Source: Rhina ancylostomus
Lineage: Eukaryota
Direction: 5' to 3'
DNA length: 64,000 nt
Assembly: GCA_030265395.1 (NCBI GenBank)
Contig: JARFYF010000055.1
Span: forward strand, 29,788,015-29,852,014
The position numbers were made by a program, and so were the translations under genes. Positions 1-64,000 of this stretch are shown here, in pieces. The notes under the pieces are model-generated. The model was not told the DNA's origin. It did no database searches and saw only the letters and a program-made list of their open reading frames with translations. Numbering within the stretch: the stretch's first letter is position 1; each line of letters opens with the position of its first letter.

Positions 1-485
1 TTCGCCTTCTTCCCTCCCACCCTTTGTTTTCCCTCATTCTTGTGGCCCCCTCGCCCCTCATATTTCCCTTCTCCTACCATCATGAGCTGCCCATCACGTC
101 CCTCTGGTTCCCCACCTCCTTCCCTTTATTCTATGGTCTACTGTCCTCTCCCATCGCACTCCTTCTTCTTCAGCCCTTTGCCTCTTCCACCTATCACCTC
201 TCAGCTTCTCACATCACTCCCCTTCATCCCCTCCCCCCCCCCTCCGATCCTACCTGCCTTCCTTCCCCGTGTCACCTGGACTCACTTATCACCTGCCAGC
301 TTGTGTGCTCCTCCCCCCACATTATTCTGGCTGCTGCCCTCTTCCTTTCCAATCATGATGAAGGGTCTCGACCTGAAACATTGACTGTTTATTTTCCTCC
401 ATAGAAGCTGCCTGACCTGCCAAGTTCCTCCACTGTTTTGTGTGCGTTGCTCCAGATTCCAGCATCTGCAGGATCTCTTGTGTCC
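1..485 (+). mobile_element. Penelope-like repeat 3' part with degenerate hammerhead (350-387)
   Basis: Pyrimidine-rich tract, then caatc-ATGATGA-agggtctcgacct-GAAAC-att-gactg, then tail tgctccagattccagcatctgcag. Confidence 0.65.
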
Positions 486-1054
486 CTGCTCCAGAGCAAA
501 GAGCCATTTGAAGCAGTTTTGCCCAGCGTGCATGCAGTCTGCCATCTAATGGTCACTGTGCATCATTGCAGGTGAGAGAAGTGGATCCTGTCAATCTCGA
601 ACACTGATGATCCTTGTCCATCACAAGCCCCTTTTTGGTTATGATCCAAAGTGTCCATTCACCTGTCCCCTGATGCCACAATCAAATCCAGCTGCAGATC
701 AGGTTGCCAAATAATCCAGGTAATTAGTGGTGGTCAGGGCAGCATTTATGCTCATTTGTTTACTTTGGCGCTCAACACTTGTCACTTAAATTTCACTGGT
801 CATCATGCCTCAGGCTGCTGGTTCAGTCTCACAGTGAAATGGGTTCTGCACATTTGACAGTGTTGAATTTATGCACCTAGAAGAAAATTTCCGTCCCAGT
901 GTTTCTCTGTAACGTGACCAGTCTGCCTTTGCTTCACGTCTGTTGCTAAAACCTGATTTGAGCTGGACTCTCTGGCAGTTTAGCAACACGACCAGCGTAC
1001 CAGGGACTTTGGAGTAAATCCCAAATCATTGCAGGGCAACAGCACTGACCAATG

Positions 1055-2010
1055 CACCTATATACTCTACTCACTTTATATTCATGACTGTGTGGTCAGA
1101 TTCTGCTCTAACTCCATCCGCAAGTTTGCAGATGATACCACCGTGGTTAGCCGTATCTCAAATAACAATGAGTTGGAGTACAGGGAGGAGGCAGAGAGCT
1201 TAGTGACATAGTATCATGACAACAACTTTTCCCTCAATGTCAGCAAAACAAAAGAGCTGGTCATTGACTTCAGGAAAAGGGACAGTGTACATCAAAGGTG
1301 CTGAGGTCGAAAGGGTTGAGAGCTTTAAGTTCCTCGGAGTGAACATCACCAATAGCCTACCCCGGTCCAACCACATAGACGCCATAGCCAAGAAAGCTCA
1401 CCAGCACATCTGCTTCCCCAGGAGGATAAAGCAATTTGGCATGTCCCCTTTGACACTCACCAACTTTTATTGATGCATCACAGAAAGTATCCTATCTGGA
1501 TGCATCACGGCTTGGTACGACAACTGCTCTGCCCAGAACTGCAAGAAACTGCAGACAATTGTGGACACAGCCCAGTGCATCACGGAAAATCAGCCTCCCC
1601 TCCGAGGACTCTGTCTATACCTCTCGCTGCCTTGGTGAAGCAGCCAACATAACCAAAGACCCCACCCACCCGGGTCTTTCTCTCTTCTCTCCTCTCCCAT
1701 CAGGCAGAGGATACAGGAGCCTGAGGGCACACACCACCAGGCTCAAAGACAGCTTCTATCCCATGGTGATAAGACTATTGAATGGTTCCCTTATACAATG
1801 AGATGAACTCTTGACCTCACAATCTACCTTGTTTGACCTTGAACCTTATTGCCTACCTGCAATGCACTTCCCTGTAGCTGTGAAACTTTACTTTGTATTC
1901 TGTTATTGTTTTCACCCTGTAGTATCTCAGTGCACTGTGTAATGAATTGACCTGTATGATCGGTATGCGAGACAAGTTTTTCACTGTACTTCGGTACAAT
2001 AATAAACCAA
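1055..2010 (+). mobile_element. Non-LTR retrotransposon 3' fragment (Rex1/L2-like RT)
   Basis: KFADDTTVV, ERVESFKFLGVNIT and TTRLKDSFYP in broken frames, plus an aataaacc tail. Confidence 0.85.
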
Positions 2011-2324
2011 TACCCATACCTATCCACACCCTATGGCCCACTGATAAAAGTTCCTGAATGTGGGCCCAGCCGCATTTGTGTTACCTCCAGACCTACGGCA
2101 CAGATGTATCTGCTGAATTCATTGGCACAGGGGGCTGTCGAGGCCAAGTCATTGGATATACTTTTGATAGGGTCTTGATTGGTATGGGAGTTGAGGGTTA
2201 TGGAGAAAGGGCAGAAGAATGAGTTTGAGAAGAGAGAAACAAATGCCATAATTAAATGTAGGCACAGATTCGATGGGCCAAAGGGCCTAATTCTGCTCCT
2301 ATATCTTATGGTCTTATTGGTAAG

Positions 2325-2645
2325 TTGGCTTATTATTGTCAAATGTACTGAAGTACAGTAAAAAACTTTGTTTTCCATGCCATCCATACAGATCATTTCA
2401 TCACATCAGTACATCAAAATAGTACAAGGGAAAAGCAATAACAGAATAGGGAATAAATGTTACAGTTACAGAAGAAGTGCAGTGCAGGCAGACAATAAGG
2501 TGCAAGGCCACGACAAGAGAGATTGTGAGGTTAACAATTCATCTTATCTGTCAAGAGGTCTGTTCAATGGTCTTATAGCAGCAGGCCTGGTGGTACATGC
2601 TTTAAGGCTTTTGTATCGTCTGCCCAATGGGAGGTGGGAAAAGAG
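2325..2645 (-). mobile_element. 3' end of the same LINE family, inverted
   Basis: LPLGRRYKSLKACTTR motif and a 3' UTR similar to 1700-2010. Confidence 0.7.
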
Positions 2646-3659
2646 AGAATCTCTGCCCTGTGCTTGTGAAAGTATAACTGAAGGAGCACTTCTATGTTCT
2701 CTTGGACCACTGTTTTTGCTTCTGCTGGTCAATCATTTCCTTCATTATATCACATCGGTTTGGTCCACCTCATATTGCTAACAATGGTTTGTGAGACACC
2801 AAATGATTACAAGCAGGGCTAGCTGACCTTATCCTGATCTTCAGCAGGATGACTTTGCACTTCTGTCATTTTTAGCTGACAAAGTAAACGACAGCGTGGC
2901 TGCCTTTCTACATGTAAAGCGATGCCATCATCATTGTCAGAGGTTCATTTACTGATTATTTACCTCATTGTTCTATCAACAAGTCTGTCGCCTAAGAATG
3001 ATCATTCCTGCTCTGAACATTCACTCTTGAATCTTACCTTGCATTTCTTGTAGAACTAAGCAGAAGTGACCCTCCTTACTTAGAGTAATCGTAACTAGTA
3101 ATCTCAGATATTCATGAAAATGAAAATGTCAACTTTTTTTGTCTTCACTCACTGATATTAAACGAAAATGCTGGAANNNNNNNNNNNNNNNNNNNNNNNN
3201 NNNNNNNNNNNNNNNNNNNNNNNNNNNNNNNNNNNNNNNNNNNNNNNNNNNNNNNNNNNNNNNNNNNNNNNNNNNNNNNNNNNNNNNNNNNNNNNNNNNN
3301 NNNNNNNNNNNNNNNNNNNNNNNNNNNNNNNNNNNNNNNNNNNNNNNNNNNNNNNNNNNNNNNNNNNNNNNNNNNNNNNNNNNNNNNNNNNNNNNNNNNN
3401 NNNNNNNNNNNNNNNNNNNNNNNNNNNNNNNNNNNNNNNNNNNNNNNNNNNNNNNNNNNNNNNNNNNNNNNNNNNNNNNNNNNNNNNNNNNNNNNNNNNN
3501 NNNNNNNNNNNNNNNNNNNNNNNNNNNNNNNNNNNNNNNNNNNNNNNNNNNNNNNNNNNNNNNNNNNNNNNNNNNNNNNNNNNNNNNNNNNNNNNNNNNN
3601 NNNNNNNNTCAGGTGAAGTATGGAGGTATTATCTTTATACTGACACAGATGGAGGCCAT

Positions 3660-3925
3660 TTAGATAAGATCTCTTTATTAGACACATGTACTTCAAAAAA
3701 TCAGTGAAATGCATCTTTTGCGTAGAGTGTTCCGGGGGCAGCCCACAAGTGTCGCCACGCTTCCGGTGCCAACATAGCATGTCCACAACTTCCTAACCTG
3801 TACGTCTTTGGAATGTGGGAAGAAAGTGGAGCAACCGGAGGAAACCCACACAGACAAGGGGAGAACGTACAAACTCCTTACAGACAGCAGCCGGAATTGA
3901 ACCCAGGTCACTGGTGCTGTAATTG
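3660..3925 (-). mobile_element. Same SINE family, inverted
   Basis: Reverse complement of 18890-19155. Confidence 0.85.
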
Positions 3926-3959
3926 CATTATATTTGCCTCTTGGGTCCATACTGGCACC

Positions 3960-4258
3960 CAGAGGAGCAATCCCATTGGTCCCACTTCCCATCTCCTTAT
4001 TCCCCTGTTACCCTGTAACACATTCTCTGTCACACACATGCCCATCAACACCCCTTTGACTCTTTGTGCCAGTGACCTACACTACATGGTAATTTACAGT
4101 AGCCACAAACCTCTCAGCATGTCTTTGGGATGTGGAAGGAAACAGGAGCACCGGGGGGAAATCCATATGGTGAAGAACAGACAGCACTCAAGGTCAGGAT
4201 CAAACCCAGATCCATGGAGCTGTGAGGCAACAGCACTAACAGCTATGTTGCTGTGCCA
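3960..4258 (-). mobile_element. V-domain SINE (HE1-like)
   Basis: tRNA head and V-domain on the minus strand. Confidence 0.65.
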
Positions 4259-5999
4259 GGAAAGTTTGTCAGTGATAATTAAGCAAATGGAATGTTTCCC
4301 TTAACTAATTCCTCAGTGTGGCTTTGTCCCTGAGTGTTCATGAGCTAAGATGTTGAGCCCCTTGCATCTCCTGCCCAGACTACAGTATGCTTTAACGGTG
4401 GGGGGGGGAGCTTGTTTAGCTACAAACTGACTCAGCCAAACAAGGCCTTCTCATGTTAATGAGAGGCAAAGTCAAGCACAATGATGGTAATGGTAAGGAG
4501 GTGGTAGCAGTTCTTGCCAGCCCCTTGGAAACCCTTGCCAGCTCCACTCGGTCAAGCCCAGTCAAACATCTGTGGATGAAAAGACTCTGCCAACAGCTGC
4601 ATTAATAATAAAGCGATCAGCATATCACAGTGCAGCTACTGAGTGTTATATATTTAATAAGTGTATTTAGCATAGTCACTGAGCAATTATATTTCATTAT
4701 GATCAAATAGCACAATGGAGGACAATCTTCCAAAAGGATCGCTTACATACTTATCCTTGGAGTATTGTTTGTCGGACTTCAGCTGGTGTGACTAGATGGG
4801 AATTTGCCAGGCTAATACTGGAGCACATTTTTAAAGTTACAGTGTTCACAAGTGAACACTGGTTAACCAGTTTCATCCCAGGTTACAGTTTTCAACACTT
4901 GGTGTGTGTAAGAGAGAGGCAGGTATTGGAAGGGGGAGTACGTAGAAGAAAAGGGGAAGCTATTAGAGAGGGTAGAGTATGTACAGAAAGACTAGGATGT
5001 GCGAGGAGGGGGTCGGGAAGGGAGGGAAGTTAAGAGTCAATATACAATGTGCGTTTGTGGTCACACATAGACCAGACAATGTTTCCTTCCCAACATGACG
5101 TTGTTAATTCAGTAAGTTATTTGTGACAATCTAACAGACTGTTAGAGATACTTACTAACATCAGCTTCCTAGTTACAGATGTACTTTCAATCAGAATTTA
5201 ATTTTCCACATTATTATGAAGGAGTTTGAACCGGTGCTTCTGGGATTATTAGTCCAAGTCCATTGGATTGTTGATTTTTCCAGCATTTTCCATTTTCTGT
5301 TTTTATATCATGACAGCTCAGATTTTCTTATGCTACTTGTACTAGTCTATCCTGCTGGGCAGGTCCTACCATCTTACCATTAACAACTCAGTAACATAGA
5401 CCACGATGCCATTAAACTATTTCATCCCATCCTATCATAGGCATTCCCTTTGTTCTACACTCCCTTCCCCCACCTTCTATCATACTAATAACTGACTTGA
5501 ATTTCTCTCATTCTTTCTAAGATGTTGTCTGTTTCTTTTTACAGATGCTGCCTGACCTGCTGCGTTTTTCCAGCATTTTCTGGTTTTTGTATTATCGGTT
5601 CATCCTGATCTCCCATTTATAATTATGTTAACCCATCTGCTTCACCTGTGTCAGTGGAAAAAAAGTCTGATGTCCTTACTTGGTTTGGCCTATATGTGAC
5701 TCCAAACCAACAGCAACGTGGTAGACTCTCAACTGCTTCCTTGAAGAGGCAAGCAAGTTATAATAATCACAACATTATAGCACAGGTCAGCCAAGTGGCT
5801 TCACACCACCTGCTCAAGGGCAATTAGCAACAGGCAATAAATACTAACATTGTTAATGGCACCCAAATCCCCCAAAATGAATGGCAATAGCTTGCCCACT
5901 CTCTCAATATTCCTTCACCTTTACTTTTTCTGGAGACATCAAATTGGCTTAGTATAAAAAATAGAAGTCACCTTAAAGAAAGATAGTATTTAGACCAGG

Positions 6000-6375
6000 A
6001 AAGCAGCCAACATAATCAATGGCCTCTCCCACTCTGGTCATTCTCTCTTCTCCCCTTTCCCATTGGGCGGAAGATACAAAAGCTTGAGACCATGTACCAC
6101 CAGGCTCAAGGACAGCTTCTATCCTGCTGTCACAAGACTCCTGAATGGACCTCTTACATAATAAAGATGAACTCTTGATCTCTCAGTCTAGCTTGTCATG
6201 GTCCTTGCACTTTATTTGTCTACCTGCACTGCACTTTCTCTATAACTGTAACATTACATTCTGTATTTTTTTTTTCCTTTTGTACTACCTCAATGTACTT
6301 ATGTATGGAATGATCTGTCTGAATGGCAAACAAAAGCCTTTCATTATATCTCAGTACATGTGACAATAATAAGCC
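6000..6375 (+). mobile_element. 3' end of Rex1/L2-like LINE
   Basis: Near-colinear with 1640-2010. Confidence 0.8.
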
Positions 6376-6399
6376 AGCTACCAATTACTGTTTGTTCTA

Positions 6400-6745
6400 A
6401 TGATGGTGCAATGATGCAGCAGGTGGTACTGTTGCTGCACAGCTCCAGTGACTGGGGTTAAATCCTCACCTTGGGTGCTGTCTGTGTGCAGCATGTACAT
6501 TCTCCCTGTGACCATTTAGATTGGCCTGGGTGCCCTGGTTTCTTCCCATATCCCAAAGACACAATCATCTGCTAATTGGTTACTGTAATTTACTCCTTGC
6601 GTAGGGTGACAGGGGAATTTGGGGGAGTTGAGGGGCAGGTGAAAGAGAATAGGTTACAAGGAAATAAATGGTGTAATGGGACTGATGGGAATGTCTCAAA
6701 GCCAACATAGACTTGATCAGCTGAATGGTCTCCAGTGTTGCAAGA
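6400..6745 (+). mobile_element. V-domain SINE (HE1-like)
   Basis: tRNA head, ggtttcttcccatatcccaaagac and a CR1-like tail. Confidence 0.7.
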
Positions 6746-7774
6746 ATATATGAGAAGCATCCTTCCCAAGTAACATATTCCATATAGTAGCAAGATATAA
6801 TGGAGAACAAATACATCTACAATACTTTTGATAACACTGTAACTTCCTCCTGTGCATTCAATTCCATGGGTAATACCCAAATAGTAATCGTAACACCTGT
6901 TTTCTTGCCTCAGAGATGTTGCTCAGTTGCAAAGTGAAGGGAGAACCGAGCACAAAGTGAAAACCCTGACTTTCCCTGACCGCTTGTAAGGGTCTTGTGG
7001 ATTCTAGTATCCCCTTCTCAAATCTGGTTCATTCCTCGCTTCACTACTTACCAAAGGAGGAAACAAGTGAGATTAATTACAAAACCTCAATATGATCCCT
7101 TCGCCACACCCACCCCTTCTCCACCCCTAGTCATTCATATCCCAACCCAGATTGTTATAATCTTACTGTGCTCGTCTTTGCTTGGGTTAATTTTATTCTT
7201 TCCAATTCATCACACATTCCAATTACTTCACAAAGCCAAAAGAAAATGTCATGAATTGTTCTGAAATTATACATCTGCACCAGACAGAACATTATATTCT
7301 GTTTAAGGGGCTCATTAAAAAATACCACGTGACAATCTCGCAGTGAATAATGATTGTGTACCTCGGACACACACTCTCACATTTCTTTCAGTCTACTTGA
7401 TACCAGTGGTTTTTATTGTACCTCTAGTGCCTCCTCCCATCCCGATTCTCATAACACGGCAGATAAATTGTACGCTGCTACTCTCTTATCTCTACGGTGT
7501 CCGCCTTGTTTCATTTGATGGCACTTTTGCCTGTGAGTCATACGGTTTCAGGTTCATATTNNNNNNNNNNNNNNNNNNNNNNNNNNNNNNNNNNNNNNNN
7601 NNNNNNNNNNNNNNNNNNNNNNNNNNNNNNNNNNNNNNNNNNNNNNNNNNNNNNNNNNNNNNNNNNNNNNNNNNGTGTTCGTCAGTCTGACCCCGTGACC
7701 CACTCACTGCTTGTCGCCAAGTGCGGCAGGTCACATGACAAGCCCTCATGCATACTTCGTGTTTCACGTTTCGT

Positions 7775-8300
7775 ACATGAAAGTATCCAGACTGGTTACA
7801 TCATGGGCTGGTACGGCAATTCCAATGCAAGGAACGTAAGAAGCTGCAGAGAGTAGTGGATTCAGTGCAATACATCACAGGCAGATCCCTCACCACCAAC
7901 GAAAGTATCTACAGGAGGTGCTGCCTCAAGAAGACAACATTATCAAAGATCCCCACCATCGGGCAGGAGATACAGAAGCCTGAAGTCCCAACCACCAGGT
8001 TCAAGAACAGCTACTTCCCTTCAACCATTTGGTTCTTGAACCAACCGGCACAACCCTGATCACTACCTCAGTATAGTAACACTATGACCACTTTGCATTA
8101 CAATGGACTTTGTTTTTGTTCTTATTGTGTTCTTTCTTGTAAAATCTCTGTATAATTTATGTTTAATTTATGTTTTTCTTGTGAATACTGCTTACTTGAT
8201 GCGATGTTCCTGTGATGCTGCTGCAAGTAAGTTTTTCATTGCACCTGTGCACACATGGACTTGTACATATGACAGTAAACTCAATTTTGACTTTGACTTT
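7775..8300 (+). mobile_element. Rex1/L2-like LINE 3' fragment
   Basis: TTRFKNSYFPSTI motif and a (tttgac)n tail. Confidence 0.7.
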
Positions 8301-8634
8301 CTTTCACTTAACATAACAAGTAGAAGCAGGCATATTCTTTGCCCAGAATACCTCTGTGTTGTTAGTTGGCATCTTGGACAGACAATATGTGGGCAACATT
8401 CACTAGATTCACTCTCCCCTCCATTCCCGCCATTTCTGCACACCAATTCCCAGAGTCTCAGGCTGAGCCAGAGACCTGGGAAAGAGTTAGGGTCTCATGC
8501 AGCCAGAGGTCACTTGATCAGAGAAGTCTCAGTGGAGCTGACTCACTGAATGATGGGACTGGCCCAACAACGGAAAAGTATAGCGAATCAACCTCCAAGC
8601 AACTGGGAGAGGGACTGTCTTCAATAGCAACCAG

Positions 8635-9240
8635 GAAGTCAGAATACAGAGCATTCAACAGCTCAGTGCAGGAAAAGGCATTTTAGCCCACGAAATCTGT
8701 GCTGACCACGATGCCAAATTAAACTAATCCCATCTGCCTACACACGATCCACATCTGTCCGTTCCTTGCATTTTCATTTGTCTGTCTAAATGACTCTTAA
8801 ACGTCACTATTGTATCTCCTTCCATTACCTCCCAAAGCAGCACATTCTGGGCAGCAACCACTCTCTGTGTGAACCACTTGCCTTGTAAAGTTCCTGTAAA
8901 CTTTCCTCCTCTCACCTTATGCCCTCTAGTATTTGACATTTCCACCCTGGGAAAAAGACTCTGGCACTCTACTTGATCTATGCCTCTCATAATTTTATAA
9001 ACTTCCATCAGGTCACGCCTTGGCCTCCGACACTCCAGAGAAAACAATCCAAGTTTGTCCAACCTCTCCTTACAGCTAATACTCTCTAATCCAGGCAACA
9101 TCCTGGTGAACCTCTTCTGCATCGTCTCCAAAGCCTTCACATCCTTCCTGTAATGAGGCAACCAGAACTGCACGCAATACTCCAAGTGCGGCCTAAACAA
9201 ACTTTTATACAGCTGCGACATTACTTCCCAACTTTTATAC
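8635..9240 (-). mobile_element. CR1 LINE 3' fragment
   Basis: RPHLEYCVQFW, QKRFTRMLPGL, LGLFSLE and TRGH motifs. Confidence 0.9.
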
Positions 9241-12200
9241 TCTAGACTCCAGAAGGTGACTAACTAGCCTCTTTGCTAAACTGGCTAAAGAACGGAAACC
9301 ACGGTAAATCCCAGCAGTTACTCCTGCAACCACCATTCTGTAGTTCAGCAAACATGACCTAACATCCAGGCCGACAGCCAATGGGACAATGAAGGAGTTC
9401 TACATTGTTGGAAGCTTCACCTCAGGGATTAGATGTTGAATCACAGCCATCACTTAATTTTAAAGATGCGCATGAAGGAAAAAAGAAGTATTGTTCGAAG
9501 AAGAGCAGAGTAGTACTCTGTAGTAACCTTAACAATGTTGATTTTTCAATCAATACCTGAAGGATCTTTTAGCACTTCGCTGTTAGCAGTACCTTGCTGT
9601 GCACAATTTAACTCCTGCATTAAAATTTGCAAGTAATTCATTAGCTGTGCAAGGTTTTGTGACATCTTGGGTCCTGAAAGATGGTAGATAAAGGCTATCT
9701 TATCTCTAGTCTTTCAGGAGAAAGAATAGAGCCAGTAATACAAGATACACCAATGGTAAGAGAAGATCAGGTGAATCCAGAGGTGGGGAAGTGATGCCCA
9801 AGTTGTTCATATTTCCTTACAACAGAGGAGACAAATCCACCCACTGGGTCTCTCACAGCATCATCAATCCTGTTCTCACACTTATTTCCTTCTAACTTTT
9901 TCTCTCCCAGATACTCCTTCTCTTCTACCTCCTGTTCACCTACATAATTTACAGAAGCCAATTTACCTACCAATCTTCAGACCTTTGGGATGTGGGAGAA
10001 AATGGGAAAGTCTGGGGATAATCATGCAGTCACAAGGAGAATGTACAAATGCCTCACGGTAGCACCAGAGGTCAGGGCCGAATCCTGGTCACTGGAGCTG
10101 TGAGGCAGCAGCTCTACATGCTCCACACGTGCAGTGACTTCTGTGTAATGTTGGAGTTCAACTTGAACTCCAACAGTAACTGTAGCTTGCATTTATATGG
10201 CAGCTTCAATGTGGTAAAACATTACCTGCCTTTTCACAACAGCAAAGTCATATATGATTTGGCACACAAGGAGATATTATGAGAAGCAGTAAGTTTTAAA
10301 GGAGGAGTAACAGAGAATTAATTCAGTAATTAATGGTTTAGACAGTTGAAGGCATCCCTGCCAATGGTTGATAAAGAAAACTGGAGATGCACAAGAGACT
10401 AGCATTGATGAATACGTTTTTCAGAGTATTGTAGGCCCGGACGAGGTTCCACAGTTAGCATTTATACAAATAAATATTACAGGATAATAATACTTACTAC
10501 TGTTATTTGATGCAGTGTTGTTCAATCAATACTTAGTGCTGTAGTGCTCTCCAATAACTTCCTCAGTCTCATTCTGTAAGGCAGATAGTGGAACATTGGC
10601 AAGTTGTTCTGTTGAAGGGAGGTCAATGGATATGCTTCAGGAAAGCTCCTGGACTCTTCTTTCTCTAGCTCGGCTGGTGTTGCCACATGTAACAATAACT
10701 ACTGAGAGTCGAGCTTCAATGGACACAAGAACAAAAATTGAACCTGGGGCTTTTTACATTTGCAGAGCTCAGTGACAGTGTACCCTGTGCAACTCTGTAA
10801 AAATAAATCGACCATACTTGACAGATCATCTAAATATTGCAAGAATATCTCTGGCCAGCATTGCATTACCCACTGTGATCACCATGGTGACCAGATCTGG
10901 AATAAAAGTACAGTGGACAAGCCAGTTCTGACAAGTAAAAAGTAACCATGAATTATTGCAGGATTGACATGTTTCCTTGTCTCATGTCATTACTGTAGAT
11001 GCTTTTTCTAAATTGGTTCTTAGAACTTGCCCTTCACTCCTGTGCTTGTTTCCCTACTTTGTGCCAAGCCCGATAATGGCTCCATTTTAAACCTCTCATC
11101 CTTGTGCTGAAAGTCTCTCCACTGCCTTACCTCTCCTTGCCTTTGTCACCTCCGGTCCTCCAACCCTCCAAGGTCAGAGCACACCTGGCCACTAGCACTT
11201 CTCCAGTGCTCACTGACCCACCAGGTTCAAAAGGGGAATTGCAGTTCTTACCACAGGGCCTGAGCTCTGAAATTCCCCTTCTAACCTTTGAGGCTGCTTA
11301 AACCTGCCCTGGTCATGCCTCCTGTGGATGATTTAAAAACATCCCTTGCAAATCATTNNNNNNNNNNNNNNNNNNNNNNNNNNNNNNNNNNNNNNNNNNN
11401 NNNNNNNNNNNNNNNNNNNCCGTTCGCCCCCCCCCCCCCCCCCATACAACATACAGAATGTTGGTGAGCACTCCTTTCAATGGAGCGTGTCTTTGGCACC
11501 TGTATCCAGAGCAGTTGTGATACCAGCTGCGTTGTGGTGAGAATGAAAACCATTGAGAAACTTCAGGCACTGATATAAAAATAATGATTAGCAGGATAAG
11601 AATATGGTTGCCATTTAATGTTCACTAATTCCTTTTGATTAGGTTACAATGAACCACTTCCTTAAACAGCTCAGATCCATCTGGTGAAAGCTCTCCTATG
11701 GAGTTGCTTCTAAGGAATTCCTGCATTTTTAAAACAGAGACAACAAAAGAATGGAAATATATTTCCAATTCAGGATAGGATGTGACTTCAGGCTGATAGC
11801 GTTCCCTCTCTCTTTTCCCTTCTTGTTGACGGAGGTAATTAATTTGGGAAGTTTCATTCGGTTTATATTTTAACTGAAAATCAATGTCCTATTTAAGAGC
11901 TGTTCCTGCTGTCACAATCAACACATTTAAACACCCCAACTACACTCTATAAGTAAGATATTATGTTTATCTTTCAAATGTAGGAAGAAAATATGCTTGC
12001 AATTTTGTCCATATTAAGACAGTTAAAATAGTTAAATTATTAAAATGGCTTAATTTGCATGAATCACACAAATAATGGAAGATTAGTGCCAGTAATATTT
12101 AATATACAATTGATGACATTCAAAATATTGGGTCATATTGCAGGCAATAACATATTTTTAAGTGAATTCTTTACCAACTGCTGTTTGTTATTCTTATCTG

Positions 12201-13324
12201 ACAGAATTTCCATCAGCAATGGAGCAGAAACAGTGACACAGGGATATATTAATCCCCCCAGAAGTCATATTTCCTTATGAGTTTATTAAATCAATTTCTG
12301 TAATAAAAATGTAGAAACAGTAAAATTATTATTGGCCTTGTGCATCAGTGCACATTTGCTAGAATGGTAGACCTGAAATAATTATTGTAACTATATGAGT
12401 GAAACTGAATTAAATGTAATTCTCAAAACAATTCAAGTTTTAAAAAAAGCAAAATGCCATTCTAATTCAGTCCTTAACTGTTTCTGAGACCAGTGGAAAT
12501 AAAGAACTTGCGTTTTTGGGCACCTCTTGTGTCCTTGAGAACAAAGGGACATAATCTTAAAACAAGAGCCAGAGAAAAAAGCAGAAAACAATGGTCACAT
12601 AAAGCATCAGAGAAATTTCAGATCTCTTCCAATCCAAAAGTTCTAGGCGTTAGAACAACTGGAGCTTTGCAATCCAAGGCAGGTTATTTCTGTTAGGCCT
12701 CAAGGAATGTGGAGGTATGATGTAGATCAGCTGTGATCTAATTAAACAGCAGAAAAAGCCCAAGGTGATGAATGACCCATCCTCATCCCAAAGTGTTTCA
12801 GAGCCAATGAGTTACTGTTGAAGATTCACCCTTGTTTTGTGAGTAAATGTAAGATAAGATACCTTTATTAGTCATATGTACATTGAAACACACAGTGAAA
12901 TGCAGTGGCCGGAATTGAACCCTGGTCGCTGGCACTGTAATAGTGTCACGCTAACCGCTACAGTAGCAGCCAGTTTCACAAACAATGAAGTCCAAGAACA
13001 AAGCAATGAGGTTACCTAGAAATTACAGCAGAGAGTTAAGCCATTCACAACCCACTGATCAATCCCCAATCTTTGTGCACATCAGAACATAAAGAAGCAG
13101 GAGGAAGTCTTAAAGCCTGCTTCACCATTCATTAAACTCACAGATCAGCTCTATTTCGGCCTGATCTCTAAATCCACTCTCAGCCTCTTTATCAATCTCA
13201 GCTTTGAATGATTGAGCTTCACACTTGCCTCCTCTCACCCTACTTAACCTGAAACTATCAACATATCATTCTGTTCCTTCCCTCTCTTGCTTGTTTCTAA
13301 TTACCCCAAAGTTAAAAGTTAAAC

Positions 13325-13645
13325 CTGCTGCCTCAGAGTGCCAGTGATCTGGGTTCAATCCCGATCCCCGGTTGCTGTCCATGTGAAGTTTGCTCCTTCT
13401 CCCTCTGACGGCATGGGTTTTCTCTGGGAGCTCCTGTTTCCTCCCACACTTCAAGGACGTGCAAGCTAGTGGGTTAATTGGCCATCATAAATTGACCCTA
13501 GTGGTGCGATGGTCTGGGACGAGAATGTGCGGAGAATTAAAAATGGAAGTAATGTGGGGTTAATCTAAATGGGTGTTTGATGGTCAGTACAGACACGGTG
13601 AGATAATGGGCCTGTTTCTATGCTGTATCTCTCTATAACTCTGTG
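13325..13645 (+). mobile_element. V-domain SINE with CR1-type tail
   Basis: gggttcaatcc B-box, V-domain and the tail gggcctgtttctatgctgtatctct. Confidence 0.75.
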
Positions 13646-14274
13646 ACTCTTTGTTCAAATACATTCATAGATTAACGGTAAATTTCTTTTATTTGTTTAC
13701 CAAATATATCAAGAGATACAAACAATTACTTACTTAAGGCATTCAGAATATCCCAGCACCCAACAGGACAATCCCACTGTTCCCAACGTCCTTATTGATC
13801 TGTACCCTCTCCAATTTATTCTCTCTCATTTGCCCATCAACTGCCTTTTGATCATTTTGCCACTTTCCTACACTCGGGGTAACTTACAGTAGCAAATTAA
13901 CTTACCAGTACACATTTGGGATGCGGGACAAAACCAAGTACCTGAAGATCATCCCATGCAGTCACAATGAGAACGTGTAAACACAGACAGCAGCAAAGGT
14001 CAGGACTGAACCTGGGTCCATGGAAATGTGAGGCAGCAGTACAATCTTCAGCATAACCATGCCACTTTTTAACTGATAATCTTACTTAGTCACAGTAACG
14101 TGTGGTTCATGGAACAGTCGGCTAAAAATGGGCAAACCACCTGCTTCAGATAGACTGGTTGTTCTGAGCAGCTAAATTCTCACCACGGCCTGGGCTCTGA
14201 TGTATGATAATGCCATAAGTGGTATTGTAGCAATTCTGCCAATGGTAATACATCAAATCCTGGGAAAGGATTAC

Positions 14275-15040
14275 ACTACCATATAGTGAATACATACGGT
14301 AAATGGCAGGAGCCTTAGTAGCACTGACGTACAGAGGGATCTTGGGGTGCAAGTCCATAGCTTCCTGAAAGTGTCAACACAAGTGGATAGGATGGTACAG
14401 AAGGTGTACAGCATGCTTGTTTTCATCATTCGGGGTGTTGAGTGTAAAAGTTGGGAAGTCATGTTGCAAGTTGGCAAGTCAAGTTGGGAAGTCGGGCCAC
14501 ATTTGGAGTATTGTGTGAAGTTCTGGTTGCCACACTACGGGAAGGATGTGGAAGCTGTGGAGAGGTTGTTGGAAGAGGTTCACCAGGACGTTACCTAGAT
14601 TGGAGAGTATTAACCATAAGGAGAGGTTGGGTGAACTTGGCTTGTTTTCTCTGGAGCGTCGGAGGCTGAGGGGAAACCTGATAGGAGTATATAGGATTAA
14701 GGGAGGCACAGGCAGGTAGACAGTCAGAGAGTTTTTCCCAGGGTAAAAGTGTCAAATACTAGAGGACACAGGTTTAAGGTGAGAGCGGAAAGTTTAAAGG
14801 AGATTTGCGAGACAATTTTTTTTACAGAGTGGTGGGTGCCTGGAACACACGGCCAGAGGAGATGGTGGAAGTGGATACAAAAGCAAGTTTAAGAGGCATT
14901 CAGACAGATACATGAACAGGCAGAGAATATAGGGATACAGACCAGGTGCAGGTAGACGGGATTGGTTGGATTGGTAACATGGTCAACACAAACATGGTGA
15001 GCTGAAGGGCCTGTTCCTATGCTGTACTGTTCTATGTTCT
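14275..15040 (+). mobile_element. CR1 LINE 3' fragment
   Basis: QRDLGVQVH and PHLEYCVKFW motifs, plus a (ttctatg)n tail. Confidence 0.88.
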
Positions 15041-16813
15041 TCGTTTGCTCTACACACCTCTGTTCAACTGCTGACTAGACTGATTAAAATCTTCCTCCCT
15101 ATCTGGTGAGGTTATTACCTTCAACCTCTGTGATTCACAATCCAGTCTTGCTGTGTCTGAGTAGTTGAGTAATACTTTGAAGTGGGGGTTCAGTTATTGG
15201 GAAACCGCATTGGATTCAGGTGACAGGTTTGCGATGACAAGCTGGCCTTTCAAATCCACCACCTGATTTCAGGTTCAGAGAAGTTGAGGTGGTGAGATGC
15301 AAAGTCATTTGTCTGAAAAAGTTTGTCAGCCATTTCTGGAACTCCAACTGATGAGTTTGCTGGTCCCTCTGGTGGTTGCTAACTGAATTGAGCTCATGCT
15401 CTGGCCTAATTTCCAGCGAAACAAGTCTGCATAAACCATCCATCACTTAGCATTAATTGTCAATCGGAAAGGCACTTGTAGAATGAGCAAATTGTACAAG
15501 ACTTCAACAGTGCACCTCAGTGGCATAAACTATACTGCAGAAATTGAGGGTTGAGGCAATTGTGAAGTCATTGCATGGAAACCTGATATGGAAGTGCTTA
15601 ATGGAAGGAGAGAAGGGATACATTATGTGACATAGCTTGTCAAACATGAGCCTACTCCAATCAATATAATTTCTCACAAAATAAACAGTTTGGGCATCTG
15701 TTGTCAGTTTATGTAATTGTGTTATTTTTACAAATGTCACAAATCATGACAATAACAGAGTAAAGCCTCTCTCTCTTGAATTGGCTTTATATACTTACTG
15801 CCTTGACAGACAACTAACTTACACTGAGGAGACCCTCCTGGACTCAGAGTAACATGCTTCTTCTCGTTTTACCCTGCTGCAGCAATCTATGATCTTGGCG
15901 ATCTTTCAGGATTTTATTTTGTAAAAAAAATCCAAGCCCAATTTTAATGATGAATGTTAACCTTGTATTTTGAAGAGGTGTACCAGGGAGAAGCAATGAT
16001 AAAATCAGGGCCACCGTGAACTAGAACGGTTGGAGAAGGTGGCTTACCATCTTCTCAAAGGGCAATTAGGGATGGGCAATAAATGCTGGCTTGCCAGCAA
16101 CGCTCGGGTCCTGAAAAATGAATAAATGAAATAAAAACCTCCATCCAACAAGGTATGGAATAGGAGCAGATCTGTCCTATCCTGCAGGGAACGTGACCTT
16201 TGGCCCTCGTTTTCAACAAAAGGTCAGCTCAGAGGGATCTGGAATGCATCCAGAGTGGACACTGCTGGGAAACAAGACTGAAGAGGTATTAACAACAGAG
16301 AAACAGAGACAAGGGTAGGCAAGTTAGAACAAGATACGTTAATAGAAATGAAGGTAAAATATGGTCAAAACAGCAGAAGAGGACAGGGTGGAGGTGGTAA
16401 TAAAAATGATAAAGTTTCATCCTCACCCACTGTGCTCCCTGTAGCTCAGTAGAAACAGTTTTCTTGCCTCTGTGTTGGAGCATGTGATTCAAACCCTGCT
16501 CTGGAAATTTAAGCATAATCCTGAGGTAGCATCAATGCAGTACTGAAGAAGTGATGCACAGTTAGATGATGGAAAGAGTGCCATCTCAGAGGCTATAAAA
16601 GGTCTAATGGGACTATTCAGAGAAGGATGGGGATATCTCCCTTAAGTTCTTGCCATTATTTATCCCTTACTATTTGAAAACAAATTACCTGGCTATAATA
16701 TTGCTGCTATTTATGGGAGCTTGTCTTATATAAAAATTTCCTACATTATAACAGTGACTGCACTTTTAATATACCTCACTGACTATACAACACTTATTTT
16801 CATGAATGATACA

Positions 16814-17217
16814 TGTTACGAACCAGCAACAAAAGGAACACACTGAGTCATGTATCAGCGTTAAACACTATTTTATTAATAACTACTTATGATAATAAGA
16901 AAAATAAAAGTAAAACTTTTAGAATGTTAGAAGTAAAAATGTTAGATCTTAAACATTAACCCCAAAATCTAAACTCAAAGTGTGTGTGCGGCAAATTCCC
17001 AAACTCCAATTCCAGGAATAATTCTCAAAGGTCAGTTCAACAAGCCGTAAGGTGAAACGTGAGCAAAGGCTTCTTCAACAACCACCGTTGACTGAAGACA
17101 AAATGTAGAGAGAAAATNNNNNNNNNNNNNNNNNNNNNNNNNNNNNNNNNNNNNNNNNNNNNNNNNNNNNNNNNNNNNNNNNNNNNNNNNNNNNNNNNNN
17201 NNNNNNNNNNNNNNNNN

Positions 17218-17276
<59 letters not shown>

Positions 17277-17322
17277 CTCTATCTTAAAGGGACATTCACC
17301 AATAGTAACCTAGTTTGTAACA
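16814..17322 (-). mobile_element. Solo LTR with 4-bp TSD TACA, containing a gap and a (CA)n tract
   Basis: Inverted termini TGTTACGAAC / GTTTGTAACA. TACA at 16810-16813 and 17323-17326. AATAAA on the minus strand near the left end. Confidence 0.7.
17218..17271. repeat. (CA)n microsatellite abutting a gap
   Basis: Read directly. Confidence 0.95.
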
Positions 17323-17919
17323 TACAAGATAAAGGAACTTTTCTGTTATTTTTATATCAATCAATAAGTTTGTGTATAGGATATAACATGTAATTTGGAT
17401 TGTTGCCAGAATAAATGTTAAGAAATTGACTGCTTTAATTATACAAGGGCTTTATCTTTAGTTTTGGGAAGGCACTTCTGACAGAGAAGTAACATCAGCA
17501 TTAGCACATTATCGTGAGGAACACCTCAGGAGATCCATGAATTTTACCATTAAAGAGAAAATACTGAATTTATAAGCAAAAGCTTGTTCCAGCATCAGGT
17601 TGTGGATTGAAAGATGTAAAATGGCCAGTCCCAATGGTCTGGAAGTTAGTTCCTTGGCCCTGCTGTTAGCTAAATTATTGATAGGTTTTGAATATTAAGG
17701 AATGGAGGAAGTGCAGGAAGGTGGTGCCAAGATACAAGACCTGCCACGATCTTATTGAACGGCAGAGTAGATGTGACCCTCTCTGGCTTCTAGTTCTTAT
17801 GTTCTTGATATTAAAATTTTTGGAACGACCAAATGTGCAACCTCAATATTGTCCATTTTGTGGATTTATTCATCAGTGTTTAACTGGAGCCACATTAACT
17901 AGAGTTACATGAGGTGCAC

Positions 17920-18760
17920 ATAAGAACATTAGAAATAGCAACAGGCATAGGCCATTTGGCCCATTGAAGCCTGCCCCACCATTCAGCAAGATCCAAGGCT
18001 GATCTTCGACCTCAAGCACCAATCTCCTCTCCTGTTGTCAGCAGACAGAAAACTGTTGATCTCAGTACTGAATATATCAATGACTGGGTCTGCACTGTCC
18101 TCTGGATAGAGAATTGTAATGATCTACCACCCTCTGGGTGAAGAATCTTCTTCTCATATCAATCTTAGATGGGCTGCACCTTATTCTGAGACTGTGATAC
18201 CCTAGTTCTAAGCTCTTCAACCAAGGAAAATATCCTCCTTGCAACTACCCTGTTGAGCCTAAAAAGAGTATTGAACATTTTAATGAAATCGCTTTGTATT
18301 CTCTAAAAAATATAGAAAATAAAGGCCAGCCTACTCAATCTCCTCTTATTTGATAGACTCTCCAATCTCCAGGTGTATTCTCTCTAAGGATGTTTACAAT
18401 TCTAAAAAGACATCCTTATTAAATCATCTCATAATAAGGGCCAATATACCATTTGGCTGCTAAACTGCCTGCTTCCCCTGCATATTAGCTTTCAGTGATT
18501 TCTTTACAAGGACATCCAGGTCCCAATGAACGTCAACATATCCCAGTTCTCACCATTTAACCAGTGCTCAGAATTATTGTACTCTCTACCTAAATGGATA
18601 GAGAGTACATTTTTCATCATTGCTTTCCATCTGCCATACTCTTGCCCAATCACTTAAACTTGTCTACATCCCCTTGACATCCCTTTGTTTCCTCATCATT
18701 ACTGACATTCTCACTTAGCTTAGTATCATCAGCAAACTCTTCAATGTTACGTTTGATTCC
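17920..18760 (-). mobile_element. Old CR1 LINE fragment
   Basis: EFADDTKL motif and a CR1-like 3' end at about 17920. Confidence 0.7.
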
Positions 18761-18863
18761 CTGTATGATCAGGCCCATTTTAAGTGACAACCCACAGTGA
18801 TTAGTACAATTAAACATTCCACCTTGATTGGATTTGGTCTCATTTGTTTTCATCTCTCGGGCA

Positions 18864-19158
18864 GGCACGGTAGTGTAGCAGATAGCATAACACTATTACA
18901 GCGCCAGGGACCCAGGTTCAATTCTGGCCTCTGTCTGTAAGGAGTTTGTACGTTTTCCCCGTGTCTAATGGGTTTCCTTGAGGTGCTCTGGTTTCCTCCC
19001 ACATTCCAAAGATGTAAAGGTTAGGAAGTTGTGGGCATGCTATGTTGGCGCCAGAAGTGTGGTGACATTTGTGAGCTGCTCCCAGAACATTCTACACAAA
19101 ATACGCATTTCACTGCATGTTTCGATGTACATGTGACTAATAAAGTAATCTTATCTTA
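18864..19158 (+). mobile_element. Full-length tRNA-derived V-domain SINE
   Basis: A/B boxes (ggtagtgtagc, ggttcaattc), V-domain gctctggtttcctcccaca and a (atctt)n tail. Confidence 0.85.
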
Positions 19159-22084
19159 ATTGGACCAGAAAATGTTACTGGCTGGTCCAATGCCTGTGGT
19201 TTATCAGTCTTATGTAAGATGCACACAAAGCTGTAGTTAAGGGTTTGATCCCCTTGGTCATTGCAGTTGTTCAGCAGAAGCAATGACCAGGGATGTTAAT
19301 TGGACATTCTCCCCACACATCTCATGATATCACTGTACAGCAGCTCACAGTCAACACCTCTGCTACTCTTTATTGTGAGCAGTGTATCTTAACTCATCTA
19401 TCTGAAGAAATGCTCACCTGTTCCCAATTCGGCTGTACCTTCTAAGCATGAGTCTGGTTGGTGAAAAGTGCCAACATCCTGGGTGCAACGCTTCAAAGCT
19501 ACAAGATTTCAACTGTGTGTGGCCCAGGGACATTTATTTAAACCTAATTAATGTCAGAAGTTATAACTGAGATGGGATTACTGTATTCATGAGATACTTA
19601 CATCATACATCCATATTTTATAGAAACAACTGAGTTTACTCAAGTAGATGTATGAATTGCATAATTTGGGCAGGTTAAATTATTTCGTGGCTCGTGTGCA
19701 CAATTTATGCTTTTCAAGTTAGGAATGTTATAACCTGGAAGGATAGTTTCACCCCTTATTGTCTGACCAGGGTCTACACCAAGCCCAGATCAAATCCAGG
19801 ACATTGTCCTTCTCTCCCAAGCTATCTCTTTTGTTGGTTTTATTTCTGGTAGTTCGATAGCACAAACTAAAGTCTCCAACCACCCTCCTTCCCCATGTTC
19901 CTATCAGTGGACACCTGATATGTCTGGCTTCATGGCAATCCTTGTTTTGGCACCAATTGGAAAGAAAGCACTCCTGAATACCTCACAGATGATTCTTAAT
20001 TGTCAGTTAACCAGCAATATTCCCATCATGGATTTTATCAGAACTATTAATTGTAAGTAATCAAAGAAAATAAGGAGGATCACACAATTGTTTCCAATTG
20101 CCCTTGAGATTCAATCTTTTATTCCAGGAGATTAATGGGTGAAGAACTTACTAAGTGAAGCTAGAGGTTATACGCCCATTGTGTGCAAGTTGCCTCACGG
20201 TAGAATAAATTCTGTCGGTGCCATTTTCACTCTCCTTATTTCTCTGTACCCTTTTATTTTGTTCTCTCTCACATACACTTCAATTCACCTTTGCTTCTTT
20301 TGCCATTTAGCTACAATAGGGGATAATTTACAGTGGCTAACAAACCTATCTGCACATCTCTGTGATGTGGGAGGAAACGAGAAACATCTGTCGGAAACCC
20401 ATGTGATCACAGGAAGAATTTGCAAATCCTATACACTACATACAATATATACTCCAGTGTTTTTTTCTGAATGAATGTGTTAATTTGATGCAGTTTTGTG
20501 CTATGTACTTTTGCATCATTTTGGGTTAAAGCTGAACCTCAGTTCCAGAAATGAAAGTTAAGAAATTATCAAAGAGACAGAGGCAGCGGTTTCTTATGAT
20601 GATAAGGTTAAGAAGAATTGTTGGGTTAAAGTCGAGAGGACTGCACCTGTTTTGTTTTACTACTTTAGGTACTAATTGGTATCTTTAAATACAGGAAATC
20701 TTCCTCTGACTTTCTCAAATAATTATGTTATATATTTTTAGTATTCGTGCTCTGAAATTTTGAAGCCATCTTTAAGATCAGTCAAGGATGTTGAATGCTG
20801 CTGCTAGTCTGTAAAATATGTTTGAATTATTGTTTTTAATAACTAATGCAGTGAAAATTAATTTGTCTTCTGCCTTAGTAAATAATTATTTCCTTATAAT
20901 TTTGCAACTCTGAAAACACATGGATGTTTCTATCATCACATCAGTATAGTTGACAAACCCATTTGAAAACATATTATCTTATGTAATAAAAGACTTCATA
21001 TACATGTAATCATATGTTGATAAAGCTTTTCCAAAATCAAGGGACCTTCCATGTAGTAGTAGGGAGAAATTTATGTCTCAATCTTACTCTGTCTGCAGCT
21101 ACTCTGACTCTTTACTTGTTAACTGTTCATCGAACATTCTGTGCATCAACTGGTAACTTGAAAGATTTCAAAAGAAATTAACAGCTGTCTAAGTCTTTAT
21201 GAACCTATGTTATTTGGTGGTAATTTCCAAAAGTCAACTTTACTATTCTTGGCATAATACTTTACAGTCAGAAAGTAATTGTGTCCATTCCATTTATAGG
21301 TTTCATTACTTGCTTTGGATCTGCATATTTGGAGGCACAAGTTTTGTTTATGAGAACACCCGACTCAGAATCATGACTTGTGTGGCCTCCAACTATTTAT
21401 TATCAGTTTTCCCTGCTGTGAATATCAACTCACAGAAGCAACAAGTAATTTATCGTTCACTGTGAATGCAATGCCACCAGATGATGCAGACCTCTGGAAG
21501 AATAATGGGCAATATTCAGCATTGTAATCATGCCATCTCCCCCTTGGTGTTTAACGTAATGAGTACCTGTGAAACTGAAATGAATGCTTCAAATGGTTCA
21601 GATTTACAATTATTTGTGATTAGGCTGCATTTTGTCTTTACTTTTTAAAAAATGTATCCATGCCATGGGTCAAAAATCCCACTGGCTGCTCAGTGCTTCA
21701 GAACTGTTAATAACACATCTCTAATTGGCAGTATCCAGGCAAAGCTGTCAGCAATGATTTGGGAAGTGGAGAAGTGGAGTTACTGCTCTTAGAATGAACA
21801 TGAAGCTATGTAGTTGTGGCAGAACAAAATACACTTTAATCCCAGTCTAATCTAAGCCACGTAGTCAAGAAGTACATGATGTTGACTCTGGTTCCAGTGG
21901 AGGGAAGGGTCAATTACATTCCCCACATGTCTGTCACCATAAGTATTTAATAAGGACTAAGATGTATTTTTTGAATTTAGGAACTGCATTTTTTTCTGTG
22001 ATGTTTTCTTCACATTTCTGCCTCAACACAATTGCATTAAATGTATATTAAGGCATGTAGTTCTGCCATTGGTGCAGGTTGACA

Positions 22085-22515
22085 CACTTACATCCCAGTC
22101 AGAAGGTTGTGGATGCCCATCTTACTCCAGAGACTTGAGTTCAATAGTCTAGGCCGAAGACTTCAGTGTTGTACTGGCTGAGTGTTGCACTGAGTAAGGT
22201 GGTATCATTCTGATGTGATGTTAAACTGGGATCCCATCTTCCTTCTCAAGCAAAAAATAAATCACATAACACTGCTCTTAAGAACATGGGGTATTTTCGC
22301 TGGTGTTCTGGCAAATGTTTGTCCCTCAGCCAACATCATCTGAGAATAAGAGTTGCTGGTCATCAACTCACCATTGTTTGTGTGATCTTGGTGTGTGCAA
22401 ATTATCTGCCGCAATTCATACATTGCATTAGTGACTACATTCCAAGAAGTTTTTTTTTACACTTTGACTTGCTTCAGGAGGTCTTGAAATAATGAAAAAC
22501 ACTGCATAAATGCAT
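22085..22515 (+). mobile_element. Deu-domain SINE (SacSINE1/AmnSINE-like), near full length; related copies at about 9390-9700, 16440-16810 and 24860-25445
   Basis: Recognisable Deu core (gtgttgcactg...gatgttaaac...ggtgttctggcaaatgtttgtccctcagccaacatc), shared between the copies. Confidence 0.65.
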
Positions 22516-24965
22516 GCTGTAGTTGGGGTCTGGAACATTTGTTACTGATGTACTGTGTTGCTATTATAGTACAATAGCACCATCTGCTGCTTTTTGATGC
22601 TAAAGCACAGGACTACGAAAATATGTAAAAACCTCTAACAATGGTTTATTCAAGAGAAGTGTAAGTATAAACAACTTCCTTGTGATAAACATGACAAAAA
22701 AAGTACTTAAATATCAAGAGAAAGAACAAATGGGACTAACTTGTTATGAATATTCCATGTATTAAAAAGATGCAAATTTATAGATTTGCATATCTAGACT
22801 ATCTTCTTCACACATTTTCTACTTCAGCATCATTTTGCCCTGTGAAGCATTTCATTACTAAAATTGGTAGGGTATTAAGGGATATGGAACAAGGTGAGTG
22901 TGGGTGGAATCAAGGGACAGGCCAACCATAATCTTATTGAATGGCATAGCAAACTGAGGGTATTGAAGGACTACCCCCTGTTTATATGCTTCCAACGCTC
23001 CTGTTTCAGATTAGCAGCACACAGAGTGCACAACCTATTGTCATTATATTAGATTTTTGGTCAGATGACCTCTGGGAAGACCAACTCTGGAATCATGCAA
23101 GTTGCACTTGAGGTGTAAGACACCTGACAGGGCAGAAAGGAATGGAGTGAGTTAAAAAGGAATGATCATTTCCCAAATAGTGGGCAATTTTTATTTTCTA
23201 CAGATGGGAAAGTATCAAAAAGCACTTAGTATAGTCTGCATTGTAGAGCTTTATCCCATCATTTATTATCAAGTCATCTGTTTTGAAGCCACATTAACTG
23301 TAGGGATACCATTGATGGTGCAACAACCCACCTCCACTTTGCTCTGTGATGGGTTAATGTTGGCAGTCAGGATCTCAATCAATCCAGTGTGGGATTAGTT
23401 GAGTTGGTTTTCATCATGTGTAATTTCTCAAGCAGAAGAACCTGGTGGTGAATATCTCCTCTTCAGCCAGGGATCTCCATTGACTCTTTGACTGGACATA
23501 GATCCTTCTCACCCAGGCTAACCCTGGATGAGGCTGTGGGCAGTGAGCCACTCTAGTCCTTGACTGAATGAGGCTGTATTGTTAATATGGTATGAAATAG
23601 CACACCAAGGGAGGCCTGAGCTGACCTCTGACCTTCATTATAAACAACAAACCAAAATTTATCACCAAAAGCTACCAACACCCTGGACACCAACTCAATA
23701 AAATAGTTGCAAACACTTGTTGAAAATCTATTCAGCCACCATCTTGTATTGTCAGTTTTTGTAGTAATAGCATTTCGGCTGTTATGCGATATCTTCAATT
23801 TTGCCAAGAAATTGAATCAGAAAGCTAAAATAAATGCATCTTTAGATATCATCATGATTAATCCTGGAGGAATGAGATTCCTCTCTTAGAAACCAAAGTT
23901 TTCATGGTCAGAGTGCTGACTTGGGGATAATTACAACTTAAACTTATAGCTGAATGCACTGTTCATTACACTTTGACCTGTAACATTAACTATTTCTCTT
24001 TCCACACATGATGCCTGATCTGCTAGGTGTTTCCAGCACGTTCTATTTTTATTTCGGATTTCCATCTCTGCAGTTTTTATTGATTTTCAGCAATTTTCAA
24101 TGTCTGCATTTAACTATACGTGCTGAACCTGGAAGGTGCGCTCAAATTTATTTCATATGAACACTGACAACTTTTCTATAAAATCTGGGCCACTGAATAT
24201 AATTCATCATATGGTCATTGAACTCAACATTAAATTTACTGATCCCTTCGACCCATAGATGCTGCTCAAACACTTGCTACGCCTAATACAAGTCCTCCAG
24301 TCTCGCATGTGTCTGTTCAATGGTCTACCTGTTTGAAACAGTCTACGGCCAAGGATCAGAAGATAGAGAATGAGGGCAATTTTGAAAAGAAGCACAGGAG
24401 GAAACCTTTTCTTGCAGCAAACCACTACAATCTGGAATTGCAACTGGGGAGAGAGTGGAGGCAGATTCAGTCATGGTGGTTGAAAGAGAGTTGGTATTGT
24501 ACCCACACGTTTGGAAATGAGAGGCTTGCAGTGAGCCAGAGATGAATCTTTAATAGGTGGAGAGTCTTCTTGTAGTTGTGTAACGACAGGTAAGAGGTTG
24601 TGACATCTGCTTGAAAGGAAAATCTACAGGCCTATGTGGGGTAGAGTAGAACAGCTGGATTATTTCTTCACCAAGATGAGTCTTTTACCCAATTAAATGT
24701 CCTTCTCCTATCCTGGAACCATTTTATGATTCCTTGATCCACTTAAGGCCCATCGTGTGTAATAGTGCATTTGGATATTTTCTACAAAAATCTGCCTCAT
24801 CCTCTCTCTCTTCCCAAGAAATCAGTTGTCACAAGCTCTTATCCTTGACCGTATTATCCAGGCTGATACAGCACTGATGGAGGAATCACCCTTTAACTAA
24901 GACATTAAACTGAAGTTCCTTTCCCCCTTAGGTAGATTCAAAAGATCCTGGGTTACTATTCAAAT

Positions 24966-25310
24966 TAGTCATGGAGGCACAGAATCGTGCAGCGCAGAAA
25001 CGGGCCCTTCAACCAAATAATCCGTGCCAACCATGAGGCCTATCTATGCCCTCTAGTTTTGGACTAGCCTACTCTAGGAGAAACACTTTGGCTATCTCTC
25101 CTACTTTGCCCCTCATCATTTTATAAACTTCTTTAAGGTCACCTTCAGCTCCTACATTCCACTGAGAATACACCTAGTCTGTCCAGCCTCTTCTTACAAG
25201 TAAAGCTCTCTGTTCCAGGCAACATCCTGGTGAATCTCTTTTGCCCCCTTTCTAACGTTGCCTTGTCCTTTCTGTAGTCTGGCAACCAGAACTGTACACA
25301 ATACTCCAAC
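24966..25310 (-). mobile_element. CR1 fragment inserted in a Deu-domain SINE
   Basis: Similar to 8640-9190. The SINE halves lie on both flanks. Confidence 0.7.
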
Positions 25311-26498
25311 AGCAGGAGGCTTTTTCCAGTGTCCCTGACAACATTAACTTTTTAACCAAAAGCTGAAGTTGATCTGGCCAATTATCTCAATGCTATTCGT
25401 GGGATCTTGCAGTACGCAAATTAGCTGGGAGTTTTCCCTATATCACAAGATATGGGTTGAAAGATCAAAATATTTACAGCACAGGAATATGCCATTTTGC
25501 CCAACAGGCCTATGCTGATGATTATGTGTTACCTGACACTCCTCCTGCATCTCTAACCCCGTCAGCATATCCTTCCATTCCTTTCTGCCTTGTAATTTTA
25601 TCCTTAAATACAATTTTGCTGTTCACCTTAACTAATCCTCTGGTAACGAGTCCCATATTGCTGTCAGGTGCATCAGAGTGAACTGAGGTGTGAATGCCTT
25701 CCTTTACCCACTTCCGAGGCCACCTCCTGAATTCATTTGTCTCTCTTGCAGCAACACAAAATATTTTCCTTTATCTTCTCAACAGTGAGCTCAGTATGAT
25801 GAATGTGTGGACTCAATTTCTTGTAAGATAGCTTGCACAAGCCTTCAAAAATAAATAATAGCATCCAAGGTAACTACTCCTTGTCAGAAAGCTACACTGT
25901 GTTTCAAAAAGAAACTCAACTGAAAAGTTAATGACAATGTAATGACAGGAATACAAATGCATTATTGCAGCTGCATTTGAAATTGACTTGACATCAATCA
26001 AATAGGGCATTAATGATGGTTAAACTGCTGAATAGATAGTTACTATTTTATAACAGCCTGCATTCAGAATTTATTATACATAAATATATCCAAAATGACC
26101 AGCCACAAATTCCCCATGGCTTTTTTAAAATTTATATGACTGACGTTCAATGCAGAGCTGTTGGGGCAACTTGCCAAGGCAGAGGAAAATTTGATTTTGA
26201 AAACCCTGTCAACACTGCACACTAATAATTTAGGCAAGCAAACTATTTTACTTAATTGCTGCAGTGGAATGAGATTCATGGGTTTCTGTAGGTTCAATAG
26301 AGCAAACGTGCTTTTTATTAACTGCACTTGGGTGTACAAACCTAATTTCATGCAATACTAAGAAAAACTTTGATAGGTCAGATCCATCGCCTTATTGGAG
26401 CCTAACAGATGTTTTATCTGTTAAAAGGCAGAAAAGAAAATGGACTTTGTATGGACATGCACTCCACCCAATGATCTTCCATACATTGTTTTCAAGAG

Positions 26499-26587
26499 AT
26501 ATTTTGTACCTCAAGCTAGTCGGAGGATAATTTGGTCCAATGACTGTGGACCAAATTATCCTCTGACTAGCTTGAGGTACGAAATAT
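26499..26587. repeat. Near-perfect inverted repeat: 41-bp arms, 7-nt loop
   Basis: 26499-26539 is the reverse complement of 26547-26587 with two mismatches. Confidence 0.95.
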
Positions 26588-27923
26588 GGAAATCAAAAAA
26601 GTATTGAGGGTCAATGACAATGTTTGTTTTAAAGGACAACACTTAATAGTAGTATTTCCTTAGTTTACACTTTTGGCTTAAGACTTTGTGTACAATTCCA
26701 TAAAATGGGGTTTTACAACCTAATTCGGAAGCAAGAGTGCTACCAACTCAGCTGACATAGAGAGCCCAAAGTCTATCCTTTTAATGTATGACAAGCCTCA
26801 CTGAATGTCCAGTCTGTCAATCCAGAGATGGCAAGCATTTCTCACAAGAGGTCCATTCAGCCCACCAAATCTACACTGGCTCTCAGAGCAATTCTTGGGA
26901 TTTACAGCCCCAGTTGCACCTCAGGTTCAGTATTTGTGGAGTAGGTGGCCATATTTGCCCTTGACCTGTGCAAATTCTGTTGGGGGCTGTCCACCCTTGT
27001 TGAGGAAAGTCAAAGCCAGGAACCTGCTACAATGTAGTCAGTGATCAAGGATTTCTTCCCAACACTAGAAAAGTCTCTCAGATCCTTCAGTCTGGATCCA
27101 CAGCATGGACAGTGGTTGCTGATTCTCAGAATGGCCAGTTTGATTTTAAATGCTTTTGTAGTGATTTTGCCAAGTGTTTATGAATGGGAAGGCTGGTCTT
27201 TTTCCACCTTCTGGGAGACATTTGAATCACAGCACAGGGCACAAAGCAAGAACTGTTTGCCATCTTAAATATCACCATCCACACGGCAGCATTTAGGTAT
27301 ACACCTATTACATTCATGATGGCTGCAAGACTAGGTGGGGAAGTACTATGCAGCAGGATATGCAAGGGCCAATGTTTTAGTACTCTAGCTGCACTCCATG
27401 ACATTTTGGCAAGATTATTGATAAGATTCAGCTCCATTTTCACTTATTGGGCAGCATCTTTGAGATGAGGCAGCAAACCATGGTGAATTCTGACCAGAGC
27501 ATTGTATGGTTTAAGCACGATTTCCACAATATTCTATTTGTCTTCATATTGTGCTCCTACACCATTTCTGGACTTTCATGTATCATAACCCCTGTTCTTC
27601 AGCCACAAGCTGTTGCTTAGTAATTTTATTCTGTTTCCTGATGTTATAGTAGCAGCACACTACTCTGCCTCCACAACTCTATTGAATAGTATCTGTATTA
27701 TGAACATGGCAGTGACTTACTAAGGCACTAGACTCAAAACCATTTACAGTAAACTAAATATTTTCAAGATCTAAACCCAACATCCTTGTGGTTTTTGCTT
27801 TGTTTCCAATCACATGGGAAAAGTTGCCTTCCTGACTAAACATTCTTAGAATTTGCTAATGACTGCATGTTCTAGCCAGAATGTTTATTGTAACAATAAA
27901 GTGACTTCCAGAACCCCATTAAC

Positions 27924-27958
<35 letters not shown>
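27924..27958. repeat. (TA)n(CA)n compound microsatellite
   Basis: Read directly. Confidence 0.9.
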
Positions 27959-29501
27959 GTAAACAGACATACAATTTGAGATATGACATATCTATGTAAT
28001 CAATAGGGATTTATTTATAAAATAGAATAAAAATGCTTCATAATACATTATTCAATTACACATGTATTAAGATGTCCTAAAAATTGTTCCCTTGTAAACA
28101 TACATATTACACCATGCACTTAACTCTTCCTTTACTTTCTCCACAATACCAAAACACTTGGCTTGAAAACTCCTATGAGTTGAAGTTAGGATGAGGAACT
28201 GAATCCACAAGATACCTTTCCTCCCACAACACCACCATAAATCCTGCCACTTCCAGGGTTGTGTGTCTAGCCACAATGTGCAGGTTGCACCATAATGCAA
28301 TGTCATTGAGGAAACAACATCATCCACTTTCTCAATCAGGCCCTTAGCTCTGTTGCAAACAAAAGTGCATCCATAACTTTGGTGTTGGCACTGAGTATTT
28401 CTAAGGAGGAAGAGAGGCTGAGAAATTTAAAAGTTCAAACAACTGTTTTGATGGGAGTAACAGATTGTATTATAAAGACTGGCAGCATGAAGATACTAAA
28501 CCTTAAAGGGTCTTCATGCTGCAGCACGCAAAACCAATCTCTCCACTCTGCTGGGTACTCCAGTGCACCATTAACAGTGCCACAGATTTTGAATGAGAAA
28601 GTCACTGGGAAGGAGCGTCCCATACTACCCCCATTAGTACTTTCAGGACCTATGATTCCATACCACCTCTCAAGATGTGTAGCTTGTATTCTGTGAGGTG
28701 TCTTCCTACTTTACTGTTCCATCACATTCTGAAGAATAGAATATACTTCTCAAAGGACTGTGGNNNNNNNNNNNNNNNNNNNNNNNNNNNNNNNNNNNNN
28801 NNNNNNNNNNNNNNNNNNNNNNNNNNNNNNNNNNNNNNNNNNNNNNNNNNNNNNNNNNNNNNNNNNNNNNNNNNNNNNNNNNNNNNNNNNNNNNNNNNNN
28901 NNNNNNNNNNNNNNNNNNNNNNNNNNNNNNNNNNNNNNNNNNNNNNNNNNNNNNNNNNNNNNNNNNNNNNNNNNNNNNNNNNNNNNNNNNNNNNNNNNNN
29001 NNNNNNNNNNNNNNNNNNNNNNNNNNNNNNNNNNNNNNNNNNNNNNNNNNNNNNNNNNNNNNNNNNNNNNNNNNNNNNNNNNNNNNNNNNNNNNNNNNNN
29101 NNNNNNNNNNNNNNNNNNNNNNNNNNNNNNNNNNNNNNNNNNNNNNNNNNNNNNNNNNNNNNNNNNNNNNNNNNNNNNNNNNNNNNNNNNNNNNNNNNNN
29201 NNNNNNNNNNNNNNNNNNNNNNNNNNNNNNNNNNNNNNNNNNNNNNNNNNNNNNNNNNNNNNNNNNNNNNNNNNNNNCCCCCCATAGTGAGGGCAGCAGA
29301 TTTTCTACCCCACTCATCAATCATTTTAATTTTTAATTATAATCCAAGAACTTCATCATCACTTTTAACTGATAACAGCTTTTTTTTTTCTTTTTTTAAA
29401 ATACAATTTTGGCAAGAATGTGTTATCTGTGGCAAACCCTAAATGCTTCCTGTTGAGGTCTGTACAGGCTTCGAAAGGCTGAGAGAGAGAGCCCAAATTA
29501 C

Positions 29502-29620
29502 CTTGAACCAAGTCTTGATCCATCTGTTCTGTCATTCTGTTCCAGGATTGTGGGAGAGCTTGAATATTTGGCAGATTATCATAGCTGATATTCTGAAGTA
29601 AAATTTTCTTGGCAAGATAC
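29502..29620 (-). CDS. C1orf109: C1orf109/AIRIM third coding exon (YLAKKILLQNISYDNLPNIQALPQSWNRMTEQMDQDLVQ)
   Basis: Manual translation matches the recalled human YLKRKYLL...NIQALPKAWDRI...QDLVQ. Acceptor caag| and donor G|gtaatt. Not in the ORF track. Confidence 0.9.
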
Positions 29621-30765
29621 CTTGCATGATTGTTAATGAAAATAGTATGATAATGTAACTAATAGTTTAAGAACCAGATGAATCTTTCAATCACTACCTT
29701 GATCTTCCATAACCAACAACTTGCACTTACTTTTCAGCTTCGGCATCACAATACATCACAAGGAACCAATAAAAGGCAGACATCAGGCCTGAGCGGTGTG
29801 GATAATTAAGACAGATGATTGTTTGGCTAAGAGAGTGGAAATCAAAAAGCTGCAGATGTTGGAAATCTGAAATAAAATCAGAAACACCCAGTGAAAAGAT
29901 GCTGCCTGATCTGTTGAATTTTCCAGCATTTTCTGTTTTGGGTGAGAAAGTGCTCGGCTGGGAGTGCAAAGATAAATACACAGGGACATGAACAGGCAAA
30001 GAGGTGAATTTGAGGGGGGTGCTGCTTGATAAAACAAGTTGCAGTGGCCTGAAAATGCATTTGGGGAGTACAATGATCCCCATTATCACTGGTATACTCT
30101 CATGGTTTACTACGGGCTTGCCTAATGACCCCATCGGGGATTAGGGGTGAGAGGAATCCCCAAACTACATTGGACAGTTGTCGTCTCTGGACTGTGCTCA
30201 CTGACAGTATTAGCAGTGACTTGATCAATGATAGGCCTGTAAAGAAAATTCTATCCAGAAGTGGGATAAAATGCCAACTGAAAGCTCTGGCTCGAATATA
30301 GCAAAGATGGAAAAAACATGTAAAACAGACTTTAAAAAATAACCTAAGCCGTCATAGGAAGTTATAGATACAGGCAGAAAGGATGCCAGGATAGCACAAG
30401 AGTTCCTCTCATTCGGGAAATCTCCTAGAATGGAAGATCACTCACACATTGCAGCCAGCAGCCCAGGACAAAGGTAATATGTCTCCAGGGTTAATCCCTG
30501 TCTTCCTATTTCTATCTTGGGAGAGGAGCAACTGGCTTGAAACTATTCCCTTCTCCACCATTAAACACATCCACTGCATTTTACCACCTACAGCCCTCAT
30601 TCTAATCATCCAGTCATCAAGGCTCCTCAGTTAGGCTACCAGCCCTTCCATTTCAAGAAATAGCCTGGAATTTACAGACAGCTGGTCCCAGAGAAATTAT
30701 GGCATATAGAACGACAGCAGCCATGAAGAAAGCCCTTTAAGAAAAGGGGCCGTGGAAAAGGATAC
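29621..30765 (-). other. U12-type (minor spliceosome) GT-AG intron of C1orf109
   Basis: 5' site GTATCCTTTTCC. Branch-like TTCATTAAC at 29640-29632 sits about 11 nt from the 3' splice junction, with no polypyrimidine tract. Confidence 0.88.
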
Positions 30766-30945
30766 TGGTTTTTGTAAAACCACTCAACATCTTGAAGCCA
30801 TTCCAGCATATCTGCCACAGAAGGATTGAGACTTGATCGCTCAAGGACTGCAGTCAAACCAATGGTGTCAGCATGTAGTTCGTACATTTGGAAGCAAGTC
30901 AACACTTGGTTACTCGTTGTGTCCCGCACCCTTTTCAAAACATTC
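30766..30945 (-). CDS. C1orf109: C1orf109/AIRIM second coding exon (NVLKRVRDTTSNQVLTCFQMYELHADTIGLTAVLERSSLNPSVADMLEWLQDVEWFYKNQ)
   Basis: Conserved PSVADMLEWLQD motif. Acceptor tttaag| and 180-nt length keep phase 2. Donor is GTATCCTTTT. Confidence 0.93.
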
Positions 30946-32363
30946 CTTAAAAGATGGGAGCAAAGCACAATGAGTTGATTAATTATCATCCCTGTTAAAG
31001 CCTTCTGGACAATGCAGTTTTTACAAGCAGTCCTTCTCCACTCTCCCTTCACTAGAAATGAGCTGATTCCGCATCACCAGAAATTCAGTTCAATATCCAG
31101 AAATTACTCAAAATCAAACATTTACAGGTCAACTTTAGCACTGTGTTCATGCATTGCGAAATAAATTAATCTCGCAGTTCCAAAGACTTGTCAGATTATA
31201 CGTTGAAGCCTCACTAAGTACATGAGCAAGAGCTGCATCAAAACTCCAAGGTCATACCGTATTATATGTGTCTTAGCTCAGATGTTTAACTGACTCTGAA
31301 GGAACTTTCCCAGTATTCAGGCAGGCCCATAAATGTCTTTCAACTACCAAAAACAGATTAACAGGTTAACAAACAATTTGCTATTTATGGATTTTCTATT
31401 GGCGTTTTTTTTTGTTTCTACACACTAATCCTCTGAACGACACTGGTCATCCATCAGAAAATACCTTAAGCAAATATTATTCCAAAATGGAACTAAAGTT
31501 AATAGCTTCACCTTTTAGATTAAGTCAGATGCAACAAGCCAAGTGCAAGTTTACAGTAACTATGACACTTGAACCAGAGGACAGAGGCTTTCAAGAACTC
31601 TTTGGACTATTAACCCAAGTTCAACAATATCTGGGGAACTGAAATATCTCCAGATTTTCATAAATGATAAATGAAAAACAAGATCAAGTCTTTGAAGGGA
31701 AAGATAGTAATAAAAGTAAAACTAATTTGAGAATGTTCCCCCAGGAGATAACTGCTTTGTGATCAAAACTCTCTTTATAGTGTAGTCAACTAGGCCTTTG
31801 TTTATTTACATCAAGAATGCTAATCGGATTACGCTTGCTTGGAGGGTCTTGCATAGGGACTAAAAGAAGTAGCTTTTTCAGCTGGCTACTCTGCAGAGTC
31901 TCCTGAATGGGGCCTGTTATCCACAAATAAGCAGCCTCAGGTGAGGTGATAAAGCTTGAAGTGGAGGTTTCTGCAGCTGGGATTTAGGCAGGCATCTGCC
32001 ATGAAGTAGAAGTAGCTTTATTCTGCACTCAACCTGTTGCAAATGACCAGGGACTATTCACTTCCAAAAATACCCCAAATGGAAGATATTCTATTTCTCT
32101 AAAACAAACATAACACTTGTATGAGCACAAAATTCAATGAGGATACTGTAATTTGCTCATCTTCTCCAGACACTGGAGTCCAGTAACTCACTCTAAGTCA
32201 GTTGTCAGGCACAAGATATCAATGTTCTTCATCAGATTAATTACTTTTTTCTTTGCTTAGTAGTTTTAGTCTAATTTCAACATTACACAACAGAATAGCT
32301 GGACAAATAAACACTCCAACACTGCACTTTAGGCTTCATTATCAATAGTTAATTTAAGCATAC

Positions 32364-32635
32364 ATTTTTTCTCCAAGTTTTTCCAAATTGATGTCCATTG
32401 CTTGGGTAAGTTTATACTTCAGGCGGTGTTTCAGATCAGGAAATTCTCGAAAGGGAGTATTCTTAAAGTCAACGTTGTTGCATGCCTGGAGTTGCTCTGC
32501 CAGGTTACTCAACGAGCTCAGGAGTGGACTGCATTCCAACAGTGTACTGTCCCACAAACTTTGTTGCTTCTCAATGGCCTGGAAGCATTTCTCCAGGGCT
32601 TGATGAACAGCCAGCAATGCTTGTTTCTGAGCCAT
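32364..32635 (-). CDS. C1orf109: C1orf109/AIRIM first coding exon (MAQKQALLAVHQALEKCF...LEKLGEKM); exon starts at 32654 with 19 nt of UTR
   Basis: Translation matches the recalled human C1orf109 N-terminus (LLAVQEALKKCF..., LLSSLSNLAEQLQA, FPDLK). Acceptor tttag| at 32655-32656 and donor AT|gtatgc at 32363 (phase 2). Confidence 0.93.
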
Positions 32636-35600
32636 TAATTTCTTTTATGGAAACCTAAACAGAGAATGGCACAGTAATAAATCCAACCAACAAAGACAAA
32701 CATCCTGGAAAATAAAAACTGTAAAGAAAATGCTCAATTATCCCAATAATGTGAAAAATGCTTGTCTATTATATTGAATGGCACGATAGTTAAATAAAAA
32801 GCTGGTCATTTTTCATTTGTGGGAAAGGGCATAAATGAATTGAAAGTGCTTCTACACTCAGTCCTTATGCTGTTATTTAGCTACCCATTACCAATTAAAT
32901 CATATGAAGTCTTAATTGAATTAATTAAATCCACAATTCTCTAAGAGATTTATGCAAATTTAGCATTAAAAATGCTATACTCCAAAACACACCACAGCAG
33001 TGGCTGTATTAGTAAAGTACTTGATTGGCAATGAAGCATGTTAGGGGCAGGCTGAGGTCATGAAGCTACTATTTAAATGTAAACTCTTTCCTTTGAATCA
33101 TTAATAGCAATTCAGACAAAGATAAAACAGCAGATTCCATTTATGTTGTTGAAGTATTGAAAGTCAAAATTAAATTAAGTAGTCTTCATCAATTTTAGGA
33201 TAAATGCTTGGCATTAGTTCAGTGCAAAACTACTTTTGTGATTTGTCATTCAAATCTAGATGTTGATGTACTCCCATTTCTACTATTCCTCATATCTATT
33301 ATATGATGCACTGGCAATAATTTGTTCTCTTTACCATTAACCAAATAACAATCATATTTGCACTACACCATGCAAAATATGGATCTAGATTATGCATTTC
33401 AATGTATAGATTATGCATTTCAATGTTTCATCACTGGCAGTAAGCACTCAAAGTAATGAGCCACACATGCAACTGTTCACCCTTTACAGTTCTTCAAGTA
33501 CACATACCCAAAGATTAATTACAATTGGTTGAGAACATTGAGAAATGTACAAGGTAAATGCATGGAAAGGTACAGTAACACACCAAGTAATTTCTTTGGC
33601 TTGATACTTTCTGGTGAGATAATAAGATGGGTATGAATTAGAACAGATTGGCTTTTATTTCTCTTATAGCCAGGAGGGCTGTGTTGCTTAAATGGAAGGA
33701 AGTCATTCTGCCTACTCATGCTCAATGGTAACAGGATGTTATGTCATATCTATATTTAGAGAAGATCCACTGTTCAATTTCTGAATCTAACTTAGACTTT
33801 CAAATGCTGTGGGGACCTTTTTTGAATAATTTTCAAAACACTTGATTTTGCGGCTAAAATACAGATATTGGCTGATATTGCCATGTGTCAAGGGTTTTTC
33901 CTTGTCCTTTTTCTTTATTAAACAGCTTCGGTCTTGGTAGTGGGTTTAGATTTTTTAATAATAAAATTATTCCAATTTATTTGTTATTAATGAATTATCA
34001 TGTATGATTATTAATATAGAGTATTGTGATTTCAAGTATGGTTTAACACAATACATTTACCTTTTTGATTCATGTATTCTATATTTTCTTTGTGGAATTA
34101 ATAAAAATATTGTAAAAAGTAAAAAGAAAAAAAATCTTATCAGGAATTACATCATAGGTTTCCAAATTACAGTCTCAGGGATCTTCAGACCTTTGTATTT
34201 CTTTTCATATTTTCTCCTTCTTCCTTCTCAGGCAGTCCCTCAGGATCATGGATGACTTGCTTCCACTGGCTTTGTGGGTTCTGTATTGGCTGATGACACT
34301 AACGTGGGATCTATGGACATTTCTATAGAACAAATGAGAGGAGGTTGNNNNNNNNNNNNNNNNNNNNNNNNNNNNNNNNNNNNNNNNNNNNNNNNNNNNN
34401 NNNNNNNNNNNNNNNNNNNNNNNNNNNNNNNNNNNNNNNNNNNNNNNAAAAGGTAGAAAGATATCTAAGGGACTATAGACTACTTAATGTCAGTGAGGAT
34501 ATTTAATGGAAACTTTAATATGCAATAGGGAAACAATTAGATATCTGAAAATTTAATAGCAAGCTTAGATCTCATATGAAGATTATGCTTCAAAGTAATG
34601 GAATGAGCAACCAAGAACAAAATGACAAATACTGATTAATCAAATTGGCTCAGTATTTAACACAGGTGGACATGAATTAGAAGAGGTTAAAAAGATACAA
34701 ACTGTAGTTAAGATAGAAAATTGATGAAAATAAAACAAAGTTAGACAGTAAAGCTCCTACACCGACTGAAATTTATTTGCATGTAGTAAAATGACTACTG
34801 GACAAATTATTACATACATCAAAAAAAGTAGTGCTGGGAATGGAGTTCAAGCTTATTAGCTGTAATTTATTGGAAATTTTCATTAAAAAATTGCAACAAT
34901 TTGCTGGTTAGTAAACTTGTGACTAAAGTCAAGTGTGTTTACTATCAGTGCATTAGGATAGCTTGTTAACTGCAGCACAAAACAGTAACGGTTATGTATA
35001 GTTACAGTGACTATCAAGAGGAAAGTCATGTTTAACAAGGAATGGCCTGGGACTATTGTTCTTCAAATAAACAATTTGGATCAGGAATTGGAGTGATAAC
35101 ATCAAATAGTAAATAATGAGGTAATCCGGAAACAAATGTAACATGTAGATTTAATTAGTATGTGAATTTCAATAGAGTTAAGTGCAAGATCACATTTTGA
35201 TAGAAATATTAAGGACAACATACATTGAATAATACTTCTGCATAAAGTTAAAGAGCCAAGGGATCTTGGGGCTCAGATACAGAAATCACTAAGTATTGCA
35301 AGAGATTAATAAAGCTATTAAAAGGATTCATTGTCACAGGATAGAACTGAAAAGCAGAGAGTATGCTAAAGATTATTAAATCTTTGTTAGACCATTGGTG
35401 TTGCCTGGCTCTGGCCTCCAGATTATAGAAAATAAATATGAAAACTAAGGAGAAAATGGAGAAAAAAAATTCCAACATTTTTGTTATTTTAGATTTGCAT
35501 ATTTGGGATTTCAACTTGTCTTACATTCACTCCAAAACCAGGGCCATTCCAACCTGCATAGAGCAGTTTGTTTATGGAGACGATGCTGGCATTTGAACAC

Positions 35601-36278
35601 ACTTCTAACCGCCCTCATGTCACAACTGTTATGATTAAAGGACTAGGTTCTCCCTCCCAAACTGCCCCCATTAACTCATCTACCAAAAAACTTTGTTTAG
35701 TTAATCTATTGGGCAACCACTACCTCACTCTCTCACAGATTTTTTATCATCCTATCCTTCCCTCCCCCTCCCTGTAACACAAGCAAATTTGTTTATTCAG
35801 TTTACCAATTCTGACAAAGTGTCACACACCTGAAACTTTGCTTCTCTTCCCCACAGATGCTGCATGACCTCAAAGTAGTTCAAAGTAGTTTGAACTTATA
35901 TTACTGGTTCTAGAATATTTACCACCAAAGTTAAAGTAGCTGAAGGACAATTAGAGATGAGCACTAACTGCTGGACTACATGCCAAACCTTCTGTCCATG
36001 CACCAAAACCCACTCTGCACCGCAGTGTCCACATCATAGAGATAGAGCATGGGAACAAACAGGCACTTCAGCCAACCAAGTCCATGCCGAGTATCAATCA
36101 TCCACTTACACTAATTCCATATTTTATCTGCCCACCTTTCCCCCAGATTCTAAAACTCATTTACAAACTAGGGACAATTCACCGTGTCTAATTAACCTCC
36201 AAGCTAGGACATGGGAGTGAACTTGGACAACCAGAGGAAACCCACACAGCCACAGGGAGAACCTCATCCTCCATACAG

Positions 36279-36460
36279 ACAGGAGACACAAGGAATTCTG
36301 CAGATGCTGGAATCTGGAGCAAAATACAAGTGCTGGAGGAACTCAGCAGGTCGGGCAGTATCTACAGAGGGAAACAAACAGTCGACGTTTCGGGCTGAGA
36401 CCCCTCATCAGGACTGGAAAGGAAGGGGGCAGAAGCCAGAATAAGGTAGTGGTGGGAGGG
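36279..36460 (-). mobile_element. Short retroelement tail carrying the hammerhead (Penelope-like repeat family)
   Basis: Closely similar to the inverted copy at about 320-485 (ctgcagatgctggaatctggagcaa...gaaaggaag). Confidence 0.7.
36379..36416 (-). ncRNA. Minimal type I hammerhead ribozyme motif with intact core
   Basis: Minus strand reads CAGUC-CUGAUGA-GGGGUCUCAGCCC-GAAAC-GUC-GACUG: stem I CAGUC/GACUG, catalytic core, stem II GGG/CCC, palindromic ACGU stem III, GUC cleavage triplet. Confidence 0.8.
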
Positions 36461-36724
36461 GAGAAGCACACACAGGCGTGGGGAAGGGGAGGAGAGGCAG
36501 CCGGCGAGGGCCAGGGAGGGGGGGAAGAAGAATGACGGGGATCGGCCCTGAGGCAGCTGCTCCACCTCGTCCCTGCCCACCTCGCCGCACCGACAGCGGG
36601 CCTCCAGGCCCAGGGCATCACCGCGGGCGCTCACCAGTAGTCGAGACTTAACTTCCGCAGCCAGTAATACACAGCGCTGCCTGGACCAACCGACAACAGA
36701 CCGCTCGGCCCACACCACACGTAC

Positions 36725-36790
36725 CTGCTCCGCATCCCGCCGGCGTCATGGCATCCCAAGTAAACAGCGCCTGCGCAGTACCCACACGTG
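36725..36790 (-). other. C1orf109: Probable non-coding first exon of C1orf109
   Basis: Lies in a CpG-rich island next to promoter motifs. Strong donor CAG|GTACGT at 36724. The TSS is not defined. Confidence 0.55.
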
Positions 36791-36810
36791 GACTACAACT
36801 CCCATCGTGC
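36767..36810. promoter_or_regulatory. Housekeeping promoter core: NRF1-like GCGCCTGCGCA (36767-36777), E-box CACGTG (36785-36790), ZNF143/THAP11-type ACTACAACTCCCATCGTGC (36792-36810)
   Basis: Motifs read directly and clustered at the edge of a CpG island (about 36470-36810). Confidence 0.75.
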
Positions 36811-36927
36811 CTTGCCAAATTTAAAAAAACTAATTCATTTCTCTCAATTCAAAATTGTAATTCAAACTGAGAATCCATGTAGTAGTTATATATTAAATCA
36901 CATTCATTGCGTTTTTAACAAGAATGC

Positions 36928-37175
36928 TTCAAAATATTTCAGTGTTTGAAAACTTCCATTGGCTCCCGTGGGGTGAAAATGCCGCACTGTGATTGGAGAA
37001 TGGGCCCAGGGGGGGGTAATGCTGCAGTAACTGCTCTGTGATTGGCTATTTGACCGCCTAACTGCGCTTGGATTGGCTGCGGTTGGAAAAGACCGTGGTC
37101 TGATTGGTGCTGCTTCCCCTTCAGGTTTTGATTGGCTGATCTGCCGTATTGCTGTTTGACTTGTAATGGCGCGGT
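36928..37175. promoter_or_regulatory. CCAAT (NF-Y) array 1: six ATTGG boxes plus CHR-like TTCAAA/TTTGAA
   Basis: ATTGG at 36958, 36992, 37041, 37072, 37103 and 37131. TTCAAA at 36928 and TTTGAA at 36945. Confidence 0.7.
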
Positions 37176-38379
37176 ACGTCAGTGTGGCCTGGTGGCGGGT
37201 CCGGGCCGCGCTTTCTCCCACCACCACCACTCCACCCCCAACACAACCATACCCCCACCCCACTCACAACACACCCCCACCCCAACNNNNNNNNNNNNNN
37301 NNNNNNNNNNNNNNNNNNNNNNNNNNNNNNNNNNNNNNNNNNNNNNNNNNNNNNNNNNNNNNNNNNNNNNNNNNNNNNNNNNNNNNATTTTACTTATTAT
37401 CATAAGTAGTTATTAATAAAGTAGTTTTTTAACACTTATACATGACTTGGTGTGTTTCTTTTGCTGCTGGTTCGTAACAGGATAGGGGAAACATAGTAAG
37501 TGCTAATGTTGAGAGGACAGATGGGATCAGAGAAAAGGAAGAAGGGGAAGCAAGATGAGGAGGGTATTAAAATTCATATGTTCTTGAAGCTTGTAATTCT
37601 GGACACTTGAAAGCAAGGAATATAGTTTTCTTCTTAAAGGACTGGATGTGACAAAAGATGAAGTGAAAGTGTGGACCAGAACAGCTGTGAGAAAGGGTAA
37701 GCCATTGTTGCTGAGAGAGAGTGGGGCTGAAGAGCATCCATATGCCGACACATGGACCTCAGGGTGACAGGAATAATGAATATCTTGAGAACTGCAATCA
37801 CAGGTGGATCCAAAATATGAAGGGTGAAATTTCAATTAGAATCCACGTTGAAAAATTAAGTGCAATGAGGTGGGAGATCTGGTTGTGAAAGTAAATTTCA
37901 GTAGATACCTTATCAAAAAGAGGAAAGGCAACCGAAACACACGTCAATTAAAATGAGCAAGATAAAAGAGAGGAACAGAAGTCCAGTTGGAGAGATGCAG
38001 AACTTCTTCAAGGTGAGCATTCCTGGAAGAGCTGACTGAGTCAACTTGTTTGCAAAGAACAATTTCGCCACTCAGTTCACCAATCTGTGCCATGTATGCA
38101 GTGTTCAGTCCCCCCAGAAACCTGCACATGTGCAGAAGAACTCTGACACTTAATACAATATGGACACTGGTGACTCAGTAGACAATCTACTCCATTGTCC
38201 CTCAATATCAAAGTTATATGAACTGGGGACATCATTTGCTGGGGCACGTTCCTTCCCCAGCGGGGTAGAGGAGTGGGACTGTGCACAGAAGGGGTGTATA
38301 CTCACCCTGGGATGAGGACTGTCCAGTTGTAATCAAGTCATTGTGTGATACCTTTCATGAATTATCAGAGAGCTCAGGA

Positions 38380-39505
38380 AAATCCAGAGAGATGCCAGGT
38401 ATGAAGATCTTTAAATCCTGTTGCAAAATGGCATGTAAAATTTAGTGCAGAAAAGTGTGAAGTAGTAGAAAGAATAGTGAGAAACGAGAAGGAATTAAAG
38501 GTACTGTTCTGTTGGGTGTCCAGGACCGAAGGGCCCTTGATGTATGTGTGCATTAAGCCTTGAAAGCAATGGGTCATGTTGAGAGGAGACACAAGAGACT
38601 GCAGATGTTGGAATCTTTTCTCTCTCTGTCTGCCTCCATCTATCATTCAACTGTCACTGTCTCCCTACTCCACCCCTGCTCCCCTCCCCTACCTGGCACA
38701 ACCTGCCTGTCATCTTACACCTCTCCAGTCCACCCATCACCTCAGACTCCTTTCTCACTACTCCCCTTTACACTTGCCATCTCTCAACTGATGCAGGGTT
38801 TCGACCAGAAACATTGACAATTCCTTTCCTCCTACAGGTGCTGCTTGACCTGCTGAGTTTCTCCAGCAGATTGTTTGTTGAGAAATCACATGGGATCCTG
38901 AGATTCATAAGTAGAAACAAAGATCACAAAAATAGAAAGTTTATGTTAATCCTGTATAAAACGTTGGACAACAGCTACACCATAATATCCAATTTCTGGT
39001 CGTCTAACTTCAAGAAGGATCTAAAGTTCATATTCAGAGGGGAGAGAAAGGTGTAGCGGACTGTTGTAGGGTTGCAAAAAAAATAAAGCTTTTCTCAAAC
39101 AGTTCCAGCAACAAGGAATTTCAGCTAGGATTAGACTGAAGAACTTGGGATTGTTCTCCTTAGAGTAAAGAAGTTTCAGAGGAAATTTGATAAATAATGA
39201 AGATTAATTAGAGTAGATAGAAGAACTAAGTGATTTTCATTCACAGTGATTCAAGGATGCGTTGCCACAGATTTAAAATTTGGGACAAAGGACACAAGGT
39301 GGGTGTGAAGGAAAGATTTTCTCATGCAGAAATTGGTTATGGGAACATTGCCTGCAGAAACATCAATAGTATCTACAAAAGTAAATTGAACAGGCACTAA
39401 AGAGAGGATGATTTATAAGGTTATTAGAGCAGGGAAATGGGATTTCCCAACTGGGAGTCAGCACAGGGTCAACGGACTGAATGGCTTCCTTCTGTGCTGT
39501 TGTGA
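38380..39505 (+). mobile_element. Degenerate CR1 fragment
   Basis: CR1-like ORF2 C-terminal remnants and the tail atggcttccttctgtgctgt. Confidence 0.6.
38590..38880 (+). mobile_element. Penelope-like repeat copy with degenerate hammerhead, nested in a CR1 fragment
   Basis: ctgatgcagggtttcgaccagaaacattgac at about 38788-38818, followed by the family tail. CR1 sequence lies on both sides. Confidence 0.55.
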
Positions 39506-39511
39506 TTACAG

Positions 39512-40000
39512 TTCTTTTTCAAAAATAAACTTTATTCATAATAAAATATATTTACAAAAACAAAGAAAAATAGTGCAAACATTCTACATTCTTGGTGTCA
39601 TTTGTCATAGTCGTAGGGTTAACACTTTTTTTGAAACCATAGCACCATTGCCACTTACGTGACCACTGGGGCGATACAACCTTTCATTGTTTCAAGGCTT
39701 CCCCACTTGACTCAGCCCCTCCATGTCCAGTAGCGGAAGACTGTAGACTGTGGTGTTTCCCCATGGAGCCTCTGCGTTGCCTTCACCAAGCTTCAGTGCA
39801 TCCCTCATCATGCACGTCTGCAGCTGGGAACATGCCAGTCGGCAGCATTCCCTTATGGACAGCTCGCTGTGCTGGAAGACCAACAAGTTTTGGGCAGACC
39901 AGAGTGAGTCTTGCATCGAGTTGACTATCTTCCAGCAGCATCTGACATCTGTCTGTCTATGTGTCCCTGGGAACAATCTGTGCATCAGAGAGTCATGATT
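39512..40000 (-). mobile_element. L1/Tx1-like LINE 3' end
   Basis: ORF2 C-terminus-like LFPGTH...CCWKIVN...LWSAQNLLVFQ...W, plus AATAAA and an A-rich tail on the minus strand. Confidence 0.7.
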
Positions 40001-40113
40001 CCAATTTATTTTTTGCATGTTGCCTTTTTGTTTGATTATCACTTTGTCTTCAGGTTGCTAAACTTCATGCAGCAGAACAACTTCCTCTTGTTAACCTGCC
40101 CAGCCGAGCTATG

Positions 40114-40346
40114 ATTGGCCAGCATTGAGCCAGCCGAACTGTGATTGGACTTCCCTGGGACAGACTGACAGACAGTTGGCATCACTGATTGGCCATTGCT
40201 GAGCCGGCGCAGCCGTGATTGGACGTTGTTGAGGCAGCCTACGCTGTGATTGGTCAGCACTGGGGCCGCCTGCAGCTGCGATTGGTTGGGGGCGGGGGTG
40301 AGGCGTTTGCCGAGCTCTGGTTTGTCCGTTGCGTTTGAAATTCAAA
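40114..40346 (+). promoter_or_regulatory. CDCA8 G2/M-type promoter: six CCAAT boxes, GC box, palindromic double CHR
   Basis: ATTGG at 40114, 40144, 40188, 40218, 40249 and 40281. GGGGCGGGG at 40289 and TTTGAAATTCAAA at 40334-40346. A CpG island follows. Confidence 0.8.
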
Positions 40347-40388
40347 CCGCGGCGCGGGCGGCGGCCTCGGAGAGAAGCGGAGCCGGAG
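40347..40388 (+). other. CDCA8: Probable non-coding first exon of CDCA8
   Basis: Immediately downstream of the CHR, inside the CpG island. Donor GAG|gtaaac at 40389, with an alternative GGG|gtaacg near 40413. Confidence 0.5.
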
Positions 40389-42389
40389 GTAAACGGGGGT
40401 CTGTGGTCGGGGTAACGCGGTCCGCCGTGTAGGGCGCCGGGCCGGATGGACGAATATGGGGAGGGGGGCGATGTTGAAGGAGCGCGGCCGCCCGGGGCAC
40501 TGCAGGGACCCCCCTCACCACCCCCCCCACCCTCACCTTCCTCAACCTCCCCCCCCCCCCCAAACCTCCTCCCTCAACTCCCGCTCACCAACGAGCGGGG
40601 GATGGCTTGTAGATCGGACTGAGATCACCCGTCTCCAGCCTCCCCGCCAAGTCGGTGCCCAATCCCCGCCTCCTGCCGCGGAGACCATCGAAAGCCGTCG
40701 CTCTGCAGCCTCTTGTCTCTGGCAACCTGCCTGGAGAGTGTTCTCCTGCAAGGCACCCGTCCTGATGGGATCGGTGTGGTGGTGGTGGGGGTTGGTATGG
40801 ACTTGATGGGCTGAAGGGCCGTTTCTGTGCTGTTCAACTCTCTGAGCATTTGCAGTGCAGTCCTTTCTGTCTCATTATACCTCTGCAGCCTGCCTTGAAG
40901 TGTTCTACGTCAACCATATCTCGGGGTAGAAACGTGAACAGCACAGCCCTTTGGCCCACAATATTGTACTGACATAGCTATTCCCTCCTACCTAAAGGAT
41001 GCCCATATCCCTCTATTTTCCTCTCATTCATGTGTCCATCCAAGCCCCTCTTAGAAGCCCACCAAGGATTTGCCTCTGCCACCCTATCCGGCAACCACCA
41101 CTCTCTTGGTTTAAAAAAAAGTACCCCTCACATCTGTTCTGAACCTACCCCCTCTCACCTTAAATGCATGCCCTCTGGTATTGGATCGCTCAATAATGGG
41201 AAAAAGATANNNNNNNNNNNNNNNNNNNNNNNNNNNNNNNNNNNNNNNNNNNNNNNNNNNNNNNNNNNNNNNNNNNNNNNNNNNNNNNNNNNNNNNNNNN
41301 NNNNNNNNNNNNNNNNNNNNNNNNNNNNNNNNNNNNNNNNNNNNNNNNNNNNNNNNNNNNNNNNNNNNNNNNNNNNNNNNNNNNNNNNNNNNNNNNNNNN
41401 NNNNNNNNNNNNNNNNNNNNNNNNNNNNNNNNNNNNNNNNNNNNNNNNNNNNNNNNNNNNNNNNNNNNNNNNNNNNNNNNNNNNNNNNNNNNNNNNNNNN
41501 NNNNNNNNNNNNNNNNNNNNNNNNNNNNNNNNNNNNNNNNNNNNNNNNNNNNNNNNNNNNNNNNNNNGGGAATATGGTACTCCTTCGGATTGGGAGGCTG
41601 ACTAATGGGGTGCTGCAGGACCCTATGGCACCCACTGGTCAGTGGACTCCCTGCTGTTGGTGATCTTATTGATTTAATTTGGGTGAGGGGACATTTGCTG
41701 ATGTTACAAAGCTGGATGGCAGTGTGGGTTGAGAGGAAGATGCAAGGGAACCTTGGCATGATTTAGACAGGCAATGTGAGTAGTTCCCAATGGAATATAA
41801 TGTTGGAAACTCTGAAGTCATCCACTTTGGCTTAAAAAAAGCAGCATTTAAAAAAAATACAAGTTGGGTATTGGAGTAAACCACCTCTCCCCTCAAGCTT
41901 GTTTGTCATTTAGTATGATTGTGCCTTACCTGACAGTTACCTCAACAGTTCTGTCTACCTGTGGTAATCTTTTACTTGCTTGCTGATCAAGAATCTATCT
42001 ATCTCTGCCTTAAAAGTATTTGCACTGTTTCTACTGCCCTTTGAGGAAGACAGTTCCTAAGACTCAACCATCTAGGAAACAATTTTGTCTTTGTCCTAGT
42101 TTTATATCTTCACACCAGAGAAAATACAACACTCCGTGTTCACCCTATCATGACTCTTCCTGCAGGAGCTTTCATGATTTCATTAAATTGCCCCTCATTT
42201 TTTAAAAAATTTAATGGGATACAAGCCTAGTCTGTACAACCTTTCGACATAAGACTGATGTCCATTTTGCATATTGGTTCCAAAACCCTCTGACCCACAT
42301 TCTTTAATAAGGAGGCCCATATTCTATACAGTACTGGAAATGTCTTGGCAGTGCCCTGTACAACTGAAGCATGATGAGAGATTGAATGT

Positions 42390-43340
42390 TGTTGGTACAC
42401 TCCACTCTGCTTTGGATCACCTAGACAACCACAAGACATGCATCAGGCTACTGTTTATCGATTACAGCTCTGCGTTCAACACCATCATTCATTATCAGTA
42501 CTAATAGCTAAGCTTCAAAACCAGGGCCTCTGTACCTTCCTCAGCTTGTAGGGAGACCACAGTCAGTACGGATCAGTAATAACATCTCCTCCTCAATGAG
42601 CATCAACACAGGCACACCTCAAGTATGTGTGCTTAGCCCACTGCTCTACACTCACGACTGTGTGGCCAAGCATGGTTCAAACACCATCTATAAATTTGCT
42701 GATGGCACCACTGTTGTTGGTAGAATCTCAGGTGGTGATGAGGAGACTTGCAGTAGTGAGATTGGCTGGTTGAGTGGTGTTGCAACAACAACCTCACACT
42801 CAACATCATCAAGAATAAGGAACTGATTGTGGACTTCAGGAAGAGGAATTCGGGAGAACACACACCAGTCCTCATTGGGTCAGTGGTGGAAAGGGTGAGC
42901 AGCTTCAAGTTCCTGGGTATCAACATCTCAGAGGATCTATCCTGGGCTCAGCACATTGATGCAATTACGAAGAAGGCAGGCCAGAGGCTCTACTTCGTTA
43001 GGAGTTTGAGTAGGTTCAGTATGTCACCAAAGACTCTTACAAATTTCTACAGATGTACAGTGGAGAAGGACACTCACCATCCAGGATGTGTCCTCATCTT
43101 GTTACTGGCATCAGGGAGGCGATACAGAAGCCTGAAGATCCAAACTCAACGATTCAGGAACAGCTGCTTCCCCTCCACCATCAGATTTCTGAATGATCCA
43201 TGAACACTACCTCATTATCCCCTTTGTTTTGCACTATTTATTTATTTTTGTAATTTATAGATTTTTGTCTTTGCATTGTACTGCTGCTGCAGAACAACAA
43301 ATTTTACATCCTTTATCAATGATAATAAATCTGATTCTGA
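42390..43340 (+). mobile_element. Rex1/L2-like LINE RT fragment
   Basis: LLFIDYSSAFNTI, GTPQVCVLSPLLY, KFADGTTVVGRI and SFKFLGINI motifs, plus a (gattct)n tail. Confidence 0.88.
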
Positions 43341-44422
43341 TCCTATTTAGGGGATCATTCAACCTCTTGTGCCTACTCCATTATTCAATAAGATCGAGGG
43401 TGACATTTACCTCTATCAATTTCCCGCAGTAAAAAGCCTTTCCTCATTGTACTCTTGTAATAATGGTCCACTTTCCAGTTTGCTTCCTAAATTCTTGTAT
43501 TAATTCTTCCTCATTAATTTTCTGGATTCATGTTCTTGAGAACCCTTTGATGCCTATATTTTCAATGTCCCTGCTTCTTTAGTTCTTTGTATCAAAGTAT
43601 TTGATCACATTTTTGTGCATTATATTTATTTGCCACGTCCTTGTCTATCCACCTAGTGCCTGTGTGTCCAGTTTTGTTTCAGTTCAATGGCCCTTCAAAA
43701 CTGGAAACGTGAGCAAACATTGAGAAGGGGAGGGATGGAGAGTGGTGCTGTGGCTCTTTCCTACATCCCAGAGATGAGCTGGTTGGTGGGTTAACTGACT
43801 ACTGTAAATTACCCCTAGATAACTGGGTAGGAGAATCTGGGGAAGCTAATGGGCGTGTAAGGAGAATCTGTAATATGTAGGGAAATAGATTGATGGGATT
43901 CCTCTGAGGACCAGCTTTACTGCAACTTGGCATATTTGACTTCTGTTGTCCTAGTTCTGAGGAAAGTCATCAACTTGAACCCTTAACTTTGTTTCAAATG
44001 TTGCTTGATCTGCTGTGTAGTTTCATCATTTTCTGCTGATATTTCAGATTATTAATCAATCCTTATTCATTGCTCAATATTAGATTTGAAATGTAGTAAA
44101 ACTCTAATAATCCACTATCCAACTATCTGAGGTGGCCATTTGCTGCGTTCCTTTTAGGTAGTACTGAAGCTCTCATTGCTGTGCTCCTTTTAAATGTACT
44201 AGGTTCACTGGAAAACCTATTTTTCTACTATGTAACATCATTTTAAAAATGTGAATTAAAAGTGTACTTTATAATATTACTAAGGATAACATCCAAAAGC
44301 CTAGAATACCTGCTAGTCTGGTACCACTATAGTCAAGAACATGCTGAAAGATCAAAATGTTACTGTAGCCTGTTTCTTGTTCTTTCATGAATTCAGCTAA
44401 CTTGGTTTGCCCTGTCTATATA

Positions 44423-45569
44423 CAGGAAGTCCCTGGATTACGAATGAGTTCCGTTTTTGAGTCTGTTCGTAAGTTGAATTTGTATGTAAGTCAGAACAGT
44501 ATGTAAGTCAGTACAGTATTTATAATTGTTATTCAGGTTAAACAGACCCATTTCAATGGTTTTCGTTATGTTTCTTTTTTATTCTGTGTGGGATGCAGCA
44601 AGTGAAGGTTCAGTGGGTTGCGGGTGACGTTAACTGAACAAGGAGCAGTTATAAGCATTGCTGTACTTGGAAGTAACTGGCATGAGTCCTTGTCCTCCAC
44701 AGGTGTTCTCCTCAGGATGAATTGCTTTATAGCTCAGTATAGGGAGGCCGAACAGGCCTGTGTCAAGCAGTGTGATCATTCAGCATTGAATGTGGGCCAT
44801 CACTGGGGACTGGGAGCATCTGCTTCACATGTTAATGTGCTAGGAAATATCTTTGTTAACAACACAACATTGATTGCTGATCAGTGAGCTTGCTACTTGC
44901 CAGAGATTTTAAAGAAATCTCTGGACTGGGGAAAGCTGAGCAGCAACTTCCATGACATCTAAGCAGAGCACAGTGTGGAAAGAACACACTGAAGCCCTTG
45001 CCCCCTCTCCTCACCACCTGGCTCCATGCTTCCTTCTGTACTTGGACAGAAATCTACCATTCGGTGAGTCCAATGCTGACAAAATAGCAAACAGTACACA
45101 GGTGGTTTGACAACATTACTCAAAGATAAAACGATTACGTAATGTCTGGATCCAGTGTTCACTGCCTCTGTTCTAAGACACGGTCAGATGTTCAGAAAGC
45201 ATCTTACTCAAATCATNNNNNNNNNNNNNNNNNNNNNNNNNNNNNNNNNNNNNNNNNNNNNNNNNNNNNNNNNNNNNNNNNNNNNNNNNNNNNNNNNNNN
45301 NNNNNNNNNNNNNNNNCATCTAACTCAAATCATTATGCAAGCAAATCGGTTCTTCTACAATATTTTATGAACATTAAAATTCCTCACAATCAGATGCGAA
45401 TGTAGACAACCACTGCATTAAACCATACATGTATTTACAGTTTGTCCCGTACAAACAAACAAACCGTCCGTTTGTTAGTATGAACCATTGTGTGTAACTT
45501 TTTTTAAAATAATAGGCTTTATGGAGGTCAGTTTGTAAGTATGGGCATTCGTAATCCAGGGAATTTCTG
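44423..45569. mobile_element. Tc1/mariner-superfamily (Tigger/pogo-like) non-autonomous DNA transposon
   Basis: About 24-bp TIRs (caggaagtccctggattacgaatg / cattcgtaatccagggaatttctg) flanked by TA on both sides. Confidence 0.75.
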
Positions 45570-47322
45570 TATAGATTAAAGTCCTTCATGATTATTGTCT
45601 TAAACTTGTTACATTGTCACCATCTTCCTTATTTGTACTATTCTTTGGGATACCACTATTATTTGTGTGTATATAGACAACTCCCACTGATTTTGGACAT
45701 GGACCCTTCGTTTCTTACGTTCGCACAAACTGATAATTTTTTCCATGATTTCTCTGAGTGAAGTTCTTTTCTCACTGCGACCTTTGTCCCTTGCTTCATT
45801 CCTCTCCTCTTTCCATTCAGCCTGTCTCCAAGAAATATCCTTGACTATTTAATTTGTAAGCTTGCTGGGTTTACAGTCATGCTTCTAGATCATACAATAT
45901 CTGTATTTTTATGAATACTGCGTGCATTTGATAAAGAGCCCTCAGTTTTGTCTTTTTACAAGTTTTCCCTACTCTGACTATTTAGCGGTTATAATCTTTA
46001 ATTTCTATTCCCCGTCCCTAACACGTGCATCTGTAGCACTCAACAGGTAGAAAAGCCTTTGAGGATCAGTACTTGCAGCTGCAGAGAAAAGTATTATGCC
46101 TCTAACTATACTTCCCCCTTTCACCGCCATGTACCTTTTTAATCGGCCAACTAGAGTGGCATCCTGCATCGCAGTGGTGTGGTCAATTTGCTCTGAGTTT
46201 GTTCTAATTTCCTGCAGTCTCTGCCCTCGTTGTCACAAGCTACAAAAGAAAACTATCTATTGGACAGGTGCAAGGACTGAGGTTTCTCCAACATTACAAT
46301 CTGGATCTTCATACCTGCTCACTTGTGGCCACACTTTCTTGTATCTCTTGATTGCCATAAAGAGGTCGTGCTATCTGCCATTTGGTTCGGTGTTTTAAGT
46401 GAGTTCAATGCATTGACCAGAGATAATTGCAATCTTGAACTCGGAAGATGTAAACTGGAGGTTACTGGTTGATCTGAATGTATGTTGGTGGAGAATAACC
46501 TCTCTTGGGACTTGCACTCTGGTATCATGCAAGATCCTCAATGGATTTGGATTCTGCCTTTGCTGCATTGAGGTGAAGTTTAACTGAACCATTAAGGATG
46601 AACATGCAACTAGAATTAGCTGGTCGGGACAAGAGTTGGCCATTTAGCCCCTGAAGCTGTTCTATCATTCAGAACCATGGCTGATATGTAAGTCAATGTC
46701 CATTAGGCTACTAGATTATTTTCTGTAGCTGTCTAAGGATGGTTTAATTATTCATGTGTATGGACTTCCTGGTTCTAGGTTTTCACTACTTAGAAAGAAC
46801 TCTGATCTATCCTTTGTCCACTTTAGTTCTGAAATGTGACATTTGTGTATATTGAAATCAATTCACTTAATTTATTTTTAAAAAATCCATTGCCTTTATT
46901 TTATTAATCACTTCTGCATCACATTTACTGACCCCAAAATCTTCATGTTAATATGACTTTGATGGGCTAGAAATAGAGAACCTTATATAATTCAGAAGTG
47001 TTGCTACCTTGAGTTTGTAACTGTGTGACAAAAATTGTTTCAGAAACTTCTGGTGAAATTAAATTACATTTAGTGAACTGTAGCAGGTATTGACTTTGTC
47101 AAGCAAGCACACCGGTGTTCATCTTTCCAAATGCAGGATTAACATTGATAAGTACTGACTCAAAGCTCTAACGTCTGAATTTTAAAGTTGGTAAAAGTAA
47201 ATCAGAGTTTTTATTCTTGTTCTTGGGAAGTTCTGTTTTTCAATAATCCATGAATAAAAGTCAGGACATTGATTACCATGACTACTGTATCATGTTATTT
47301 TCAATTCCTCTTTCAGGAAAGA

Positions 47323-47422
47323 ATGCCTTCAAAACGAAAAGCAACTGGTCGCAAAAATAATTCACTGGACTTAAAGAAGCATGAAAAGCTTCAGGCTTTT
47401 CTGAAAGATTTTGACATTGAAG
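47323..47422 (+). CDS. CDCA8: CDCA8/Borealin first coding exon (MPSKRKATGRKNNSLDLKKHEKLQAFLKDFDIE)
   Basis: KLQAFLKDFD matches Borealin KLASFLKDFD. Acceptor tttcag| at 47316 and donor G|gtatt at 47423. Confidence 0.92.
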
Positions 47423-47929
47423 GTATTATAGTTAACTACAGTCATATCTGTAAAGTCTGTACGGAGAGTGCCTTTCGATTCTCTGTTCTCTTGTTTAAAT
47501 TAGTTTATCCTGTGACCTCTTCCTGCAATAGTCTTTGTTCATCTGTCACTCGTACTTTTTGTTTCCATGTTTGTTTGACTTTATAGTCACTGTTTCTTTT
47601 GGTTTATTAAAGGGAATGATGACTTTCAGCAAACTGGTTCCAGTTCTGATGCAAAATCGTCAACCTAAACTATTAACTCTTTGTTTTTCCACGGATGGCC
47701 CTGATCTGTTTGCTTTCAGGTTTTTCTGTTTTATTTCTCCATGACTTTTAACTACTACACAATAACCTGGCTTTGCATCTGCTCTTTTAGTTAGTGTTAT
47801 GCACACAGTTTTCAAGTTATTTTGTATATTTTCGGGTCAGACTTGCAGCGTTTTTTAAACTCCCTGTTGAGCAGTCTTATCTGATCTTCACCATTCCACT
47901 TCTCCCCTTTTGGAGGAAAATTATTGGTA

Positions 47930-48229
47930 CAGGTTCTCCCCAGGTTACGATAGGGTTATGTTCCTGAGAACTGTTTGTACTCGAACAGTCTGCAAGGCGG
48001 AAATGTGGACACCTGGCAATGTATTTAAGTAAAAAGATCAGCCAACCAAGTGCAATGTGAAATTAAACCATGAAGATTTCTCTGCAAGATGCAATGATAT
48101 TGCTGCAGAGTTCCCACGTGGCAAAAGGTGCTTGCAGTCCTGCAGCAGCTGGCAATTCCATCCCTCCAAAATCCTGATGTATGTACAGACTATACGTAAG
48201 TCAGGGAATTGCAACCTGGGGAAATCCTG
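47930..48229. mobile_element. Tigger-like MITE (300 bp)
   Basis: TIRs caggttctccccaggttacga / ttgcaacctggggaaatcctg, with TA TSD. Confidence 0.7.
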
Positions 48230-49184
48230 TATAGTTGCATTTCTGGCTTTGAGTTTTGGGGCAAAGGTACATTGCACTTGGCATTTCTCAGTGCTCAGCT
48301 GCAACAGTTGTATAATTTTTAAAAAATCTTGCATTAAGACAGGAAATTACTATCATAGATTAAGACCTAAGATCAATCTGGATATGGCTATTATTTCCTG
48401 GAAGTAACTCAGACCTTTTTTTTAAAGAAAGTGGTGAATACTGCACAAATTTACAATGTGGTTGATTGAGTTGAATGCCTTTAATTTGCTCTTGGAAATA
48501 TACCCCCTGTCTTCCTGTTGCTACACAATTCATCTGAGCCTTGCACTGCAGGTCAATCCTTGGGGCATCCTTTGATAGATCTTGAATAAAGTATCAATTT
48601 GTGATTTACTCTGGGTTTCACAATTCTTTTCAATATCATCAGAAATTGTATAATCTGAGGCTTGATATTGTTTATTGATCATAGCCCAGGATTGCTGATC
48701 CATTATTACTTTAATTGATTGAGAAATGTAACATTTTGCCAGACCCTGGTGTAAGCAAAGGGATGGTTCTGTTGGTAATCCTCATTTTTATGAGGGAAAG
48801 AGCAGCTTCAAATTTTCTGAAATCCATCTTGAAGTGGTGCCATGGCTGAGTCAAGGACTTGCTGTCCTATTTAAGGAGAGCTCAAGGGCTTAGTAAATGG
48901 TTAAGTGCAAGTTGATTGGTCTGTAACTTTGGCTGTTCTAAAGAGACTACCCTGGCTTCAGAACTGAAATGAACTTTGTCTGGTGACATTGCAGGAATGT
49001 TTCTACTTTATAACATTCCAGTAAACACATTGCAGTAACTGGAGAAAACTGCTCATTTTCTCAGACAGTGATACCATCATCTTCAGCACTGAATTTCGAA
49101 TGATGCCAAACAGTTGTTAATTTATTAAGCACAATTACTGACTAATATTCGCTTGTCTGAGCTGGGGCTTTGTATATTTTGCAG

Positions 49185-49313
49185 TTGATCGGAGGAAGAG
49201 AGAGATGGAGAAAGTACTGAACAATCTTCTCATTACAGTGGATGCATATTACAGTCGGGCAATTATGAAACTTCCGCTGGCTGTTAGACAAATGAATTAC
49301 TTGGATTACCTTG
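49185..49313 (+). CDS. CDCA8: CDCA8 coding exon 2 (VDRRKREMEKVLNNLLITVDAYYSRAIMKLPLAVRQMNYLDYL)
   Basis: Matches the Borealin N-terminal helix region (…LPKALREMNWLDYF). tttgcag| and |gtaaga sites, 129 nt, phase consistent. Confidence 0.92.
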
Positions 49314-49469
49314 GTAAGATATTACGTCCCAGGTAACTGCTATGCGCTGTTAATGAGCTTGGAAATATCTCCACAAATATCAGTGATTTCATTTTCCTGA
49401 ATTGTCCCATTAAGAACATGAACCTTCTCTACTTTAAGCTTATAGCATCTAAAGAAAAAAAATCTTAAA

Positions 49470-50335
49470 CTTGACCTTCTGGAGCTTGGAAATGGCTCCA
49501 TACCAGGCTGTGTTGCAACTAGTCAGAATGATCTCCACTGTACATCTATAGAAATTTGTCAGAGTTGTTGGTGACATACTAAATCTCCTCAAATTTCTCA
49601 CAAAGTAGAGCCATTGGCATGCCGTCTTNNNNNNNNNNNNNNNNNNNNNNNNNNNNNNNNNNNNNNNNNNNNNNNNNNNNNNNNNNNNNNNNNNNNNNNN
49701 NNNNNNNNNNNNNNNNNNNNNNNNNNNNNNNNNNNNNNNNNNNNNNNNNNNNNNNNNNNNNNNNNNNNNNNNNNNNNNNNNNNNNNNNNNNNNNNNNNNN
49801 NNNNNNNNNNNNNNNNNNNNNNNNNNNNNNNNNNNNAACCAGCTGATCTGTCTCACTGATGCAAGCCTCCTCATCGCCATCCAAGATTCTACCAACAACA
49901 TAGGTGTCATCGGCAAATTTATAGATGGTGTTTAAACTGCTTAGCCATAGAGTAATGAGTGTAAAGAGTGTAGAGCAGTGGCCTAAGCATGCATTCTTGA
50001 GAGACGTCTGTGTTGATGGTCAGCAAGGAGGAGATGTTATTGCCGATCTGCACTGACTGGTCTCGCGATAAGGAAGTCTAGGATCCAGCTGCAGAGGGAG
50101 GTGCAGAGGCCCACGTTTTGAAGCTTGGTTATTAGAACTGGGGGAGTGATGATGTTGAATACCAGGCTATAATCGATAAAACAGTAGCTTGACATTTGTC
50201 TTGCAGTTGTCTAGGTGCTCCAAAGCAGAGTGGATAGCCAGTGAGACTGAGTCTGCTGTAGACCTGTTGTGGCAGCAGGCGAATTGCAGCGGGTGCAGGT
50301 CCTTGCTCAGGCAGGAGTTAATTCTAGCCATAATT
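49470..50335 (-). mobile_element. Rex1/L2-like LINE RT fragment (gapped)
   Basis: LTNFYRCTVE and a KFADDT-like stretch on the minus strand. Confidence 0.8.
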
Positions 50336-52075
50336 AAGGTTTTTGAGCACCAATGACATTGTGTTTAACATGCAGCTGGTGAATGTAGCTTGCCCAGATA
50401 TTAGTTTTGCAGCTTTTTGGTGTCTGTTCTGGCATAATACTTCCCATACCACCCAATGTTCCCTCGTATGATTTCATTGAGATGTGGATAGTGTTGCTAC
50501 CATAATGTCCTTTCTAAGGAGGAATACAGTTAGGTTGCTAACTGTATTCTGTCAGGAGTCCATCTGGCTGCTTGTTTGTTCTCACCTGTTGTTTTCAATA
50601 TGTTAAAAGTAGTACTAAAAGTGCANNNNNNNNNNGCTTTCAATATTTTCCTGAAACAGTTCTAAAGTCAAAAAGACCATGTGAGAATTCCTACCATTCA
50701 TAATCCATGAATTGTTCAACTGCCACATTCTTATACAGTTGCTACAGCCTAATTGAAGGATGTTGGAGTAATAAAGGCAATTGGGTAGCAGTGTTGTGTT
50801 CATATTAAGTTGTATTCAGCCAGACAGATGGAATGAAATGCAAGTTCCTACTCAGTTCACTATCTTCAAACAGCCTCTCTCTCCACTACTACCATCCACC
50901 CTGTTCATCACTCTTGTAAAATACAGTCTTGTCAGTGTAATCGATGAGCTGAGATCCTGCCTCACTTTAAAGTATGGATGTCCTGGGTTCAACCACTGTT
51001 TCAAGATTTGGGCACACAAGCTGAGGGTTTTCTGTCAGGTTGGATGTTTGCCTTGTTATACATCCTTTGGTGCCTCTTGAAAAATAGCCAACATTTGCCA
51101 TCAATTAAGGATACTTTGAGATCCTAACTTGTTCAAATTGGTTGCCAAGTATTATGTGAGATGGCCTGGAAAATATAGATGCAATAAAAACAGAAGATGC
51201 TTAGCGGGTCAGGCAGCATCTGATAGTGTTTGACCTGTTTCCTTTTCCAAAGATGCAGCCTGACCTGCTCTGTGTTTCCAGTATGTTCTGTCCTGTTTTG
51301 ATTTCAGATATTTAGCATTGGCAGTTTTTGATTACTTATTTATATAAAATGTCTATTTCTTTTAGCAAATTGTTTAGACTGATAGAGCAAAGTTAATGAA
51401 GAGACCCACCAACGTTGCATCTTAAATTTGAATTTATCTTTGATTTTTTGTCTGGCAGACAAATACCTTAAAGTTTCTTTGACTAAATGTAGGTAGTGAA
51501 ATTTGTAAATTAGGAACAACTAAAGGACTGGCTTTCAATGTTATTTTCAAAATAGTCGTAATGTACAGGATCTGGGAGAAGCTATGTATTCTTGGATTGG
51601 TTCCATCTCTTGCAGCATTCTTTTTTCAACCTTCAGCTCGAATCATGGTTACCTTTGGAATACTACCAGAGACTATAATTTCAGGGCATCTCTCTTCTTT
51701 GGCTTTCTGATTTCATTAGTGACTTGGGAATCTTTATTAGGCAGTGGCCACCATATTCTTGTGTTTTCTCTATGTCATGACATGGTTTTCTTCGAATTGA
51801 AGCATGCAGCCATTCAAATCCAGCTACATAATTGCTACAAAGGCTTAAAACAAAAATCTCTATTTCAAACAACCCTCTTCCTCCTTAGTTATGTGTCTTA
51901 GGTTGCAACCAGACTTGGTGCATCATTTTCTGTATGTTGATAAATGAAAATGTCTGTGATTTCAGGGGGCAGTTTATGTCTTTGATTTTCAGGTATATTA
52001 GTAATGCCTTTTTAAGATCTCCATTTGTACATGTATTACTGAGTTCCCATTTTTATTTATTTTTTGTCCTTAAAG

Positions 52076-52116
52076 CCATGGGTGGAAGTGCAGAGGCAGT
52101 GGCTGAAGTTGAACAA
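52076..52116 (+). CDS. CDCA8: CDCA8 coding exon 3 (AMGGSAEAVAEVEQ)
   Basis: Resembles human ALGGNKQALEEAA. Polypyrimidine tract then aag| acceptor, |gtaaga donor, 41 nt ending in phase 0. Confidence 0.85.
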
Positions 52117-52639
52117 GTAAGATTTTTCCTGATCTTGTTGCATGAAACTTTTGTGTGCCTAGTGCAAAACATATTGCATTAAGATTATAATGTCTCTCCG
52201 GAAAGGTAAGAACTTGGGCTTCTTGGTGGTTTATTAAGTAAATAAGACTTTATTGTTTGATGCTAACTCGTATAACTTAGCATTGTTGCAGATTTATAGC
52301 ATGCATTAGGATGTGAACTATCTAGACAACAATAAAATTGAAGTCTGTTGTGAAAATGTAATCAAGAACATAAAACTTAACAATTAAGATATTATCTAAT
52401 GGCCTTTTTGAAACACTTTTGAGTATCCAGTTATAGCAGTGATTTAGTAGTGACTCTGCTGTACAGATTTCTCTATGCCATCCTGTGCAGTAACAAATTG
52501 TGTTCACTTGCACCCATCAGATAGCTGGGTAAAGAATTCCATTGCTTTTTAATGCAGTTAATTTCTCATCTTTTTGGCTTTAAATGGTAACTTAAGATGC
52601 ATGTGAAATCAAAGGGGAATTGTTTGTCAGATCCCATCA

Positions 52640-53345
52640 GGATAACATGGTTAAATATCAGTTGAAGTAGGTACACCAAGTCTAAGGCTGAATGGTAGGG
52701 TACTATGAAGTGTGGACAAACAGAGGTGTCTTGGACTGCATAGCCACAATTCCTTGAAGGCAGCAGGACAGATAGATAACATGATTAATAAGGTTAATGG
52801 AATACTTTTTATTGGCCAAGGCACAGAATACAGCTGGAGTATTGTGTACATTTCTGGTTGCTATACTAGTGAAAGGACTTAATTAGCAGTTATAAATCTT
52901 CAGCAACATCTTTGTAATAATGCCAAAAGTCTCTATAGGTCAGGGTTATTTTCTTTGTATTAAAAGACTGTGAGGGTGATTTAATTGAGGAGTGTAAAAT
53001 TGAGAGACCAAAATAGTTTTTTTTATATAATAATAAAAACATATTTCCCAAGCAGAGAGGTCAGTAATTAAGAGGACGTAAATTTGAATTTATTTGTAGG
53101 ATGACTAAAGAGCATTAGGAAAAAAAATATTTTATGCAATAAGTGTTAGATGTCTAGAGTGCATTGGCTGAAAGGGTGGTGGTGGCAAAAGTGCTTATTG
53201 CATTTAAAGAGTACCTAAATGAGCACCTGTGCAATGACTTGTTGGGCTATAAACCAAGAGCTGGGAAGTGGGATTGGGTTAAAGTCTATTTTGACTGGTA
53301 CATACATAATTGGCTGAGTGATCTCTTGTGTTGTGATTTTCTATG
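52640..53345 (+). mobile_element. Degenerate CR1 fragment
   Basis: CR1 3' remnants and tail. Confidence 0.6.
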
Positions 53346-53595
53346 GTGAAACTTCGTATTTTTTTCTGTTTAGCAAATTAATGGGTTATTAAATTCAAGT
53401 ATTTAAAATACTGAGATGGATGGAGGAAGCTTTTCTTAATGAGGAATTCAGAACAGGAGGTACAATTGTAAATCTAGAGTGTGGCAATACTGCCGTAAAA
53501 TTTGGAAGTACTTTTTTTTATCAAAAGGCAGCAGCAAGATGGAATTCTCTTCCTCCTTTTGGCTGCAGACCCTGGAATAATTGAAATGTTCAAGG

Positions 53596-53828
53596 TGTTG
53601 CTGTTCGCGGCAAAAGAGAGAAAGAAGACTCTGAGTCATTGATGCTTGGTCAGAGCACGTTTTACTGAGAGTTGAAAACCGCGCGCTTGCATAAATACTC
53701 GCAACTCCGCACTGGACGTGACATTAGGGACCTACCGGAAGGCCTGCGCCCTTGCCGCAATGCGCTCCCGCGTGGTTGTCTACAGCCGCTGATGGCAGTT
53801 TGACCCCTGCGGGCCCGGGGTCACTACA
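53596..53828 (-). repeat. Gypsy 3' LTR bearing the TSD, preceded by a G-rich PPT, then an assembly gap
   Basis: Homologous to 58938-59195, with AAGG on the left flank. Confidence 0.88.
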
Positions 53829-54957
53829 CCACCTCCCCCCCCCCCCCGCCCCCCGAANNNNNNNNNNNNNNNNNNNNNNNNNNNNNNNNNNNNNNNNNNN
53901 NNNNNNNNNNNNNNNNNNNNNNNNNNNNNNNNNNNNNNNNNNNNNNNNNNNNNNNNNATGTGCTGGACAACAAGGAATTAATGGAGCCAAATGAGGGCCA
54001 GAACTCAGAACCATGACAGCGTGATGCATTCTGCTGCACTAAGAAATCTCCATCTCATCATATCTGTTATTAATTGCTTTGTTATTAATTATGCTGTTAA
54101 CCTAGTGTCTTAACTTCAAAATATTTGTGCACAAGCACCCTCAGTTTTAGATAGGAGCTTGAAGGATAGTAAATCTAAGGGCATGGCCACAATAAGTCAA
54201 CAGGAAAGATTAGACTGTGTATTAATTGGAAGACAAGTACGACAATTAAATAAAAGGATTAAAATGATTTCCAAGTGTAGTGTTATTCAACTTTCATAGT
54301 AACCTCATGCATTTTCCCCACTAATGGTGTTAAGCTAATTGATTGATTTCTCTCCCTTTCCTTTTTTAAATAGTGGGGTTACATTTGCCAATCCCCAATT
54401 TCAGAATCAATTCCATAATTCTCTGGAGAATGATAATCAATACATCTATTATTTCCATGGCAACCTCCTAAACCATGCTNNNNNNNNNNTTACAAATATC
54501 AGACCCTGGTGATTTGGCAGTTTTTACTGCCAATAATTTTTCCAATACAATCTTTTGACTAATACTAATTTCCTTTAGTTCTTCACCTTAATTAGGTTCT
54601 CGGCTCCATAACATTTCTGGCAAGTTACTCATGTCCACTCATGTGAAGACAGAACTAAGATATTTGTTTAATTGCTCTGCCATTTCTCTGTTCCTCATTA
54701 TGAATTTCCCTGTCTCCAACTATCAGAGACTTATACCTGTCTTCACTAATCTTATTTTTACATACTTGTAGAAGTTTTTGCACTTTTCCATTTTTTTATT
54801 CTCTGGAAGTTTACTTGCATATTCTATTTTTACTCTTTTAATCAACTCCTTTGTCCTCTTTATTCCCAATCCTCATGTTTGCCACTAGGTCTGATAATCT
54901 TATATGACTCCTCCTAAATTTAACGTTATCTTTAACTTCTCTTGCTAACCATGGTTG

Positions 54958-55196
54958 TGTCACCATTCGCGGCAAAAGAGAGAAAGAAGACTCGGAGTCG
55001 TTGGTGCTTGGTCAGAGCACATTTTACTGAGAAAGTTGAAAACTGCGCGCTCGTATAAATACTCAAAACTCTACGCCGGACGTGATGTTAGGGCCCTAAT
55101 GGAAGGCCCGCCGCACACACCTGCTGCGATGCGCTCCCACGTAGTTGTCTGTGGCTGCTGATGGAGGTTCAACCCCCGTGAGCCCGGGTTGCTACA
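54958..55196 (-). repeat. Gypsy LTR adjacent to the integrase end, preceded by a PPT (AGGGGGGTGG)
   Basis: Homologous to the other two LTRs. Purine tract at 55197-55206 on the minus strand. Confidence 0.9.
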
Positions 55197-55552
55197 CCAC
55201 CCCCCTAGAAGCGCCCATCGGGGGCATGCAGACTTTAGCCTGTGTGTCCCTTCTAGGCGTCTGCCTCACCATTGTGGAGCGGGCACCTGTACTAACTGCT
55301 CGATGTCCACATGCGCCGGTTTGAGGCGATCAACCGTGAATGTCTCTTCTCAGGCCCCCACCTCCACAACTCACGTGGAGCCATTGTGCCGGAGCACCCT
55401 GAATGGGCTCTCGTATGGCCTCTGCAGTGGTGCTCTTGGGGCTCCCCTACAGATGAAACTATATTTACAGGTTCTGAGGTCTCTGGGAACAAAAGACGGT
55501 GGCGTGTCATGTCGGGAGGTAGGGATCAGTGCCAGCTTGCCTACCTTGTCCC

Positions 55553-58230
55553 TCAACTGTGACAGCACTTCCGCCGGGTTCGCTGCAGGGTCCTGGGCCT
55601 GCGGAATGAATTCCCCGGGACCATTAAAGGGGTGCCATACACCAATTCCACTGAGGAGATGCCTCGGTCTTCTTTAGGGGCCGTGCGGATGCCTAGGACG
55701 ACCCAGGGGAGTTCATCCGACCAGCTGGGTCCCTTGACGTGCGCCATCAATGCTGCTTTGAGGTGCCTGTGGAAACGCTCAACCAGGCTGTTAGACTGCG
55801 GGTGGTAGGCCACGGTGTGGTGTAGCCACGTACCCAACAGCTGTGCCAGTGCCGTCCACAGGCTGGATGTGAATTGTGCTCCCCTGTCGGAGGTGATATC
55901 GGCCGGGAGTCCGAACCTGGCAATCCAACTGGTGATGAGAACCCTGGCGCACGACTCTGTGGAAGTGTCCAACAAAGGTACAGCCTCCGGCCACTTGGTG
56001 AACCTATCCACCATGGTGAATAAGTATCTGGCGCAGCGGGAAACTGGCAGGGGTCCAACAATGTCCACGTGGATGTGTCTGAACCTCCCGAGCATGGGCT
56101 GGAATGGCTGTGGGGGGGCTTTTACGTGCCGCTGGACCTTGGACAACTGGCAGTGAACACAGGTCCTGGCCCAGTGCCTACTTGGTTCCACAAACCATGC
56201 CAGACGAACTTGTCTGCTACCAGCTTAATGGACACTAATGGACAGGTGAGCCAGGCCATGCAATTCGTCGAAAATCCATCTCCTCCATGCTGCCGGCATC
56301 ACGGGTCATGGTCTGCCAGTAGATGGGTCGCAGAAGAGCTGAACTGCTGCTGGGCCTATCTGGGCATCCTCCAGGTAGAGCCCTGAGACAGCGGTGCAGT
56401 ATGCTGGGATTTCAGCATCTGTCTGTTGTGCCTGGGCCAGGGCTTCGTAGTTGATACCGACCATTACCATGGTCACAGAGTGGATGTTGTGGCGGGACAG
56501 GGCGTCAGCAACCACGCTGTTCTTCCCTGTGATGTGCCTGATGTCCATGGTGAACTCTGAAATGAATGAAAGGTGCCTTTGCTGCCAGGCCAACCACAGG
56601 TCCGATGCCTTTGCGAAGGTGAAGGTGAGGGGCTTGTGGTCTGTATACACCATAAAGCTCCTTCCTTTGAGGAAGTACTGGGTCGCCAGGTAGAGGGCTA
56701 ACAGTTCTCTGTCGAAGGCGCTGTACTTAATTTCCGGTGGTCTCAAGTGGCGGCTGAAGAACACAAGTTGTTTCCACTTTCCCTCGACGAGCTGTTGCAG
56801 GATGCCGCTGACCACTGTGTCGGAGGCGTCGACTGTGAGTGCTGTGGGCATGTCAACTCTCGGGTGTACCAGGAGGGTTGCTTCTGCTAAAGCCTCCTTG
56901 GTCTGTTCGAAAGCTTCCGTGGCCTCCATGTCCCAATGCACCTCCTTTGCCTTCCCTGCCATCAACCTGAAGAGGGGCCTCATTATGCATGCCACCATGG
57001 GCACGAAGCAGTGGTAGAAGTTCACCATCCCCATGAACTCTTGGAGGCCCTTGACTGTGGTGGGTTTGGGGGAAACAGCGGATCGCCTAGACTTTGTCCG
57101 GTAGTGGAGCGGCACCGTGTTGGTTCACCCTGTGGCCCAGGAAATTGATCTCCTGTAGCCCGAACTGGCACTTCGCTGGGTTGATTGTCAGGCCGTGGTC
57201 ACTCAGGCACTGGTAGAGCTGGCAAAGGTGCTCCACGTGTTCCTGGTGTGATCGACTGGCCACTAGATGTCGTCGAGGTAAATAAAGGCGAAGTCGAGGC
57301 CTCAACCCACCGAATCCATGAGTCGCTGGAAGGTCTGGGCCGCGTTCTTCAGGCTGAAAGGCATGCGCAGGAACTCGAACAGCCCGAGGGGAGTAATGAG
57401 GGCTGTCTTCGGTATGTCGTCAGGGTGCACAGGGATCTGATGGTATCCCCTCACCAGGTCGATCTTGGAAAAAATAGTCGCCCCGTGCAGGTTCGCCGTA
57501 AAGTCCTGGATGTGGTGCACTGGGTATCTGTCAGTGGTCGTGGTGTCACTGAGTCGCCTGTAGTCCCCACAGGGCCTCCAACCCCTGGCGGCCTAGGGGC
57601 ACCATGTGCAAAGGCGATGCCCACGGGCTGTCCGAGCACCTGATGATCCCCATCTCCTCCATCTTGCAGAACTCCTCCTTGGTGAGGCGGAGCTTGTCGG
57701 GCATGCAGCGGCAGTCCCTGCATGGGGATGTGGTGTTGCACATCGTGTTTGGGGTCAGTGGTGTTTGGAGAACTGCAGGGTCACAATTGCGGGGAACTCC
57801 ACAAGTACCTTGGTGAGCTCGTTGCCGGAGAGCATGACTGCGTCCAGGTGGAGGGCTGGCACACGGGTGTTGGTGAGTTGAAACGTCTGGAATGTCTCTG
57901 CGTGGACCAGCCACCAGCTCTTAAGGTCTACCAGGAGGCGGTTGGCCCATAGGAAGTCCGCTCCTAACAGTGGCTGGGACACTGCTGCTATCGTGAATGT
58001 CCAGGTAAACGAACTGGTCCCGAAGCACAGCGGAATGGCGCATGTGCCATTCGCAGCTGAGAGTTTGGGGCCTGGGGCCACCTTGTGGGTGTCCGTGTTG
58101 GTGGGTGGGAGGATGCTGATTTCCACCCCGGTGTCCACGAGGAAACGTCGGCCAGAGCTAGCGTCCCACAGGAAAAGGAGGCTATCACGATGGCCAGCTG
58201 TTAAAGCTACTAGCGACAGCCAGCCCCGAT
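55553..58230 (-). pseudogene. Gypsy pol, frameshifted: protease (FLVDTG), RT ([22 protein letters not shown]), RNase H (LTVDASD, YSAFDRELLA), integrase (HIHVDIVGP, SDRG, VERFHR)
   Basis: Diagnostic motifs spread across ORFs 57755-58300, 57302-57520, 57087-57305, 56306-57115 and 55553-56191, with several frameshifts. Confidence 0.92.
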
Positions 58231-58236
58231 GTTTCC

Positions 58237-58894
58237 CTAGTAGGAAATTGGTGGGCGGCAGTGGCATGTGTTGGATCCCCAACATCGATGGTAGAAACAC
58301 ATCTGCTCTGACTCCTCCTTCAGCTTCGTGGGCCCCGGCAGTTTCGGCTGCGGGGCCTTGGGCTCGGGTTGTGCAGTCGTCGTTAGGCAGATGGAACTCG
58401 TGCCACGCTGTTTACTTTGCCAAAGTATGCGCGGGTCACAAGTCTGCGGGGTCATCGAAATCCTCGCCTGCGAGGAGGGGGCGCAGGTCCTCCGGCAGCT
58501 GCTTGAGAAACAACTGTTCAAAGAGGAAACACGGCTTATGGCCATCCATTAATGCCAGCATGTCGTCCATCAATTCAGAAGGCTTCTTGTCGCCCAGGCT
58601 GTCAATGCGCAGGAGGCGCATGGCCTGCTCACGGCTGGACAGCCCAAAGGTACGGATGAGGAGCGCTTTAATTTTAGCATACCTGTCCTCTGCTGGTGGT
58701 CGGTGGAGGAAATTGATGATGCAGCCAGCTGTGTCCTGGTCGAGCACGCTGACCATGTAGTAGTGGCGCGTGGCGTCTGCAATAATGTCTCGAATGCTGA
58801 ACTGGGCTTCAGCCTGCTTGAACCACACGTGGGGCTGCGCAGCCCAGAACGCCGGGAGCTTGAGGGCGACTGCATCGTGCGTGTCGGAGCTCAT
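58237..58894 (-). pseudogene. Gypsy gag (MSSDTHDAVALKLPAFWAAQPHVWFKQAEAQF...), disrupted
   Basis: KLPxFW...WF.Q.EAQF gag signature. A CFYH...G...C.CRPP knuckle appears in a shifted frame. Confidence 0.85.
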
Positions 58895-58937
58895 ATCGTC
58901 GATCCCAGTTGCTGTCTGGAAGTGTCGGGGTTGCCAA

Positions 58938-59195
58938 TGTTGCCGTTTGCGGCAAAAGAGAGAAAGAAAACTGAGTCGATGGTGCTTGGTCAGAGCATGT
59001 TTTACAGAGTTGAAATCCGCGCGCTTGCATAAATACTCGCAACTCCACACCGGACGTGACGTCAGGGACCCGCGCTGGACGTGATGTTAGGGGCCTACCG
59101 GAAGGCCTGCCGCATGCCCTTGCTGCGTCGCGCTCCCGCGTGGTTGTCCACGGCAGCCAATGGCGGTTTGACCCCCGCGGGCTCGGGTCGCTACA
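58938..59195 (-). repeat. Gypsy 5' LTR, followed by a tRNA-Trp-like PBS (TGGCAACCCCGAC, about 58924-58936)
   Basis: Starts TGTAG and ends AACA on the minus strand. Has an internal ~25-bp duplication (ggacgtga...aggg). Confidence 0.9.
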
Positions 59196-59654
59196 AAGGT
59201 GGATTTTTATGATAAGACTATGATAAGATCATGAGTAAATGGACTCAGTGCAGCTTAATCATGACTAAACTGAGTGCTGAGCTGACTTGGGCCTGAAAAG
59301 GTTACTACAGTTCATCTCTTAAGTATTAACAAGGAAGTGAGTCATGGGTGGACTAGTCTTTGCTACTTTAATTTTCACTTCCTTTTGTAGACAAAGAATT
59401 GGTGTGTTTTTATTAAACTCTGCTATACCTAGAAGACAGACTGCAATTTTAAGACTTAATTAAAGAAAACAAATAGAAATAATTTTATTCAAAAATCTAC
59501 TTGGCTGTTGTCCTATTTGAAAATAGAAAATACACTTTCATTGTTTAATGATTTTACCTGCTTGGGATCCTTTTATTGAATCACTAATTTTCTGGGGAAT
59601 AAAGGCTACACAGTTGGAAAATGTACTTCTGTTGTACCTTTTTGTTTACTACAG

Positions 59655-59742
59655 AAACGTATTAATGCAGCCTGCTTGGAAGTTGAAGCCATAGAATCTG
59701 AGATCTTGAAAGATGCTGCACAGCTGAAAACTACAAGAAAAC
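59655..59742 (+). CDS. CDCA8: CDCA8 coding exon 4 (KRINAACLEVEAIESEILKDAAQLKTTRK)
   Basis: tacag| acceptor and C|gtaagc donor, open in the expected phase. Ends LKTTRK, like the human LKSAKTRK. Confidence 0.75.
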
Positions 59743-59999
59743 GTAAGCTATTAATTTCAAAAATGTACCATAGTAGTGTGACCAAGCAGCTTATGGATGA
59801 TGTCCTGAGTCAATCTTCTCTAGAAGAAAGCCAAAAAATAAATTAAATGCTTAAATGAAAAAAAAACTGCAAATACAGTCGTGTTTTGTCAGGGTTATTT
59901 AGTTTTCTGCTTAAGTGAAAAGCTGCTTACAAATTACTCTTGTAGTCCAAATTAGGAACCTGTTTTCCTTGGGCAGTGCTGGTTTATTTGTGTAACAGT

Positions 60000-60860
60000 C
60001 ATTACAGAACTGTAGAAAATTACAGGACAGATGGTTACTTGGCCAGCAGTTGAGTACTATTGAATTTAATTATAATTTCCAGCTCTTGGTCAGCAGCTTG
60101 CAGGTTACAGTACATCAAGTGCTTGTGCAAGTACTATTTAAGTGTACTGAAATTTCCAGCTTCTATTGCATTTTTGCTACTGTGTTTCAGTACTTCAGTG
60201 TCCACTTGGTGAAAAGATTTTTTTGTTTTACCCTCCCATTCCCCTCTAATTTTTCCACCAGCTACTTTGAATTTATCTTCTGGTTATTGAGTTCTCTCCC
60301 AAGAGAAATGGGTGGTTTCTATCCATGAATTTGGAATTTTAGATGCCTTAATTAAATCTCTCATTTTTCTCTGCTTCAAAGGAACTTTCCCCAGCATAGC
60401 TAATCTTTGCTAATAATTAAATATCTTGCGTCCTGGCAACCTATTAACTCTCTATGTTCTCTAGTGCTATCATATTCCTCCTGCAATGTAGTACCAGGAC
60501 TCTAATCAGTAACTGTTTCCCAAGTCCTATTTTATATGTTTAAGTATGTCATCCTGGCTCTATTTGATGTCTGGCCAATAAAGGAAAATATCCTATATGC
60601 TGCTTTGGACACTGTATCTAGACATCCCTTGTAGTTTCAGGGGTCTGTGGGTGTGCACTCCAAGATGCCTCTGTCCATCAGTACTGTTTGTTAAAATACT
60701 GCTTATTATGTATTCCCTTGCCTTGATTTCTTTCCCCAAATGTATTACCTTGCACACCTCTGGATTGAAATCCATTTATCTCTCACTAGTTAACTATCTT
60801 CCTGCAGCTGGCATCATTCTTTTCTCATTATCAGATACATAACCAATTTTTGAATATCAG
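60000..60860 (-). mobile_element. Degenerate CR1 fragment
   Basis: FNPEVCKVIHLGK and QRHLGVH motifs. Confidence 0.7.
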
Positions 60861-61289
60861 CAAAGCCTTGTGGCTTCTCGCTTCATGCACCCTTCCAATT
60901 CCTGAAACTCATGCCATAATTAACCTTTGCTGGCAGTTGTCAGCTTCCCTTAAGTTCCTATGAGGTTTTACTTTCCTGATCAGTCTGTAATGCAGAACCT
61001 TGTTAAAATCGTAATTAAGAACTGTGTAGGCTACAACAGTCATGTTAGTACATTGGCGCTCCTTGTTATCACTTTTTCTTTTTTTNNNNNNNNNNNNNNN
61101 NNNNNNNNNNNNNNNNNNNNNNNNNNNNNNNNNNNNNNNNNNNNNNNNNNNNNNNNNNNNNNNNNNNNNNNNNNNNNNNNNNNNNTTTAAAAAAAAGTAT
61201 ATTCAGATTAGACAGACTGGCCATCCCTTAACAAAGATGAAAAAGCTGGTTGGGTAATAGCAAACAGTGAAATGTAGGGGTTTGTTCAG

Positions 61290-61845
61290 AGCAGTGGCAC
61301 TGCTTTCCATAGAATTATAATAATCATTGGGACTTGGATGTACAATGCAGAACTAAGATGGCACAAAACTTGGAGGCAAAGTGAATAAGGAGAAGGATAG
61401 TAATCAAGAGACAGAGCCATGCTGGTGGAATGGGCAGATAGTTTAACACTGAGGAAAGTGTCGCATATTGATAGGAAGAATGAGAAAAGATAATATAAAC
61501 TTGATGGCATAATTCTAAAAGAAGTACAAAAAGGGGTATGGGATTATATCTGAGGATGTGTGCATGGTTCATTGAAAAAGTGGTTTTAAGGAAAATATTT
61601 GGCACCTTGGGCTTTATAACTGAACGCAGAGAGTACAAGAGCAAGGAAATTATGATGACCCTTTATAAAGCACTGGCTCGGAGGTCATAGTGAAGGGAGA
61701 TTCAAGTGTAGTATTTGAAAGAAGGCTGGACAGTTTTCTGAAAGGAAGAACTTTTTTGCAGGGCTATGAGGAAGAGTTCATAGAGCTAGTATGGACTTGC
61801 AAGGTGAATGGCCTCCTCCATACAGTTTCCGTTCTGTGATTCTAT
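61290..61845 (+). mobile_element. Degenerate CR1 fragment
   Basis: CR1-like remnants and the tail gaatggcctcctcc. Confidence 0.6.
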
Positions 61846-62795
61846 TCCAGTTACTATTAGGCTGGTTGACATTCCCACTATGACTGTTCCATTGCTTCCA
61901 TATTTGCAGTTCTGTTTCCCATTGACAAGGGATTTGCAATACGCTACCAGAAGCATGTGTTTTCCCCCTCCTTTTTGTTTTTTTTTTAGTCTGTAATAGC
62001 TAATCTGTTGATCTTGGCATATCATTATTTCTACTGCAAAATTTTAAAGCAATATTTCTATTTTATCTTCTCTATCTCATCCGAACACCCTGTAACTAGG
62101 AATATGGCAGTTCCTGTACTTTTAGCCATATTTCAATAATATCTATGGCATCACTTCATTATCCCTTCCTGTACTGCAGTTTGACCCATTATTTTGAGTC
62201 AGTTGTGGATCAAATTGGAATAGTGTAGAAAGGAATTAGTGCGTTGGCAGCAAAATGAAACTCTACCCTATCACGGGAGGGAAGTGGGTAAGTGCAAACC
62301 CAGTATATCACTGAACCAGTGGTGTCCAATCTTTTTGCTGTCATTACCTAAGTGGGTAAATATTTGTGGAAACTTTGACAACCCATTCCTATTTCATATA
62401 GTGACCTTGTATTGTTAATGAGTATTTATCTACCAAAGGCAAACTGTCCTGTCAACATCTCTAGGTTCATATTATCCAAAACACAGAAAAATCACAGGTA
62501 AGTAAAGAAAATAAAAACTAAATTAATATTCAAATTGGTTTGACACACAGTTTTTATGGTCTGGTATGCCAGGGCTTTAAGTTGGATTACCCAGAAGAGT
62601 ACCAAGACTTACTGCAGTGTTTTATTTCTGTCCGTCTGCCCAAAAGTCAGCATTATTAGATTTAGGACTGGTAATTCTCAGTACTATGCTGTTAGTGAAT
62701 GGATATGTATCGATTAGGTCTGGCCATTTTTCCTACGTTTGTGGTTATAACAAATATTTGTAAATGTTTTAACTTGAATAATATATTCCCTCCAG

Positions 62796-62878
62796 GTAAA
62801 CAGAAAACAAAGCATACCAATGACACGGTTGTAAACGAGGGTGAAAACCTTCCTCCATCAACCAAAATGTTCCGAAAG
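62796..62878 (+). CDS. CDCA8: CDCA8 coding exon 5 (RKQKTKHTNDTVVNEGENLPPSTKMFRK); gene continues beyond the window
   Basis: ccctccag| acceptor and AAG|gtgagt donor, phase matches the previous exon. Low-complexity linker with weak similarity. Confidence 0.7.
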
Positions 62879-62939
62879 GTGAGTCTCTTTATAATGGTAC
62901 TGTCATAATACACAAGAATTGTAACTAGAAGACACTTAA

Positions 62940-63700
62940 GTGTTGCAACAAAGGTTATTGTGGAAAATAATGATGTAAGTGGAAAGCTTGTGATGTAAGA
63001 CGTTATGTATTGACATGGGTGGAAGATTGGCTGGCTAGAAAATAGAGCTAATGTAAATCCAGTCCTTTTTTTTCTGGTTCACAAATGTAACAAGTGGTAT
63101 GGTACAGATTGGTGGTGACACTTCAACTTTTTACAATTCATTTAACTGATTTGGTTGAAGGCACCAATGTTATGGTTGCTGATGACACAAAGATGGGCAG
63201 GAGAGTTGTAAGAACAAGGGGAAGTATGGAAACTGTCAAGTTTGGCAGGAGAAATAAAGAATCATATTAATGGTGAGAGATTACCGATCTCTGAGGTGTG
63301 CAGGAGTCTGGGTGTCCTACTGCATGATTCACAATGGGCCAGGTATCAGGTACAGCAAGTAATTAGAAAAGCTAAATAAATGTTATTGTTTATTGCAAGG
63401 GGAATTAAACACAAGTAGGAAGGTTGTGTTTCAGTTATGTAGGGCAATGGGGAGACCACACCTGGAGTACTGCATGCAGTATTTAAAGACACTCTCCCAG
63501 AGTTTAGAAGAGTGAGAGCACACCTAATTGAAACACACAAGATCCTGAGTGGTCTTGACGGAAATGGATATGGAGAGGAAGTTTCCTCTTTATGGAGAAC
63601 CTTGAACTAGGGGTCACTGTTTAAGTATAAGGAGTTGCCCAGATAAGGTACTTTTTTCCTGACAGTTGAGAACTTTTGGAACGCTCTTCCTCAATATGAA
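62940..63700 (+). mobile_element. Degenerate CR1 fragment
   Basis: ADDTK, RPHLEYC and TRGH remnants. Confidence 0.7.
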
Positions 63701-64000
63701 ATTGGAAGATTTGTAGGAGGGTTGTCTTGTTCTCGACTCAAGCTATACCAGTACAGGTTAATAGATTAGTTGGGTGTGCAGTCTAACAAATTAAAATCTG
63801 TTCTTGGGCAACAGTGATCTTTACTTTGGTTCAAACGTGTTCATAGGTCTGCTTTGTTACAGGTCTCTTAAGTTCTATGCTTGCAGTTGGTTGTAGTCTT
63901 CCATTAATATGTTTTCATGTTCACATAAATAATTGACCAATATTTAGAAGAAATGTTCCAGTATTTCAGGAATTTTCTATTTAAGGAGAGGGAAAGTAGA

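Follow-up and report, generated by a model that had tools for sequence, protein, structure and literature searches.

A complete minimal hammerhead motif in a dispersed repeat copy at the edge of the C1orf109 CpG island

Does a complete self-cleaving RNA motif that lies within a host gene act on that gene, or is it the relic of a transposable element whose core has happened to stay intact? This question is raised by a 38-nt hammerhead motif in the window (the whole 64-kb stretch of DNA analysed here), which likely lies in intron 1 of C1orf109 in the transcribed orientation, as judged from the predicted donor and transcription start site. C1orf109 has a role in late 60S maturation (PMC9004343), and the first-pass annotation had suggested that the motif could cleave the nascent pre-mRNA in trans and thereby control a ribosome-biogenesis gene. 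We arrive with high confidence at a plainer reading: the motif is a complete minimal hammerhead in a solo, ORF-less copy of an abundant repeat, likely a truncated Penelope-like terminal repeat; in the pre-mRNA of C1orf109, we predict the motif to be inert. The features on which this reading draws are collected in Table 1.

Table 1. Positions in the window of the motif, its repeat family and the surrounding gene features
Feature	Position	Strand	Basis and remarks
Minimal type I hammerhead motif	36379..36416	-	Window sequence; descriptor; core table
Solo, ORF-less copy of the dispersed repeat with the motif (focal copy)	36280..36541	-	Alignment to 218-488; family end points
Closest paralogous copy in the window	218..488	+	Hammerhead damaged: C3, C11.1, G16.2, C17 changed
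Paralogous copy with inverted tail piece	38631-38879; 38616-38585	+ (hammerhead damaged); -	HMM; core table
Inverted pair of family pieces	51221-51188 with 51237-51324		HMM
Weak third inverted pair	29849-29937		HMM
Decayed, more distant family fragment, same intron	35802..35873	+ (antisense to C1orf109)	nhmmer E 1.6e-4
Piece of a different dispersed repeat, SINE-like, directly 3' of the focal copy	36030..36279	-	blastn; raised contig depth
Candidate cryptic splice acceptor, AG inside 5' strand of stem I	36414..36437	-	17/18 pyrimidines
CpG island with probable promoter / non-coding first exon of C1orf109	~36542..36900	.	CpG o/e; donor scan
C1orf109, part of first coding exon	32364..32635	-	PF15011 CA109-like E 3.6e-26; ATG at 32635
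C1orf109, next coding exon	30766..30945	-	PF15011 E 1.1e-15; frame open across exons
C1orf109, further exon	29502-29620	-	Continues reading frame

The motif and the repeat that carries it

Read from the window sequence, the minus strand from 36416 to 36379 gives in succession CAGUC, CUGAUGA, G, GGGU, CUCA, GCCC, GAAA, C, G, U, C and GACUG, and the core elements that define a minimal hammerhead ribozyme (min-HHR), namely CUGANGA, GAAA and UH, are all present. In the numbering of the 38-nt motif, C3 to A9 occupy 36411-36405 and are followed by one unpaired G (36404) between core position 9 and position 10.1 of stem II. Stem II pairs 36403-36400 with 36395-36392 (4 bp, one of them a U-G wobble, with a 4-nt loop) and has G10.1-C11.1 (G36403-C36392) as its closing pair; G12 to A15.1 are 36391-36388, and C15.2-G16.2-U16.1-C17 are 36387-36384. 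Stem I joins 36416-36412 to 36383-36379 with Watson-Crick pairs at all five positions, and stem III is the loop-less palindrome ACGU at 36388-36385. The initial reading of this strand, with all core bases, a 5-bp stem I, a short stem II and an ACGU stem III, is exact in the sequence, and the cleavage predicted after the C at 36384 agrees with the core numbering, in which U16.1-C17 are 36385-36384.

Such an arrangement is rare by chance. A custom descriptor (core, stem II of at least 3 pairs and stem I of at least 4 pairs) was run over both strands of the 64-kb window and matched the 36379-36416 motif only, and dinucleotide shuffles of the window (n=200) gave a mean of 0.01 matches, with any match in 2 of the 200. 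The folding energy of the motif alone was not significant (z -1.39). The first-pass annotation had named a descriptor or the Rfam hammerhead models as the means of verification, and the two gave different answers: the descriptor recovered the motif, but Rfam returned no hammerhead match to it at the gathering threshold and no hammerhead among the 14 matches at E<=10. The sub-threshold microRNA-type Rfam matches at E<=10 were taken as chance. The statement that this is the sole undamaged core holds for the readable window, according to both the descriptor scan and the core table.

The sequence family of the motif is high-copy and dispersed, as judged from the fragments found with a family HMM and from contig depth. 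The repeat unit measures about 260 bp, and the focal copy consists of a pyrimidine-rich 5' part, the hammerhead and a tail of ~100 nt, its 5' edge being approximate on account of low complexity. It aligns with 218-488 (+) at 71% over 273 nt and at 78% over 196 nt, and a family HMM built from these two copies, both of which are counted among its matches, found 13 fragments in the window at E<1 and 11 at E<0.05. Loose ends of the family in the contig layout at 36282/36283, 36298 and 36331 indicate several 3' end points. Three public contig sets (X1, X2 and X3) were placed on 35500-37200 at 80% likeness, yielding 18,507, 18,207 and 9,848 contigs from the three runs, with depth concentrated on 36184-36468; the summed X1 depth in the bin of the motif was 253,179, versus ~5.6 on unique flanks, which is not a copy number and is taken to indicate no more than a family size of tens of thousands. 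In the inverted pairs of family fragments the 3' ends point outward; these pairs are known from the paralogs, and the focal copy is without an inverted piece. It is also solo, and no tandem copy of the repeat was found in the 64-kb window. The decayed fragments on the plus strand at 35802-35873, 43949-44035, 47638-47707 and 23975-24074 differ in their stem II sequence and probably represent an older subfamily, or subfamilies, of the same hammerhead-bearing repeat; the first of them is antisense to C1orf109 and therefore cannot supply a hammerhead half in its pre-mRNA. The SINE-like piece directly 3' of the focal copy has blastn matches to 3834-3890, 18931-18978, 6478-6510 and 13397-13427, and we take it to be HE1.

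The repeat is likely a 5'-truncated Penelope-like terminal repeat. This origin rests on the motif, the layout and the literature, because no RT or GIY-YIG frame is tied to the family. The min-HHR of metazoan Penelope-like elements was defined by Cervera and de la Pena 2014 (PMC4209133), who describe thousands per genome, ~4,000 in coelacanth and ~9,000 in Xenopus, mostly solo. The assignment of our motif to this minimal type I architecture, already made at first pass, is borne out by the same source, in which the core of fish and frog elements is likewise followed by C-G-U-C. Insertions of Penelope-like elements are described as heavily 5'-truncated, with terminal pieces in inverted orientation and tails that vary (PMC8969392, PMC8557442), and 5' truncation, inverted terminal pieces and variable 3' ends are all present among the family copies. 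Pfam searches found no RT/GIY-YIG or Penelope frame in the focal copy or among the 150 longest of 219 stop-to-stop frames of at least 66 aa, and no GIY-YIG or Penelope frame in 82 of the 83 shorter plus-strand frames in 37000-55000; a search for a full-length parent element, in which two patterns were run against metagenome, genome and viral contigs, gave 0 matches in all six scans. Truncated Penelope copies are without such a frame by nature.

The RT matches in the window are not Penelope and belong to an LTR retroelement, likely of Gypsy type, at 55556-59086 (-), with matches to DUF7041, RT in two frames, RNase H and integrase; self-comparison shows it to be flanked by related repeats (54963-55205, 58938-59195 and 53596-53837). 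Near-perfect palindromes occur at 26499-26587 (89 nt, 90%) and 10146-10178 (33 nt, 91%). An ALKBH8_N match at 42760-43200 (+) (E 3.5e-11) lies inside a repeat common to 49532-50234, and we take it to be probably the end of a LINE frame and not a host gene.

The repeat might instead belong to a family of retrozyme or SINE-like type, non-autonomous and propagated as a small RNA with the hammerhead, the focal copy being a dispersed monomer, and we regard this as unlikely. It would agree with the lack of a linked ORF, both in the frames of the window and in the contig scans, and with the dispersal of the monomers, and one chondrichthyan genome has retrozymes, for which an origin in Penelope terminal repeats is reported (bioRxiv 10.64898/2026.07.22.740005). 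However, retrozymes are recognised by at least two consecutive units that each carry a complete hammerhead, and we found a solo copy, no tandem copy and one descriptor match; the 5' extent differs among copies and inverted pairs occur, as in truncated Penelope insertions; and the motif is minimal, whereas the retrozymes described in PMC7229834 carry canonical motifs. For the host gene, a retrozyme and a Penelope tail would have the same consequence.

CpG decay and the intact core

Three CpGs lie in the working half of the motif, namely C11.1-G12, C15.2-G16.2 and C17-G1.1. The focal copy has kept all three, while the core table shows none in the 23 readable cells of 8 other fragments, some of which belong to older subfamilies, where these CpGs may have been absent from the start; where they were lost, TG or CA is mostly found. 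CpG o/e was 0.44 in the focal copy, 0.24 and 0.08 in its two best paralogs, 0.97 in the adjacent island and 0.30 in the window. The idea that the CpG island protected the CpGs of the core, put forward with the first description of the motif, is in view of these numbers a good one, and we consider shelter by the island the best explanation for the intact core, in that low germline methylation at the island edge likely spared the three CpGs. Two points speak against pure shelter. CpG o/e falls to 0.17 in the repeat just downstream of the focal copy, so that the sheltered zone would be narrow, and the single CpG apparently lost from the focal copy, at 36397, lies in the dispensable loop II, a position at which loss fits selection as well as chance. 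The CpG at 36353 was dropped as an outside control; it may be a gain, because TG is found there in all 8 other fragments and in 84% of the X1 depth. Among the 40 of 104 rows listed, the focal copy departs from the family majority at no fewer than seven places (at least 7, with 84-99% of the X1 depth differing), one of them in the motif (36404) and six outside, and from these rows the motif does not appear to have changed more slowly than the rest of the copy.

As to orthology, organism B (X2) is ~6% diverged (46 of 761 and 25 of ~460 letters differ). Its orthologous flank contigs end at 36260 and 36562, with no motif sequence readable in the X2 orthologue; none of the 15 joints listed, out of 24, skips the copy, and at 36526-36582 there is low cover in X2 but none in X1 or X3. 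Unique cover in X3 is found at 35821-36135 only. There are thus hints that organism B shares the insertion, and the focal copy is not shown to be young. The X2 orthologous contig 36562-37052 has a 28-nt gap at 36602 in the CpG island, as well as a 1-nt and a 4-nt gap at 36701 and 37013.

What disables these motifs appears to be the decay of CpGs at three fixed sites. Intact copies should therefore cluster at CpG islands without any selection; a core that is intact near a promoter is weak evidence of function.

Host gene, folding and possible effects on C1orf109

The donor nearest to consensus by the CpG island is 36724 (8 of 9 positions in a consensus scan), 308 nt upstream of the motif, and a second candidate at 36634 also lies upstream, 218 nt away; because both precede the motif, it likely falls in intron 1 of C1orf109. 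The earlier placement of the motif about 310 nt downstream of the probable first donor, in the sense orientation, matches the predicted donor at 36724. A Borealin N-terminal exon at 49142-49333 (+) stands head-to-head with C1orf109 at a distance of ~12 kb, which we take to be the N-terminal exon of CDCA8; the head-to-head arrangement of CDCA8 and C1orf109 is known from mammals. There are two separate CCAAT-box clusters, at 37000-37170 and at 40130-40300, the latter followed by TTTGAA, and they presumably mark two plus-strand promoters of cell-cycle type near 37000-37200 and 40100-40390. Just upstream of the probable first exon of C1orf109 lies what we assume to be a ZNF143-type promoter motif (36804-36791, -). 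Further down the gene, the intron at 30765-29621 (-) begins with GTATCCTTTT and carries TTCATTAAC shortly upstream of its AG, with the frame open across it, and we presume from its consensus that it is a minor-spliceosome (U12-type) GT-AG intron. The literature matches listed contain no link between C1orf109 and a ribozyme.

Folding was predicted from nearest-neighbour energies, which are without Mg2+, tertiary contacts, coaxial stacking and proteins. The best fold predicted for the monomer (-12.7 kcal/mol) is a rod that pairs G5-G8 with C15.2-C17 and takes up 71% of the ensemble, the open core accounting for 2%; with 30-250 nt of flank, the predicted probability of stem I is 0.04-0.58, nearly always together with this blocking helix. 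Being loop-less, stem III cannot form within a single molecule, and the claim that it forms only between two copies is supported by the loop-less ACGU palindrome. The active dimer, made up of two swapped stems I and a 4-bp ACGU duplex, is predicted at -20.3 kcal/mol, which puts it 5.5 kcal/mol higher than two monomer ensembles, while the most stable dimer predicted is an inactive duplex (-28.6 kcal/mol); even with a 10 kcal/mol tertiary bonus, the computed dissociation constant stays near 0.7 mM. Activity of the monomer was rejected on the grounds that stem III is loop-less and the core predicted to be sequestered. No second substrate half was found on the sense strand of the readable pre-mRNA (28000-36790), in which N gaps remain; one of them, 100 N long and situated in the intron at 34348-34447, could conceal a partner. 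A cis partner at 34188, the only other sense-strand CUGANGA...GAAA, was likewise rejected, having no descriptor match and no second substrate half.

Among published relatives, the Schistosoma minimal motif showed no cleavage as a monomer and low cleavage as a linked dimer or trimer (PMC4209133). On the other side, such motifs cleave as dimers according to Lunse et al., as cited in a review, and axolotl canonical motifs cleave much better as dimers, and efficiently (PMC7229834). As reported by Frangieh et al. 2024 (PMC11167929), the anole motif needed the protein of its element for cleavage and was dispensable for insertion in vitro, and RNA-seq ends at its cleavage site were not found. The monomer in the pre-mRNA is predicted not to cut C1orf109 RNA. 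To judge from published relatives, two tandem copies in the parent element would pair via ACGU, swap their stem I strands and cut the RNA of the element itself. The focal copy would have landed at the edge of the C1orf109 CpG island, where low germline methylation likely spared the three CpGs whose decay ruins other copies; its lone transcript is predicted to fold as the rod that pairs G5-G8 with C15.2-C17, and the motif would be spliced out with the intron, uncut.

The copy might also act by splicing and not by cutting, the cryptic acceptor at 36414 giving rise to a minor alternative 5'-UTR exon with the motif and upstream AUGs; we consider this very unlikely. The acceptor, with 17 of 18 pyrimidines, is the joint best of 7 candidates in the intron and outscores 32705, the one adjacent to the coding exon (14 of 18), a second, weaker candidate acceptor in the copy ends at 36362, and candidate donors at 36182, 36135 and 36109 lie downstream of the copy. 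The donor at 36724 is preceded by CAG in the sequence, and splicing would therefore rebuild stem I exactly. In Drosophila Penelope, the element has an intron of its own, which runs up to the 5' end of helix I (PMC4209133). However, pyrimidine counting is a crude score, and 35445 scores the same as 36414. Moreover, cryptic splice sites in repeats are common and mostly silent. If the copy affects C1orf109 at all, a candidate cryptic 5'-UTR exon would, from the sequence, be at least as likely as cleavage.

That a family transcript pairs in trans, or that the protein of the element helps, so that the nascent intron 1 is cut before splicing and the level of transposon RNA tunes a ribosome-biogenesis gene, appears extremely improbable. 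This model could draw on the complete core in sense orientation just downstream of the probable first exon, on a very abundant family with partners in other pre-mRNAs, on the lizard Penelope element that cleaves with protein help (PMC11167929), on the intronic CPEB3 ribozyme that modulates CPEB3 mRNA (PMC10274809) and on the late 60S role of C1orf109 (PMC9004343). Against it stand the cost of the active dimer (+5.5 kcal/mol, ~0.7 mM even with the 10 kcal/mol bonus) and the difference rows listed (40 of 104), which do not point to a motif that changes more slowly. Furthermore, the next acceptor is ~3.7 kb downstream, ~1 min of transcription at the mammalian rate (PMC10274809), slow intronic ribozymes were without effect on splicing (Fong 2009, as cited in PMC10274809), and the region bound by the lizard protein was inferred to lie in the start of the ORF (PMC11167929) and may be absent from the short tail here. 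A regulatory role of the motif on C1orf109 is unsupported, and so is the trans cleavage of the pre-mRNA proposed at first pass: the family is high-copy, the active dimer unfavourable, and cleavage in the relatives absent for the monomer and low for the linked dimer. Equally improbable is a transposon sensor, in which abundant family RNA or the RT/endonuclease protein, on germline de-repression, would complete the dimer on the motif sheltered by the C1orf109 CpG island and cut intron 1 or the cryptic 5'-UTR exon; if true, the level of an essential factor for 60S maturation would fall, and ribosome production would be coupled to the activity of transposons.

Cleavage of a host pre-mRNA in trans or with the help of a protein, if shown, would be a new form of transposon control of host genes, and every intact copy on a sense strand would be a candidate. 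With the inert relic as the preferred reading, the motif adds a further copy to an RNA class known since 2014, from a lineage with very many, and is of little consequence as it stands.

Comparison with known systems

Non-LTR retrozymes (PMC7229834; bioRxiv 10.64898/2026.07.22.740005) resemble the focal copy in having a type I hammerhead in a short non-coding repeat, with dimer-enhanced cleavage in axolotl, but they form tandem arrays with canonical motifs, whereas the focal copy is solo and its motif minimal. The bioRxiv preprint also places 44% of Xenopus tropicalis copies in introns. Like the amniote intronic ribozymes, that is, the RECK and CTCL hammerheads and the HDV-like CPEB3 ribozyme, the motif is a self-cleaving type on the sense strand of a host intron (PMC6155905, PMC10274809). 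Those ribozymes occur in few copies and are conserved across classes, the CPEB3 ribozyme cleaving with a half-life of 2-3 min (PMC6155905, PMC10274809), and conserved amniote intronic hammerheads are described in PMC6155905; the few-copy occurrence and canonical architecture of the RECK/CTCL type are not found at 36379-36416, where the motif is minimal, dimer-only and part of a high-copy repeat, with no Rfam match. The Poseidon element PAc of Anolis (Frangieh et al. 2024, PMC11167929) offers a vertebrate Penelope-clade motif near the 3' tail, as here. The PAc hammerhead is inactive as bare RNA, and inertness is also predicted for the focal motif; the study of PAc included the protein and ORF of that element (PMC11167929), whereas here there is the relic alone.

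As regards the min-HHR, no shark or ray appears among the examples in the searched parts and supplement of PMC4209133, and hammerheads in sharks or rays were not found among the literature matches listed; further supplements and Lunse et al. may contain elasmobranch examples. Stem II has 4 bp here versus 7-8 bp in the Schistosoma min-HHR families (PMC4209133), and the focal copy is without an ORF and without a tandem partner. The C-G-U-C of 36379-36416 is common to fish, lamprey and one Xenopus row in the PMC4209133 supplement. In all, the motif shares with the min-HHR of that paper the full core, G10.1-C11.1, the extra base between 9 and 10.1, the short helix I, the absence of loop 3 and the palindromic 15.2-16.2, as well as a mostly solo, genome-wide occurrence tied to truncated elements (PMC4209133).
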